Source: Isurus oxyrinchus (lineage: Eukaryota). From it: a stretch of DNA of 64,000 bases. Location: assembly GCA_026770705.1 (NCBI GenBank), contig JANJGN010000006.1, forward strand, positions 147,250,001 through 147,314,000. Reading direction: 5' to 3'. Of this stretch, positions 1 through 64,000 are shown in pieces (within the stretch, counting starts at the first letter, position 1; the number at the start of each line of letters is the position of its first letter). The notes beneath the pieces are model-generated. The model ran no database searches and was not told the origin of the DNA. It was given only the letters and a program-made list of their open reading frames with translations. The translations under genes and the position numbers were made by a program.

Positions 1-596
1 GCTGTCTATATTAAATCTTCAATTGACCTAAATTTACATTTAATTTGATTAATATGAACACTTCGAAGATTTTGCTTCTTTAGTAGACTGTAAGCACTGA
101 AGTATGGAGTGTTTAAAAAGAGAGTATTTCACTGCTGACAGTGAGTTATGGTAGTTCTTTCTTGACCATGAAAGACCCATAACTCAGAAGTGCTGCAGCC
201 TCAAGGGAATTGAGATGACATTTCACACAAGTGAACAAATAGTGGGAGCTCACAGCGAGATATCCTATCAGCTATGCTAGCTCCTGTTGGGTCCTTAAAA
301 GATTTTATAATTGAATGCTGGAAAACCACACAGTAAAATGTTACATGAATTATTGATTTTCATTTTTCTTCATTGAAAATTGTTCGGGGAGCTAAACTTC
401 CCTAAAAACTGAATGTTGTTCTTAAATATCTCCCATAGTACCATCAAATATTATTGACTGCAGTAACACTTTGACTACTGGCAAAAAGTATGGAATAGTT
501 TTATGCGATTTTAATGATTTTTTTCACATTTAGTAATGCTCCAGTACTCCGATTGTAATATTTTGTGAGGTTAAAGATGCTATAATAATACACGTT

Positions 597-880
597 TTTT
601 ATTATTACGGGATGTGGGCGGCGCTGGCTAGGCCAGCATTTACTGCCCAGCCTTAATTGCCCTTGAGAAGGTGGTGGTGAGCTGCCTTCTCAGACCGCTG
701 CAGTCCACATGGAGTAGGTACACACACAGTGCTGTTAGGAAGGGAGTTCCAGGATTTTGACCCAGCGACATTGAAGGAACGGTGATATATTTCCAAGTCA
801 GAATCGTGAGTGCCTTGGAGGGGAACTTCCAAGTGGTGGTGTTCCCATGTGTTTGTTGCTCTTGACCTTCTAGACAGTAA
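597..880 (-). mobile_element. LINE-A (CR1-group non-LTR) 3' fragment
   Basis: Reverse complement of the tail ...aaggcagctcaccaccaccttctcaagggcaatta...ccagcgccgcccacatccc that is also seen at 12590-12690. Confidence 0.85.
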
Positions 881-1189
881 TGGTTGTCTATTTGCTGTAA
901 CTTACTTGTAGAAAACACAACCAAGAAATATATGTTGGGTGGAATTGTATGCCAGTGGGATTTTACAGTCTCGCTGAAGTCATCAATGGACTTTTGAATG
1001 GGTCTCCACATTTATTGGGCCCACCCCTGCATGATGGAGCTGTACAATTCTGCCTGTGATTATAATTACTACTAATGCAGCAGTGCAGTAATGCTGTTTA
1101 ACAGAACTAAGGTGAGAGATGCCAATGGTAGGGACTAGAATTCTTTTTTTTTTCATTTTTGGCACCCAGTCTTAGACAAGATCACAAGG

Positions 1190-1565
1190 CATTTATGCGG
1201 AAAGTTATTTGATCCATTTCAGCTCATCCATTTAATAAAGGTCTCCAATTTGCCCATCTTGGCATCCATTAGTTTTCTAGATGATTCCAGGGGTTTTGCT
1301 TCCAGTATCATATCTGAAGCTCCTTACCATGCATGAATCATTGTTTGTGTGAAAAGGAATCTCCTGACATCAGTTCTAAATTCACATTTTACTATTTTGA
1401 ATCTGTGTCCCCTTATTCAACTGTCATGTAGAGGTCAAAGCCCTTTCCTGCTTATTTCTCCATTCTTCCCTTATAATTCAGCCCTTCAATTCCAGAGATT
1501 GGCCTTGTGGGTCTTTTCTACCCTGCTTCCAAAGCTTGAATGCCTTCTTTCTATCTTGGTGATGT
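1190..1565 (-). mobile_element. Old CR1 3' fragment
   Basis: Minus strand translates to RGHRFKIVKCEFRTDVRRFLFTQ, matching the CR1 ORF2 C-terminus seen at 24880-24960. Confidence 0.7.
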
Positions 1566-1585
1566 TATGATCTCCGTAGAGACCA

Positions 1586-2258
1586 TGTAAGATTCTTGGA
1601 TTCAGGGCCACAAATACCTAAGATAGGCAGTTGACTATTCCTAATTAATTTTAAAGTAGTTTATTAAGAAGCAACAGTTGAAAAGTGGTGCATTAATTAA
1701 TTAGACAGAAGAAGTATAAAACACGGGACAGTTCGGAGTGGTTTACCAATCTCAGAGGACAAATGCATGGTTGACACAGAGGTTGACTTCAGTAGCTTGT
1801 GATAGGAGCATTTTGCTTTCTAGTCGAAGTGTTAGGGAACTCTTCCCTTGGTCTTCCTTCTCCTCCTCTTCTTCCTCTTCCACCTGAAGAAGGCGGCTGC
1901 CTATCAAGTGCTGCTATTTCACCAGCTGCCCCCTGTCCCTGAGCACTTGTTAATATACCCTTTTTCTGGGAGCTGGTAGCTTAACCAGTGTCAATCATCT
2001 ATTCAAACACTTCTGAACAATGGATACAGGACAGGTACCCAAAATGTCAGGGTATTTCCCTCCTCCCTTGTTCATCACATTGCTCAAGGTCAACTTTTTA
2101 GTTTGCATCATGCTGAGAGCCATTTTTTGACCCTTTCCAAACACTTGCATGGACAAGGGGGCACACAAGATACCATACTACCAATTTAGGAATGTCAACA
2201 TGGAAGCCTGAAGTGACCTTGCCATTTCCAGGGGCTGTTTAGCAGTCAAAATGTTTAG
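1586..2258 (-). mobile_element. LTR, truncated by an adjacent LINE insertion; same family as 54077-54811
   Basis: Begins tgtaagattc. Reverse complement is colinear with 54137-54811 over about 670 bp. Confidence 0.75.
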
Positions 2259-2259
2259 A

Positions 2260-2392
2260 GGGGAACCATCACCTGCAAGTTCCCCTCCAAGCCTCTCACC
2301 ATCCTGACTTGGAAATATGTAATGCTGCTCCTTCACTGTCACTGGGTCAAAATCCTGGCACTCCCCCCCCCTAACAGCACTGTGGGTGTACC
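2260..2392 (+). mobile_element. LINE-A 3' fragment
   Basis: caccatcctgacttggaaat...gggtcaaaatcctgg...aacagcactgtgggtgtacc, as at 12475-12567. Confidence 0.8.
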
Positions 2393-2636
2393 TTTTTTAA
2401 AATTTGTTCATTGGATGTGGGCATCGCTGGCTGGGCCAACATTTATTGCCCATCCCTAACTGCCCTTGTTCAGAGGGCATTTAAGAGTCAACCACATTGC
2501 TGTGGGCCTGGAGTCATATGTGGGCCTGACCAGATAAGGACAGCAGATTTCACTCCCTAAAGGACGTTAGTGAACCAGATGAGATTTTATGACAATCAGC
2601 ACTGGTTTCAAGGTCATCATTAGACATTTAATTCCT
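2393..2636 (-). mobile_element. SINE (LINE-A-related core + LINE-A tail), head missing
   Basis: Minus strand has core ...gcaatgtggttgactcttaaatgccctctgaa joined directly to caagggcagttagggatgggcaataaatg. Confidence 0.8.
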
Positions 2637-2649
2637 GGGTGGGGGAGGC

Positions 2650-3232
2650 GGGGGGGCAGTTTTCTGCATGTTGGGCAGGCGCATGCCTGACCTGACTGAG
2701 CATAAGATGATGCACGATGACATCGGGCAAACGTTCCGACATCATTGTGCTCTCACGCAATATTTCGGTCGATGGGTGCGCACCAGAGTCGGCAGCGCAC
2801 CCACCGACAATTATAAGGCCTAATAAGGCCATTAGAAGGGTGATTGAATGAAATTTTTCACTGCCCATCCAACCTTGCGGTTGGCGGGCAGGCAAAATGA
2901 TCAAGCAGCCTTTGCGTTTTTTTAGGAAACCTCATCTACATGCAGGATGAGGTTTCCAACAGCAAATAAAAATAAAATAATTTATTTTTAAATTCACTAA
3001 CATGTCCCTGCTCATGTGCAGAGTCACAAGAGGGAACATGTTTTATAACATTTTAGAAATCTTTATTCTTAATATTTTAAACTGTTCATCTCCCTGAGGT
3101 AGCTCTGCACCTCAGGGAGATTTTCAAGCGCGCACCCAGGAGCATGTATGAAATTTGTGCTCACCCTCCTCCCCCCACACATAGGCAATGCTGTCAAACC
3201 ATTTCACACTGGGCGGGCCTTAATTGGCTGAA
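2650..3232. mobile_element. MITE-like non-autonomous DNA element (Harbinger-like ends)
   Basis: Similar to 4184-4742 and 6761-7395. Internal aacctcatc...gatgaggtt palindrome. Confidence 0.6.
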
Positions 3233-3234
3233 AG

Positions 3235-4150
3235 GTCCAAATTCCAAAATGAGAAACCAAGATCTTTGACTTCCCCCAAGAAGCATAGCTTTGTCTTCTG
3301 GGCTTGCAGTCTCGACCTTGTACATAATCTTTAAGCCTGCTGTGTGTTTCAGAGCTTTTGCCCTGCACAGTTTACTGTGTAGTGTCCAACCTTGTTGCAC
3401 TAAGAGCATTGGGCTGAAACTGCAGGACATTGGTCTCACTTGTGGATGCGCTTTGCTCCACAGCTTTGGCACAGTCACTTTGCCAGCCAGCTCGGGTATT
3501 GCTTTCCCTGGTCTGGAGTGCGCCTGTATCTTTGTTGCTTAACTAACTGAACTGTGGGTGGCCTCTGCACCATGGTTTATTTTCTTCCTTCAAATTGCCC
3601 TTCTCAAGGGTAACTAGGAATGGGCAATAAATGCTGGCTTAGCCACTGACACCCACATCCCATGAACAAAGAAAAGAAATGCTTCTGTGTTACTCATGGA
3701 GTTCTTACTGCCTTATTATCTGGATTGACTTTTCCAGGGTTAGATCTTCCCTTGCTTGCAGCAGGTCCGAGAGTGTGTCATTCACTACTCCGACCACTAA
3801 CCTGTCTCTGATGAGTTCATATTTTAAATCTTCACATTCACAACTTTCTGCCATCCTGTGCAGATCATTGATGAATGAATTGACCAGCTCATCTGGCTGC
3901 TGGAGTCCATTGTTAAATTTAGCTCTTTTGAGTATGTTGCTTCTTAGATTAAAATAAATATCAAATGATTTTAGTTTTTAGCTCTTCAAATTTAGCAGAT
4001 GATCAGCTGAATGCTAACTTACTCTGCTTCTGATGTTTTGTCTAAGCCTGAAGTGATGCTGTATTTTAGGATTCTTTTCCTCCACAGTCCCCAATTATGT
4101 GATTGATCTGGGCCTCGGATTAGTTCAAATTCATTTGGAAGTTTGGAATG
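3235..4150 (-). pseudogene. gag: Ty3/Gypsy gag remnant with zinc knuckle
   Basis: Minus strand: RAKFNNGLQQPDELVNSFINDLHRMAESC..ELIRDRLVVGVVNDTLSDLLQAREDLTLEKSIQ, followed by a C..CNKVGHY knuckle. Contains stops and frameshifts. Confidence 0.8.
3598..3680 (+). mobile_element. LINE-A/SINE 3' tail inserted into gag remnant
   Basis: ttctcaagggtaactaggaatgggcaataaatgctgg...cccacatcccatgaa. Confidence 0.75.
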
Positions 4151-4183
4151 GTTAAATTTTTTAAAATGTAGGTTCTGCTTCAA

Positions 4184-4742
4184 GGGAGGAATTTTCTGCT
4201 CATCAGGCACATGCCTGACTTGAACGAGTATAAAATGACATGCAATGAAGTCAGGCAAGCATCCCTATGTCATCACGCACTACACTCGAGCGATATTCTG
4301 GTCGGTGGGTGCGTGTGGGAGCTGGCAGCACTCCCGCCAACAATTAAAAGGAATATCATGGCCATTATCAATTTAATTAAATTAAATTTTTCGCAGCGAA
4401 AAGGCCAAGCAGCCTTTGCTTTTTTTTTTGCGGAACCTGATCGCAGGCTGGATGAGGTTCCGATTGTCATTAAACAAAAAAAATTCCATCCTAATTTCTA
4501 ATGTGTGACAGAGCCACCTGAGGTTTAACATCTTAAACTGCCTTATTTTTAATTTTTTATATCTTCACCTCCCTAAGGCAGCTCTGTCCCTCACAGAGAC
4601 ACACAGGGTGTGCACTCCTCACACCCCACTGAAATCAGCTGCCTTCCTGAAAACTTAAAGGTCCTTCCGACATCATCCTGCGTCATTTTCCCATCGGCGA
4701 GCGGGCCTTGCCCCCAAATCACCAATGGGAAAATTCTGGCCA
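4184..4742. mobile_element. MITE-like element with TIRs
   Basis: gggaggaattttc ... gaaaattctggcc imperfect terminal inverted repeats. Similar to 2650-3232. Confidence 0.65.
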
Positions 4743-4820
4743 ATGAATGGTGGAGCAGGCTCAAAAGGCTGAATGGCCTACTCCTGCTCCTATTTTCTAT
4801 ATTTCTATGTTTCTATATGT
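4743..4820 (+). mobile_element. CR1 (HER1-like) 3' tail
   Basis: ggagcaggctcaaaaggctgaatggcctactcctgctcctat followed by (ttctatgt)n. Confidence 0.8.
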
Positions 4821-4954
4821 GCCAGATCCTTATACCACTGAACCATGCTTGATAGAGAATGTTGGAAAGTGAGTAGATGAGGTGTCGTGCATTGAGCAAT
4901 GTGTGAGGCTAGTGGCTCAGTTGTAAGGACATAATATTTGAAGATTAATTCACT

Positions 4955-5200
4955 GCCCTTGACCACTCAGATGAAGTTCTTAAACTTCTTTCAGCATTTT
5001 ATCTAAGTCCTCAGGTTGACACCATTCACATTGACCTCAGTGGCTATCTGCTACTATTCCCTTCTAAATACATATCTGGAGGGCCTCCTGGCCCCCTGTG
5101 GAAAGAGGACCTCTCTTCTCCTGCCCATTGGCTGCACCAGTACCTCGAGTGCCCCATTGGGAAATCTGGAAATCCATTCTGTGCCATGCTGCACCAACTT
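4955..5200 (-). pseudogene. Harbinger-type Myb/SANT (trihelix) exon remnant
   Basis: RFPNGALEVLVQPMGRRREVLF...QIATEVN..NLRT..C.KKF pattern, with in-frame stops. Confidence 0.65.
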
Positions 5201-6760
5201 TACTTCTCTGTAGGCCAGAGTCTCTTCACCAGCCATTTCCATTACCAACTGCACTCAGGGTGCACCATTCATTTAAAAGGCACAGGCTCAATAGCGCAGA
5301 CGATCTTTAAGTGGCGCTAGCCTTGCATGAACTTGGATCTCTGTTGAGGAATGCAACCACTTGGCATTTGGCACTGGGCTGCCCATCATTATCATTTAAA
5401 TGAATAGGCAGCACGAAGCTTGCTTGCTGCTTGCGTTACTTTGAATAGCCAGGATAATCACATGTCGAAATTTCCACATCTTTGCTCGGTAGCTTTCCAA
5501 TTTTTTGTTCATTAACTTCTGAATAATGTGCGAGACTTCATGCAGCGTTCTTTTCTGTTCCACTTGAGCTTGGCTATTTAGATTACCAATCTCAGAGGAC
5601 TGTTATCAAGTTTGCTGAATAGGCTTTTAGGTAATGTTCCATCCAACAATTTTAGCCACTTGTGTCTCCAGCTACTTTAATGTGTGTTTTCCTCCCCAAA
5701 CCATTGTACCTTGCTACCTCCCTTCAAAAGCTAAACGTCTCCTCAAGTGCTCTTTAGTACTTCCACCTCTAGCTCATTGTTCCCTGTTCCTCTTTGTTAA
5801 TTGCTCCGAGAGGTTCCTGACATGATATAAATCCAAGCTGTTTTTCTAATTAACATATAATGGAAAGGGGCAGAAGTACATGGTTTATGAGATAATCTGT
5901 CAGTTACATCAATATCACAGTGACACACCAATCTTGTTAATTTATTGCATTTTACTTTTGCATGCATGAATCAAATATACATGTCTTTTTCTTAGCAGAC
6001 TATCACAAGGATGGCATTTGCAACCTTGGCATGTCCCAAAGTATTTCAAAGCCAATTAAATAATTTTGAAACGTAGTTACTATTGTTGTAATGTAGGACA
6101 AGAGAGGAAAAATCATTATCAATCACAGCCCAAATGCAGTTGTATAATTTACTATTGGTTTAGTAGAGCAGTTGACTTTTGTTCATTAAGCAATCTTTCT
6201 GCAACATTGCTCATCAATTGAGAACAGTTTCATTCACTGACTTAAGTCTTGCATGTGCAAAAAGAGACAACAGTATAACTTGGGAGCTGGGCAGTGATCT
6301 GCCTCTCAATGCCACTGCAGCCAAAACATGTGAGACCTGCGCCCCTAGCCCCGAGAGCAGGGAATCAGATGCTTTTGCTTTGTGCTTCAGTAGAACGCTA
6401 GCCCATGTCAAAACACATGCAAAAGTGGCCTGGGTGGTCCAAGCCTGGGTGGCCCATTGATACTGTTTGTTTAAAATTATTTTACCGTTGGACATAGCCT
6501 GATGCTCCCTCCTTTGCTCTCCTAATATGAAATAGTAAACATCTAGGGAGCACAGCAATGCATTGCATTTTGTCACTGAGCTCACTGCTGAATGGGCTGT
6601 TGTGCGATGAACAGTTTAGTTCTCAGTTTATTCATTGAACATCTCCAATTGGAGATCCCACCCTCAAATTGGCAATCATTACCACATTCATAGTTCCTCA
6701 GTTAAAAACAATATTTATACAATAGAAAGAAAATAAAGTAAGAAAGGGAAAAAAAAACAT

Positions 6761-7395
6761 GGAGCAGCATTTTACCCCGTCGGGGGGTTACGCGAAGTGG
6801 GCGCAAGCAGGCGGGTTCCCGATTGGCGCCCCGATTGGGGGCACGCCGCCATTTTATGTGCGTGGGCCAATTAAGGCCCATCCAGCGTAACATCCGCCCT
6901 GAAGTGTTGTGCGCTCCCTGTGCAGGCGGGATGGGGGGGAGTCCCTGAGCCGGAAGTGCACTCTTTTGCGCATACGCGTGAAAGAGTGCACAGATCTCCC
7001 TGAGGCAAAGTGCTGCCTCAAGGAGATCAGCGTTACTTTTAAAAACCTAATTAAAGACAGAAAAAAAATTAAGGACATGTACCCTAGTGTGAAACTGTCA
7101 TGTGAGATGGGAGATGTCCATTATTTTTATTTAAAAATTTTCATGAAATTTTAAATCTTACGTGGAACCTCATCCCGCCTGTGGATGAGGTTTCTTGCAT
7201 GATCCGAAGGCCAACTGGCCTTCTCGCCTGCCTGCCAATCTTAAGGTTAGATGGGCAGGCCCATTAAGTTCATTAATTAGTTTTTTAATGGCCATAATAG
7301 GCCGTTGACCAAATCTAAATGGGTGACGTCGGGCGGCATTTTACACTTCGGTGAGCGGGCCCCACCCCCGCTCGCCAACCAGAAAATGCTGCCCA
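6761..7395. mobile_element. MITE-like element, both TIRs present
   Basis: ggagcagcatttt ... aaaatgctgccc. No ORF. CpG-rich relative to flanks. Confidence 0.75.
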
Positions 7396-7790
7396 ATGCT
7401 TTTATGTAATGGCCTCAGGACGTCACAATGCACTTTGTAGTCAATTAAGTACTTCTGAAGTGTGGTCACTATTGGAATGCAAGAAACACAACAGCCAATT
7501 TGTACACAGCAATGTCCCACAATAAAATAAATGGCCATATATTCTGTTTAAGTTTTGGTTTAGGGTCAAATATTAGCCAGGATACCATGAGAACTCTCCT
7601 GCACCTCAAAACGCGCCATGCAAATGTTTGCAGCCATCGGAAAGGATAAATGTTTTAAATTTCTCATACTAAAAATGACAATACCAAAAGCACAACAACG
7701 CCTTCAGTACTGCACTGAAGTGCCAGCCCAGATGATGTGTTTGAATCTGTGGAAGGAGACTTGAACCCCTGACTTTCTGCGCTTATTGGT
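7396..7790 (-). mobile_element. Deu-domain SINE (SacSINE1/AmnSINE1-like)
   Basis: Minus strand cagtgcagtactgaaggcg...tcctggctaatattt...cttcagaagtacttaattgactacaaagtgc. Same family as 49110-52050. Confidence 0.7.
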
Positions 7791-8329
7791 AATAACTTAC
7801 TTGCTGGCACTTGTACAAATTGTAGGTTTTTTGTTACTGATGCTGCTTTAGCCCAAGTGTCATTTAAATATCCAAAATTAAGTATTCACTCAACCTACTG
7901 ATTACAGTGTACTGATGAATAGCCCTATTAATTTGACACTCAGTTAATCAACGGGATTGTGATTAGAACCCTTTCAGGAGACTTAAGAAATGATTCTAAA
8001 TTCACCATGTCAACAGGTTAGTGATTACCACACTGAATGTCACAAAAAAATTGAAAGTTTGTGATCTTATTTTATATTAATGGCATGATTAATGACCAAA
8101 ATACTTTGACATATTTTCTGGCAGACGGACAGGGGCCATGTGCTTGTGTTAATGTTTTTTCAGCAGTCATTTATGTAGACTGCATTTAGACCATATTTTT
8201 CACATGTTGTTTCTTTTAAGTAAGCTGCCTTGCTAAACGGATCAGCTGACACTCCTGACAAATTTCACAATCTCTTCTGCTGGTTGAATAATAGAACGTA
8301 TAGGACACGCCAGTCCGGAAACTGGAATA

Positions 8330-8870
8330 CATTACACCTATGTTGTATGTGTAAAATGGACACTTAAGGCTGCAACATGGCAGGTGGAGTGCGAGAATTC
8401 ATTGCCTGACAGGAGTGCATATTGGATTGGGCTCCTTTGTTGGTGTTTAGTGCACTTGCCAACAGTATGACAAGCACTCGTATATTGAAGTAGCAGTCTA
8501 ACACTTGTTGTAGGACCTTTTTTGCAAAATTGGTTTGCTGACACCTTTTTTTGCGGGTGCTGGACTTCTTTACGACTGCTTTGCAAACAGCCACGATTCA
8601 TTCATTCGGTGCCAGTCCTCTGCAGTGCCATTATTCCAACAGGCAGTTTGTCTGTGTCTATTATCCTGGCGGCAGTCCTGACTCTTTCATCCTGTGCCAG
8701 TCAGCCCTCTGCGCCACCTTTACTTTGACCAGGTCAATGAATAAATAGGCAGGCTGCTGGAAGCCCAGGAGGATCTCTTCAGCCAGTCTCTTGTTGGGAA
8801 CACTAGTGCGGGTCCCCAGTAATTTTTGGGCCATGTTTTGACCATGTGCAATAATAATCCATTGTAGGTG
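8330..8870 (-). pseudogene. Possible piggyBac-like transposase C-terminal remnant
   Basis: Frameshifted fragments TYN..LLH / F..RLAEEIL / Cys-His-rich end. Weak. Confidence 0.25.
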
Positions 8871-8949
8871 AAACGTTTTGAGTCTTTTCTGAGAGACACA
8901 GGGCTTTGTGTAAATGGTGGTCTATTTTGCTTTCACTTTTAATTTACAG

Positions 8950-9090
8950 CTTGAGATTGATAATTTTTTGTTAGGCAAGTACTTTAAGGATTACAGAGCC
9001 AAAGTAACTAGATAAGGATAAGATAAAGATCAGCCATTATTTAACTGAATGACAGAACAGGCTTGAGGGGTTGAATGATCTATTGTTGCT
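8950..9090 (+). mobile_element. CR1 3' tail (old)
   Basis: gagattgataattttttgttaggcaag...gatcagccat...aggcttgaggggttgaatg. Confidence 0.65.
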
Positions 9091-9889
9091 CAGAAAGCTC
9101 CTGGAAGAATTAATCCGCCAATGGTTGCTTTTGTGCTGTTAAGGCTGAAATTGGTTGACAAACACTAACAATTAAACACTGCCACATTGATTTCCCTATC
9201 TTTTTTGGCACCAGATCTCTTGAGGGTTGCAGACAGCAGGATTGAAGCTAAACCACATCTTTTGTTCTTGCTGGTGGTGAGCTTGGTGATGGCAAGGGCA
9301 TTTAATTTGACAAGGTGGTGGCGTATCTAAATCCCCGCTGCCTTTCCATTTCTACCAGAATTGAGTTCTGGCGGGAAGGCCCATGGTCAACCTTCCCACC
9401 CCGCTGCCAATTGAGGTCCTTAAGTAGCTAATTAATGACCACATAAGGGCCTATTATTATCCTAGTTGTAAGCAGGCCTGTTGCCATGTGGCATCCATGA
9501 CAGGTGAAATTGTGGGCCGCTTGTCACCTTGAGGGGCCCACAATCAAAGGCAATCAGAGCCTGATGGACGGATGGAACATCAAGAAGCGCCACTGAGAAC
9601 CGTCCCCTGCCCTTGTTTCTGACCTCCCTGCCCCCCTCTCCCTGCAACCCCCATCCTGCAACACCCAACCCATCACCCCCCGTCCCCCACAACTGTATGT
9701 TGTATATTCAATAGGTTTTATGGCGAGGTTTTTAGTCTAGTCTGGTTAAACATTAAGTCTTTATTAATAATTATTTATTAATATATAACTATGTACACAT
9801 GTACAGGATACAGTTCAAACTTGGAGCTTAACTCAATGCTTGCATCTACACAAGTTGGAGGGACAAGGTGGGAGCAGATCATTCATTGC

Positions 9890-12691
9890 GGGGAAGGCGA
9901 TGGCATAGTGGTATTGTTGCTGGACAAGTAATCCAGAGACCTAAGGTAATGCTCAGGGGACCTGGGTTTGAATCTCGCCATTGCAGACGGTAAAATTTGA
10001 ATTCAATAAAAATCTGGAATTAAAGGTCTATTGATGACATTGTTGATTGTTGGTTCGTTAATGCCTTTAGGGAAGGAAACCTAGCACCCTTACCTGGTCT
10101 GGCCTGTATATGACTCCAGATGTGGCTGTGTGACTCCACAATGTGGTTGACTTTTAAATGCCCTCTGAAATGGCCAAGCAAGCAACTCAGTTATATCAAA
10201 CTGCTACAGAAAAGGAATAAAACCGGATGGACCACCTGGCATCTACATAGGCACCGGAAACAACAATGGCAATCTCAGCCCTGTTAGCCCTGCAAAGACC
10301 TCCTCTACTGGGTTTCTCATGTCCTACCAGCAGAACAGACCCAGGGATGGTGACAGTGGTGTCCTGGGCATTGCCTGTAAAGTATGATTCCGTGTTGCTT
10401 GATTAGTCTGGGGGCTAGTGCCAAAATTGGGAGAGCTGCCTCATAGACTGCAGCAGAGGTGGGGGCACAGTGATACACAGTCAGGAGGGAGTTGCCCTGG
10501 GAGTCCTCAGCATCGACACTGGACCACTTGGAGTCTCATGGCATCAGGTCAAAAATGGGGAAGGAAACCTCCTGCTGATTACCACGGACCTCCCTTCCTC
10601 AGCTGATGAATCAGTGCTCCTCCATGTTGAAAGCACTGAGGGTGGCAAGGGTGCAAATGCACAATTGTGGGGGGGGGGGGGGGGTGCAGTGGATTCAATG
10701 TCCATCTGGAAGGGTAGCTCAGTAGCACCACTACTGACCGAGCTGACTGAGTCCTAAATGACCTAGCTGGTAGACTGGGTCTGCGGCAGGTGGTGAGGGA
10801 AAAACATACTTGACCTTATCGTCACCAACCTGCCTGCCACAGGTGCATCTGTCCATGACAGTATCGGTAGAAGTAACCACCGCACAGTCATTGTGAATAC
10901 CTTCCAGCTTCACATTGAGGATAGACTCCAACGTGTGGTGTGGCACTACCACCGTACTAAATGGGACAGATTTTGAAAATATCTAGCAACTCAATACTGG
11001 GTATCCATGAGGCGCTGTGGGCCATCAGCATTGTACAAGAACACACTCTGTAGCTCATGGCCTGGCATATCCCCACTCTATAGATGCCAGTCTTCAGCAA
11101 ATTCGATTCACTCCACACAATAACAAGAAGTGGCTGAAGGCAATGGGTAGTGCAAAAACTATGGGCCCTGACAATATTCTGGCAATAGTACTGAAGACTT
11201 GTGCTCCAGAACTTGCCATGCCCCTAGCCAAGTATTGCAACACAGCTACAAGACTCTCATCTACCCAACAATTGCCCAGGTATGTCCTGTACATAAAAAG
11301 CAGGACAAATCCAATCTGGCCAATTACCAGCCCATCAGTCTACTCTCAATCATCATTAAAGTAATGGAAGGGGTCATCAACAGTGCTATCAAATGGCATT
11401 AGCTTAGCAACAACCTGCTTACTGACACGCAGTTTGTGTTCCAACAGGGCCATTCAGCTCCTGACCTCATTACAACCTTGGTTCAAATATGGATAAAAGA
11501 GCTGAACCCCAGAGGTGAGGTGAGAGTGACTGCCCTTGACATCAAGGCAGCATTTGACCGAGTGTGGCATTAAGGAGCCCTAGCAAAACTGGAGTCAATG
11601 GGAATCAGGGGGAAAACTCTCTGCTGTTTGAAGTCAAACCTAGCACAGGGGAAGGGTGTTGTGGCTGTTTGAGGTCAGTCATCTCAGCTCTACGACATCA
11701 CTGCAGGGGCTCATCAGTGTAGAGTTCTTGGCCCAACCATCTTCAGCTACTTTGTCAATGCCCTTCCTTCCATCATAAGGTCAGAAGTGGGGATGTTCGC
11801 TGATGATTGCACAATGTTCATCTCCATTCGCAACTTCTCAGATACTGAAGCAGCCCATGACTAAATGCAGCAAGACCTGGACAATATCCAGGCTTGGGCT
11901 GACAAGTGGCAAGTAACATTCGCACCATGCAATTGCCAGACAATGACCATCTCCAGCAAGAGAGAATCTAATCATTGCCCCTTGACATTCAATGACATTA
12001 CCATCATTGAATCCCCCACTATCAACATCTTGGGGGTTGCCATTGACCAGAAACTGAACTGGACTAGCCATATAAATACTATGGCTACAAGAGCAGGTCA
12101 GAGACTAGGAATCCTGCAACAAATAACTCACCTCCTGACTCCCCAAAATCCTGTCCACCATCTACAAGGTACAAGTCAGGAGTGTGATGGAATAGTCCCC
12201 ACTTACCTGGATGTGTGCAATTCCTACAACACTCAAGAAGCTTGACACCATCCAGGACAAAGCAGCCCGCTTGATTGGCATCATATCCACAAACATTCAC
12301 TGCCTCTGACACTGACACACAGTAGCAGCAGTGTGTACCATCTACAAGTTGCACTGCATGAATTCACCAAGGCTCCTTAGACAGCACCTTCCAAGCCCAC
12401 AACCACTACCACCAAGGACAAGGGCAGCAGATATATGGGAACATCAACAGCTAGAAGTCCGCCTCCATGTCATTCACCATCCTGACTTGGAAATATATCG
12501 CTGATCCTTCACTGTTGCTGGGTCAAAATCCTGGAACACCTTCCCTAACAGCACTGTGGGTGTACCTACACCACATGGACTGCAGCAGTTCAAGAAGGCA
12601 GCTCACTACCACATTCTCAAGGGCAACTAGGAATGGGCAATAAATGCTGGCCCAGCCAGCGAAGCCCACATCCCATGACTGAATTAAAAAA
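9890..12691 (+). mobile_element. LINE-A: tRNA-headed APE-RT non-LTR retrotransposon (decayed, internal deletions)
   Basis: A box tggcatagtgg 9901-9911 and B-box-like gggtttgaatc 9964-9974. APE start GLVPKLGEL at ~10412. RT fragments GPDNI..IVLKTCAPEL, NYQPISLLS, LDIKAAFDRVW, FADDC. Tail ends catcccatgactgaattaaaaa. Confidence 0.85.
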
Positions 12692-13890
12692 CACATGTCT
12701 CTGTCCAGTCCACAACTCTCACTAGACTCTGGTCATGTGACTCTTTACATCATACTGTGGGCGCTGCTGTTCTGAGTCGCACATTAACCCTTGCTATGCC
12801 AGATATCTTTATACTACACCTCCCCTATGTCTTTACCCAATGTATTCACAATACAATCATGTTTACCCAACATACTTAAATTACTATTATTCTGCCCCTT
12901 CTTCCTCCCTCAGGTCTCTTTCTTTACAGATTCAGGTGGTCTGTAGGCTTGACAACTCTTCTAGATCTTGTTCTGCTAATATTTGGAGGGCTGGTAGACT
13001 CTGTTGCTTTGGTTAAACCTTGTTGGTTCAGAGGTTAAATCATAAGTTTTCTTTCTGGCACTTGGTTGCCTTCTTCTAACTCTTTCTTTTCCGCTCCTTG
13101 AAGTTTAACCACTCCTTGTCAACTCTCCATCTGGCTTATCTTGTTCCTTTCGGAGAGAATGTATTGTCTGTTTGTTCTTAGTGTGAACCCGGTGTTTCTT
13201 TTGGCGTGTGTTCCACCGTGATCCTTGTGGGGGTCGAAGGTTTCTCCCCCCATCATGTAGTTGCGCCTTATCAATAGGCTCACCTTGCAGTTTGGACTTT
13301 TCCAAGGCATCATTCTCTTTGGTGTGCTTCCATGCCTCAGTGAGGTGTGCTGTGGCACATTGATAGTTGCTACCTTGTTCCATCAGCGTCCATGTTGTTG
13401 GATGCATTGGCTGGGGGTTGCAGCATCTGTGCTTGGTGTTTAGCGTTATTGTGATAGCAACATTTAGAGCCTGAGGTTGGGGTTCATCTTGCTGCTGCTG
13501 ATCATTCTCTTGATCGTCTTCCACTCGAGGCACCATGCTAACTATCTGCATGGTTGGCTGGTCTGACCAACTGCCTCCTGCAAAGAAACTGGATAAACCA
13601 GCTCTGCGAAGATTGAAGACAATTCAGAACTGAAGTCGCAGTCGAGAGTATCCTTATTGTTGGGCCTCCTGGGAAGTTACAGTTCTGTGTAATTAACGAA
13701 AGAGGTTATTTTGATGTCTTCTGCTATTTTAAAGAGGTTAAGGGCAACCCAAGCATCTCTGCTCAGAAGAGAACAAGATTGGTTACAAATGACGTGCATG
13801 ACTGAAAATATGTGCTTGTCCCAAATCTTAATGGTTCCAGGTTCATGCCATAACTGGAAGTCAGATTTATCCAGGCCCATACAGTGGTGT

Positions 13891-14091
13891 AAAACAAAAA
13901 CAGAATTACCTGGAAAAACTCAGCAGGTCTGGCAGCATCGGCGGAGAAGAAAAGAGTTGACGTTTCGAGTCTTCAACTCTTCAACGTCAACTCTTTTCTT
14001 CTCCGCCGATGCTGCCAGACCTGCTGAGTTTTTCCAGGTAATTCTGTTTTTGTTTTGCATTTCCAGCATCCGCAGTTCTCTTTGTTTTTAT
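13891..14091. mobile_element. Palindromic mini-element made of two inverted Penelope pLTR ends
   Basis: Near-perfect inverted arms (13891-~13963 and ~13983-14056). Flanked by 14-bp TSD ccatacagtggtgt (13877-13890, 14092-14105). Confidence 0.85.
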
Positions 14092-14169
14092 CCATACAGT
14101 GGTGTGTCTGTTGTTCATATCCAGAGGTCTCTCAGCCACAGTTCCTTATCTAAGAGGGCCATAATACTG

Positions 14170-15115
14170 GCTCCCATGTCCAATTTAAAGTTGGCGAGGT
14201 GACCATTCACTGAGATGCCTGCGCTCCAGAGAGAAAATCCAGGATTTTTGACCTCACCAAGAAGAATGGTTGGGTCTCGTCCTGGTGTGGTACCTCAATC
14301 CTATAAATCACCTTGGGATCTTCTGACCATCTGGATGTTTTAGCTTTGCATAGCTTCCCGAAATGTCCTATGTGGTTGCAATTAAAATACTGTACTGAGA
14401 CTGCTGGATATTGATCATACCTGTGAGGCCGTTTGTCTCCACAGCGCTGGCATGGTCTCCCACTTTCTTGTGGTCGATGTGAGTATTGCTTCCCTTGGCC
14501 TGGAGTGTCTCTGCTGCTTTGTTGGTTTACTAGCTGGGCAGTTGGTGTTGCTCTGTACCATGGCTTGCTTTCGCTATACTAATGTATTGGTGCTGTGGTG
14601 GATTTCGGATTGCCTGATAATCTGAATGGCCTTTTCAAGGGTAAGATCTTCCTTGGCCTGAAGCATGTCTGAAAGGGCATTGGCCTGCACTCTGACAACA
14701 ATCCTGTCCCTTATAATTTCTGATTTCAGGGCACTATTATCACAGTTTTCAGCGAATCTATTTAGTTTATTAATAGAAGAGTCAACCGGTTCTCCTGGCT
14801 GTTGGACACATTTGTTGAACTTTGTTCTTTCTTAGATTTTATTGCTTCTCAAATTAAAATATGTAAAAAAAAACAATTTTTAAACTTTGCCAAAGTCAGC
14901 TGAGGATTCATTGATCCCTTGTCTCACTATAGTATTGTCGGCTATCGGACCTACTGAATAAAGTAGTGTATTCGGATGTTCAGCTCCTGCCTTTCTATCT
15001 AGATCAGAATCTGTGATATATCTAAGGAATCTCTTCCACCAAAGTTCCTAATTTTGTGCTTGGTCTGAGTCTTGAATGTCCAAACTGGTCTAGTAAAGCC
15101 GTCTTTCTATCCATG
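14170..15115 (-). pseudogene. gag: Gypsy gag + aspartic protease remnant
   Basis: ERTKFNKCVQQPGEPVD...IIRDRIVV...EDLTLEKAIQ; FNCNHIGHFGKLC; FKLDMGAS. Confidence 0.8.
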
Positions 15116-15824
15116 TTGTTTAAACCTTTTTTTTCCCACTCCTTGAAGTTTAACCACTTCTTGTCAACTCTCCATCTGGGTGTAGCTTTAGATGCTGTGC
15201 TGGTTTTAACGATGGCACCGCAGTAAGCATTCTTTATTTAAGAATCTTTGTCCATGTTTGTCTGGTTTGGGCAGGCTCCTGCTGTGATGGTGGTGCCAAC
15301 CTCTTTGTCTCTCGTTTTGTGCAGTGATGCAGTTAATGGGCTATTCTGGCCTTACCCGTACTATCAGTGGATTTTCGAGTGGTTTAACGTTGCTTCCCAG
15401 CTTTGGCTGGGTTTTCTTAAAATGTCAACATTTTGTTTCGATTGGCATGGTGCCAACTCTGAACTCAGGTTGACCACGGTGCTTTCGGAAACAGGCTGCT
15501 CTGACTTTTAAAAGACTGAAAATATTTTTAAACTAGTTCTGGCCAAGTACTTTTTTTTCTTAGCGCACCCCTGCTAGCTCCATTGACTCTGCACTCTGTG
15601 GGTATTCAACCTGGACCTCCTTAAGACATTATGGCACCTTCAGCTGCACAGCAGAGTTGTTTCTTTTGCCTTCCACTTCCAATTTTGTTATGGAGCTTCT
15701 CTTAGGTGCTCTATCTCTCTCTGTGCCTTTGCTTCAGGTACTTTCAGTTAGGTCAGAATGCTGCTCCTTTAACTTTCCAACTTTTGAATTTCTGCTCCAG
15801 CTTCTCTGGGGCTCTGGGTTTTTC

Positions 15825-16071
15825 TGTTGTATATTCAGTAGGTCCTATGAAGAGGTTCTGAGTCTGATATGGTCAGACGTTAAGTGTTTATTGATAACAC
15901 ATAACTATAGTCCTAGCTAACAGCTAGCTCCATGCTAATTTCTGCACAGGTCTCTGTCCAGTCCACAGCGCTCTCTAGGCTCTGGTCATATGACTCTTTA
16001 CAGCATACTGTGGGCAGTACTTTTCCCAGTCCCACATTAACCCTAGCTATGTTACATAGCCTTATACTACA
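15825..16071 (-). repeat. 5' LTR of the Gypsy element
   Basis: TG...CA termini. Aligns with the split LTR at 9698-9850/12692-12818. Confidence 0.75.
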
Positions 16072-16874
16072 CCCTCTTCATTACTTACCTGTGGCCTGAG
16101 TCTTCCATGTTCTTTGACTCTGGAGGAGTGTCTTTCTGGCAGTGGCCACAGCCTGCTCAGTGGTACTGCTGAGCCGAAGGTCTGTCGGCCTCTGATTGGC
16201 CAACAGCTCACGGTAGGCAGGACTTCCACCCGCTGAGTCTGGATTCCAGGGGAAGGCCCGCTGACGGCCTTGCCACTGCCTAATTGGCTTGTGGTTCGGC
16301 GTGCCTTCCCAAAAAGAAGCAGCGTGGGTCTATTGATGGCTCTCCAGTCAGCAGGCGAGACCTGTGATGCATGGAAAAAATTCTGTCCATTGAAGTAAAT
16401 GTAAGCAACTGCCCATGTGTATTTAATTTGCATTTCCACGTCACCCCACTCACCACCACAGCTCTCCCCAACACCACCCTTTCTATCCAAAAAGGAAGGT
16501 CAGGGGAGGAATTCCTCTGGCTAATATGCACTGTGTTCACTCCTAAATAGATTTACTATATGGAGTAATCTGAGCAATTTCTCACCTTTAGTAAGAAAGC
16601 ATGAAAAAGTGATAATTTAGCAGATCAAAATCCCCAACATTATTGTGTGAGATACCAACAACTCACTCATCCAAAATTCCTCTTGCTGTTCTACTTTAAC
16701 TTGTGGTAACCTGTTTAAAATGCCTTAGGGCTCAAATAGAGGACAGACTAATACCAAGTAAATGTATTTAAGAGTTTAAAAGCAAAATACTGCAGATGCT
16801 GGAAATCTGAAACAAAAACAAAAATCGCTGGAAAAACTCAGCAGGTCTGACAGCATCTGTGGAGCGGAAGACAG

Positions 16875-16913
16875 AGTTAACATTTCGAGTCCGTATGACT
16901 GTTCATCAGAACT
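16875..16913 (-). ncRNA. Minimal type I hammerhead ribozyme motif (PLE pLTR)
   Basis: agtt-CTGATGA-acagtcatacggactc-GAAA-tgtt-aact. Confidence 0.55.
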
Positions 16914-17945
16914 GAAGAGAAATAGAAATGAGGTGAAATATAAGCTGGTTGATGGGAGTGGGACAGGTGGAGCTGGATAGAGGGCCAGTGATAGGTGGAG
17001 GCAAAGGAGAGATTGCCAAAGATGTCATAGAAAAAAGGACAAAGGGGTGTTGACAGTGGTGATATTAACCAAAAGATGTGCTAATGGTGACATTAAGGAT
17101 AGAATGAGCAAGTGACAGATAGCCCTAGTGGGGATGGGGTGGGGGGAGGGGATCGAAATAGGCTAAAAGGTGGAAATAGGCTAAAACAATGGATGGAAAT
17201 AAATTTAAATATAATAATAGAAACATGTGAGAAAAGAAAAATATATTTCAAAATATATATAATAATTATTAGTAAAAAGGGGAACAGAAAGGATGTGGGG
17301 ATGGGGGAGAGAGTTCATGATCTGAAGTTGTTGAACTCAATGTTAAGTCCAGAAGTGCCTAATCGGAAGATGAGGTGCTGTTCCTCCAGTTTGCGTTGAG
17401 CTTCACTGGAAAATTGCAGCAGGCCAAGGACGGACATGTGGGCATGACAGCAGGGTGGTGTGTTGAAATGGCAAGCGACAGTGAGGTCTGAGTCATGCTT
17501 GCGGACTGACCAAAGGTGTTCCGCAAAGCGGTCACCCAGTCTGCGTTTGGTCTCTCCAATGTAGAGGAAACCGCATTGGGAGCAGCAAATGCAGTAGATT
17601 AAATTGAGGGAAGTTCTGCTTCACTTGAAAGGAGTGTTTGGACTTTTGGACGGTGAGGAGGGGGCAAGTAAAGGGGCAGGCGTTGCACTTTCTGCGGTTG
17701 CATGGGAAGGTGCCATGGGAGGGGTTTGAGGGGTAGGGGGTGATGGAGGAGTGGACCAGGGTTTCCGGAGGGAACGGTCCCTATGGAACACCGACCATGG
17801 GGTGAAAGGGAGATGTTTTTAGTGGTGGCATCATGCTGGATTTGGTGGAAATGGTGGAGGATGATCCTTTGAATGCGGAGGCTGGTGGGGTGATACGTGA
17901 GGATAAGGGGGACCCTACCATGGTTCTGGGATTCTATTTCTCTTC

Positions 17946-17984
17946 AGTTCTGATGAAGAGTCATACGAACTCAAAACGTTAACT
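17946..17984 (+). ncRNA. Minimal type I hammerhead ribozyme motif (mutated GAAA)
   Basis: agtt-CTGATGA-agagtcatacgaactc-aAAAC-gtt-aact. Confidence 0.45.
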
Positions 17985-18092
17985 CTGTCTTCCACTCCAC
18001 AGATGCTATCAGACCTGTTGAGTTCTTCCAGCTACTTTTGTATTTGAGAGGTTATCCATTTTAAATAATTTATCTCACGCTTTGCATATTAA

Positions 18093-18497
18093 AGGGGAGA
18101 TAGTGGCATGGTGATAACGCCCATCTGTGAACTAGTGATCCAGAGGCCCATGCTAATGCTCTGGTGATATGTGTTCAGATTCCACCATAGAAGCTGGTAA
18201 AATTTGAATTTAATTAATAAATCTGGAATACAAAGCTAGTCTTAGTAATAGTGACCATGACAGTTGTCATAGATTGTTGTAAAAACCCAGTTGATTTACT
18301 AATGCCCTTTTGGGAAGGAAAACTGCCATCCTTACCTGGTCTGGCCTATACCTGACTTCAAACCCACAGCAATGTGGTTGACTCTTAACTGCCCTCTGAA
18401 ATGACCCAGCAAGTCACTTAGCTCAAGGGTAGTTAGAGAGAGACAACAGATGCTGCCCTTGCCAGTGATGCCTATATCCCTGAAAGAATTTTTTAAA
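18093..18497 (+). mobile_element. Full-length tRNA-headed SINE with LINE-A head, core and tail
   Basis: Head ggggagatagtggcatggtg; core ccttacctggtctggcct...gccctctgaaatg; junction ...cacttagct|caaggg...; tail ...atcccctgaaagaat. Confidence 0.8.
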
Positions 18498-18534
18498 ATC
18501 GAATGTCCCATTTTAAAATTCTGAGTCAAGTGGC

Positions 18535-20050
18535 TAGAAATTGGCCCAAACTCATTTTGGGGCACAGTGGTCATGATTTTGTCCATTCGCACTGAGGCAG
18601 GTGTAAGACAAGCTTGGTGTTGTCTCCTCATCTACCTGATTGTAATGTTGGTCAGAGTGAGGTCTGTGTTGCTGGCTGCCTTTGTGTTCAGCTGGGCACT
18701 GAGCAGTGTGCAGATTTGTACATCAGCCAACCTGCTCCTCTTAAAGGCAGTCTGCCCCTCTTAATGGAGAACTGCATTTAATGGATGAGAACTGCTGCAG
18801 TCAGCCGATACTGACACTGGTTGCAAGTAGGAGCTGCACAAATAGAGCACCAGGGAGGAGAGAGGGCTCCTATGTTCACGGATGCAGCACTAAAGGCCTT
18901 AGACAGGAGGATGGAGGTACAAACAGAACATACTCAGCAGGTCTGGCAGCATCTGGGATTAGAGAAACAGATGTTACCACTTCAGATTAATGACCTTTCA
19001 TTCAGGTTAGGGCTAGCAGTTTTACTGAATGGTCATTGATCTGAAAGATTATTGCTACTTCTCTCTCCACAAATTATGCCTGAGCCGCTGAGTATTTCCG
19101 GCATATTGTATTTGTATTTCGACCATGACGATATGGCAGCAGTGCTGCAAAAAGTTTAAATAACCTCATGCGCATGGTCAAGGTTAGTGACTGCATCGTC
19201 AAATGACATCTCATACCCACCAACCTCTAACACTGCTCAATGTATCAGACTTCCATCACTCACCCATCAGCACCCCTGAGCGCTGATGGCACACATGTAA
19301 CACTCGGATATTCCACTTCACCCTTACACACATTCAAATGATAACAGCCTCAAACTCTGCTCCTGCTGCTTCCACATATTCCCAGCTATTCAACTGTGGT
19401 ACGCACATCACCCAAGCACATTGCAACACTCACTGATATTCTTCCCTCTATCGTGCAGGACGAGCTGGCCATTAACTAAATGGCAATGGCTCTATGGGCC
19501 ACGAATCTGCTGTCCTCCCTCAGGATGAGCATTCATGTTCCCACCACTGTCACTCCACCGATGTCCTTGCTGTAGTCTCTCAAGCCAACCAGCACAGACT
19601 GCTGCTGCACATTTCCAGATGGTGCCATCCGAAGCTGGGCCCTTACGTCCCAGAGCTGCTCGTGGGCATCCTATAAGTCCAACTGCAATGTCCTCCAGTG
19701 AAACTCAGGAGGCTTCCACCAGCCATGCTGCAGTCACTGCGGTAGCACTGTGTAGAAATACAAGGACGGACATGGGCACCTGCAAGACAGGCACTGACAC
19801 AAGGGTGAGCAGTTCAGTTTTGCTTGTATGATTGAAGACATTGGTAAGGATGTCATGGCAAGGTTTTCATTTGTGGTTTTTATTACAGGATTCTGGCCAA
19901 GAGGATGCAGCATTGGGAATTCACAGGCAAATAGGAAGTGAGGAACCATGGAACAATGATGACGAAATCTTGACACCCAAGGCAAACTGATGTCTCAGTA
20001 GGTGCTCACAGGAAACCCATCCAATGCAAAGGCATCACAGATGCTTCATT
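18535..20050 (+). mobile_element. Harbinger-like remnant with Myb/SANT exon fragments
   Basis: ERAPMFTDAALKAL ... QCCKKF...MVK|gttagt donor. Interrupted by a degenerate Penelope palindrome. Confidence 0.55.
18920..19120. mobile_element. Degenerate palindromic Penelope mini-element
   Basis: actcagcaggtctggcagcatct ... gcctgagccgctgagtattt inverted arms. Confidence 0.55.
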
Positions 20051-20149
20051 TCAGCTTCTTCCTCAAGAGAAGAAGGGGCCTAGAGTAATTGGTATTATTT
20101 AATAATAAGTATCTTCCAAAAGGTTTAACTTAATTTAAAGGGGTAAGTC

Positions 20150-21100
20150 ATGTTAGGAGAGCACAAAGTGTTCCTCCTGCTCTGTGTGGGAAGCCGGGAA
20201 CATTTCCAGTGCCCGGGGCCAGCATATGTGTGGGAAGAGTCTCCAGCTGCAGCTCCTGGAAGCCCGGGTTTCTGAGCTGCAGCTGCAGCTGTGGCTGTGG
20301 ACACTGTGGAGCATCCACGAGGCGGAGAGTATCGTGGATAGCATATATAGAGAGGTAGTCACACCGCAGGCTAACAGTCCAAAGGCAGGAAGGGAATGGG
20401 TGACCACCAGGCAGAGCAAGAGGACTTGGCAGGCAGTGCAGGAACCTCCTGTGGCTATTCCGCTGCAAAACAGACATATCGCTTTGGACACTGTTAGGGG
20501 GAATGGCCTCGCAGGGGAAAGCAGCAACAGCCAAATTCATTGCACTGTGGTTGGCTGTGCTGCACAGGGGAGGAGTAAAAATTGCTGGAATGCAATAGTT
20601 ATAGGGGATTCAATTGTAAGGGGAATAGATAGGTGTTTCTGTGGCTGCACATGAGACTCCAGGATGTTACGTTGCCTCCCTGGTGCTAGGGTCAAGGATG
20701 TCTCAGAGTGGTTACTGGTCATTCTGAAGGGGTCGGGTGAACAGCCAGTGGTTATGCTACACATTGCTACAAACGACATAGGTAAAAAAAAAAGGATGAG
20801 GTCCTAAAAGCAGAATATAGGGAGTTAGGAGGTAAGTTGAAAAGCCAGACCTCAAAGGTAGTGATCTCAGGATTACTACCAGTGCCACGTGCCAGTCAGA
20901 ATAGGAATAACAGGGTATATCGGATGAATTTGTGACTGAATAGATGGTGTGAGGGGGAGGGTTTCAGATTCCTGGGACATTGGGACCGGCTCTGGGGGAG
21001 GTGGGACCAGTACACACTGGACAGGTTACATCTAGGCAGGACCGGGACTGACGTCCTCGGGGGAATATTTGCTAGAGTGGTTGGGGAGGGTTTAAACTAA
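20150..21100 (+). pseudogene. CR1 ORF1: Zn-finger/leucine zipper + SGNH esterase
   Basis: CGKSLQLQLLEARVSEL; IVIGDSIVRG; CLPGARVKDV; D.LHL. Contains stops and frameshifts. Confidence 0.85.
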
Positions 21101-21101
21101 A

Positions 21102-24100
21102 ATGGCAGGGTGATTGGAACCTATGCAAGGAATCAGAGGAAGGGGAATCAAGGACAAAACAAAAGACAGAAAGGGAAATAAGAAAAGTGATAGGCAGAGA
21201 AATCAAGAGCAAAAATCAAACAGGTCCTCAGTGAAAAATAGTAGGAACGGGACAAGTAATGTTAAAAAGATAAGCCTTAAGGCTTTGTGCCTTAACACAA
21301 GGAGCATTTACAATAAAGTGGATGAATTAACTGCGCAAACAGATGTAAACAGGTATGATATAGTCAGGATTACAGAGACATGGCTGCAGGGATGGGAACT
21401 GAATGTCCAGGGGTATTCAGTATTTAGGAAGGACAGACAAAAATGAAAATATGGTGGAGTTGCATTGCTAGTTAAAGAGGAAATTAACACAATAGTGAGG
21501 AAAGATATCAACTCTGAAGATGTGGAGCCTGTATGGGTAGAGCTGAGAAACAGTAAGGGTCAAAAAATGTTAATGGAGGTTGTATATTGGCCCCCAAACT
21601 GTTGTGTTGATGTTAGGAATGGCATTAAACATGAAATTAGAGATGCATGCAATTAAGGAACATCTGTAATTATGGGTGACATTAACATGCATAAAGATTG
21701 GACAAATCAAATTAGTAACAATACATTAGGGGAGGAATTCCTAGACTGTATATGGGATGGTTTTCTGGACCAACACGTTGTGGAACCAAAGAGAGAACAG
21801 GCCATCCTAGACTGGGTATTGTGTAATGAGAAAGGAATAATTGGCAATCTAGTTGTGCGAGGCCCCTTGGGAATGAGCGACCACAATATGATAGAATTCT
21901 TCATCAGGATGGAGTGTGACATAGTTGATTCTGAGACTAGGGTCCTGAATCTTAATAAAGGAAACTACGATGGTATGAGACGCGAGTTGGCTATGATGGA
22001 TTGGGACACGTTACTTAAAGGGATGATGGCGGATAGGCAATGGCAAACATGCAAAAGCGTATGGGTGAACTGCAACAATTCTTTATTCCTGTCTGGTGCA
22101 AAAGTAAAACAGGAAAGCTGGCTAAGCCATGGCTTATTTGGGAAGTTAGAGATAGTATTAGATGCAAGGAAGAGGCATACAAATTGGCCAGAAAAAACAA
22201 CAGACCTGAGGATTTGGAGCACTTTAGAATTCAGCAAAAGAGGACCAAGGGATTGATTAAGAAGAGGAAAATAGAGTACAAGAGTAAGATTACAGAGAAC
22301 ATAAAAACTGACTGGAAAAGTTTCTATAGATATGTAAAGAGAAAAAGATTGGTGAAGATAAATGTAGGTCCCTTACAGTCAGAAACAGGGATATTTATAA
22401 TGGGGCACAAAGAAATGGCTGACCAACTAAATACATACTTTGGTTCTATCTTCACAAAGGAGGACACAAATAACACACCAGAAATGTTGGGGAACAGAGT
22501 TTAGTGAGATGGAGGAACTGAAAGAAATCAGTATTAGTAGGGAAATGGTATTGGAGGAATTGATGGGATTGAAGGCCGACAAATCCCCAGGGCCTGATAA
22601 TCTACATCCCAGAGTACTTAAGAAAGTGGCCCTAGAAATAGTGGATGCATTGGTGGTCATCTTCCAAGATTCTATAGACTCTGGAACAGTTACTACAGAT
22701 TGGAGGATAGCTAATTTAACCCCACTATTTAAAAAGGGAGGTAGAGAGAAAACAGGGAATTATAGACCAGTCAGCCTGACGTCGGTAGTGGGGAAAATTC
22801 TAGAGTCCATTATAAAAGATTTAATAGCTGAGCACTTGGAAAATAGTGGCAGAATCAGACAGAGTCAGCATGGATTTACAAAAGGGAAATCATGCTTGAC
22901 AAATCAACTGGAATTTTTCGAGAATGTAACTAGTAGAGTTGATGAGGGGCAGCCAGTGGGTGTGGTTTATTTGCACTTTCAGAAGGCTTTCGACAAAGTC
23001 CCACATAAGAGGTTGGCGTGTAAAATTAAGCACATGGGATTGGGGGTAGTGTATTGAGATGAGTAGAAAACTGGTTGGCAGACAGGAAACAAAGAATAAA
23101 CCGGTCTTTTTCTGAATGGCAGGCAGCGATTAGTGGGGTACCGCAGGGATCCGTTCTATTCACAATATATATTAATAATTTAGAAGAGGAAACTAAATGT
23201 AATATCTCCAAATTTGCAGATGACACAAAGCTGGGTGGGAGGGTGAGCTGTGAGGAGGATGCAGAGATGCTTCAGTGTGATTTGGACAAGCTGATTGAGT
23301 GGGCAAATGCATGGCAGATGCAATATAATGTGGATAAATGTGAGGTTATCCACTTTGGTAACAAAAACAGGAAGGCAGAATATTATCTGAATGGCTATAA
23401 ATTGAGAGAGGGGAATGTGCAACAAGACCTGGGTGTCCTTGTACACCAATCACTGAAGGTAAGCATGCAGGTGCAGCAGGCGGTAAAGAAGGCAAATGGT
23501 ATGTTGGCCTTCATAGTGAGAGGATTCGAGTACAGGAGCAGGGATGTCTTGCTGCAATTGTACAGGGCCTTGGTGAGACCGCACCTGGAATATTGTGTGC
23601 AGTTTTGGTCTCCTTATCTGAGGAGGGGTGTTCTTGCTTTGAAGGAGTACAGAGAAGGTTTACCAGACTGATTCCTGGGATGGCGGGACTTCTTCTTCTT
23701 ATCGTGTCCACGGACAGTCTATACATGGCCCAGCTAGAACTGGACACATTTTTGCACCTTGTTGTTGATTTCAGCAAGATCTGCAACAGTGCAGGGTTCC
23801 TCTAGCGATAGACATTGCAGGAGATGTTGCATGGTCTGTGGCTCAGTTCCACATTCACAAGTTGTCGGGTTGGTTGTATATCCCCATTTGCTTAGTGACA
23901 CGTTTGAATGACCTACACCAGTCCTAAGTCTATTAAGGCACTTCCAGGTTGCCCAGTTGCAATTAGCTCCTGGGGGAAGGCTTTCATCTGGTAGAATTTC
24001 CATCGCTGGGGGTTGTTCGAGACTGGCGAGCCGGTCTTTCCACAAGGCGATGTGGGTTTCAGATGGGGCTGATTGTAATGGAACAACACTGTTCATGAAG

Positions 24101-25096
24101 CTCTTCCTTGACTTTAGGCAGCTGGGTGTAGGTGTATGACCATGTAGAGGGTGCCTCTCATCTGATGTTTGACGGAGTCGCTCTTTCTTGCTGGCTACCA
24201 TTCTTCATATATCAGGGGGAGCGATATCCGCCAGGATATATAGGCTGTTGGTGTTTGTTGCTTTTAAACAACTTGTGATAAGTCAGCAGCTTGCATTCCG
24301 AACAGCATCCATCTTCTTAGCATGAGTAGGTCTTTCCCATGCAGGGCAGGTGTATTTGGCAGTGGAATAGCAAAGAGCAAGTGTAGTGGTTCGCAATGTT
24401 TTCGAGCTTGCTCCCCATTTTGTGTTAGTGAGCTTATTTTTGCCTTTGTCTTTTCGATGTGGTTCTTGAAGATGAGGCATCTGTCAAGGGTGACTCCTAA
24501 GTAGATAGGGTGCTCGCAATGCGTCAGTGTTGCTCCACACCAGGTTACTTTAAGCTGGCGTTTGACTTCACGGTTTCTGAGGTGGAATGCACAAACTTGC
24601 GTTTTTGATGGGTTTGCGTGAAGGTGGCTTTCTTCATAGTAGAATGGTAGTCCCTCCAAGGCCTCAGAAAGCATTTTCTCCAAAAAGTGTTAAAATCAGT
24701 GCTTTGGGCGGTGACACATAAGTCATGGCGGGACTGACCAATGAGGAGAGATTGAGTAGGTTAGTATTATATTTGTTGGAGCTCAGGTGAATGAGGGGGG
24801 ATCTCATAGAAACCTATAAAATTCTAACAGGACTGTACAGGGTAGATGCAGGAAGGATGTTCCTGATGGTGGGGGAGTCCAGAACCAGGGGTCACAGTCT
24901 GAGAAAACAGGGTAGACCATTTAGGACTGAGATGAGGAGAAATTTCTTCACTCAGAGAGTGGTGAGCCGGTGGAATTCGCTACTACAGAAAGTAGTTGAG
25001 GCCAGAACAGTGTATGTTTTCAAGAAGGAGTTAGATATAGTTCTTGGGGTGAAAGAGATCAAAGGATATGGGGAGAAAGCGGGAGCAGGCTATTGA
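21102..25096 (+). pseudogene. CR1 ORF2: AP endonuclease + reverse transcriptase
   Basis: ITETWL, MGDIN, SDHNMIEF, KSPGPDNLHPRVLK, NYRPVSLTS, FQKAFDKVPH, GVPQGS, FADDTKL, FFTQRVV. Several frameshifts. Confidence 0.92.
23691..24724 (-). mobile_element. Ingi/Vingi-like (I-group) non-LTR 3' fragment
   Basis: ANPSKTQVCAFHL, YLGVTLDR, ALCYSTA, WKCLNRLRTGVG..KWG..CECG.EPQTMQHLLQC. Tail ggacacgataagaagaaga. 11-bp TSD atggcgggact (23680-23690, 24725-24735). Confidence 0.75.
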
Positions 25097-26334
25097 GTTG
25101 GATAATCACCCATGATCATAATGAATGATGGAGCAGACTCAAAGGGCCGAATGGCCTACTCCTGCTCCTATTTTCTATGTATGTTTCTATGTATGTTTCT
25201 TTCTCCTCCCCCTTCATCTGTACAGAGCGATCCTTTCCACAAAGCTCTGCTTCATCTTCCTGCTGTTTTGCAGACCCAAAGGCACTGTAAACCGCAACCC
25301 CCATAAGAGTGATAGCTTTTGTGTGGACACCCACCAATCCTTTGTCCTTTTTGCGAGGATGCACAGCTACTCCTGCCAAATTCAACAACTCTAATGTATG
25401 CATTGCGTGGCGCCTTTCCCATCATGGAACTCCATGTGAGTTGTACTGGGAGCACTGTGCATCCTACTCAGGAAGCCCAGCTTCTGTACTACTGGCTCTG
25501 TGTAGTAGTACTGTGGATCCGATTTTCTAGCCCATAGGCTATTTCAGTGCACTTTAGTTATAAAATTATAAAACGGAGTTGCTCCTTGACAACTGCTGCC
25601 ATTACTGTTGTCGTAGCTTTGAAAGACAATAAATCTGTCTTAAGTATTAGCAACTGCCACCTACCTGAACCCACAGAAGCAAGAATGAGTTGAAGCTGTT
25701 TCCATAGTGATCGACACCAAGTAGTTTACCTCGTCAACTGCTACCTGGACAGCATATTCGCGTAAAATCTATTTATTTGAACCATGCCAGCTTTGAAATG
25801 TAGTTGCAATTTCAAGACAGGCTGCATTAATGAATAACATCTACACAATTGAAAAGACTAAACACGCTGCTTAGAATTAGTCATTCTCACCTTTTGTAAT
25901 GCCTCAAGGGAACATACTGGTTTACTGAATCATTTGTTATTATAGTGAATGCCATTGTAACAGCTGGAACTGAGTTCTTGTTAATGATAGGAATTACATG
26001 TGTTATTAATAAGATGCTGAAATTTGCTTCCAGTGTGGTCATCACAAAATTTGGGAGAGGACCAGATTCTGATTATCATATTAGTGTTGTAAAGAGCAGC
26101 ATTAATTGCTTCATTGGAATTCTCGGATTATATGTGAAGATTCCAGTTTCTGGATTTTAAGCATCTTGAAGGAGGTCATTCCCACCTCAACAACATTAAT
26201 TCCCAATCTTACCTATTCTGTTCAACTTCTGGACATTCAGTAACCCTCTTCACTCTAGTCAAGTACTGAATGAACGTTTCACAGTTCAGGAAGAGTTGTC
26301 TTCCAGGTGAAACATCAAACTGAGGCCTTAGATT

Positions 26335-27510
26335 TTTCTTTTAGTTCATTCATGGGATGTGGGCTTTGCTGGTTGGGCCAGCATTTATTGCCCATCCCTT
26401 GTTGCCCTTGAGAAGGTGGTGGTGAGCTGCCTTCTTGAACTGCTTCAGTCCCTGTGGTGTAGGTACACCCACAGTGCTGTTAGGAAGGGGGTTCCAGGAT
26501 TTTGACCCAGCGACAGCGAAGGAACGGCGATATATTTCCAAGTCAGGATGGTCTGTGACTTCGAGGGGAAATTCCAGGAGGCAGTATTCCCATCTATCTG
26601 CTGCCCTTGTCCTTCTAAATGTTAGTGGATGTGGGTTTAGAAGGTGCTGCCTGAGGAACCTTGGTGAATTCTTGCAGTACATATTGTAGATGGTACAAAC
26701 TGCTGCCACTGTTCGTTGTTGGTGGAGGGAGTGAATGTTTGTGGATAGGGTGCCAATTAATCAGGCTGCTTTGTCCTGGATGGTGTCAAGCTTCTTGAGT
26801 GTTGTGGGAGCTGCACTCATCCAGGCAAGTGGGGTGTATTCCATCACACTCCTGACTTGTGCCTTATAGATGGTGGACAGGCTTTGGGGAGTCAGGAGGT
26901 GAGTTACTCATCACAGGATCCCTAGCCACTGACCTGCTCTTTTAGCCACCGTATTTATATAGCTAGTCCAGTTCAGTTTCTCGTCAATGGTAACCACCAG
27001 GATGTTGGGATGTAGTGGAGGACTCAGTGATGGTAATACCATTCAATGTCAAGGGGCAATGGTTAGATTGTCTTTTGTTGGAGATGGTCATTACCTGGCA
27101 TTTGTGCTGTGCGAATATTACTTGCCTCTTATCAGCCCAAATCTGGATATTGTCCATGTCTTGCTGCATTTGGACATGGACTGCTTCAGTACCTGAATAG
27201 TGCAGAACATTGTGCAATCATCAGCGAACATCCCCACTTCTGACCTTATGATGGAAGGAAGGTCATTGATGAAGCAGCTGAAGATGGTTGGGCTAAGGAC
27301 ACTACCCTGAGGAACTCCTGCAGTGATGTTCTGAGCTGAGATGACTGCCCTCCAACAACCACAACCACCTTCCTTTGTTCTCGGCATGACTCCAACCAGT
27401 GGAGAGTTTTCCCCCTGATTCCCATTGACTCCAGTTCTGATAGTGCTCCTTGAAGCCACACTCGGTCAAAATGCGGCCTTGATGTCAACGGCAGTCACTC
27501 TCACCTCGCC
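26335..27510 (-). mobile_element. LINE-A, 5'-truncated (RT C-half + tail)
   Basis: GVPQGSVLSPTIFSCFINDLP..MFADDC on the minus strand, and the family tail. Confidence 0.9.
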
Positions 27511-27519
27511 TCGGGATAT

Positions 27520-27745
27520 GTATGTAAATTTCCCGTGGCACTATTTTGAAGAAGAGATTTTCCTGGTTTCCGGGCCAATATTTATCCCTCATCTAACTTC
27601 ATTTAAACAGAAAAACATGTTAAAATGATTTAATTGCTGTTTTTTGGACCTTGCTATGCAAAACCTTTCATTGACTGTAAAGCACTTTGGGATATCCTGA
27701 GGTCGCGAAAGGTGCTATTAAAATGGAAGCTCTGCTTCTCTCTTG
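27520..27745 (+). mobile_element. Deu-domain SINE 3' half
   Basis: cccgtggcactattttgaagaagag...ggccaatatttatccctca...tgtaaagcactttgggatatcctgagg. Confidence 0.7.
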
Positions 27746-28259
27746 GAAGATTCCACAATCTATCCATTTCTTTCAATGGACTCCACCTGTCACCTGCCCT
27801 AACTCTGTGCTTTTATGGACTCCTGTGATTACTTGCTCCAGGGGAGAAAACAAAAAAGTGAGGGGAAGCGCATGGGGTCTGGGGGATTTGCTAGTTTATA
27901 CTAAACACATTGGGAAATTCTGCACACAATGACCCCTTAGGCATGATATCAAATCTGAGAATCAATGCATATGAAAGAATGGGCAGAGAGCTGGGAAGAT
28001 CACAAGCAGAGTGGAAGCTGCTGATGAGTTCTTCACACCAAACACAAAAGGAGTGGAACGGCAGAACCCGAGCATTCTAAGATATGTATTGAGTTTAAGG
28101 ATCTAGGTATCTAATATTTGGGTTCTTTGCGTTTAGTATCTCCGTGGTTCTTGGAAAACTTGTGTAAACAATTTAGTCTTTTGTTAGTTTGCTTTGCAGA
28201 ATGTATATGGAACAAGCAGTGTAGTTTAGTGTAGTAATCATCTTCTATTGAAGGAGTTT

Positions 28260-28745
28260 ACATTTCTGTTTTGAATAGATGGACAGCTGTGATCCATAGC
28301 CTGCAAATCCCTGCACCATTTGAGAAAGTCAGGACTCTTCATATAGTCCATGTTTGCAGAAATTGTGTCCAACTGCTTCTGCCCGCACTAAGGGTTTCCT
28401 AGCTTGAGGGGAAGCTGGTTTCACTGCAGGCCATATGGGTGGCTGAATATTGCCTTGACCACAGGTTCCAGAGGTGGTCACCCACAGTCAGGTAACGATC
28501 AGGAGAATAATCGGGGTGACAACCAGGAAGGATATGAAGAGTCAGGTGATGCAGGAATCCACCGGGAGTATGGCGTTCTTAAAACGACATTCAGCAGGTG
28601 ACAACACCACCAAGACCCAATTGCCTGGAACCTGTGTGACACATGGTTGTTCAGCGGGGTGGTGTGGCAGCTGAGTGCAGGAATGCCTTAGCAATTGAGA
28701 GTTCAATAGTCAGTGAGATAGATGAGCAGTTTGTGCTACCATCAA
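28260..28745 (+). pseudogene. Old CR1 ORF1 remnant
   Basis: VHVCRNCVQL...EVVT..., and NALAIESSIV (degenerate IVIGDSIV). Confidence 0.55.
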
Positions 28746-28879
28746 TGCCACCACCTGCAAGTTCCACTCCAAGCCTCACACCAACCTGACTTGGAAATAT
28801 ATTGCTGTTCCTTCACTGACATTGGATCAAAACCCTATAACTCCCAGCCTGACTGCACTGTGGGCGCCCTAATTGGCTG

Positions 28880-30020
28880 CCCCACTCTGTGGAGCTGGCT
28901 GCCGGCCTTGGTCCAAGCACAAGCCTGGGAAAGTCATCCAGAGACTGGAAGATATCAACAAGATTGTGGTTTTTAATATTTGAAGCAGCTCAGAAAATGA
29001 AAACCTGCTCTCAAAATATTTCATCCTCCTATGAAGCATGGATTGCTGCTTTTTCCCCTTTATTTTGCCAATTGAATGTAATTCTAAGTCTTTTTGAAAA
29101 CACGTTGGACCCAAAATTCAGATCAGTAGTGCTGGTAGTTTCAGCACTTCCAGCACAGAAGTTGGTGAGCACCATGTTGTTGAGGGCAATAGCATGGGTA
29201 TTATATGCATGTGCCATAAGCACGCAGAGTGGGTATATTGTGACTTCATTGTTTCTAGCACTGATCTGAGGCCTGATCTGCTATTATTGACCTCACTGAC
29301 TTTATTCGACATGTATAACTAAACATACATTCAGCATGTGCAACTGTGCAAACCGTCCCCTCACCCCCCCAACACGCCCCCCACCTGTGCCCCCAAAATC
29401 AGCACTATTTAAAGATATCCACAATCTAACAAATAGGCTAGTTATTTATTACTTTCTACTGGTTGTTGGATGAGTTTATGGAGGCACTGGGTGTTGGAAG
29501 ATTTCATAAAAGCAGGGAGTGGAGCTGGGAAAGGATTGATTGGTCTTGCAAGGGCTCTTAGCACAGCACTTGCGGCATTGACTGCTGCAACATCTATCTG
29601 TTCCAACTGCATTTAGAGTTCTTGTCTGGAGGGCGTCCTAGTCCCCTGGGAGAAGAGAACCTCTGCCAATATGCCCATCTGGAAACCTTGCGGTTTGCTC
29701 TCTGGCCTAGTGTGCTAATTTCTCCAAGTCTCCCACTCTTTTTAAGCATTTTCAGCTGCAGCCAGAATGCATTGTACCTTTGAGCAATGCAGTCTAGCTT
29801 TAAGTGGCTCTGGCCTTGCATAAAGCTAGGCTGGCGGCTGAAGCTTGCAAACTCTCAGCAGCATGTTCAATACTGTGCTGGACACTGTAATCATTGTCAT
29901 TAGCAAGCAATATGAAGTATCTGTGCTGCCCGCATCATTTTGAATAGGTCCAAGCACAAGCCTGGGAAAGTCCTGGGTGCATCCTGATTCCCCACCCAAT
30001 TTCGAAGACTATCCAATTTA
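28880..30020 (-). mobile_element. Harbinger-like remnant with Myb/SANT fragment
   Basis: 29590-29720 minus EVLFSQGTRTPSRQ..EQI resembles the exon at 4955-5200. Upstream sequence resembles 5380-5450. Confidence 0.45.
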
Positions 30021-30504
30021 GTTCCCTTAGCATGAGACAGACACTGATACTGAAAAGTTCAATAGATTCCCTCTTACATTAGTGAGTTAAATTTTGTATC
30101 CATTTTTTACGAAGTAATTAAATGTTATTTGCTCAGCAAATCAGTGCTATCAGGTGTAAACTGGCTGCTCAAAAATAGTTTAACATGGAGCTGCTGATTT
30201 TACCAGTTAAAGAGCAATTAATGCACGGGGGTAATGGTAAGTCACTAATCTCATCAGCAGACAATTATAAAACTCCCACCCAAAGTTGGAGTGGTTTATG
30301 GTAAAAATTCTTCACAAAGTCTCTCTCAATTTCTTGGCCAGTTTTCTTGATACTGATGCCTCATACTGGTGAATGACTCCACTGGCAGTCCTCTAGTGCC
30401 TCAAACATGTTAAAATGAGTGTAGATCCACAGTTAATCCCAGTCCAGCCTCATCAGATGTCCACACATGCACTTGCCAGTACAGGTACCTATTACGTAGC
30501 ACTA

Positions 30505-31200
30505 CATCGTATTTACAGCACAGAAACAGACCATTTGGCAAAACAGATCCTTTACCCGTGTTCATGCTTGGCATTATTCTTGAGCCTCCTCCCACCTTGT
30601 ACATCCATTCCCATCAACATACCGATCTTTCCTTTTTCTCTTATGTGTTGAACTAGCTTACCCTCAAGTGCATCTATGCTAGTCACCCCAACCACTCGAT
30701 ATGGTAACAAGTTCCACATTCTTACCACTCTTTGCGTGGTGAAGCTTCTTTTGAATTTCCTATTGAATTTATCAATTTATGGCCATTCTTGCCCTCTCCC
30801 CACAAGCAGAAATACCTTCTGCATGTTTACTTATTAAGCTCTTAAAATCTTATTTAAAAAATAAGAGAAAAGATCCCCAGCCTGTTCATTTTTCTCTGAT
30901 GGGTATAACCTCTAAGTTATGTTATCCTCCAAATAAATCTGTTTTACCCTTTCTCTAGTGCCTTTCAATCCTTTTATAACATGGAGACTAGAACCATTCA
31001 CACATCTCCAGTGTAGCTTAGTTAAAATTCTATACACATTGAATACAACTTCTCTGCTTTTTAACTCTATCCCTTGAAGTAAACCTCAAAGTGCTTTGCT
31101 TTTATGTGGCCTTATTAACCTGCATCATTACTTTTAGCGATTTATGTATTTTTTTCCCCTGGTTCTTCTGCCTCTTTACCCTAGTTGGGCATTCTTACTT
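30505..31200 (-). mobile_element. Old CR1 3' fragment
   Basis: Antisense tail acagcacagaaacagaccattt..., and RT C-terminal remnants. Confidence 0.65.
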
Positions 31201-31774
31201 CCCAAACCTTATCTTCCAAAAGCAGGTTTTGGATCAGAGGTTAAGGTTTAAAAACTCTGAAATATATTTTCAACTCATATTGATTGGGTTTCCCAGACTT
31301 TGGGATACCCGGCCTCAAAAGGCACATGGGTCTGGATTTTCACCATGGGAGTGAGGCTGTCTGTCATGGTGAAAATCCAAGAAATGGCCGGAAATTCAAA
31401 GTATCACTCTTGGACCCAGCACTTCCAATTTTCTTTGGTGGGGGTGGAGCAGAGGGTAGGGGGGTGGAAATGGAGTCTGGCTGGGGTTCATGTACGCATG
31501 ATTCGTGGAGGCAGCCGGCCATTTAAATCACCAGCTGCCTCCATTGAAGTGGGATTTTGAAAGAACAGGAATGTGTAATCCAGACTGTGCAGAATAGAAT
31601 AGGTAAGGGGAGGTCTGAATTGTTGGATTCATTTGCATAACCAGGGTACCCCTTTAGAGAGATAGGGTACCTCTTTGTATCAGTCCCAAGACACTTTTAG
31701 GGGAGGTAAGGCACCCTTTGGGATTGTCAAAAGTGAACTTGGTTATGCACATTTTCATGCACAAATTCATTGGA

Positions 31775-32640
31775 ACTTTCAAGCTGTCAAAGAGCTGTCC
31801 AGCTCTCAAGGAACTGTCCAACTGTCAAGGAACTATTAAAGAACTGTCCATGGTAACATAGAAAATAGGAACAGGAGTAGGTAATTTGGCCCATCGAGCC
31901 TGCTCCACCATTCAATATGATCATGGCTAATCCTTTACCTCAATGCCATCCTCCTGCCCTCTCCAAATATCCCTTGATCTCTGTGGTATCCAGTAATCTA
32001 TCTATTTCTTTCTTAAATATATTCAGTGACTTGGCCTCCACAGTCTTCTGTGGTAGAGAATTCCATAGGTTCACCACCCTCCAGCTGTCAAGGAACTGCC
32101 TAACTCTCAAGGAACTGTTAAAAAGCTTTCCAGTTGTCAATCAACTGTGGAAGAGTTGTTTAGCCATCAAGGAACAGTTAAAGAGCTACCTAACTGTCAA
32201 AGAACTGCCCAGCTGTCAAGGAACTGTCTAGCTGTCAAGAAACTAATAAAGAGCAGCCCAGATGTCAATGAACTGATAAAGAGCTGTCCAGCTGTCAAGA
32301 AACTGCCCAGCTATCAAGGAACTAATAAAGAGCTATTCAGCTATCAAGCTACTGTCCAGCTGTCAAGGAACTGATAAAGAGCTGTCCGGCTATCAAGGTA
32401 CCATCTAGCTGTCACGGAGCTGATAAAGAGTTATCCAGCTATCAAGGAACTGTCCAGCTACCATGAAACTGTTAAAAGCTATGCAGCTGTCAAAGAACTG
32501 TTCAGCTGTCAAGGAACTGTTAATGAGCTGTCCAGCTGTCAAGGAAATTTCCAGCTGTCAGGGAACTGTTAAAGAGCTGCCCAGTTGTCAAATACGCCAA
32601 AGCTGTAAAGGAAGTGTCAAAGCTGTCCAGAAAGTATCAA
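31775..32640. repeat. Minisatellite of ~18-bp (agctgtcaaggaactgtcc-like) and ~30-bp (with ttaaagag) units
   Basis: Directly visible tandem degenerate units. Interrupted by a CR1 tail. Confidence 0.9.
31852..32080 (-). mobile_element. CR1 3' tail inserted in minisatellite
   Basis: Minus RVVNLWNSLPQKTVEAKSLNIFKKEIDR followed by the tail. Confidence 0.85.
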
Positions 32641-32644
32641 AACT

Positions 32645-34540
32645 ATTAAACCTCTCTTCTCTAAGTTTGATTAGTTTATCAATTATATCTCTCCTTTCCA
32701 TTCTGAATTTCTTTCTATCTTTTTTGATACCTTCAACTAATGTTAAGCCTACTTTATTAATTTCCCTGGTACATACCAAGGCAAAATAATTATTTAATAG
32801 TTCTGCCATTTTGTCGTAATTCCCTATGGATTTACCATGTGCATTTCCTAGTAACCCTCTCCTTATCATGACTTTCCTTTGTTATTTGTAGTATAGAATT
32901 CTTTTCATATTCTTGATAATTGAAATTGTGATGTCACTTTGCCTTCCTAATTGTATTTTTTTTATTGCCCTCCTCACCTGTTTACATTCATTGTGTCATC
33001 CTGTCCTTTATTGTCTGTATATATGATGTATGCATTTTTCTACAGTCTCAGTTTTCCCCTATTTCCTTATTCATCCATGTTATATCAACAATAGAACGTT
33101 TGATCTTGTTTTTTACTGAAATATGTTTCTCCTGGATTTTATTGGTCACTCATTTGTTTCCAATCCCTGCCCGTCACGCCCCCACCCCCCACACCCAGCA
33201 CTGCTGTTCTACTTTTTTGTTTGCCAATGTATTTGTTCACTTTATTTTCCCTAGTTCCATCCTCATCCTCATAAAATTAGCTCCCCCCACCTGCCAAATT
33301 ATTATTAGGGTCGGGCATGGCTGAGTTGTAGCACTCTTGGAACGCTGGAAAATATGAACAGAAGTAGGACCACTCAACCTCCCAGACATGCTCTGTCAAG
33401 GTGGATCTACAACACAACTCCCTCTACCCACCCTCATTTCATACCCCTTAACACTCTTGCCTAACAGTAGCCTATCTATCTCAATATTGAATTTTTCAAT
33501 TGAAAAGGTCTCAATAACCTTTTGGGGGCGTGGGTTCCAGCTTTACACCAGCCTTTGTTTGTAAATGATTAAAGCAGTTTCTAGCATAGATAGAGAGAAT
33601 CCATTTTATTTGATGGGAGCTCCAAAACAAAAGGATACAAATTTAAAATGAGAGCTCGGCCATTCAGGAATGATTTCAACAAGTGCTTTTTCAAACAAAG
33701 GCTGGTGTAAAGCTGGAACCCACGCCCCCAAAAGGTTATTGAGAGCACTTGTTGAAATCATTCCTGAATGGCCGAGCTCTCATTTTAAATTTGTATCCTT
33801 TTGTTTTGGAGCTCCCATCAGATAAAATGGATTCTCTCTATCTATGCTAGAAACTGCTTTAATCATTTATATTGCCTTTCAATAAAAGCCAACTTACCTT
33901 TTGCCTTTCTAATTGCTTGCTGTTCCTGCGTAGTAACTTTCTGTATTTCTTGTACAAGGAAACCCAGGTCCTGCTGAATACTAACATTTGTTCCCTGTGG
34001 CACACCACTTGTTACATCCTGCCAACCAGAAAAAGATAGATTTATAGCTACCTTCTGCTTGCTGTTAGCCAGCTAACCTTCTATCCATGCCAATACCCCC
34101 TACACCATGAGCTTTTATTTTCCACAATAACCTTTGATGTGGCATCTTATCAAACGCCTTCTGAAAATCTAAGTACAGTACATCCACCCCTTTATCCACG
34201 GCACATGTGACTCCTTCAAAGAACTCCAATATATTGGTTAAACATGATTTCCTTTTCACAAAATCATGTTGGCTCTGCCTGATTACCTTGAATTTTTCTA
34301 AGTGTCCAGTTATAACGTCTTTCATAATAGCTTCTAACATTTTCCCTATGGCAGATGTTAAGCCAACTAACCTGTAGTTTCCTTCTTTCTGGTTCCCTCC
34401 CTTTATGAATAATGGAGCTAAATTTGCTATTTTCCAATCTAATAGGACCTTCCCCGAACACAGGGAGTTTTGTAAAATTAAAACCAATGCATCAACTATC
34501 TCACTAGCTGTTTCTTTCAAGAATCTAGGATGAAGGCCAT
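32645..34540 (-). mobile_element. Several CR1 ORF2 fragments
   Basis: MAELLNNYF (32588-32869); GLHPRFLKETASEIVDAL...YLDFQKAFDKMPH (34065-34586). Confidence 0.8.
33509..33869. repeat. Interleaved inverted duplication A-B-A'-B'
   Basis: A 33509-33561 is the reverse complement of 33692-33744. B 33562-33687 is the reverse complement of 33744-33869 (one mismatch seen). Confidence 0.9.
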
Positions 34541-34689
34541 TAATAACAATGAGCAAGAGCAGGCTGTGATGGAAATGGCTTGTCAATTTAGTTGTGAGGC
34601 TTCATTTAAAAGACACAGTAAAAAAGCATTATCATCTCATTTTCCACTAATATTAACAAGGTTGTTATAATATCATTGAATATTACTGG

Positions 34690-35170
34690 GTTTACCAGGG
34701 CTTGAAAATTGGAGCTATGAGGAGAGATTGGATAGGGTAAAGCTGCTTTCCTTAGAACAGATGAGGCTAAGGGTGACCTAATTGAGGTGTACAAAATTAT
34801 GAGGGACCCAGATAGGGTAGACAGAAAAGACTTGTTTCTCCTAGCTGAGGGGGTCAATTACCAGGAGGCAGAGATTTAAGGTGATTAGTAGAAGGATAAG
34901 AGGGGAAATGAGGAAGAACCTTTTCATCCAGAGGGTGGTGGGCATCTGGAATTCACTGCCTAAGTTGGTGGTTGAGGCTGAAACACTCAATTCATTTAAA
35001 AGGCACCTGGGTCTGCATCTGAAGTGCTGTAACCTGCAAGGCTACGGACCAGGTGCTGGAAAAAGGGATGAAAATGAGCGGCTAGTTACTTTTTCCTCTA
35101 TATTGGCCAGCGCAGACCCGATGGGCTGGATGGCCTCTTTCTGCACCATAACTTTTCCATGGTTCTATGG
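34690..35170 (+). mobile_element. CR1 3' fragment
   Basis: LRGDLIEVYKIM...RVVGIWNSLP and tail ttccatggttctatg. Confidence 0.85.
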
Positions 35171-35979
35171 TTTGGCATTTCTAAAATCCTGCTCCAAATA
35201 CTGGGAAGTCTACCTACTAGACATTAGTTCAAATAGGTAGTTCCTCTACTGCGTTCATTTCAGCTCAATCTAACAGTAGAATCACAGAATGATACAGCAC
35301 AGAAGGAGGCTATTTGACCAATTATACCCAATCCGCTTGCTGAAGGAGCCATTAATTAGTCCCATTTCCATGCCATGCAAACCTTTCCTGCTTCGGAGAC
35401 CCAATGTACATTTGGAAATCTTTCAGTAACACACATGGTGGTAGATTGCTGATACTGATTAGAGATGAATAATTGTTTCTGGAGAACTTGAAATCATTTC
35501 TGGCAGATGAACACTGTACCAAATGAAGCTATCCACACTTCACTGTTTCTGCTCTGTTAAACATTTGACTTTTCTAGGACTTCAGACAAAAATAGGCTGT
35601 TCACTGTAAGAGGGAGTGCACATTTCACTATGTGTCAAATTTACTTGGTTGATTTAAAGTAATCCTTGCAAAGCAAGTGTCCCACGTAGAAGGTGATAAA
35701 GAAGTCACCGTCATCGTGGTTCATAGCTCTGTGCTTGCGTGGGATTAATCCTGACTCAATATTGTGGGTTCAATATTGATTTCACATTATTATGTGAGTA
35801 TAGGTTCTTCAATTTTTTTACTTCACTTATTTAAAGGACCGGAATAAAAAACAATAGGATTGGTTCAGAATCAGTCATGGATGCGATTAAAAGAAGTCAC
35901 ATCAAGGGTGAAGAACATGAGTGAGTGATCTTGATAGAGTTTTCATCAGTGTACCTGCATGCACTGTACTTTCTATGGA

Positions 35980-36295
35980 CCCTCCATGACCTCACACTTC
36001 ACTATTCCAGCCCCACAAACCTCCGAGTTCTCGGTGTTCCGTCAATTCTGAACTCTTAAATTTACCTGATTTTCATCACTCCACCGATGGTGGCCATGAC
36101 TTCAGTTACCTGGGCCCTAATGTCTGAAATTCCATCCCTAAATCTCTCTACTTCTCCCTTCTCCTTTCATTTGCTTCTTAAAATGTACTTCACCAGTTCT
36201 AATATCTCCTTGTGTGGCTCAGTGTCAAATTTTATCTGCTAATGGCAGACAAATCCCTGTGAATGACCTTGAGATATTTTGTGTCAATGGTAAAG
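35980..36295 (+). mobile_element. L2-like LINE 3' fragment
   Basis: ggtggccatgacttcagttacctgggccctaatgtctgaaattccatccct (degenerate GGRAFS..GP.LWNSLP) and an L2-type tail. Confidence 0.55.
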
Positions 36296-36302
36296 ACATC
36301 AT

Positions 36303-37023
36303 GGGCTGGATTTTACAGAGGCATTGAAGGTCTCACCTGTTGGCTAGAGAACCAACGGGAGGCCCACATTGTCTCCTCTGGGAAGGCCTGTCAGTACTTA
36401 GTGCCACTTTCCTGGGATCAAAGGCTCCAGGATGGAAGACCCCCTACCGATAATTACTGGCCAATCAGAGACTGGCAGCTCTTTTGAATGGCAATTCCAC
36501 TGAGGAGGCCGTGGCTGCTGCCAGAACGACAACTACTGGAGGCCCAGGACTGAGAAGCGACCCAGACCACAGGTAAGTAATGGCGGGAGGGGTTTCACGG
36601 GGTGGGTATTGCGGAGAGAGCAGTATAGGGGTTTTGTCAGCAAGGGCACCCCCTTCCCGATGTCGCAACCCTTGATCAGGTACTGAGCCCTTTGAACAAG
36701 GGACACACACCCCCACCTCCTGAGAAGACAACAAGCAGGTCGCACAATTTTACCTGTCATGCACGCAGCATGTCGACAGACCTGCCCGCCACTGGATTAA
36801 TACCAGTGGCGGCATGATGTGGCCATTAAGTGGTCATTAATTACCCATTTAAGAGCTTTAATTGGTGGCGGGGCAGGAAATCCAATCACGGGCCTTCCCG
36901 CGCCTGACTTAATTCTAGCAAAGGCAGGAAGGTGGTGGGGTTCAGGCATGCTACCACCCCGCCTAACTGAATGCCTTTAGCTCCTCCAAACATGCCATGG
37001 GGTAGTCTATCAAATTCCACCCT
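36303..37023. mobile_element. MITE-like element with TIRs
   Basis: gggctggatttt ... aaattccaccc. Confidence 0.7.
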
Positions 37024-37136
37024 CTGCATATACTCAAGCTGTTGCTGCTGTTTCTCTCAGTCCTTGGATGACACTATAAAGCGGAATAGCCCAACATCTG
37101 TAGCGGTCACAACAGCATCGGTGGGAAGAAAAACGG

Positions 37137-37174
37137 AGTTAACGTTTCGAGTCCATGTGACTCTTCTTCAGAGC
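37137..37174 (-). ncRNA. Minimal hammerhead ribozyme motif
   Basis: CTGAAGA-a-gagtc acatg gactc-GAAAC-gtt-aact. Confidence 0.55.
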
Positions 37175-37361
37175 AGGCAGTTCACTGGATGTTACGGATG
37201 CGCTGAAGGCTCACCTGCTGACTGAAGAGCCAACGGGAGATCTACATTGGCTTGAGTGGATGGAGAGGGTGGCATTTGATAGACTCCCCTGTGGCATGCT
37301 TGGAAGAGACAAGGGCATTCAATTAGGTGGGATGTCAGCGTGCCTGAATCCTGCCACATTC

Positions 37362-37394
37362 CTGAAGAAGTCATACAGACTTGAAACGTTAACT
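37362..37394 (+). ncRNA. Minimal hammerhead ribozyme motif
   Basis: CTGAAGA-agtc ataca gact-t-GAAAC-gtt-aact. Confidence 0.5.
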
Positions 37395-38589
37395 CTGTTT
37401 TTCTCTGCACAGATGCTGTTAGACCTGCTGAGTCTTTCCAGCATTTTCTATTTTTGTTTCAGATTTCCAGCATCTGCAGTACTTTGCTTTTATCTATAGC
37501 AGTCACATGTTTCCCTAGCTGTTCCAAGAGGCATTTTAGTTGTGGGTAATCTAATTTCACTTTGGAAAGGGCTTCCCAAAATGGCAGCTTTTGATAATAA
37601 TTGACCACACTTGAAGTCTTAAGTTTTATAGTCATGCACAAAATAAAACAGCAATAGGAAGAAATCAATCGAAACTTGTCTGACACAGCTCCAGCCATCC
37701 ACAGTGTCGAAAAGGCCAGTGAACAGAGATGGAATATGGATTTTCTGTTGCTATTTGTCAAGTGATTTTGTCAAAGTGCTTTAAAGATCTGGTGAATGCT
37801 ACAGTGCAACAAATTAAAAGCAATGTTTTCTTTGAATTGGTATATTAATCATCTGTGAATAATCAGCATTGCTCCCCGTTGCTGTGAGTCATTGCAATTC
37901 TAGTCAGAAGAAAATGTCAATATGCAAAATGAAAGAAATTGGATAGCAACAATTAATGGCTTTTTGATTTAATTGCTTGGCTACGCCCAAGGATTCGAGG
38001 ACAGCAATGAGGAATAAAGGATCTGTAAATGATAAACAACAAAGAAGCAAAGATGATTATCAGCAGTTAACCTCCAGGATGCTCTTCCTTGCGTGGTCGT
38101 AGGAAGAGTTTGTAAAACAAATAACAAACTATAAGTTTTTTTTTAAATTCACCATCTGGCGTGAGGTTAAGTGTTTACCTGGTGGTCTCCCTCCCAACGC
38201 CTGTAGAATGTCAGTGGTGGCAGTGGGTACTTAATTGGCACAATTAGCCGCCTGGTGGGTGGCTGTGCCAATAGGTTCCTGCTGATGGTAATATATTATG
38301 ATGGCAGGAAGCTGTCAGGGTCCCCTCCTGATGCCTTTCACTGGTGTTTTTGCCAGCTCCCCCACCTCCCAGACTGTCTCCAAGGAGCCAGCAAAATCTA
38401 GCCCAATGAGCTGGAAACTCAACTTATAAGTAAAAGATAAAAATGTATGTTTATTTTTAATTAAATTAAATATGGAGATGTTAATTGCAATAACCATGTG
38501 AGCTGAGATGTGTAGCAAAAACCAGGGAATGAAAAATAAATGGAAGCATAGACCAAGACAAATGCATCGGCTGTGACTGATTTCAACAG

Positions 38590-38822
38590 CAAGATTTTTT
38601 CTGTCTTTGAAACCCTCTTCCACAAAAGGCGATGGAAGCAAAGTCTTTGAATATTTTTAAGGCAGAGCTGGGTAGATCCTTGATTAACAAGGTGGGTGAA
38701 AGGTTATCGGGGGTTGACAGGAATGTGGGGTTGAGGTTACATTCAGATCAGCCATGATCTTATTGAATGGTGGAGCAGGCTCGAGGGGCCGACTCCTGCT
38801 CCTAATCCGTATGTTTGTACGT
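38590..38822 (+). mobile_element. CR1 3' tail
   Basis: gatcagccatgatcttattgaatggtggagcaggctcgaggggccg...cgtatgtttgtacgt. Confidence 0.8.
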
Positions 38823-38846
38823 CAACCAAAGCAGCACAGTGACATG

Positions 38847-39000
38847 GGAGGGGACTTTTCTTGGAGCTGCTCCCATTTAGCATCTGTGACTTTGCTGGAA
38901 GACTGTTGCAAATCCCATTTATACATTGAACGAGGATTCCACTGCACTTCTGCCAAAACTACAGCAACGGACGGAAGCACCTCCAAGGAAATTCCCAGCC
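38847..39000. mobile_element. Short TIR MITE
   Basis: gggacttttcttggag ... ctccaaggaaattccc. Confidence 0.5.
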
Positions 39001-40504
39001 AGATTGTCTCATGCATATATTTAGCACAAGCATAGGAGGCTGCTCACGTCCAGGATCTGAAAGACCATTTTAGTCCATTGAACTCCAAAGTGCAGAGGCA
39101 GAATACACAGATCACTATCCATACCCCTAATTGATCTTTCTAGCCAGATATGCACCCAATTGCATCTTAAGAATATCACTTGTATGGCATGTACTCTGTC
39201 CTTTTTATTCATATTATATATAATCCATGTTTTCAACAGTTTCTTTTTGAATCCTTTCAAAGTGCCAGAATACTTTTCTTTTGGTGTTTTGTTCAAAGTT
39301 CACCTCCACCGTTGCAATCAGAATGTTCAGTTCTTTGATTCCCACGCCTGAGGCTTTCAAGCTGTAATATTTTCTACCATGTGACCTCTGTAAGCACAGA
39401 GCATACCCTGTGCCCTAATGTTGTTCTAATAGACAAAGTATAACAATAATAACATTTTTCTTCCCTTGTGTGTTTCTTTAATTTAAATTTTGGGGTAGAA
39501 ACCTACCACAAGTATGATAACAAAAGGAATATAAGTGTGAACGTGTTTTGTCCTCATTACAAAGGGCTCTTTAGTTTTGCATTGCTTGGGAGTGTAAAGA
39601 AAATGTCCCCAAGCACATGTTGTAATGCTTGAGATGAGAAAGCCCTACCCTGGATGTACTTTCCCCTTTAGATGCAGATTTCATTCTTCAATCAGCGTTA
39701 AGTCCAAACGAACCCTTTAGATCTAATCAACCACTTTCATGACAAAGTCTTTTCATGCATTTCCCAATATTTCTTTTCAAAGCACAAATTGCAATAATGC
39801 AGTCATTAAAAAGATAACACTTCTCCCAATGCTCATTATAACGTTCTCAGTTATCAAACTATTGTCATAAGTTAACTAGATACAGGATTCAGACTTTGGT
39901 TAAAATTTATGCTATAGGACTTTTGCTACAGTGTTCGACTTGCTAAAATGAGCAAAATGCTTGGCTCATAGGATTCTGTTGTATTGAGGATTTATTTCTT
40001 ATCTCATTACTTTTTCCTTTAAATTATAATAGAGCTTAGCACAAAAAGTAATAACATAAAAAAGTGGTATTATTTGGATGGACAGAACACAATTTCCAGT
40101 TACAAAAATAAAATTTCTCAAATTACAATGTTAAAATTTCTCTGCCTCTAGATTCTGTCTTCCTCACCTCAAATGTGTTTGTGATATCCTCGGATGGAAC
40201 CAAGACTCTATTGTCCTCACAGTGTACTTGCAGTTCCATTACTTTCCTCTCTCTCTAGGAACCTCATCACATCCCCATCTTAAAAGTTAGCACAGACACT
40301 CAGCCTGAGCTTTGTGGCATCTCACCCCTAATTTTCACAGTCACCCTCCACTGATGTCTGTCCTTCCCTCCTCTCCACACAATCCATTTCTCACATTCAT
40401 AACTCCCTGTTTTCTCTTCTTCTAGAAGGAGAGCAGAAAGCTCTGGGTAGCAGCAGAATCCCCATGGGTGTTGTGGGGGGTTGTGGAGGGAGGTCGGTAC
40501 GCTC

Positions 40505-40870
40505 CAATATTTAGCCACCTTGATGGCCAACGGTAACCCATGCACACCTGGTCCACTGGGAAGGAGGCCTAGTTCCAGGAGGCTGCAGATGTCAGCAACA
40601 ACGAGCCATGACTGTCTGGGTTCATGACAGGCTGGTGCTCAGGCACGTAGACAGAGCTGATCCTCTGTCCGTAGACACTGTGTTGGAGGTGTTACTTCTT
40701 TTGAGCTGGATCTCTGTGCCTATCCCTTCTGCCCTGTGAAGCGGTATGTGGTTGTTACTGTGGAGAAGGCAGCTGGCTCTGCTGTGAGTGCTGGTGTTGC
40801 TCCTGCTGCTCCTGGTGTTATTGATGTTGGCATTGCTGCTTGTCTTCTTCCTCCTCAGAGGTGTAAAGTA
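40505..40870 (-). pseudogene. Harbinger (HARBI1-like) transposase N-terminal remnant
   Basis: VYGQRISSVYVPEHQ..VVADICSLLELGLLPSGPGVHGLPLAIKVA resembles the HARBI1-type N-terminal helix region. Confidence 0.55.
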
Positions 40871-40949
40871 GAGCTGCAGAAGCTGCTCTCATGCTGCAGT
40901 GATGGCTGACAGTAGGGAGGTACAGATCAAAGTGAGTAAAGTACAAGAC

Positions 40950-41400
40950 AGGGGAACTGACTATGAGGAAAGATTGTGCCGACTAGGCCTGTATTCACCG
41001 GAGTTTAGAAGAATGAAGAGGGATCTCATTGAAACATATAAAATTATGACAGGGTTGAACAGACTGGACACTGGGATGATGTTTCCTCTGACAGGGGGGG
41101 AATAGAGCAAGGGGTCACAGTCTCAGGATACAGTGTAGGCCATTTAGGACTGAGATGAGGAGAAACTTCTTCACTCAGAGGGTGGTGAACCTTTGGAATT
41201 CTCTACCACAGACAACTGTGGAAGCTAAGTCACTGAATATACTTAAGAAGGAAATTGATATATTTCTGGGCATGAGGAGAGTGCGGAGTAATGACATTGA
41301 CAAAGAGGATAAGCCATGATCATATTGAATACTGGAGCAGGCTTGAAGGGCCGAAAGACCTACTCCTGCTCCGATTTTCTATGTTTCTATGTTTTTATGG
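40950..41400 (+). mobile_element. CR1 3' fragment
   Basis: YEERLCRLGLYS..RRMKRDLIETYKIM...FFTQRVVNLWNSL followed by the tail. Confidence 0.9.
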
Positions 41401-42049
41401 CTTCCAAGAAGTTGAAAATCAACTATCAAGCAGTGAAAGCACAGTAAGTCTCAAAACCAGTTTTTTACCTAGGTACAGCTGCAGCTATTCAGTTTCATAC
41501 TTTGAGAACTTCCAAGGCTGTCAGTTTCGCTGAAGAAGCACTCCCCACTCCAATCTTACCTGATTGACCCTGGAGAATTCCATACAGAATCCTAGGCAAA
41601 TCCTCGATTAATCGGGGATTTAAATATTAAAATGACTTGCCCAACGGCCCCACAGATGTTTCCCACTCACCTACAAACTCTCCCAGCTTAAACCTGAACA
41701 TGGGCAAGATTATGTTGGGTTCTTGGCATGGTGCTACTTACCAGTGTTTTAACGCTGCCTCACACTACCACCCACCCCCCACTACCCCCATCCCCGCCAA
41801 ATCCACCACCGGCCTGCACCCAAACCCACCTCTCCTTGAACATCAAAATCCTGATCCACTGTTTGATAAACAAATTTTTGATCAACAAAGGAATCAAAGG
41901 TTAATGGGGGCAGACTGGAAAGTGATTTAAGGCTACACCAGATCAACCATGAAATGCCTTGGAGGCTTTTACAATGAGGTACGATCTGAATGCAGGCTTT
42001 TGTTGCTGTTGTTGTAAAGGCTGTTGGTTGATATAAGAGAAATTATGAC

Positions 42050-43554
42050 TTTTTTTATTCATTCATGAGATCTGGGTGTTGCTGGCTGGGCCAGCATCTA
42101 TAGATCATTCCTAATTGCCCTTAAGAAGGTGGTGGTGAGCTGCCTGCTTGAACCGCTGCAGCCCATGTGGTGTAGGAACACCCACAGTGCTGTTAGAGAG
42201 GGAGTTCCAGGATTTTGACCCAGTGACGGTGAAGGAACAGTAATATATTTCCTAGTCAAGATGGTGGGTAGCTTGGAGGGGAACTTCCAGGTGGTGGTGT
42301 TCCCATCTATCTGCTGCCCTTGTCCTTCTAGATGGTAGTGGTCATGGGTTTGGAAGGTGCTGTCTAAGAAGCCTTGGTGAATTCCTGCAGTGCATCTTGT
42401 AGGTGGTACACACTGTTGCTACTGTGCATCAGTGGTGGAGGGAGTGACTGTTTGTGGATGGGGTGCCAATCAAGCGGGCTGCTTTGTCCTAGATGGTGTC
42501 AAGCTTCTTGGGGGTTGTTGAAGCTGCACTCATCCAGCCAATGCTGATAGAGCGGGATTCAGCAACGTTAACGCCATTGAATGCCAAGGAGTAATGGTTA
42601 GATTCTCTTTTGTTGTAAATAATCATTGCCTGGCATTTCTGTGGTATTTGAGCTTTAGGACTCAGCCAGCTCAGTCAGTAGTAGTGCTACTGTGCCACTC
42701 TTGGTGATGGACATTGAAGTCCCCCGCCTATGGTACATTCTGCACCCTTGCCACCCTCAGCGCTTCCACCAAGTGGCGTTCAATATGGAAGAGTACTGAT
42801 TCATCAGCTGAGGGGAGGGATGGGAGGGGTTGTGGGGTTGGGGGGTTGGGGATACGTGGTAATCAGCAGGAGGTTTCCTTGCCCATGTTTGACCTGATGC
42901 TATGAGATTTCACGGGGTCTGGAGTCGATGTTGAGGACTCCCTGGCAACTCTCTCCTGCAGTATACCACTGTGCCACCACCTCTGCTGGGTCTGTCTTGC
43001 CGGTGTGAATTTACTTAACCAGTGGTGGTGATGGTGGTGTCTGGGACATGATCTGCAAGGTATGATTTCGTGAGCTGTTGCGTGGCTAGTCTGTGAGGCA
43101 GCTCTCTCAATTTTGGCACAAACCCCCAAATGTTAGAAAGGAGGACCTTGCAGGGCCAACAGGGCTGAGTTTGCCATTGCCGATGTCCAGGTCAATGGTG
43201 GGTGGTCCTTCTGGTTTCATTCCTTTTATTCCATTTATAGGTTTTCTAGCAGTTTTATACAACTTAGTGGCTTGCTAGGCCATTTAAGAGTCAACCACAT
43301 CTGGAGACATATGTAGGTAAAGACAGCAGATTTCCTTCTCGAACAGTCATTAGTGAACCGGATGAGGTTTTTTTTTAAACAACAATGGCCTCTTGGCCAT
43401 CATTAGACTTTTAATTAAGATTTTTATTTATTGAATTCAAATTCCACCATCTGCCATGGAGTGACTCGATCTCCAGTCCACAAAAGCATTACTTGTGTCT
43501 CTGAATTACTGGTCCAGTGACAATACTGCTACACATTTCATCACCGTCTCCCCC
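42050..43554 (-). mobile_element. LINE-A, internally deleted, retaining tRNA head, core, APE start and 3' tail
   Basis: Head at 43554-43430, core 43400-43260, APE N-terminus 43140-42660, RT end and tail 42650-42050. Confidence 0.85.
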
Positions 43555-44326
43555 TGCTGTTCATCAACAACAAAGGCCTCAGTTTGAGGGGATCATTAAT
43601 TATGCAAAATTCCAGTTATTCCCCAAAAAGGAGTATTGTGGAGAAATGACCTGATGAGAGATTGAGTTTGAAATTGATGTACAGAAAGTAGCATGGGATC
43701 CATTACACTTGTGTGCTCCTCTCTGCCTGATGTTTGTCTATCCACTCTACCTTGGCAGTTAGTGAGTTCTCGAGTGTGGAAAGGGAAAAGCTGCCCTCAG
43801 GTGTCAGCAAAATATTATTAATTTTGTTGATGACAGATCTATGGTGACTCATAGACAGAGGATTGTGCCAATTGTCAATGAGGCTTGTATGAATTCTGTT
43901 GAAAGGCTAAGAGATTACTGATGGATTTTAATTTAGATAAATAGACAATGATTACTATTGGAGAAGAAAGCGGTAAATATATATATAGCAGGAAAAGACC
44001 ATTTTCTGTAGTTGGTCAGTGGAATTGTGGGATTAGTCAACATCATTAATGTCACAGGAAGTGATATCCATTTAAACAAATTTTAAACATAAAAACTAAC
44101 AAAATTAACTAAAAATGTAGCAAAACCATCAAAATAATGGTCAGGTTAAATTCAAATATAAACCTCATAAAGGTAACGCACATCTTATTTTTCTGAGGCC
44201 AAAAGAATAATCGATTTGGAGTGAGCATCACTTATATTTTGAAAGTATCTGTTCAGTGTGAGGAAGCTATTATTAAGGGAAATGAGTTATGAGAGTTCAT
44301 GTGGTGGTAGTGGAGTACAGATCAGA

Positions 44327-45331
44327 ACTCCTCCATCACCCACTACTCCTCAACCCCCTCCTATGGCACCACCCCATGCCCACGCAAAAGATGCAACACC
44401 TGCCCCTTCACCTCCTCTCTCCTCACCGTCCAAGGGCCCAAACACTCCTTTCGAGTGAAGCAGCATTTCACTTCCATTTCCCCCAACTTAGTTTACTGCA
44501 TTCGTTGCTCCCAATGTGGTCTCCTCTACATTGGAGAGACCAAACATAAACTGGGCGACCGCTTTGCAGAACACCTGCGGTCTGTCTGCAAGAATGACCC
44601 AAACCTCCCTGTCGCTTGCCATTTTAACACTCCACCCTGCTCTCTTGCCCACATGTCTGTCCTTGGCTTGCTGCATTGTTCCAGTGAAGCCCAACGCAAA
44701 CTGGAGGAACAACACCTCATCTTCCGACTAGGCACCTTCCAGCCTTCCGGACTGAATATTGAATTCAACAACTTTAGGTCGTGAGCTCCCTCCCCCATCC
44801 CCACCCCATTTCTGTTTCCCCCTTTCTTTTTTTTCCAATAAATTATATAGATTTTTCTTTTCCCACCTATTTCCATTATTTTTAAATATTTTAAAATCTT
44901 TTATGCTCTCCCCACCCCCACTAGAGCTATACCTTGAGTGCCCTACCATCCATTCTTAATTAGCACATTCGTTTAGATAATATCACCAACTTTAACACCT
45001 ATGTGTTCTTTTGTTCTATTGTTTGTGACATCTTTTGATGATCTGCTTCTATCATTGCTTGTTTGTCCCTACAACCACACCAACCCCCTCCACTTCTCTC
45101 TTTCTCTCTCTCCCCCCACACCCCCCGCGCCCCCCCCCCCCCCCCCCCCACCCCCCCCCCCCCCCCCACCCCCGCCCCCCACACACCTTAAACCAGCTTA
45201 TATTTCAACTCTTTCTTGGACTCACTCAAGTTCTGTCGAAGGGTCATGAGGACTCGAAACGTCAACTCTTTTCTTCTCTGCCGATGCTGCCAGACCTGCT
45301 GAGTTTTTCCAGGTAATTCTGTTTTTGTTTT
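44327..45331 (+). mobile_element. Penelope-like element, 5'-truncated (GIY-YIG + pLTR)
   Basis: NLVYCIRCSQCGLLYIGETK..LGDRFAEH. Nearly identical to 50930-51889. Confidence 0.92.
45229..45267 (+). ncRNA. Hammerhead-like motif with variant core CUGUCGA
   Basis: agtt-CTGTCGA-a-gggtc atgag gactc-GAAAC-GTC-aact. Confidence 0.5.
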
Positions 45332-45532
45332 CAATTATACTGACACCAGTGGATCTCAATGGTGGAGCAAGGTTTGGAGAAGGTAGGGGAATGGCACAAA
45401 TTGAATTGCTCATGTGGCGAGCTGGTGCAGACATGATGGGCCAAATAGCCTCCTTCTATGCTGTAGCAATTCTGTGAGTCCGAAGATTTCACAAACTTCA
45501 AGCACAGACTAGAAAATTCCTTTTTCCCAAGT

Positions 45533-46927
45533 GGGCCTGAATTTCCATAAAGATGGAAGTGCCTTAGCCAAAATGGAGCTGGAGTCCGGAATCCAGAAGT
45601 CCTTCCCCGAACCTGGTACCCACCCTTTTCAGCTGATTGGTTGGTGGGGGGGAGGTGGTGGACAGAGCATGTATTTCATACATCCGGAGTTCATGGAGGC
45701 AACATTTAAAAGTGCAGCTACCTTTAAAAATAGCCTATTCCAGTCATCAAAATTTCAGAAACATGACTTGTGGGCTTTAGGCTTTTGAGAAAAAGGTCTG
45801 AGTCTGCAGGAGTTCTTGGCGACGTAAGGTGACAACTTTGGAGTTGTTATAAATGTACATAAAAATAGATAAGCTCTGTGGATCTTATAAGATGTCAAAA
45901 TACCCTGCCCTTAAAATTTTAAAAAAGCCAGAATGCAGTTGAAAAAAAATCAGTGCTTGCAATTTCACTGGCAGTAGACATAAGCTTGAGTGCTATCATT
46001 ATTGTATTATTTCTGCTTGACTGCTTCCATAATATATCATTATGACAGTGAGGGACCTGTAAGTTCACAGTTAGATTGACAGCCCCAAGTGGTTATAAAG
46101 AGATTAGCTGTCTTTGATATAGGTCTATCGATACACATGCTTGTTTCAGAAGGAGTTAAATACCTGAAGAAAATGTTTGTTTTTAGAAAGGATTAAGTAG
46201 TTGAATTGATTTAAATATTTGAAAAGGCTTTAATCAATGAGTGTGTTGTTTTAAATATAGCAAAATCTGTAATAGAAACTTTGAAGTTTATTTTGTTTAA
46301 TCTCCCTGTGGCTCGTGAAGTCTGCTCATGGTGGATAATGGGTGAGTTGGCATGGAGTATGTTAGGGCAAGGTGGGTGGGAGGTCATGGATTGCCATAAG
46401 TTGGTAATAATTTGGCATAAGGGCAATAAAGGGGATCTGGGGTTTATGGTTTGATGAGTTGTCATTAAGTCGGTATGGAAGATGTGAGAGGCCATGAGGG
46501 TGGGTAGAGGGACATAGGTTGGCAAGAAGAGTATAAGGGGTTATGGGGGTGCTCAGAATGGCATAGGTTGCCATGGAGATATGAGGGACCATGGGGGTTG
46601 GGTGGCATGTGGTGGCATGTGTTGGCATGAATGGGGCATGGGGACCGTGTTTGGGGTGAGGCAGTACGAGGGTGCATGAGTGGGTGTAAGGAATGAGGAC
46701 AAAGTCCCAGAGCACTGAGGGGGACCCTTTAACCAGTCCTCAGCCTTCTGCAGTCTCTGTGGCTAGCTCTGAACTGTTTCTGAGGGTGGTGGGCCCCTAC
46801 TCAGGTCTGCATCCGTGCCCCCAGCCAGGAATAAAGATCTGACAGGAAAGTTTCTCCTGAGTCAGGTTTGCGGAGTCAGGAACTTTACCGGCTCTGCGGT
46901 CCTGACTCAGAAGTGAAAATTTGGCCA
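45533..46927. mobile_element. Larger TIR non-autonomous element (Harbinger-like ends)
   Basis: gggcctgaatttcc ... gaaaatttggcc, with G-rich low-complexity interior. Confidence 0.5.
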
Positions 46928-47019
46928 CATCTATCAATCTAGTGGCCTTCCTCTTAACCTTTTCCAGGGCCATTATATTACCACTATGTGAGGAGGCCAA
47001 AATTGGTCACGGTATTGGA

Positions 47020-47245
47020 GAAAGAAAAACTTGCATTTATGTAACATGTTTCACAACTTCAGGCCATCCCAAAGTGCTTTGCAGCTGATGAAATACTTTT
47101 GTACTGTAACCACTCCACACGTTTCTGTGATTCTATGATCTGAGAGATTACAGGGCCTTAGTTTAACTGAAGGAAGGCATCTCAGATACTGTAGCATTCC
47201 ATTAGTACTGCACTAATACCAACCTAGATTATAGGCCCAAGTACA
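47020..47245 (-). mobile_element. Deu-domain SINE fragment
   Basis: aaacttgcatttatgtaaca...catcccaaagtgcttt...cattagtactgcact. Confidence 0.6.
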
Positions 47246-48492
47246 TACTTAGAGCCTGATAGCATTTTAATTGTGCATTGAGCAGTGTGCCCAACACAGA
47301 TGCCCTGCACCGTTGGGACGGAAGTCAAGGTCCTAAAAAGTAAGTCTTCAGCTTCAGTTGGTGGAACCCAAGAAATAGGAGTTCTCTTTCAGGTCTCACA
47401 AGGATAGTCTAAGTTGGTGAGATGTGCTTCCTGTCAATTAACACCACATTGTGCTGTGTGAGTTCAACGCTGGGACATCCTAATTTAAATAAATTATTCT
47501 ATTCTTTATATACTCCTAGTGTGTGCACTTCAGCCACCATCAGGCTCGAAATATTCCCATACTTCCTGCCCGTCATATTGGGAAATTGGTAGCTCAGTTA
47601 GTGCGTGATAAAATGGTCAAATTTCTAGGCAGGTGCCTTCATTTTGCAAAACTTACATCCAAATTAGCTACAAGGAAAATTTAGCATCAGAAAATAACAG
47701 ACAAAACTTCCATTACTGATTTCCAGCAGTTCTATGCTCCCCTGTTTATTTATACTTGCTTTTTTCATTCAAATTAAAACCCAGAAAATTATCTCCCCTT
47801 GGTTCCTAGGGACTGTTTTAAACAATGAGGCGGTTCAATATGTGAGAGAAATTTATTTATGCGCTGCATGCTTCTGCATAAATCCAGTTCTGATGCAGTT
47901 AATTTTGACACTGCATTTAGTTAAAAAGAATATAGAGGTCTGGTTTTGTTCAACATAATCAATAAAACAGAAGGATTGTTACCTTGATTTAATTAACTGG
48001 ACAAGTGCCAGCCACTTGATGTATTAGTATGCATAGCTCCTGTCAAGAGTCCAAAGATAAAATACAGAATTAGTCATGCTTTTTTGTTAATCTAACATAA
48101 TCTGAGACATTTATTTATCAGTATATATAAATGATGCCATTTACTCAGATTTCCTTTGATTTGAAGGATATGCACAGCCAACTCCCAATCTATATTTGCA
48201 CCCCATTTACTTGTAATTGAAAATATATGATACCGTTGACCAGTTTCTCAATGTACAGGCACATTGTTTTGTCCAGAATGACAGCTCCTATAAAATAAAT
48301 GCAATGAAAATGAAGACTGAGTATGTTTAGCAAGTGCAGAGCAGCATACAAATTAAAACATAGGGTACTGTCCTCAATAGCAAATAAATGCTGTGATACA
48401 CTCTGTTTAACACCAGAACCTGTTAAGATCAACTTTGGGCTCAACCGTGTCTTAGTGAGTCAGAAGTTGAGGCTAATGGCGCCCCACTCCAA

Positions 48493-49106
48493 GGGCTGGA
48501 TTTTCCCTCCGGCGGTGAGAAATGAAAGTTAGAACCATTCCTGGGTCCCAAAACAACCACTGGAGGGGATCACTCATTGGGATTTCCATAGGGGTGCCCC
48601 CTTAAGAGGCATGAAGACAGGGCCCCTGTCCAATTAAGCTTAGTGGGCTCCTCATGCTACAAAACCAAAGGCCTTCCAGTTTGAGAGTAGCAGCAGATTG
48701 CATGGCATAAAGAGGCACCCCCTCACCAACTTGTTTAAAACTTTGAAGTAAAAAATGGTTCTAACAGCCGGACTTTCACTGGTGGTAGTGTGGGTGAGTT
48801 AGGGGTGGGGCATTGGGGGGAATCAGGTAGCCTCTCTACAAGGTGGCAGCTTGTGGCTGTTCTCGCATCCAGGTAAGCTGGGAGTGCATTGAGGGAAATT
48901 GGAGGCCCAGATAGAATTTTCCACTTGGCTCCCTTTAAGTGTGCTTAACAAGGCTCCTAACAAGCCTTAAGGCCTCGATTCCGCCTCCCCAAAAATGGTT
49001 GGCAGCAAGAACAGGGTTGGGAAACCAGCATGCTGGCTGGCACCATTATTTTTGGGTCCTGTCTGCCTCTTTTTCTGCAACTAGCGTAGCCCAAAATCCT
49101 TCCCCA
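48493..49106. mobile_element. MITE-like element with TIRs
   Basis: gggctggatttt ... aaaatccttcccc. Confidence 0.6.
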
Positions 49107-49325
49107 GAAACTTCAGCACAAAACTGAGGATGGCACTCTTGTGCTGAACTGAGTGAGTGCTGTATTATTGGCGGTGCTGCCTTTCAGATGAGGTGTTAAA
49201 CCAAGGCTCGATCTGCCCTTTCAGATTGGTGTTAGATCCATGACACCACTTTGAAGAAGAGCAGAAGAGTCTTTCCAAATATCCTAACCAATATTTATCT
49301 CTTACCCAACATTCCTAAATCATTC

Positions 49326-51387
49326 CGCCGTCTTCGTCTCCGGGCTCACTTCTTTGGGCAGGAGTCCTCTCCCAGTTCAACGGATCCTTTTACCCATCTC
49401 CAATATTCTCCCTCCACCTGGACCCCTCCCTCTGGATTCTTACCTTCTCTTGATCTTTTCATTGAGAACTGTCGGCGCGACATTAGTCGTCTCAATTTCT
49501 CTGCTCCTCTCACCCATTCTAACCTGTCTCTCTCTGAACTTACTGCACTCCATTCTCTCAGGTCCAACCCTGACATTGTCATAAAACCCGCTGACAAGGA
49601 TGGTGCTGTTGTTGTCTGGCGCACTGACCTCTACCTCGCGGAGGCTGAGCGTCAACTCGCAGATACTTCCTCCTACCTCTCCCTGGACCATGACCCCACC
49701 ACTGAACATCAAGCCATTGTTTCCAGGACTGTCACTGACCTCATCTCCTCTGGGGATCTCCCTCCCACAGCTTCCAACCTGATAGTCGCCCAACCTCGGA
49801 CGGCCCGCTTCTATCTCCTACCCAAAATCCACAAACAGAACTGCCCCGGTAGACCGATAGTCTCAGCTTGCTCCTGCCCCACAGAACTCATTTCTCGTTA
49901 TCTTGACTCCCTTCTCTCTCCCCTTGTCCAGTCCCTTCCCACCTACATCCGTGATTCCTCTGACACCTTACGTCACATCAACAATTTCCAGTTCCCTGGC
50001 CCCAACCGCTTCCTCTTCACCATGGACGTCCAATCCCTCTACACCTCCATCCCCCATCAGGATGGTCTGAGGGCCCTTAGCTTCTTCCTCGAACAGAGGC
50101 CCGAACAATCCCCATCCACCACTACTCTCCTCCGTCTGGCTGAATTTGTTCTCACATTGAACAATTTCTCCTTCAACTCCTCTCACTTCCTCCAAATAAA
50201 AGGTGTGGCTATGGGTACCCGCATGGGCCCCAGCTATGCCTGTCTCTTTATGGGGTATGTGGAACATTCCTTGTTGCAGTCCTACTCCGGCCCCCTTCCA
50301 CAACATTTTCTCCTGTACATCGATGATTACTTTGGTACCGCTTCATGCTCTCGTCGGGACTTGGAAAAATTTATTAATTTTGCTTCCAATCTCCACCCCT
50401 CCATCATTTTCACCTGGTCCATCTCTGACACTTCCCTTCCCTTCTTTGACCTCTCTGTCTCAATTTCTGGTGATAGACTGTCCACCAATATCCATTACAA
50501 ACCCACCGACTCCCACAGCTACCTAGACTACAGCTCCTCACACCCCGCTTCCTGTAAGGACTCCATCCCATTCTCCCAGTTCCTTCGCCTTCGTCGCATC
50601 TGTTCCGATGATGCTACCTTCAAAAACGGTTCCTCTGACATGTCCTCCTTCTTCCTTAACCGAGGTTTCCCACCCATGGTCGTTGACAGGGCCCTCAACC
50701 GTGTCCAGCCCATCTCCCGCGCATCCGCCCTCACGCCTTCTCCTCCCTCCCAGAAACATGATAGGGTCCCCCTTGTCCTCACTTATCACCCCACCAGCCT
50801 CTGCATTCAAAGGATCATCCTCCGCCATTTCCGCCAACTCCAGCATGATGCCACCACCAAACACATCTTCCCTTCACCCCCCCTTATTGGCATTCCGTAG
50901 GGATCGCTCCCTCCGGGACACCCTGGTCCACTCCTCCATCACCCCCTACTCCTCAACCCCCTCCTATGGCACCACCCCATGCCCACGCAAAAGATGTAAC
51001 ACCTGCCCCTTCACCTCCTCTCTCCTCACCATCCAAGGGCCCAAACACTCCTTTCAAGTGAAGCAGCATTTCACTTGCATTTCCCCCAACTTAGTCTACT
51101 GCATTCGTTGCTCCCAATGTGGTCTCCTCTACATTGGAGAGACCAAACGTAAACTGGGCGACCGCTTTGCAGAACACCTGCGGTCTGTCTGCAAGAATGA
51201 CCCAAACCTCCCTGTCGCTTGCCATTTTAACACTCCACCCTGCTCTCTTGCCCACATGTCTGTCCTTGGCTTGCTGCATTGTTCCAGTGAAGCCCAACGC
51301 AAACTGGAGGAACAACACCTCATCTTCCGACTAGGCACCTTACAGCCTTCCGGACTGAATATTGAATTCAACAACTTTAGGTCGTGA
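49326..51387 (+). pseudogene. PLE reverse transcriptase-GIY-YIG endonuclease ORF (one frameshift at C-run 50877-50883)
   Basis: FYLLPKIHK..GRPIVS, MDVQSLYTSIP, GVAMGTRMGPSYA, YIDD; linker CPRKRCNTC; VYCIRCSQCGLLYIGET. Confidence 0.93.
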
Positions 51388-51786
51388 GCTCCCCCCCCAC
51401 CTCCCCTCCCCCATCCCCACCCCCTTTCTGTTTCCCCCCCTTTTTTTTCCCCAATAAATTATATAGATTTTTCTTTTCCCACCTATTTCCATTATTTTTA
51501 AATATTTTAAAATCTTTTATGCTCCCTCCACCCCCACTAGAGCTGTACCTTGAGTGCCCTACCATCCATTCTTAATTAGCACATTCGTTTAGATAATATC
51601 ACCAACTTTAACTTTAACACCTATGTGTTCTTTTGTACCATTGTCGCTGACATCTTTTGATGATCTGCTTCTATCACTGCTTGTTTGTCCCTACAACCAC
51701 ACCCCCCCCCTCTCTCTATCTCTCCGCCCCCCACACACACACCTTAAACCAGCTTATATTTCAACTCTTTCTTGGACTCAAAATCA

Positions 51787-51825
51787 AGTTCTGTCGAAGG
51801 GTCATGAGGACTCGAAACGTCAACT
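51787..51825 (+). ncRNA. Hammerhead-like motif with variant core CUGUCGA
   Basis: Identical to 45229-45267. Confidence 0.5.
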
Positions 51826-52199
51826 CTTCTCTTCTCCGCCAATGCTGCCAGACCTGCTGAGTTTTTCCAGGTAATTCTGTTTTTGTTTTATTCCTAAATC
51901 ATTCATGCTTTACCTGTTCATTATCATATTGCTGTTTTTGAGACCTTGCTGTGCACAAATTGACTGGCTCATTTCCTACATTACAAGTGTTTACTTGGCT
52001 GCAAAGGGTTTTCAGACACCTTGAGGTTAGGTAAGGCATGACAATAGAAGTCAATCTTTTTTTCTTTATGAAACATGGGCTGTATTGTCATTCTCAAGAT
52101 GGAGATCTGTGCTTGCTTTAACTCATGCATCCAGCTATGTTCACCAGAGTTGAAATTCTGGCTGAATTTAACAAAGACCATTGTTCTGCTCTTGTCCTC

Positions 52200-52900
52200 C
52201 TCAGTGAGATTGTAGGGTGGAAGATTTTGTTGAAGTAAGTTTGCTAAGGTTGCGAAGTATATCCTCTGAACAGCACTTACTGCAGTTCTGGTACACTAGT
52301 GAAAAGGAGTGTGAATATTGAATCCAATGGGAGGGACATCGATCCAACAAATTGCATTGTCCTGGATAATGCAGAGCTTCTTGAATGTTGTTGTGGCTAC
52401 ACCCTCTCGGACAAAGTGTTCCATCACACTTCCGGGATGAATCTTGGAAATAGTGAGGAAACATTGAGGAATAACTAAGTTATCAAAGAGTATCCATCCT
52501 TTGCCCTGCTTTTATAGCCACAGTGTTGTTATAGCTTCTCTATTAAGCTTCTGGTCAATGCAGGCCTACAAAAAATTCCAAACCGTTGTATCCTTGGACT
52601 CTTATGATAGGGGCACTAATGGAGATCAGAAGGGTGTAGCTGGGCTTTTTGATGTTTGAGATACCAATGATCTGGCACTTCTGTCCTGAAAATATTAGTT
52701 GCCAATCAGAATTAAACTAGAATGACATTACTGAATCATGATAGGAACAAACAATGAACTCAGTGGCAATATTGGTATTGACAGTGCATTCATGGAGAGA
52801 GTAAGATGTAGATGGGTCTCGCAAATCATTGTGAATGGCATCAAGGACTGGAGGAGTGCCCTCTTTTATAGAAAGGCAACTCACAATAAGAAAGAGGATC
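52200..52900 (-). mobile_element. Old LINE-A-related RT fragment
   Basis: Diverged match to 26650-27300 (tgtcctggataatgcagagcttcttgaatgttg, ttccatcacact). Confidence 0.55.
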
Positions 52901-53202
52901 TAGCAGCATAGGAAGCAATCTTATGGGAGGCAAACACAAAGCTAAGTACTAAATAGGGTGCAGAGATGTGCAGAAGAAGGTTGCTGATTGCAAAAAAAAA
53001 GTGAGCATTAAGGAAAACTGCCAATTATCTCTATTCCGTTCCTATCACTCTCTATATAGAAGCACAATATGGGGTTCTCTCCTTATCTTCATCAAAATTG
53101 CAGCATTAATGAACTCAGTGCATAATTGATGGTTTTAGGTCTCAACATTCAGTGCCAGTGCCTTATGTGCAACAGAGCAAATAGCGCTGCATCTCATACT
53201 AC

Positions 53203-53374
53203 AGGTTAGATTTTGACTTCGTGTAATAGTGCAAAAGCAGGTGATAGCAAGTTAGCAGCCTGTTTAACATTTCTCCCATTGACTGCAATGCAATAAAAAT
53301 CAGGAAAGATGGCAAACAGGCTCCCGGTTTGTTAACAGCCATTTCATGCGATCACACAAAGTTAAATTTATCCC
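53203..53374. mobile_element. Short hairpin MITE
   Basis: ggttagattttgacttcgtgt ... acacaaagttaaatttatcc, plus inner agcctgttt/aaacaggct. Confidence 0.55.
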
Positions 53375-54076
53375 TTATGGCTCTTCATGCAGATGCTGGA
53401 CCTGGGTCCACATTCATCTCAATACTAAAGTTCAAAGACTTCAAGGTTTTGTGCAGAGAGGAATGTGTAGGGAGCAGTTGTGTGTTTCAGATTTTCTTTC
53501 TTTTATTCTGCTACTTGCAAAGTAAGAAAGCTCACCTCTGCAAAGTAAGTTGGATTTTTTATTCTAACTAAAAGTTGTCTTATGGTGCCCTAAATTCCAT
53601 AAAGGTTTTCAATTAGTCTACAAGAGACACTTCGCACAGAACATAAACCTTCCTGATTTTCACCCACAGACTTCTAGAGGAAATTGTCTTCTCCTAAAAC
53701 AACCATAATTGTTTCAAGACACTTCAAGCTAATTGTGCATAAAATGCAATTAATGTTAATGTTGCGTAAACTAGGTCTAAGAGGCACTTCATCCTGAGAT
53801 CCTACATAGGATCATAAATCTACAAATACATCAGCTAGAAGTATAGCAATGAAGAATTTGTTTTTTCTCATTTGCCGAGGGTTAGATGTAATGCTGCGCC
53901 AGTTGCTTCTACTGTGAGCTGCCCTCACTGTCTCCTGATAGCACAGGTTTGCCTATTCCTTGACATTGCTTGTCCAAGAAATCTTAGCAACAAGGTACCA
54001 ATACAAAGGCTAGACCCTAGACCGTAGACAATGTAAACAATTGGGATCTCTAATAAACGGGTATTTTTTTTACTGG

Positions 54077-54811
54077 TGTAGAACTTTTATGAGGTTAGCT
54101 AAACAGCATTGATTTTCTCTCTCTGGAAAGGTAATTTCTAAACACTCCAACATCTGAACAGTCCCAGGAAACATCAGGGTCACTTGTTTCAGGCCACCGT
54201 GTTGACATCCCTAGCTTGGTCAGATGAGGTCTTGTGTACCTCCTTATCTATACAAATGTTTAGAAAGGACCAGGAAATAATCCTTAATATAATGTAAAAT
54301 AAAAAGCTGATCTTGAGCAGGGTGACAAACAGGGCAAGAAGTAACCGCCCTGACATTTTGGGTACCTGCCCTGTAACCATTGGTCAGAAAGGTTTGAATA
54401 GATGATTGACACTGGGTAAGCTAGCAGTCCCCAGAAAAAGGGTATATTAACAAGTGCTTGGGAACAGAGGACAGCGCTGGTGAAGTGGCAGCACTCGTCA
54501 GGCAGCCGCCTTCTTCAGGTGGAATAGGTAGAAGGGAAGGAAGATCGAAAGAAGAGTTCCCTAACACTTTGACTAGAAAGCAAAATGCTGCTATCACAAA
54601 CTACTGAGATCAACACACACTGTGCCAACCGTCCATTCGTCCTCTGGGATCAGCAAGCCACACTCAACTGTTACAGGTGGTATACTTTTAATCTATTTAG
54701 TTAATGCATCATATCTAAATTGTTGCTTCTTAATCAACTATAATAAAATTACTAACAAATAGTTGACTGTCTATTATAGGTATCTGTGACCCCGAATCCA
54801 AAAATCTTACA
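54077..54811 (+). mobile_element. Solo LTR (735 bp)
   Basis: tgtagaactttt...aaaatcttaca termini. Flanks actgg/actgt (5-bp TSD, 1 mismatch). TATA-like gggtatattaa and aataaa. Inverted homolog at 1586-2258. Confidence 0.8.
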
Positions 54812-55201
54812 ACTGTTAACTGTTATTGGGTTAATATTTGAAAGGGGAACAGTAGTTTATTCCTTGAGTTTTCTAGCCAGATAACATTGCCTTACGGCCC
54901 CATTTGCACTCAAAAATAAAACAGTAGTGCTGGCAAATAAAACATCTGTTCCACCAGCATTCCTACCACTACTTTTACAACTGGTCTGACAACTGGGAGC
55001 CACTGGGGTATAAATTTGCCTTGGGGTGTTGCTCAAAGCAGGTGGTTAAAAAAAAAGTCACCTATTTTACACGCTTTTGGTTAACTTTAATATAGGAATG
55101 AAAGAAAATTAAGCAAAGTGCAAAATGATTGCAATAGCCCATGTTATGCTACCGTGCACGATGAATATTGTTATATTATTTGAAAATTATTTAGGAACAA
55201 T

Positions 55202-55730
55202 GGGCAGAATTTTCCGTGCCCACTGCTGTTGGGTGTGCTCAGCGGCGTGAGTAGACAATATGGTGAGAAGGCCAAAAATCGTTTTCATGATACGTAAAAC
55301 CAGTTTGTGGCCGTCCACTCAACCCGACAAAGGTGGTCCGTGTATCCTGCCATCAGACATCGGGAACCTCATTGTAATACACCTGCATATTATTTTAAAG
55401 CCAACCTGCCGGAATCATGCCCCCGCACTGGATCGTCTGCCTACATTGCCAGGAAAACATGCCAGCCCAGAACACTTCTTGACAAGTGTTATGTGCAGAG
55501 GTCAGGACTTACTGCCAGGGCCTTGCTCGCATCGCAGGCACCTGAGGAGGAGAAGATGCTGAAACCATACAGCAACGGCACAATGGAATGCCAATTCTTA
55601 CGGTAGATTCTCATGGACATGGCTCTGCTGCGAAGCAGCTCATGAAAGGTGGAAAGTCACCGTTGAGGGTCTTCTCACCCTGGATGAGGGCCGAGGGGTA
55701 GAGTGGAAGGCCCAGCTGTGTTTGAGAGAG
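55202..55730. mobile_element. Harbinger-like terminal fragment
   Basis: Starts gggcagaattttccgt. Colinear with 58957-59530. Confidence 0.6.
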
Positions 55731-56629
55731 GAAGATTATTATGACACAGCAATTGGTAAAGGCTGTTATTTAAAATCCCAGAGGGAAACTTTAAACAACT
55801 ATCATAACCTATATTTTCAATTGGTATGTTTGAGATGCAGCTCTAAATTCAGGAATAAGACCACCAGTTCTTGAGGGGTTTTTATATCAAACAAAATGAA
55901 ACATTTATTAATTTACAACAAATTAAACATATACACAAGGCTGCAAATTACTATTATCACAAACTTTTTAAGAAATTCCCAAATTAATCTCCACTAAGGC
56001 AACAACAACCAGACACCAGGCAAAGCATTTTCATTGTACAAAATCAAAATGAGGTTCCTTTCAATTTGGTTCCTTTGCAGACAGTTGTAGGCTTACAGGC
56101 TTTGATCTTACATCCAACTTGTTAAGGCCAAGGTGGGAAGGTGGTGGGGTGGGCATTTGCCCTAGGTTATATGTCTCCCACCAGTAACCTGCCTGAGAGG
56201 GGCAAGTAAAATGCCACCCCTTTTGTGAGTAGTAGATAAAGGATTATAACTGCTTCATAGCTGGGAGATCAATTGAGGCTGACAGTAAACATGCAGACAA
56301 AAGTTTTGGGAAATCTAGCACCATTTTCCTTATAAGTTTCAGGAAAGCTCTTCTGGTATAGTCTGAGCAGGGAGATTTTACTCTGTGCCCTGGTATCGAG
56401 CTTCAGCTTCAGATTTATGGTTGTTGGCTTATTTCTCACCCTCTCCCTGATCTGAATGGCTGTGTGAATTTCTCTTCTCTGGGATCTGTTTCATCGAGAC
56501 ATTTCATGCAGTTTTATGGTTCCTATATCTAGTGCATCCTCAGATTCATTGAAATCTCCCAGAGTGTGTGTGTTTTGATCTACAGCCAAAGTCAATCCTT
56601 GGGACCCACCAATATAAATTTCAAAGGCT

Positions 56630-58950
56630 GAAGCAGGAACAAGGTGAGCCTATTGATAATTTGTTAATGAGATTGAAGGTTGCAGCCAGCAACTGTAAAT
56701 CCGAAGAGATGGGTGAAAGGCTGATAGATCAGCTCATCTGAGACTCTGCACAGCTTGGTATACAAAAAGCTCTGATTGGAAAAGACAAGATTACAATATC
56801 GCAGGCTGCAGACTCTGCCAGAGCACATGAAGCCACAACTCAGCAGATGAAGATGTTGAATACCCAATAAGTCAAAAGAAAGGTAGCAGGGTTGATGCAG
56901 TGAGACAGCAACAAAAGGATGCGCACCAGGTACAAGAGCTGTTGGGAACCACATAAGTTCACAGACAGAAGAAAATACATCACATACGGGTCAAACTTTG
57001 CAGCTTGTGGTAAGCTCAATCAGTAGGAAAAGATGCACTGAGCAGAGAAATAAGATCATAAAGAGCCTACCAGAAGCCGAGCAACTGGGAAAATGAGAAG
57101 AAAAAAAATATCAAAACATCCTTACCCTGGGAGGTGATGGTGTAGTGGTATTGCCTCCAGTAAACCAAGGGTAATGCTCTAGGAGTTCAAATCCCACCAT
57201 GGCAAATGGTGGAATTTGAATTCAATAAAAAAATCTGGAATGAAAATTTTCATCTGGTTCAGATGAAGGAAATCTTCTGTCTGGCCTACATGTGGCAATG
57301 TGGTTAGCTCTTAAATTCCCACTGATGGGCAATAAATGCTAGCCTAGCCAGTGATGCCCACATCCCATGAATGAATTCAAAGAAATGTCAATGACTCTGA
57401 GGATGCACTAGACTTAGGAACCATAAAACTGCATGAAATGTCTCAGAGAAAAGAAAATCACACAACCATTCAGATCAGGAGAGGGTGAGAAATAAACTGA
57501 CAACCATAAATCTGAAATGAAGATCACCACCAGAGCACAGAGTGAAAACACTCCCCTTCCCTCAAACTATACAGGGAGATCTTTCTCAAAAAGTTTAAGG
57601 AAGTAGTTACCCAAAGAAAGATGCTTTTAAAACAAGCAGATGGTAGCATCAGGTGGAACTGAACTGACATTCAATGACCCAAATCAGAGTGACACACAAG
57701 ACATTAACTGCACGTTCCAAGTCATGGAAAAAAAAGGTCCTGCTCTCCTGGGGTTGCAAAATGGATGGATATGCATTTGCTTGTACCCCAAAGATCTTAA
57801 CCAAATAATAAAGAGGAATCACAGCAACACTAGAAGAGATCATGCCAGCTCTTGCAGGGGCAAAAGTTTTCAATCAGTTTGGTGTCATAAATAGCTACTG
57901 GAACATGAATCTTGATGAGGAACCTTCCATGATGACAACACTCAACACACCCTTTGGATGGTCCAAATCCCTGCGTATACCTTTTGGCCTTAAAAGTGAG
58001 CCAAGATGTGATCAAGAGAAAAGTAGATGAGATATACAGGGGATGAAAAGAAACAGTCAGCAAAACTGATGATATCTAGACCTTTGGTTTAAATTAAAAA
58101 GATCATGACCATGATCTACATGAAGCCATGGAAAGAACAAGGAAAACTGGGATCAGGCTAAACACAGACAAATGCTTTGTGAAGGTAACAGAATGCCAGT
58201 TCTTTGGAATGGTGTACAAACATTATGGAATCAAACTGAGACCTGAAAAAGTCACTACCATCTCTGAGACAGGAGTTCCGAGAGACAAAAAAGAGCTGAG
58301 AAGTTGCTTTGTCTTGATCCAGTACATGAGTTCTTTCATACCTCACATATCAGAACACACAGCAAACCTACAAGAGCTGATGAAAAAAAAAATGTTGCAT
58401 ACCAGTGATCAGAGTCATATGAAAGGAGTTCCAGCAAACTCAAAAACAGTATTCAAGGAGACAAGTTTCATACCAGAACAAAAAGAAACCTGTCACCTGC
58501 AAGTAGAAGCTTTTGCAAAAGGACTGGGGCCACCCTTGGTTTAAGGAGGAAAGCAATTGGCATTCGCATCCAAAGTTTTAATATCAGCTGAGACCAGGTA
58601 TGCCAATATAGATACAGGGTTTTTGACAGTCAAGTATGGATGTGAGAAATTCCATAAATATCTCTATGGGAGAAAGTTCATAATGGAGAGTGATATTGTC
58701 CACTGGAACAGATCTGCAAGAAAAATCTGTGCAGGGTTCCATAAAGATTGCAGAAGTTATTCTTGAGGCTTCAGAAATACGATTTCACTCTAAAATACAA
58801 GCCAGGAAGAGAGATGTTGCTGACAGATGCCCTTTTTAATCTGTCACCACAGGAGAAACATGAGATAAAAGATCTAGGTGTAAAGGTCCACCACGTAATG
58901 AACATAACGCAACTAAAACTGAGTCAAATTGGAGATAAGAGCAGCAAAGG
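56630..58950 (+). pseudogene. pol: Ty3/Gypsy gag-pol remnant (RT, RNase H)
   Basis: EQGEPIDN; PKDLNQ; LAGAKVF..TTLNTPFG..IPFGL; GIRLNTDKC; AFASKVL.SAETRYANI..CEKFHKYLYGRKF; LQKYDFTLKYKPGREMLLTDAL. Confidence 0.85.
57129..57384 (+). mobile_element. Short tRNA-headed SINE (LINE-A head + tail)
   Basis: A box tggtgtagtgg, B box gagttcaaatcc, junction ...cccactga|tgggcaataaatgc, tail cccacatcccatgaatgaat. Confidence 0.8.
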
Positions 58951-58956
58951 CAAAAG

Positions 58957-61728
58957 CAGGAATTTTCCGTCCCCGTTGGCGTCAGGCATCATGATGGGCA
59001 TGAGCAGACAATTTGGCAAGAAGGCCAAAAATTGATTTAACAATATCATGAAACCAGGTTGCAATCGTCTGTTCCACTCATCAATGGCGGGCTGCCTATT
59101 CTGCCACCAGACATCGGGAATGTCATTTTAATACACTAGCCTATAATTATAAGCCCTGCTCACCTGAATTATTCCCCCATGATGGATCATCCAGTCACGT
59201 CCGGGGGTGGGGGGGGGGGGGGGGGGCGCGAGGAATCACTGGCCCAGAACATGTCTTGACAAATGTGACGTACAGAAATTGGGACTTACCGCCAGGGCCT
59301 TGCTCACTTCACGGCATCTGAGGAGCAGAAGATGCTGGAGCCCAACATCTACTGGACCCTGGAGGAACACATGCATCACATGCTGCGTGGATTCTCAGAG
59401 ACATGGCTTTACTGTAATGCAGCTCACGGAAGGTGGGAGGTCTCCATTGATGTCTCGGGTCTGCTTCGGGATGTCTCAGTCTTGACCATGGCTGCCACAG
59501 ATGATCCGCTGAGGGCAGTGAGTGGGAGAGGAAAATGTAGTGGGGGTGGGGGGTGGTGGTGAGATTGGGATGGGGGAACGATGGTGTTGGGGGTGCGGGG
59601 GGGCGAGGTTCCGGGCAAGGGTAGATGAGGGGAGGAGGGTGTAACAGGGAGAATGTGGCAACTGGGGAGGTTGGTGTATGGGCGGAGGAAGGTGTAAGGG
59701 AAGGAGTTCAGAGGCGGGGAAGGAGTTCAGAGGTGGGGAAGGAGTTCAGAGGGGGCAGGTGTTCAGGGGGAGGAAGGAGCCTGGGGGGAGGAGGAAGTAA
59801 GGGTGGAGGAGAGAGTAAGGGGGGGAAATGTCCAGGTGAATATGCAAGAGAGGGGTTTGTGGAGTCAATGACTGCTTCCTGGGGAGTGAACTGAGGGTGG
59901 GTGTGGTAGGAGGGAATGGTGAGTATGATAGAGGGCAGAGTGATCAAGTTGGGTGGCAGAGTGAAGGTGCAACAGTAGCAGTAAAAGTAATGGCAAGGCT
60001 AGATGGTGGGGACTTGGAGGCAGACACGGACCCTGAGGGTGGGAAGGAGAAGGTTGGAGAGGTCAATGTGGATGGGAGTGGGATTCTCGGGTTGATACAG
60101 AACCAACACATTCACCTGGGCATTCCCGAAAGAAAAGGGTTATGGTAGGTGATGGTGGCAAGGTGGAAGGGGTGTCAAAAGTGAGGAGGGAGAGGACATG
60201 GGTGACTGGGGGAAGGGAAAGGAGAGTGGAGTTGAAAACTAACCTTACAACTGCCATGCTTCTGCAATCAAAGTGAGCGGAGCCTCTTGTTGGACGGGCA
60301 CAGGAGCTGCATGGGAGTGTGATCAGTGGGTGGGTGGAGATGCAGGTCAGCTCAGATGGATAACTGAAAGAGAACCCCAGCAGGCAGCATTGAAAATGCT
60401 CAGGACAGTGAGGTGGGTGCGATTGAGGAAGGCTCCGTGTGTGTGGGAGAGAGCTTGCACAAAGCTCCAAAAGACCCTGCTGCACACACACACTTCTCCC
60501 TCCAGAATCATTCACAGTCTGGCTGCATGCAGCTGAATTGCCAGTAGGGGAATGCAGTGGGAGGAGTCACAAAGCCAGCTAATGAACTGAATGACAGCAT
60601 TACACATTATTCAGTGAAAGTGAATATATTTTTAGATTATAATGTGATAAAATATGTTCATCCGTGCAGCCACGTGCAATCAGAAAATCTGAATATTTCT
60701 AGACCTACCATTTCTTCTAGGTGCTGCCCTGACATCTGCAGGAGAGGTGGAGACAGCCTGTGCAATGGTTGGTCCTGTTGCCTCTGATGACTTCGACATG
60801 TGTCCTCTGGAGAGCTGAGGCCTTGAGGGCCCCGGCATGCTTTGGCTGTCGTCCGGTGGGCCAGCTGCTCCCTCTGCGGTGACAGAGGATTAGGTTGAGG
60901 GGGGCCATAGGCAAAGGGGACTCGGAGGGAGAGGACAGCCTCTGAGATTCCTGAGTGGATTAACGAGGGCGTCCAGCCGCCACACCTCCTCCCTTTGGGT
61001 GCCCGGAGACCCAGGCCTGACTTCTTGAGGGGAAAGAGCATCTGGCCGAGGGTGTCAGTTGCTTGACAGAGATCTCCTTGAACCAAAGTTGGGAGGATTA
61101 GTGCATGGCAGCAGTTTCAAAAGTAGTAGAGAGAGCACTCACAGTTGCATAGAGAGGGATGATGTGGTGCAGTGTCCTCACAGAGGTGTTCACCACTGAC
61201 CTCACCGTCATCACAAACACGCTCCACATCCTCACCAGTCAGCGAGATGGCATGTTCCTCAAAGTGAGTGAGGAGTCTAATGTGGATCACTCCACCCCCA
61301 GTCTGGGACCTCTCCCTGCTGCCATGATCCAGCTTCTCCTGCATGAAAACAGGTGGAGAGAGTGTGACCAGGACATGTGGCACTGCATGGAATGTCTGTG
61401 TAGTGGGCGGAGCCATGGGCGGGATGAGGACACGAGCTCCAGAGGATATAGGCCTGATGGAGATGTGAGGGTATGTGTAAGAGTTAGTGGTGTTACCCCT
61501 TGAGGTGTGAGATCCCTGTGGATGTGTGATGGGTTTGTAAGCATATGAGTTGAGAGTGATGACGTAGTGGAATTACCCTGGCAGAATGGATGAGACCATT
61601 CATCCTCTTTTGGCATCGGGTGGCTGTCCTCTTATGTAAGGTGTTGGCATTGACCACCGCTGCCATTGCCTCCCATGCTGGATTGGCAACCTTGCTTGCT
61701 GGTCTTTGCCCAGAGCGGGGGTAGAGAA
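58957..61728 (-). mobile_element. Harbinger-like element with intron-containing Myb/SANT gene remnant
   Basis: Exon AWEAMAAVVNA..KRTATRCQKRMNGLIHSAR|gtaatt. Next exon EKLDHGSRERSQTGGG..LTHFEEHAISLTG. TIR-like end at 58957. Confidence 0.7.
59698..59780. repeat. Short ~19-bp tandem repeat (ggaaggagttcagaggNgg)
   Basis: Three to four visible units. Confidence 0.75.
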
Positions 61729-62110
61729 CATTGAAGTATACAACATCCTGAACGGCCTTGACAAGGTGAATGTGGAAAGGATGTTCCCTCTTGTGGGAGA
61801 GTCCAGAAATAGGGGGCACTGTTTTGAAATTAGGGGTCACCCTTTTAGGACAGAGATTAGGAGAATTTTTTTCCCTCAGAGGGTTGTGCGACTTTGGAAC
61901 TCTGTCTCGGAAGGCAGTGGAGCCGAGGTCATTGAATACTTTTAAAGAAGAGGTAGATAGATTCTTGTTAGGCAAGGGAATCATTAGTTATTGGGGCTAG
62001 ATGGGTATGTTGAATTCGAAACACAAGCAGATCAGCCATGATCGTATTGAATGGCAGAGTAGGCTTGAGAGGCCGAATGGTCTACACCGGTTCATATTTC
62101 TTATGTTTTT
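61729..62110 (+). mobile_element. CR1 3' fragment
   Basis: IEVYNILNGLDKVNVERMFPLVGESRNRGH..FFPQRVVRLWNS followed by the tail. Confidence 0.9.
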
Positions 62111-62122
62111 ACCGTCATTCAT

Positions 62123-62435
62123 ACAAGGCTCCTTCAACAGCACTTTCCAAAACTGCAACTTCTGCACTTAGAAAGGCAAGGACACCAGATGCATGGGAAC
62201 ACCACCACTTGCAAGTTCCCCTCCAAGCCACACACCATCCTGACTCGTTGCTTCACTGTCGCTGGGTCAAAATTCTGGAACTCCCTCCCCAACAGCACTG
62301 TGGGTGTACCTGGACCATAGGGACTGCAGCAGTTCAAGAAGGCAGCTCACCACCACCTTCTCAAGGCAATTAGGGATGGGCAATAAATGCTGGTCTAGCC
62401 AGCAACGCCCACATTGCACAACTGAATAACAAAAA
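62123..62435 (+). mobile_element. LINE-A 3' fragment
   Basis: Family tail cagttcaagaaggcagctcaccaccaccttctcaagg...gcccacatt. Confidence 0.88.
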
Positions 62436-64000
62436 TACATTAAGTCCTCTTAAACATAAAGACCTTAAACTACCACTTACTTTGTAATCAGAGGTTTTGT
62501 AAAATGTGAAATGCCTTCAGAAAGGCTTGTGATGAAACTAATAGCTGCTGACAGTCCCGAGGTTTAAACTTCAATGGATAAGTCTCTGTTTTGCCTATAA
62601 CGTATTGTACAATAATTCTAGTACACTATGCAAATATAAGAAAAAGGGTTGCTGTACATTAAAATTAAATTTATTTTGAATATATTTAACTCTTCAACAA
62701 CGAGTTATCCGCTCCCAAGACATGAACGTTTGTACAAGTATCATGAAAACTGTTGAACAACATCAGTTTACGCTTGTTTTTATCTGTGGGGTGGGGACAG
62801 AGGGATAATTAAATCCAAAAAAAAATCTTTTAAATGTAATAAGTTGCTGAGGACTGAAGATATATTTAAAAAGAAACACTAGGTAATTTGTGTCAGGTAA
62901 ATTGGCGTCAAATGTAAAAATGTTCGAGGTTGATTTTTAGCTCCAGAGGGTTTAGGAGAGCATGGGGTCAGGATGAAAGCACAACATTCTCTCTGGCCTA
63001 AGTTTGAGACCTGAGGGTATTTTAACTTCCAAAACTCATCTGTAGACCATCAGTCAGCTGCCATCCAAAATGGGCAGAAAACAACAAGTGACAGATAGGC
63101 AGGGGAGAAAGTTCAGGCTCTCAGGCCTTTCTGGCCTCACAAATAAAGCTCTTCAATTACCTTGAAAACCATTTTCGTCCTGCCGACCTGCTTTCACCTG
63201 GCAGAAAAACTGTGGTGGTTTCTCCACTCAGGCCCAGGATAAGTTGCAGTTGGGCCCCCATTAATATAATAGGACCCTAATGTGCACAGGTTTGCAGGCC
63301 CCCCCACCTGGTTTAAGCTGCTGTCTCAGCCACCTGCAGTGTTCTGCAGCCCAAGATCACAAGCTGCGGTCGAGGAGCAAATTAATAACCCATCCTGCCT
63401 TGTTTCCAACAGGTAAGAAGGATTAAAAACAATCGCATATTCAAATGCATGATAGAATCAGAAGAGACTTTGACCAGCTGTATATTAGTTTCTTTTTCTA
63501 TCAAGTGTCGTGGTATCACAAGCTTAGCTGTCAAATCTACTGACACTTTGCAATATCTTTGATACTGGTAGTATCAAATCAACTAATGTTATGCTGAGAT
63601 CAGAAGTATTGATATTCTGTCTTAAGTAATGAATTTCCAGATTGTAAAATCTGATTGAGTGAGACGTTAATGTTTTTGTAAGATTTTTGTCATCGTCATT
63701 GGAAATAGTGACAGAGTAAGCAACAGGACCTCACTGACACAGGCCTGGTTTTTGCTTGGAGAAATACCTTACTACAACATGGCTTACCATACTCATGTGA
63801 CCTCTGATGTCTTTTTATGTAAAAAAAAAAGGGCAAGTACCATTTTGCACACTACCTGGAACATGGGGCTGGATTTTACGGACACCCACCAATAGGTTTG
63901 AAGCTGGGGGGGCTTGTAAAATACACCACATGACCTTCCCACTGCCTTACCACCTATCTCCTAAGTTACAGTGGGAGAGAAGGCATTAGGCAGCCTGCCT

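Follow-up and report, generated by a model that had tools for sequence, protein, structure and literature searches.

A Zenon-like LINE family with a tRNA-like head and short SINE relatives in a 64-kb window of the Isurus oxyrinchus genome

The window, the whole 64,000-nt stretch of Isurus oxyrinchus DNA analyzed here, contains two LINE copies with the identical order of tRNA-like head, core, linker, AP endonuclease (APE), reverse transcriptase (RT) and A-rich tail. Copy 1 is at 9890-12691 on the forward strand, and copy 2 is at 43554-42050 on the reverse strand. The head contains A and B boxes, the core is ~200 nt and the linker is 110 nt. Both copies are old, broken and dead. The window also contains three short SINEs of the family and another LINE member that has lost its 5' part and runs from RT to tail (26339-27515, reverse strand, 85% over 1189 columns).

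Architecture of the two headed copies

Copy 1. The head is at 9890-9989, with the A+B pattern and a sub-threshold cloverleaf at 9897-9985. The core common to the short SINEs is at 9990-10193 and is homologous to 18128-18421, 57156-57245 and 2577-2469. It is followed by a LINE-specific linker at 10194-10304, which is absent from the SINEs and aligns to 43260-43139 of copy 2. APE remnants are at 10305-10975, and RT and C-terminal remnants are at 11172-12627, with a stop codon at 12628-12630. The family tail, common to the SINEs, is at 12617-12691 and contains the ORF end and, at 12639-12644, an AATAAA; it closes with an A-rich stretch. Copy 1 lacks ~0.4 kb between APE and RT, and the blocks of its APE N terminus (10305-10450) are scrambled. 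An earlier note on this DNA had the element start at 9890 with an A box and then a B-box-like sequence, which was confirmed. It had a SINE-like core running to ~10192, and BLASTN to the window SINEs puts the end at ~10190-10193. The linker, the AP-endonuclease and RT remnants and the family tail that it described after the core are all present.

Copy 2. The head is decayed and lies at 43451-43554 on the reverse strand. The core (to ~43261) and linker (43260-43139) together occupy 43139-43450, with the junction as in copy 1. APE remnants are at 42654-43138. RT C-terminal fragments and the tail are at 42050-42638, after an internal deletion of ~1.2 kb between APE and the RT C terminus. In BLASTN, copy 2 was 63% identical to copy 1 over 9911-10304, 90% over 10409-10449, 71% over 10451-10758 and 85% over the tail. 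An antisense copy at 42050-43554 with the order head, core, linker and APE had been proposed, and the BLASTN alignments, matching junctions and unrelated flanks bear this out.

The head-core-linker-APE junctions coincide between copies 1 and 2 (n = 2 copies). The 2 kb preceding copy 1 had no match upstream of copy 2, and the unrelated upstream flanks make the copies separate insertions. Target site duplications of at least 6 nt were found at the ends of neither copy. Both window copies of the LINE family that reach the APE N terminus (2/2) carry the head, core and linker, joined at identical positions. No other 5' end for the family was seen within the 64-kb window. The 5' termini of the head-bearing copies (two LINEs and two SINEs) are all 9 to 11 nt upstream of the A box.

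Unrelated SINEs might have landed directly upstream of 5'-truncated LINEs, or one such accident might have been copied by segmental duplication. SINEs of the family are very abundant, with five SINE or tail fragments, whole or partial, within the 64 kb, which favors such accidents. However, the SINE part has no tail of its own in either copy and ends at the same base-level junction. The flanks are unrelated, and copies 1 and 2 differ by 15 to 37%. The two independent insertions have identical head-core-linker-APE junctions and the same 5' terminus as the head-bearing SINEs, so a chance SINE beside a LINE is unlikely, as the earlier note had argued. Chance nesting is extremely improbable and already refuted by the junction that both copies share.

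In chimeras of the U6-L1 type, the junction varies with the random point at which the LINE was truncated, and such chimeras are not known to propagate. The two independent copies here have one junction, at the ORF start, and the variable, insertion-specific junction of a template-switch chimera was not found. The likeness is that a Pol III-type RNA is joined 5' of LINE sequence (PMC4476161, PMC13174262).

Contigs matched at 80% likeness numbered 469,420, 346,456, 12,993 and 25,366 in four runs. Coverage inside 9890-12691 was far higher than in the flanking bins (two species, at least 80% likeness). Position 10190, at the junction, was spanned by none among the 32 matches listed. A keyword search limited to a library of papers found no description of a headed coding LINE.

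Head of copy 1. It contains the A box TGGCATAGTGG, an exact consensus match, at 9901-9911. The B-box-like GGTTTGAATCT at 9965-9975 matches 9 of 11 consensus positions, and both mismatches are C to T. The A- and B-box consensus sequences used for scoring were taken from general background. The combined A-gap-B pattern, written after the site had been seen, matched once in the window and not once in 100 dinucleotide shuffles. The arrangement of the A and B boxes is nonrandom, and copy 1 shows the SINE2 feature of a head with type 2 Pol III A and B boxes. Type 2 Pol III initiation has a characteristic geometry relative to the A box.

The head had been called tRNA derived. ARAGORN at default settings retrieved 0 tRNAs. 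At 80% thresholds it called a Thr(AGT) in both copies, but the window as a whole gave 27 calls and the shuffles a mean of 24.45. The relaxed calls were rejected as tRNA evidence because they are equally frequent in shuffled sequence. The best Rfam match of the head was tRNA-Sec with 11.8 bits and an E value of 7.2, and the fold z-score was -0.9; neither is significant. The boxes in that claim stand as nonrandom, while Rfam, default ARAGORN and folding give nothing significant. A tRNA origin of the head is weakly supported, by the A and B boxes and the sub-threshold cloverleaf.

Coding region and tail

The coding part of copy 1 was retrieved by tblastn with P0016, a 962-amino-acid relative. Residues 50-958 were covered over 10341-12618, with a best E value of 2e-80. 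RT residues 480-798 matched 11208-12140 (E 2e-80), and the RT and C-terminal remnants together correspond to residues 480-958. APE residues 50-257 matched 10341-10952 with 28% identity and an E value of 8.8e-6, which is weak. P0016 itself bears Exo_endo_phos_2 and RVT_1 (Pfam). Two pieces of copy 1, 11403-11570 and 11673-11861, matched RVT_1 with E values of 3e-4 and 2e-3, below the Pfam cutoff. For APE, the copy 1 pieces on their own had no Pfam match. Judged by these protein similarities, the APE and RT remnants in copy 1 are real. An RT domain and an N-terminal AP endonuclease, the latter a weak match, are both features of an APE-type non-LTR LINE.

A phmmer search retrieved 2523 matches at E ≤1e-3. 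The protein representatives were only short elasmobranch fragments with 65 to 77% identity, plus more distant long relatives. The nearest long relatives are metagenome proteins or come from amphioxus, and the cluster names are uninformative on clade. A homologous-protein search with decayed pieces across the junction or APE retrieved nothing. Scans of metagenomes, viruses and prokaryote genomes gave chance matches only; when both copies were compared by BLASTN with 32 loci from those scans, only the 21-nt pattern match itself was recovered. A protein atlas search gave only unnamed clusters.

The APE frame extends back through the linker without an ATG. The first ATG in this frame of copy 1 is at 10141, inside the core. 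Copy 2 has a 16-nt indel that shifts the core ATG out of frame, and the start codon is therefore uncertain. Many contigs (at least 80% likeness) fall in the bin at 10235-10341. The linker is probably an N-terminal extension of the APE-RT ORF, which would probably start inside the shared core.

Only ~250 to 300 nt lie between the 5' end (9890) and the APE frame, which leaves no room for an ORF1. The upstream flanks are unrelated, and the earlier statement that no ORF1 is visible is upheld. The earlier premise of an ORF1 in CR1-group LINEs was too strong, since PMC13343379 reports ORF1-less elements in Zenon, Rex1 and L2 clade B. Given the Zenon CR1-group LINEs described there, the lack of ORF1 is not unusual. 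Separately, 20184-20651, from the other LINE in the window, was considered as an esterase ORF1; Pfam found nothing in it.

Copies 1 and 2 and the SINEs have A-rich ends. The loose-end consensus behind 12673 and 12678 contains runs of ~16 to 18 A. Copy 1 contains 2 T4 runs against a shuffle mean of 3.33, with 32% of shuffles having as few or fewer, and copy 2 contains 1 against a mean of 2.14. Depletion of TTTT on the sense strand had been put forward as a check, and the scarcity in copies 1 and 2 is no more than composition predicts. With counts within the dinucleotide expectation, TTTT depletion was rejected as Pol III evidence for these copies.

Zenon. This CR1-group LINE is described in elasmobranchs as ORF1 less and poly(A) tailed, and the tail is called unique among CR1-group elements (PMC13343379). 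The same source reports that Zenon is abundant in sharks and rays and states that elasmobranch elements have not been deposited in repeat databases. The family here shares with it the lack of ORF1, the poly(A) tail and a single APE-RT ORF. The single APE-RT frame, the lack of ORF1 and the AATAAA and poly(A) end make the family Zenon-like. The main text of PMC13343379 does not contain the words "tRNA," "Pol III" or "promoter." It gives CR1-group elements as 22 to 34% of elasmobranch genomes, a share that would make the family a large part of those genomes.

Short SINEs and related elements

The three short SINEs in the window consist of the head or core of the LINE joined to its last 60 to 75 nt. 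The first (18094-18497, forward strand) contains head, core and LINE tail, with ~10193 joined to ~12617. It reaches ~24 nt further into otherwise LINE-only sequence. The second (57129-57381, forward strand) contains the head, a shortened core and the tail, with ~10167 joined to ~12634. The third (2393-2636, reverse strand) is 5' truncated and contains core and tail, with ~10169 joined to ~12618. The core-to-tail breakpoint differs in all three (3/3). By BLASTN, the core at 9921-10190 matched 18128-18421 with 68% identity, and 10051-10169 matched 2577-2469 with 72.5% identity. Contig joints of 10169 to 12624/12628 and 10166 to 12635, from DNA and RNA-type runs, match the SINE breakpoints.

The window SINEs are the headed LINE minus everything between the core and the last 60 to 75 nt. 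This suggests that the coding element and the nearby small SINEs are one family sharing both ends. The three short copies are short and noncoding, as SINE2 elements are; the headed copies are not, at 2.8 kb and 1.5 kb with APE and RT remnants. The option that the LINE is the coding ancestor of the SINE, raised in the earlier note, fits the three window breakpoints and the matching contig joints. The SINEs may have arisen more than once, by internal deletion or template jumping on headed LINE RNA.

A tRNA-headed SINE, possibly of the Deu type, might instead have passed its head and core to the LINE RNA in a single template-switching or recombination event. The headed LINE would then be a side lineage, the master copies would have another 5' UTR and the SINE would be the ancestor. 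Identity between the copies is lower in head and core (63%) than in body and tail (71 to 85%), which could mean a different history. In cartilaginous fishes, SINEs with a tRNA-like head and a conserved body are old and widespread (PMC5499810), and template switching is the accepted route of SINE part exchange (PMC5786205). However, both 5'-complete copies in the window are headed, and no alternative 5' end of the family is present there. The three breakpoints and the one SINE with extra LINE-only sequence are also easier to obtain from a headed LINE. Such a capture is unlikely.

Persaeus. This SIDE and its partner Zenon in Lepidoptera have in common the 5' UTR and ORF start as well as the ORF end, 3' UTR and poly(A) (PMC6740152). 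The two-ended relation of SINE and LINE is the same as here, and 18094-18497 and 57129-57381 both have the two ends in common with the LINE. The definition in PMC6740152 has SIDEs without a small-RNA head or Pol III promoter, and Persaeus is reported there as lacking tRNA, 5S or 7SL homology and a Pol III promoter. In contrast, the shared 5' end here has A and B boxes.

SacSINE1 and other DeuSINEs. These elements of sharks, chimaera and coelacanth have a tRNA-like A/B-box head and then a conserved body, as here, and copies are reported in whale shark and skate (PMC5499810, PMC4824008). The tail of SacSINE1 differs in being ~160 bp homologous to the L2-2_CM LINE, whereas here it is the last 60 to 75 nt of a poly(A) LINE. 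A further difference is that the available text of these two sources reports no coding partner with the same head (PMC5499810, PMC4824008). A 17-nt string of the core had no match in a literature text search.

Bipartite LINE-derived SINEs. In the Bov-tA, RTE and Vingi cases, the SINE body likewise combines 5' and 3' segments of the partner LINE (PMC5786205). They differ in that, under the model given there, a bipartite LINE without a head acquires a small-RNA head, and the autonomous LINE has none. In the Repbase survey, SINE 5' parts come only from RTE and Vingi and none from the CR1 group (PMC5786205).

Full-length unit and its transcription

The family RNA began at a ~100-nt tRNA-like module with A and B boxes, followed by the ~200-nt core. 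We lean slightly toward the headed form as the family's real full-length unit, with the SINEs as its internal-deletion derivatives. Under that explanation, held at slightly better than even odds, copies 1 and 2 are dead members of an elasmobranch CR1-group LINE family of very high abundance, each inserted by its own retrotransposition event. The divergence of head and core between the copies (63% identity), which exceeds that of the tail (85%), counts against this explanation.

The head may serve as an internal type 2 Pol III promoter and thereby set the shared 5' end, a role that is likely in the short derivatives. In the case of the 3.3-kb coding RNA, Pol III and Pol II would be about equally likely. 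Pol III units longer than 3 kb would be unusual. The head might not be the LINE promoter at all. Pol II would transcribe the long RNA, either from the element's own signals or as host read-through, and the tRNA-like fold would be a relic or an RNase P/Z-type processing signal that trims the 5' end. The parallel for such a signal would be the self-cleaving ribozymes with which R2 and RTE LINEs begin. Pol II mRNAs typically end in AATAAA and poly(A); AATAAA-bearing SINE transcripts of Pol III can be polyadenylated. The T4 runs are without significant depletion, which also agrees with Pol II. Ribozyme-processed, uncapped LINE RNAs are a precedent (PMC5786205, citing Ruminski 2011). However, the exact 5' terminus 9 to 11 nt before the A box is what type 2 Pol III initiation predicts, and RNase P recognition requires a cloverleaf, which these copies form only weakly. 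AATAAA-bearing SINEs are also named as Pol III transcripts (PMC12101331). Transcription by Pol II with a head that is no promoter is quite doubtful as an account of the locus.

The autonomous LINE itself could be a Pol III unit. Its tRNA-like head would then drive an uncapped ~3.3-kb RNA that is polyadenylated through AATAAA and translated from the core ATG. A conserved SINE body, possibly the Deu domain, would derive from head and core. We hold this extended account to be improbable. The Deu label for the core of the headed LINE is presumed from background.

A SINE head is read as the sign of a noncoding parasite, and LINEs are regarded as Pol II units. A coding CR1-group LINE with its own head would point to a concrete origin for a conserved SINE body. 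It would raise the testable question of whether Pol III can transcribe a long retroelement RNA and how that RNA is translated independently of a cap. It would also reverse, for one large family, the published order in which the head is added last (PMC5786205). If the extended account is true, a whole SINE superfamily would be deletion derivatives of Zenon-type LINEs. The vertebrate lineages reported with Zenon are hagfish, coelacanth and elasmobranchs (PMC13343379). Each of these three lineages holds a DeuSINE family, namely, EbuSINE1, LmeSINE1 and SacSINE1 (PMC4824008).

Architecture of the LINE and its antisense copy

The LINE at 9890-12691 on the plus strand (copy 1) has the architecture that the earlier note described. 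Its head occupies 9890-9989 (100 nt) and includes an exact match to the A box (9901-9911) and, further on, a B-box-like motif (9965-9975). The core follows and ends at about 10193, and the linker spans 10194-10304. Remnants of the AP-endonuclease (APE) and then of the reverse transcriptase (RT) come next. The coding part closes with a stop codon (12628-12630), and beyond it lie AATAAA (12639-12644) and a terminus rich in A. The window is elasmobranch DNA and contains no Ns. P0016, a 962-aa relative, carries Exo_endo_phos_2 and RVT_1 in a domain search. Its residues 50 to 958 align across 10341-12618, and by this alignment copy 1 has lost about 0.4 kb between APE and RT. The nearest proteins to the RT remnant are short predictions from Rhincodon typus and Pristiophorus japonicus, along with a mis-annotation from Pristis pectinata.

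A BLASTN search of the window with copy 1 retrieved copy 2 from the minus strand (43554-42050). The head-core-linker-APE order claimed for it was borne out by BLASTN and by direct alignment. Head, core and linker match at 63% (9911-10304 against 43526-43139), the APE start at 90% across 41 nt and the APE at 71%. The match then jumps to the RT C terminus (78%) and the tail (85%). In a direct alignment that starts at the core ATG and takes in the linker, the copies differ only by indels of 12, 16 and 6 nt, and both have conserved blocks on either side of the point where SINE-shared sequence gives way to LINE-specific sequence. Nothing upstream of copy 2 corresponds to the 2 kb preceding copy 1. 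The same order and junctions, together with unrelated upstream sequence, indicate two separate insertions of one unit. They are neither a single accident that was later duplicated nor two chance placements of a SINE beside a LINE, and the earlier judgement that chance was unlikely stands. Copies 1 and 2 are the only family copies in the window that reach the APE N terminus, and the head is present in both (2/2). The shared target-site duplications that had been sought were not found, with none of at least 6 nt at the ends of either copy.

The APE N terminus of copy 1 (10305-10450) is scrambled relative to copy 2. Blocks 1 and 3 have exchanged positions and remain in forward orientation, and the block between them (10354-10394) is inverted. 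Matches for these small blocks are weak (E 0.06-0.9); translated motifs support them. The APE remnant of copy 1 also contains a run of 16 Gs at 10669-10684, which copy 2 lacks.

A different LINE lies at 20184-23818 on the plus strand. It encodes an upstream 156-aa ORF (20184-20651) and then an APE-RT with RVT_1 matches, so a two-ORF CR1/L2-type LINE shares the window with the ORF1-less family. The 156-aa ORF had no match in Pfam. It contains an IGDS motif, which we take to be reminiscent of esterase-type ORF1s.

Short SINEs and the reading frame

Two short SINEs in the window share head and core with the long copies, and a third, 5'-truncated, shares the core only. In all three the 5' part runs directly into the LINE's final 60-75 nt, with the join at three different places in copy 1 coordinates. 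The join runs from about 10193 to 12617 in SINE 18094-18497 (plus strand), from about 10169 to 12618 in SINE 2636-2393 (minus strand) and from about 10167 to 12634 in SINE 57129-57381 (plus strand). Joints of like kind were present in public-run contigs from two species, represented by runs X1 and X8. Joint 10169 to 12624 was in 3 contigs of X1 and 1 of X8, joint 10169 to 12628 in 11 and 2, and joint 10166 to 12635 in 1 contig of each of two RNA-type runs. About 24 nt are kept by SINE 18094-18497 and both LINE copies and are missing from the other two SINE types. The differing joins and these 24 nt fit repeated derivation of the short elements from the headed long RNA. The 5' start lies 9-11 nt upstream of the A box in all four head-bearing copies (two long, two short), which indicates that long and short RNAs began at the same place.

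From these sequence comparisons we lean slightly toward the headed, ORF1-less, poly(A) LINE as the family's real full-length unit, with the SINEs as its deletion derivatives. The interpretation in the earlier note is partly supported. Its "coding ancestor of the SINE" fits the three differing joins, but the tRNA derivation is not significant.

Contigs of all four runs also contain joints going back 56 nt (12575 to 12520; 12579 to 12524). These point to a variant of the family in which 56 nt near the 3' end (12520-12579) are tandemly duplicated.

The APE frame extends back through the entire linker in both long copies. It is interrupted by one stop in each, which CpG decay of arginine codons could explain, and the linker has no ATG in this frame in either copy. 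In copy 1 the frame is continuous with an ATG at 10141 that lies in the core shared with the SINEs. Copy 2 has 16 extra nt with stop codons between core and linker (43225-43250, minus strand), and this indel breaks the frame between the core ATG and APE. A second ATG in the copy 2 linker is out of frame with APE. Whether the core ATG is in the APE frame depends on which 16-nt state is ancestral. The start codon is, tentatively, probably inside the shared core. If so, the SINEs would retain the first and last codons of the ORF, and PMC6740152 reports exactly this retention for Persaeus, a lepidopteran SIDE, relative to its partner Zenon.

tRNA likeness and polymerase of the head

The window contains the A-gap-B arrangement a single time and 0 of 100 shuffles contain it, for a pattern drawn up after the site was seen. 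The A box alone is common (35 matches at one mismatch or fewer vs 29 expected). The only other exact match in the window, at 42966-42976 on the minus strand, is within the APE coding sequence of copy 2, so the motif alone is not diagnostic. ARAGORN at default settings found no tRNA across the window, and Rfam, searched over 9800-12800 up to E 10, found none. The head searched alone in Rfam retrieved only tRNA-Sec (11.8 bits, E 7.2). At 80% thresholds, ARAGORN called a Thr(AGT) cloverleaf, whose extra arm is long, in the same register in both long copies; this setting yielded 27 calls in the window against a mean of 24.45 in shuffled windows. Three of the four heads had minimum-free-energy folds no better than those of shuffles, and the consensus fold of the four sequences was weak. 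Because the box arrangement is non-random but the tRNA searches and folds are weak, we term the head tRNA-like and promoter-like. The proposed tRNA origin keeps its box arrangement and gains nothing significant from Rfam, default ARAGORN or folding.

Type-2 promoters have an expected distance from transcript start to A box. The chief argument that Pol III may transcribe the element is the shared 5' terminus at that distance. The suggested depletion of TTTT on the sense strand did not appear: copy 1 has two T4 runs where dinucleotide shuffles average 3.33, and copy 2 has one where they average 2.14; counts as low are seen in about a third of shuffles. A T at 10152 completes a T4 run in copy 1; the other four aligned window copies have C. 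AATAAA and the poly(A) end do not discriminate between Pol II and Pol III. The RNA-type runs have contigs over every part of the element, but contigs are blind to transcript starts and the RNA label is a guess.

Published relatives and abundance

PMC5786205 gives RTE and Vingi as the only LINEs whose 5' parts were found in SINE bodies in Repbase, and proposes a head added onto a headless bipartite LINE. Zenon elements are described in PMC13343379 from elasmobranchs, coelacanth and hagfish as always ORF1-less with poly(A); the elasmobranch ones are absent from repeat databases. The words "tRNA", "Pol III" and "promoter" do not occur in the main text of that paper. PMC5499810 describes SacSINE1 as having a tRNA-like head and a Deu domain, with a tail that is homologous to L2-2_CM, and the portion of that account covered reports no headed LINE. 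DeuSINE families are listed in PMC4824008. The whale-shark preprint, in the part covered, names CR1-Zenon-like LINEs as a class of repeat and nothing more (bioRxiv 10.1101/443036). Literature keyword and 17-nt core-string searches, with Repbase, Dfam and supplements outside their scope, came upon no LINE described as having a tRNA-like head.

At 80% likeness, 469,420 of 46.4 million contigs in X1 and 346,456 of 49.6 million in X8 match the element stretch. Contig coverage in bins 9700-9806 and 12696-12900 is far below that of the inner bins in both species, although depth figures are rough. Runs of the organism designated B contain 38-39% of the locus's sampled words, so part of the locus, or a close relative, is present there too. 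A coral metatranscriptome run contains 7% of the sampled words of 9700-12900, presumably from fish or shark nucleic acid in the environmental sample or from a conserved part of the repeat.

Follow-up and report, generated by a model that had tools for sequence, protein, structure and literature searches.

The SINEs described here are, with a probability that we put at about 70%, the joined ends of a tRNA-headed Zenon LINE; two junctions between those ends were amplified, likely through separate deletions from an older and a younger subfamily of the parent. The short elements consist of the first 303-326 and the last roughly 70 bases of this LINE. In the standard account, a rare chimeric event makes a SINE by fusing a small-RNA head with the tail of a LINE. 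Here, one deletion is enough to give a complete SINE because the LINE itself bears the head, one LINE subfamily after another seems to have given rise to SINEs of its own, and the case offers a testable route for the birth of SINEs and the origin of SINE bodies.

Short copies in the window and the census of their junctions

The window, the whole 64-kb stretch of Isurus oxyrinchus DNA that was analyzed, holds the following copies of the LINE, called LINE-A in the earlier note, and of its short relatives.

18093..18497, + strand: SINE subfamily A copy, with tRNA-like head, core, junction at 18423/18424 and LINE tail
18094..18190, + strand: tRNA-like head of the 18093 copy, with A-box-like and B-box-like motifs
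2393..2637, - strand: SINE subfamily B copy, 5'-truncated, junction at 2469/2468
57129..57385, + strand: decayed beta-type SINE copy, junction at 57325/57326
9891..12691, + strand: headed Zenon LINE copy of the beta subfamily, 2.8 kb, with head (9891-10192), endonuclease and RT remnants, tail and A-run
42050..43553, - strand: headed Zenon LINE copy with beta-type head, 1.5 kb, with two internal deletions
26336..27516, - strand: 5'-truncated Zenon LINE copy, the 3' 1.2 kb, an ordinary truncation product
592..887, - strand: 5'-truncated Zenon LINE 3' end
62124..62440, + strand: 5'-truncated Zenon LINE 3' end
2256..2393, + strand: Zenon 3'-region fragment, lying tail-to-tail against the B copy
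28748..28864, + strand: Zenon 3'-region fragment
3599..3670, + strand: tail-only Zenon fragment

Our self-comparison and alignment bore out the earlier note in that three short copies possess a common core and tail, with the head kept in the copies at 18093 and 57129, and the likeness between cores (2469-2597 versus 18272-18400) was beyond chance (E 3e-26). The three core-to-tail joins it had read were likewise confirmed: cacttagct to caaggg at 18423/18424 (+), ccctctgaa to caaggg at 2469/2468 (-), and cccactga to tgggcaataaa at 57325/57326 (+). The proposed length series held for the 2.8-kb and 1.5-kb copies, in which both ends are present; the intact element of ~3.3 kb was missing from it. 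The 18093 copy was typed alpha, with the alpha state at 16 of 17 diagnostic head sites and an alpha tail as well; its head was not among the 33 called by relaxed ARAGORN. The 2393 copy, which begins at profile position 125 of 316, was typed beta (9/9 scored core sites, tail beta-type). The 57129 copy is probably a B-type SINE with an extra, GA-bounded deletion at 57325/57326 plus several other gaps, and because the alignment revealed at least five further gaps across its head and core, it is regarded as decayed. In the 2.8-kb copy, whose head gave a tRNA-like call in relaxed ARAGORN, ~410 nt were deleted at 11080/11082, and a small inversion was found at 10298-10394.

Junctions were counted as exact pattern matches over the 4.98-Gb genome, and the counts are lower bounds because the copies are 5-15% diverged. 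Junction A (18093 type) returned 1,488 exact 29-mer matches genome-wide and junction B (2393 type) 1,575 exact matches, with a further 16 for a near-A, beta-derived junction three bases away; the reversed patterns, used as a control, gave 0 matches genome-wide. The 57129-type junction had 7 matches, itself included, and the larger-deletion junction of the 1.5-kb copy had 1, making it unique in the genome. The join of the 2.8-kb deletion had 0 genome matches among family-form copies, the pattern being written in that form, which missed the 2.8-kb copy too. According to this census, the amplified subfamilies number two rather than three and stand out from scattered one-off products: the earlier proposal that a junction marks an amplified subfamily held for the 18093 and 2393 types and failed for the 57129 type and the 1.5-kb copy. 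SINE A equals LINE nt 1-326 plus 3227/3228 to the end, and SINE B equals nt 1-303 plus 3228 to the end, with no foreign sequence between. Both are short, non-coding and amplified and have a tail in common with the LINE, as the criteria for tRNA-derived SINEs describe.

The opposing view, that every junction is either a deletion made after insertion or a SINE that happened to insert beside a LINE, holds in its post-insertion form for the 1.5-kb copy and probably for the 57129 and 2.8-kb copies. For the joins of A, B and the headed LINE, it is refuted by 1,488, 1,575 and 696 loci, unrelated to one another, that have identical junctions, a recurrence that also answers the earlier worry that every junction might be unique, and as a general account we give it next to no chance. 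The 57129, 2.8-kb and 1.5-kb copies are unamplified deletion products, whereas A and B were amplified, and most other products are single or rare.

A 1.264-Mb sample, drawn at round-number coordinates with 200 kb beside the window and therefore not a random draw, contained 41 head/core matches (~32 per Mb), which makes the family an abundant one. An automatic junction classifier was dropped as too lax, and 34 of the 41 were classed by eye as A (11), B (8), headed LINE (6), longer intermediates (4), near-A beta (2) and decayed (3), with seven excluded (one near-identical duplicate and six fragments or split halves). Twelve intermediates, with a gap of at most 60 nt, retain additional LINE sequence to either side of the join, and most of their joins differ. 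Head-plus-tail deletion products are thus structurally frequent, with many breakpoints, and would probably arise through template jumps of the RT or through later DNA deletion. Such a product would be a ready-made SINE because the promoter and the recognition tail are both retained.

Target-site duplications of at least 7 nt were present in 2 of 30 copies against a shuffled mean of 0.92, short ones possibly being hidden by the 10-15% divergence, and tail folds in five decayed window copies were not significant (z -0.9 to -1.8). Same-type SINE junction pairs on opposite strands, ~200 nt apart, were noted at C1:254981496/254981732 and C1:46337151/46337357.

The window also contains repeats of other kinds. 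A Penelope-like element at 49236-51387 (+) carries a 554-aa frame that matches RVT_1 (E 8e-8) and, after it, a 286-aa frame that matches GIY-YIG weakly, and related pieces lie at 44327-45121 and 17203-17931. A MITE-like short palindromic family is represented at 13888-14059 (92% self-complementary over 173 nt), with relatives at 16777-16962, 37369-37503, 45146-45331 and 51697-51889. The segment 33509-33869 is a 300-nt imperfect palindrome, and 31781-32636 is a tandem array of ~50-nt units. Other LINE fragments with endonuclease and RT matches occur at 21657-23671 (+) and 33992-34601 (-), the first belonging to a family used as a T-run control.

The Zenon LINE and its tRNA-like head

LINE-A is the elasmobranch Zenon LINE of the CR1 group, ~3.3 kb long, with a single endonuclease-RT frame. 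Genomic copies measured ~3.2-3.3 kb from the head to the A-rich tail, an A-rich 3' end being present in LINE copies, and natural fragments matched Pfam PF14529/PF03372 (AP endonuclease) and PF00078 (RT). The column majority of 22 younger copies was 3,277 nt long and contained one 975-aa frame (nt 313-3240) in which the first Met is codon 291; ORF1 was absent from this majority, with all other frames at most 106 aa. The published shark and ray Zenon consensuses, compared by eye over their 5' 400 nt, agree with LINE-A in that portion. In an RT comparison based on a seven-protein tree without named references, identity was 33-34% to P0001/P0004 and 27% to two other local LINE families, and a protein database search returned unnamed relatives at 26-30% plus two shark gene models with a fragment. 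No intact copy was found among 147 scored RT matches, the longest open frame being 603 aa, and the Zenon family therefore now seems dead in this genome. In one ray, 3 of 612 ORF2 are given as intact in Table S3 of PMC13343379.

Several further features of the element were recorded. An 86-codon ATG-containing frame in the LINE majority (nt 206-466; window ~10100-10310) extends, in a different phase, over the beginning of the main frame and could be an upstream ORF governing translation. Most of the LINE copies with the best scores are located toward the ends of the long contigs. Two predicted horn shark proteins, P0003 and P0006 (zinc finger protein 850-like and storkhead-box protein 1-like), hold a 66-74% identical endonuclease piece, which is an exonisation or a gene-model error. 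Contigs from four public sequencing runs, guessed to be RNA, cover the element and its head and are uninformative on start, strand and polymerase.

The first 326 nt of the LINE comprise the tRNA-like head together with the core, and the description of the family as tRNA-headed was upheld by relaxed ARAGORN calls, by genome-wide head-to-LINE junctions and by agreement with published consensuses. ARAGORN at -ps90 called a tRNA in 33 of 98 heads (SINE 17/50, LINE 16/48) versus 0 of 490 shuffles; at default settings it called 0 tRNAs in the 64-kb window, and Rfam gave no significant tRNA match on the heads (best E 6.6). The A box and the B box were present within one mismatch in 24/48 and 31/48 LINE heads and in 36/50 and 34/50 SINE heads, respectively. 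The head-to-LINE junction had 696 exact 29-mer matches genome-wide; among 30 headed-junction loci read by hand from a BLAST table, 28 go on into the LINE and the other 2 pass directly to the tail, and in the 1.264-Mb sample, the head is present in five of the six copies that reach the endonuclease start. Over the first 400 letters of the consensuses in Table S2 of PMC13343379, judged by eye, the head stands at the start of 7/7 elasmobranch Zenons and 0/3 hagfish and coelacanth Zenons. This absence suggests that the head was most likely captured once, before the deletions, and the Zenon LINE would have gained it, tRNA-derived and equipped with A and B boxes, before the shark/ray split. An Rfam tRNA match of 29.9 bits at L022:2127-2184 (+) is unrelated to the Zenon head and possibly belongs to another SINE.

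Likely pairing of the SINEs with LINE subfamilies and the number of births

SINE A is distinguished from SINE B by 17 sites in the head and 3 in the tail, and the head majorities are separated by 8 substitutions (A versus alpha-LINE) and 9 (B versus beta-LINE), compared with 25-27 across the pairs. In a tree of 98 heads, one starred branch (SH-aLRT 98) divided B plus beta-LINE (52 rows) from A plus older LINE (46 rows). Because LINE heads were labelled by the diagnostic sites that separate A from B, and alpha-LINEs were chosen by one alpha site, the head similarity is partly circular; the body sites and the ages are not. Eleven transversions located 1.4-3.0 kb into the LINE body co-vary with head type (permutation mean 0.06, maximum 3 of 200). 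Divergence was 0.128 (targeted) and 0.148 (sample) in SINE A and 0.124-0.141 in the older LINEs, and 0.098 and 0.103 in SINE B and 0.100 in the beta-LINE (targeted), with four beta-LINE heads from the sample averaging 0.143, older than SINE B. The comparison of head phylogenies that the earlier note had called for thus revealed SINE heads that do not stand apart from LINE heads, each SINE appearing to pair with a different LINE subfamily. SINE B very probably derives from the younger LINE, and the derivation of SINE A from the older LINE is also probable, though held with less confidence.

An order in which the SINE came first, a pre-existing A-like SINE passing its entire head on to the LINE through template switching and B (or neither) being born later from the LINE, appears unlikely. 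The head, absent from hagfish and coelacanth Zenons in the Table S2 consensuses, must have been gained from somewhere; a tRNA head followed by a non-tRNA core resembles a SINE module, A is older than B, and junction A lies at TTG, 12 nt inside the LINE frame, where whole-frame capture could land. However, the LINE carries the SINE head exactly to the head-tail join and none of the SINE tail, and none of the 41 sample matches is a SINE in which the head is followed by a different tail. A body tree of 48 copies with midpoint rooting places alpha-headed copies as basal and longer-branched, and its most basal LINE copies (L285-L287) have heads of a type that resembles the published Squalus consensus in the portion compared. 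This Squalus-like head, scored on both test motifs, was found in 2/12 alpha-LINE heads and 0/27 A heads, with 2 A heads matching one motif each way. The oldest head type therefore sits on LINE copies, and SINE heads older than and paraphyletic to those of the LINE, the pattern named earlier as the mark of a captured SINE, were not seen. Deletion and capture had been posed as alternatives; both probably occurred, the head having presumably been captured first and the deletions following later.

With the SINEs read as deletion products of the LINE, the head and body comparisons make at least two births by separate deletions likely, so that the claim of repeated birth survives for two events and lapses for a third, the 57129 junction having only 7 matches. 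A and B have the same 3' breakpoint, at which independent deletions should rarely coincide, and an AU test on the heads, with gaps not counted, did not reject A plus B as one clade (p=0.059); the independence of the two births is accordingly no more than likely. Exact matching recovered 3 copies genome-wide that combine a beta head with the A junction and 22 that combine the alpha site with continuation into the LINE. The copy L284 (G000:C29:20521094-20524272) is a chimera with a beta-type head and an A-type junction and tail, an exchange between subfamilies, and because such a chimera reveals recombination between these RNAs, subfamily pairings can be faked. A single birth, in which B arose from A by losing 23 nt, after which recombination or conversion with the younger LINE replaced both its head and its tail, would accommodate the common breakpoint at the tail start, the AU result and the three chimeric matches. 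It nevertheless calls for two exchanges in addition to the deletion, B is beta throughout at head and tail sites, the expected intermediate is almost missing (the same 3 matches), and the beta-derived junction three bases away (16 matches) is an equally good precursor of B. We consider a single birth quite improbable and favor separate deletions from the two subfamilies.

T-runs, transcription and known systems

By the usual division, Pol III transcribes SINEs, which are non-coding, and Pol II transcribes LINEs, which are coding. The LINE sense strand contained 0 TTTT in 3,277 nt, along with 14 A4, 11 C4 and 10 G4 runs, and the older-subfamily majority also had 0 TTTT. In the LINE frame, TTT occurred 4 times versus 13.0 in synonymous shuffles (0/1,000 as low), an approximately threefold depletion, and runs of A, C and G were as expected against the same shuffles. 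Two control LINE families from the same loci had 12 TTTT in 2,514 nt and 12 in 2,109 nt, with no depletion of TTT, and natural copies carried 0.57 TTTT per kb (Zenon) versus 4.5 (controls), the control families being older (75% versus 86% identity) and of another clade. The zero count of TTTT taken alone had P=0.2 under dinucleotide shuffles, 0.07 under synonymous shuffles and 0.016 under a third-position model. Phe accounts for 1.8% of the LINE protein versus 3.2-6.7% of six other ORF2 proteins, and 8 of the 18 columns with Phe in at least four of those six have a different residue in the LINE.

Short T-tracts terminate Pol III, a T4 tract being reported to do so in human cells (10.1101/2021.08.27.457903). 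The composition of the LINE suggests that it was rather likely transcribed by Pol III from the tRNA-like head, and its sense strand would have been purged of T-runs because of this transcription. Since no ATG precedes the endonuclease in the frame, a non-AUG translation start is probable, with the TTG at nt 324 as its candidate. In a fuller picture, to which we give even odds, the elasmobranch Zenon would have been transcribed by Pol III from a captured tRNA head for >250 million years, with a 975-codon frame recoded against T-runs at a cost in Phe, AUG-less translation of an uncapped RNA, and repeated service as a one-step SINE factory. If true, the T-run signature marks a natural long coding RNA made by Pol III and poses the question of its translation.

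The head could instead be a passenger on a LINE made by Pol II through read-through or a promoter of its own, with T-runs lost through strand bias or avoidance of RNA-processing signals, a lesser but serious possibility. Such LINEs are treated as Pol II units in the relevant parts of Wang 2019 (PMC6740152) and Kojima 2018 (PMC5786205), TT dinucleotides are low overall in the LINE (0.68 of expected), and an uncapped 3.3-kb RNA would still need translating. Against this, the depletion is T-specific and exceeds what codon usage explains, the A and B boxes are kept about equally in LINE and SINE heads, and the headless hagfish and coelacanth Zenons contain T4-or-longer runs within the first 400 letters of their consensuses (PMC13343379 Table S2). 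A passenger head would touch the Pol III step only, and the origin of the SINEs by deletion therefore stands.

In the openly accessible full-text literature, no description was found of an autonomous LINE that has a tRNA head or is driven by Pol III, nor of these SINEs as having arisen by deletion; the comparisons that follow draw on the available parts of the papers cited. The elasmobranch Zenon of PMC13343379 resembles LINE-A in its single ORF, absence of ORF1, A-rich tail and length of ~3.3 kb. In the main text of that paper, the word tRNA appears nowhere and SINE once, in the reference list, and the head, the SINE derivatives and the T-run loss are undescribed there. Among shark SINEs, HE1 (a V-SINE, with HER1) and SacSINE1 (a DeuSINE) are tRNA-derived and have a 3' tail in common with a partner LINE (PMC3747384, PMC4824008, PMC5499810). 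In those parts they are reported as sharing tails only, the tail of SacSINE1 matching an L2, and since they were compared by description, one of them could be the same SINE as ours. A labelling as HE1/V-SINE proved mistaken or unfounded: the core does not resemble the bivalve V-domains in print, with three motifs from the PMC4824008 supplement, where bivalve sequences were compared, matching only with 3-4 mismatches in 10-15 nt. By eye, the core also bears no likeness to the bivalve Meta and Meta-Deu sequences with which it was compared. The nurse shark repeats NSRE1/2 are presented without mention of tRNA in the available part of PMC1513397, and Zenon tails are used by bivalve SINEs, compared at the tail only (PMC11481361).

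The closest parallels concern SINEs and deletion elements with both ends of a LINE. In Bov-A/Bov-tA, Vingi and the RTE derivatives (PMC5786205), the SINE body and tail come from the two ends of a LINE, as here; in those systems, the deletion came first and the tRNA head was added later, a model also given in PMC7245038, whereas in the shark the autonomous element already had the head. In the available text of PMC5786205, SINEs that contain 5' parts of a LINE are described only for RTE and Vingi, and the shark clade is CR1/Zenon. Persaeus, the SIDE of moth and butterfly Zenon (PMC6740152), belongs to the same LINE clade and comprises deletion elements made of the 5' and 3' ends, with several births that each group with their own LINE. 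According to the passages on it, Persaeus has neither tRNA homology nor a Pol III promoter; in the shark, the LINE's own 5' end is tRNA-like, and the product is therefore a textbook SINE. Given that A and B are built solely from the 5' and 3' ends of the LINE, as a SIDE is, the shark case is a SIDE that is simultaneously a SINE.
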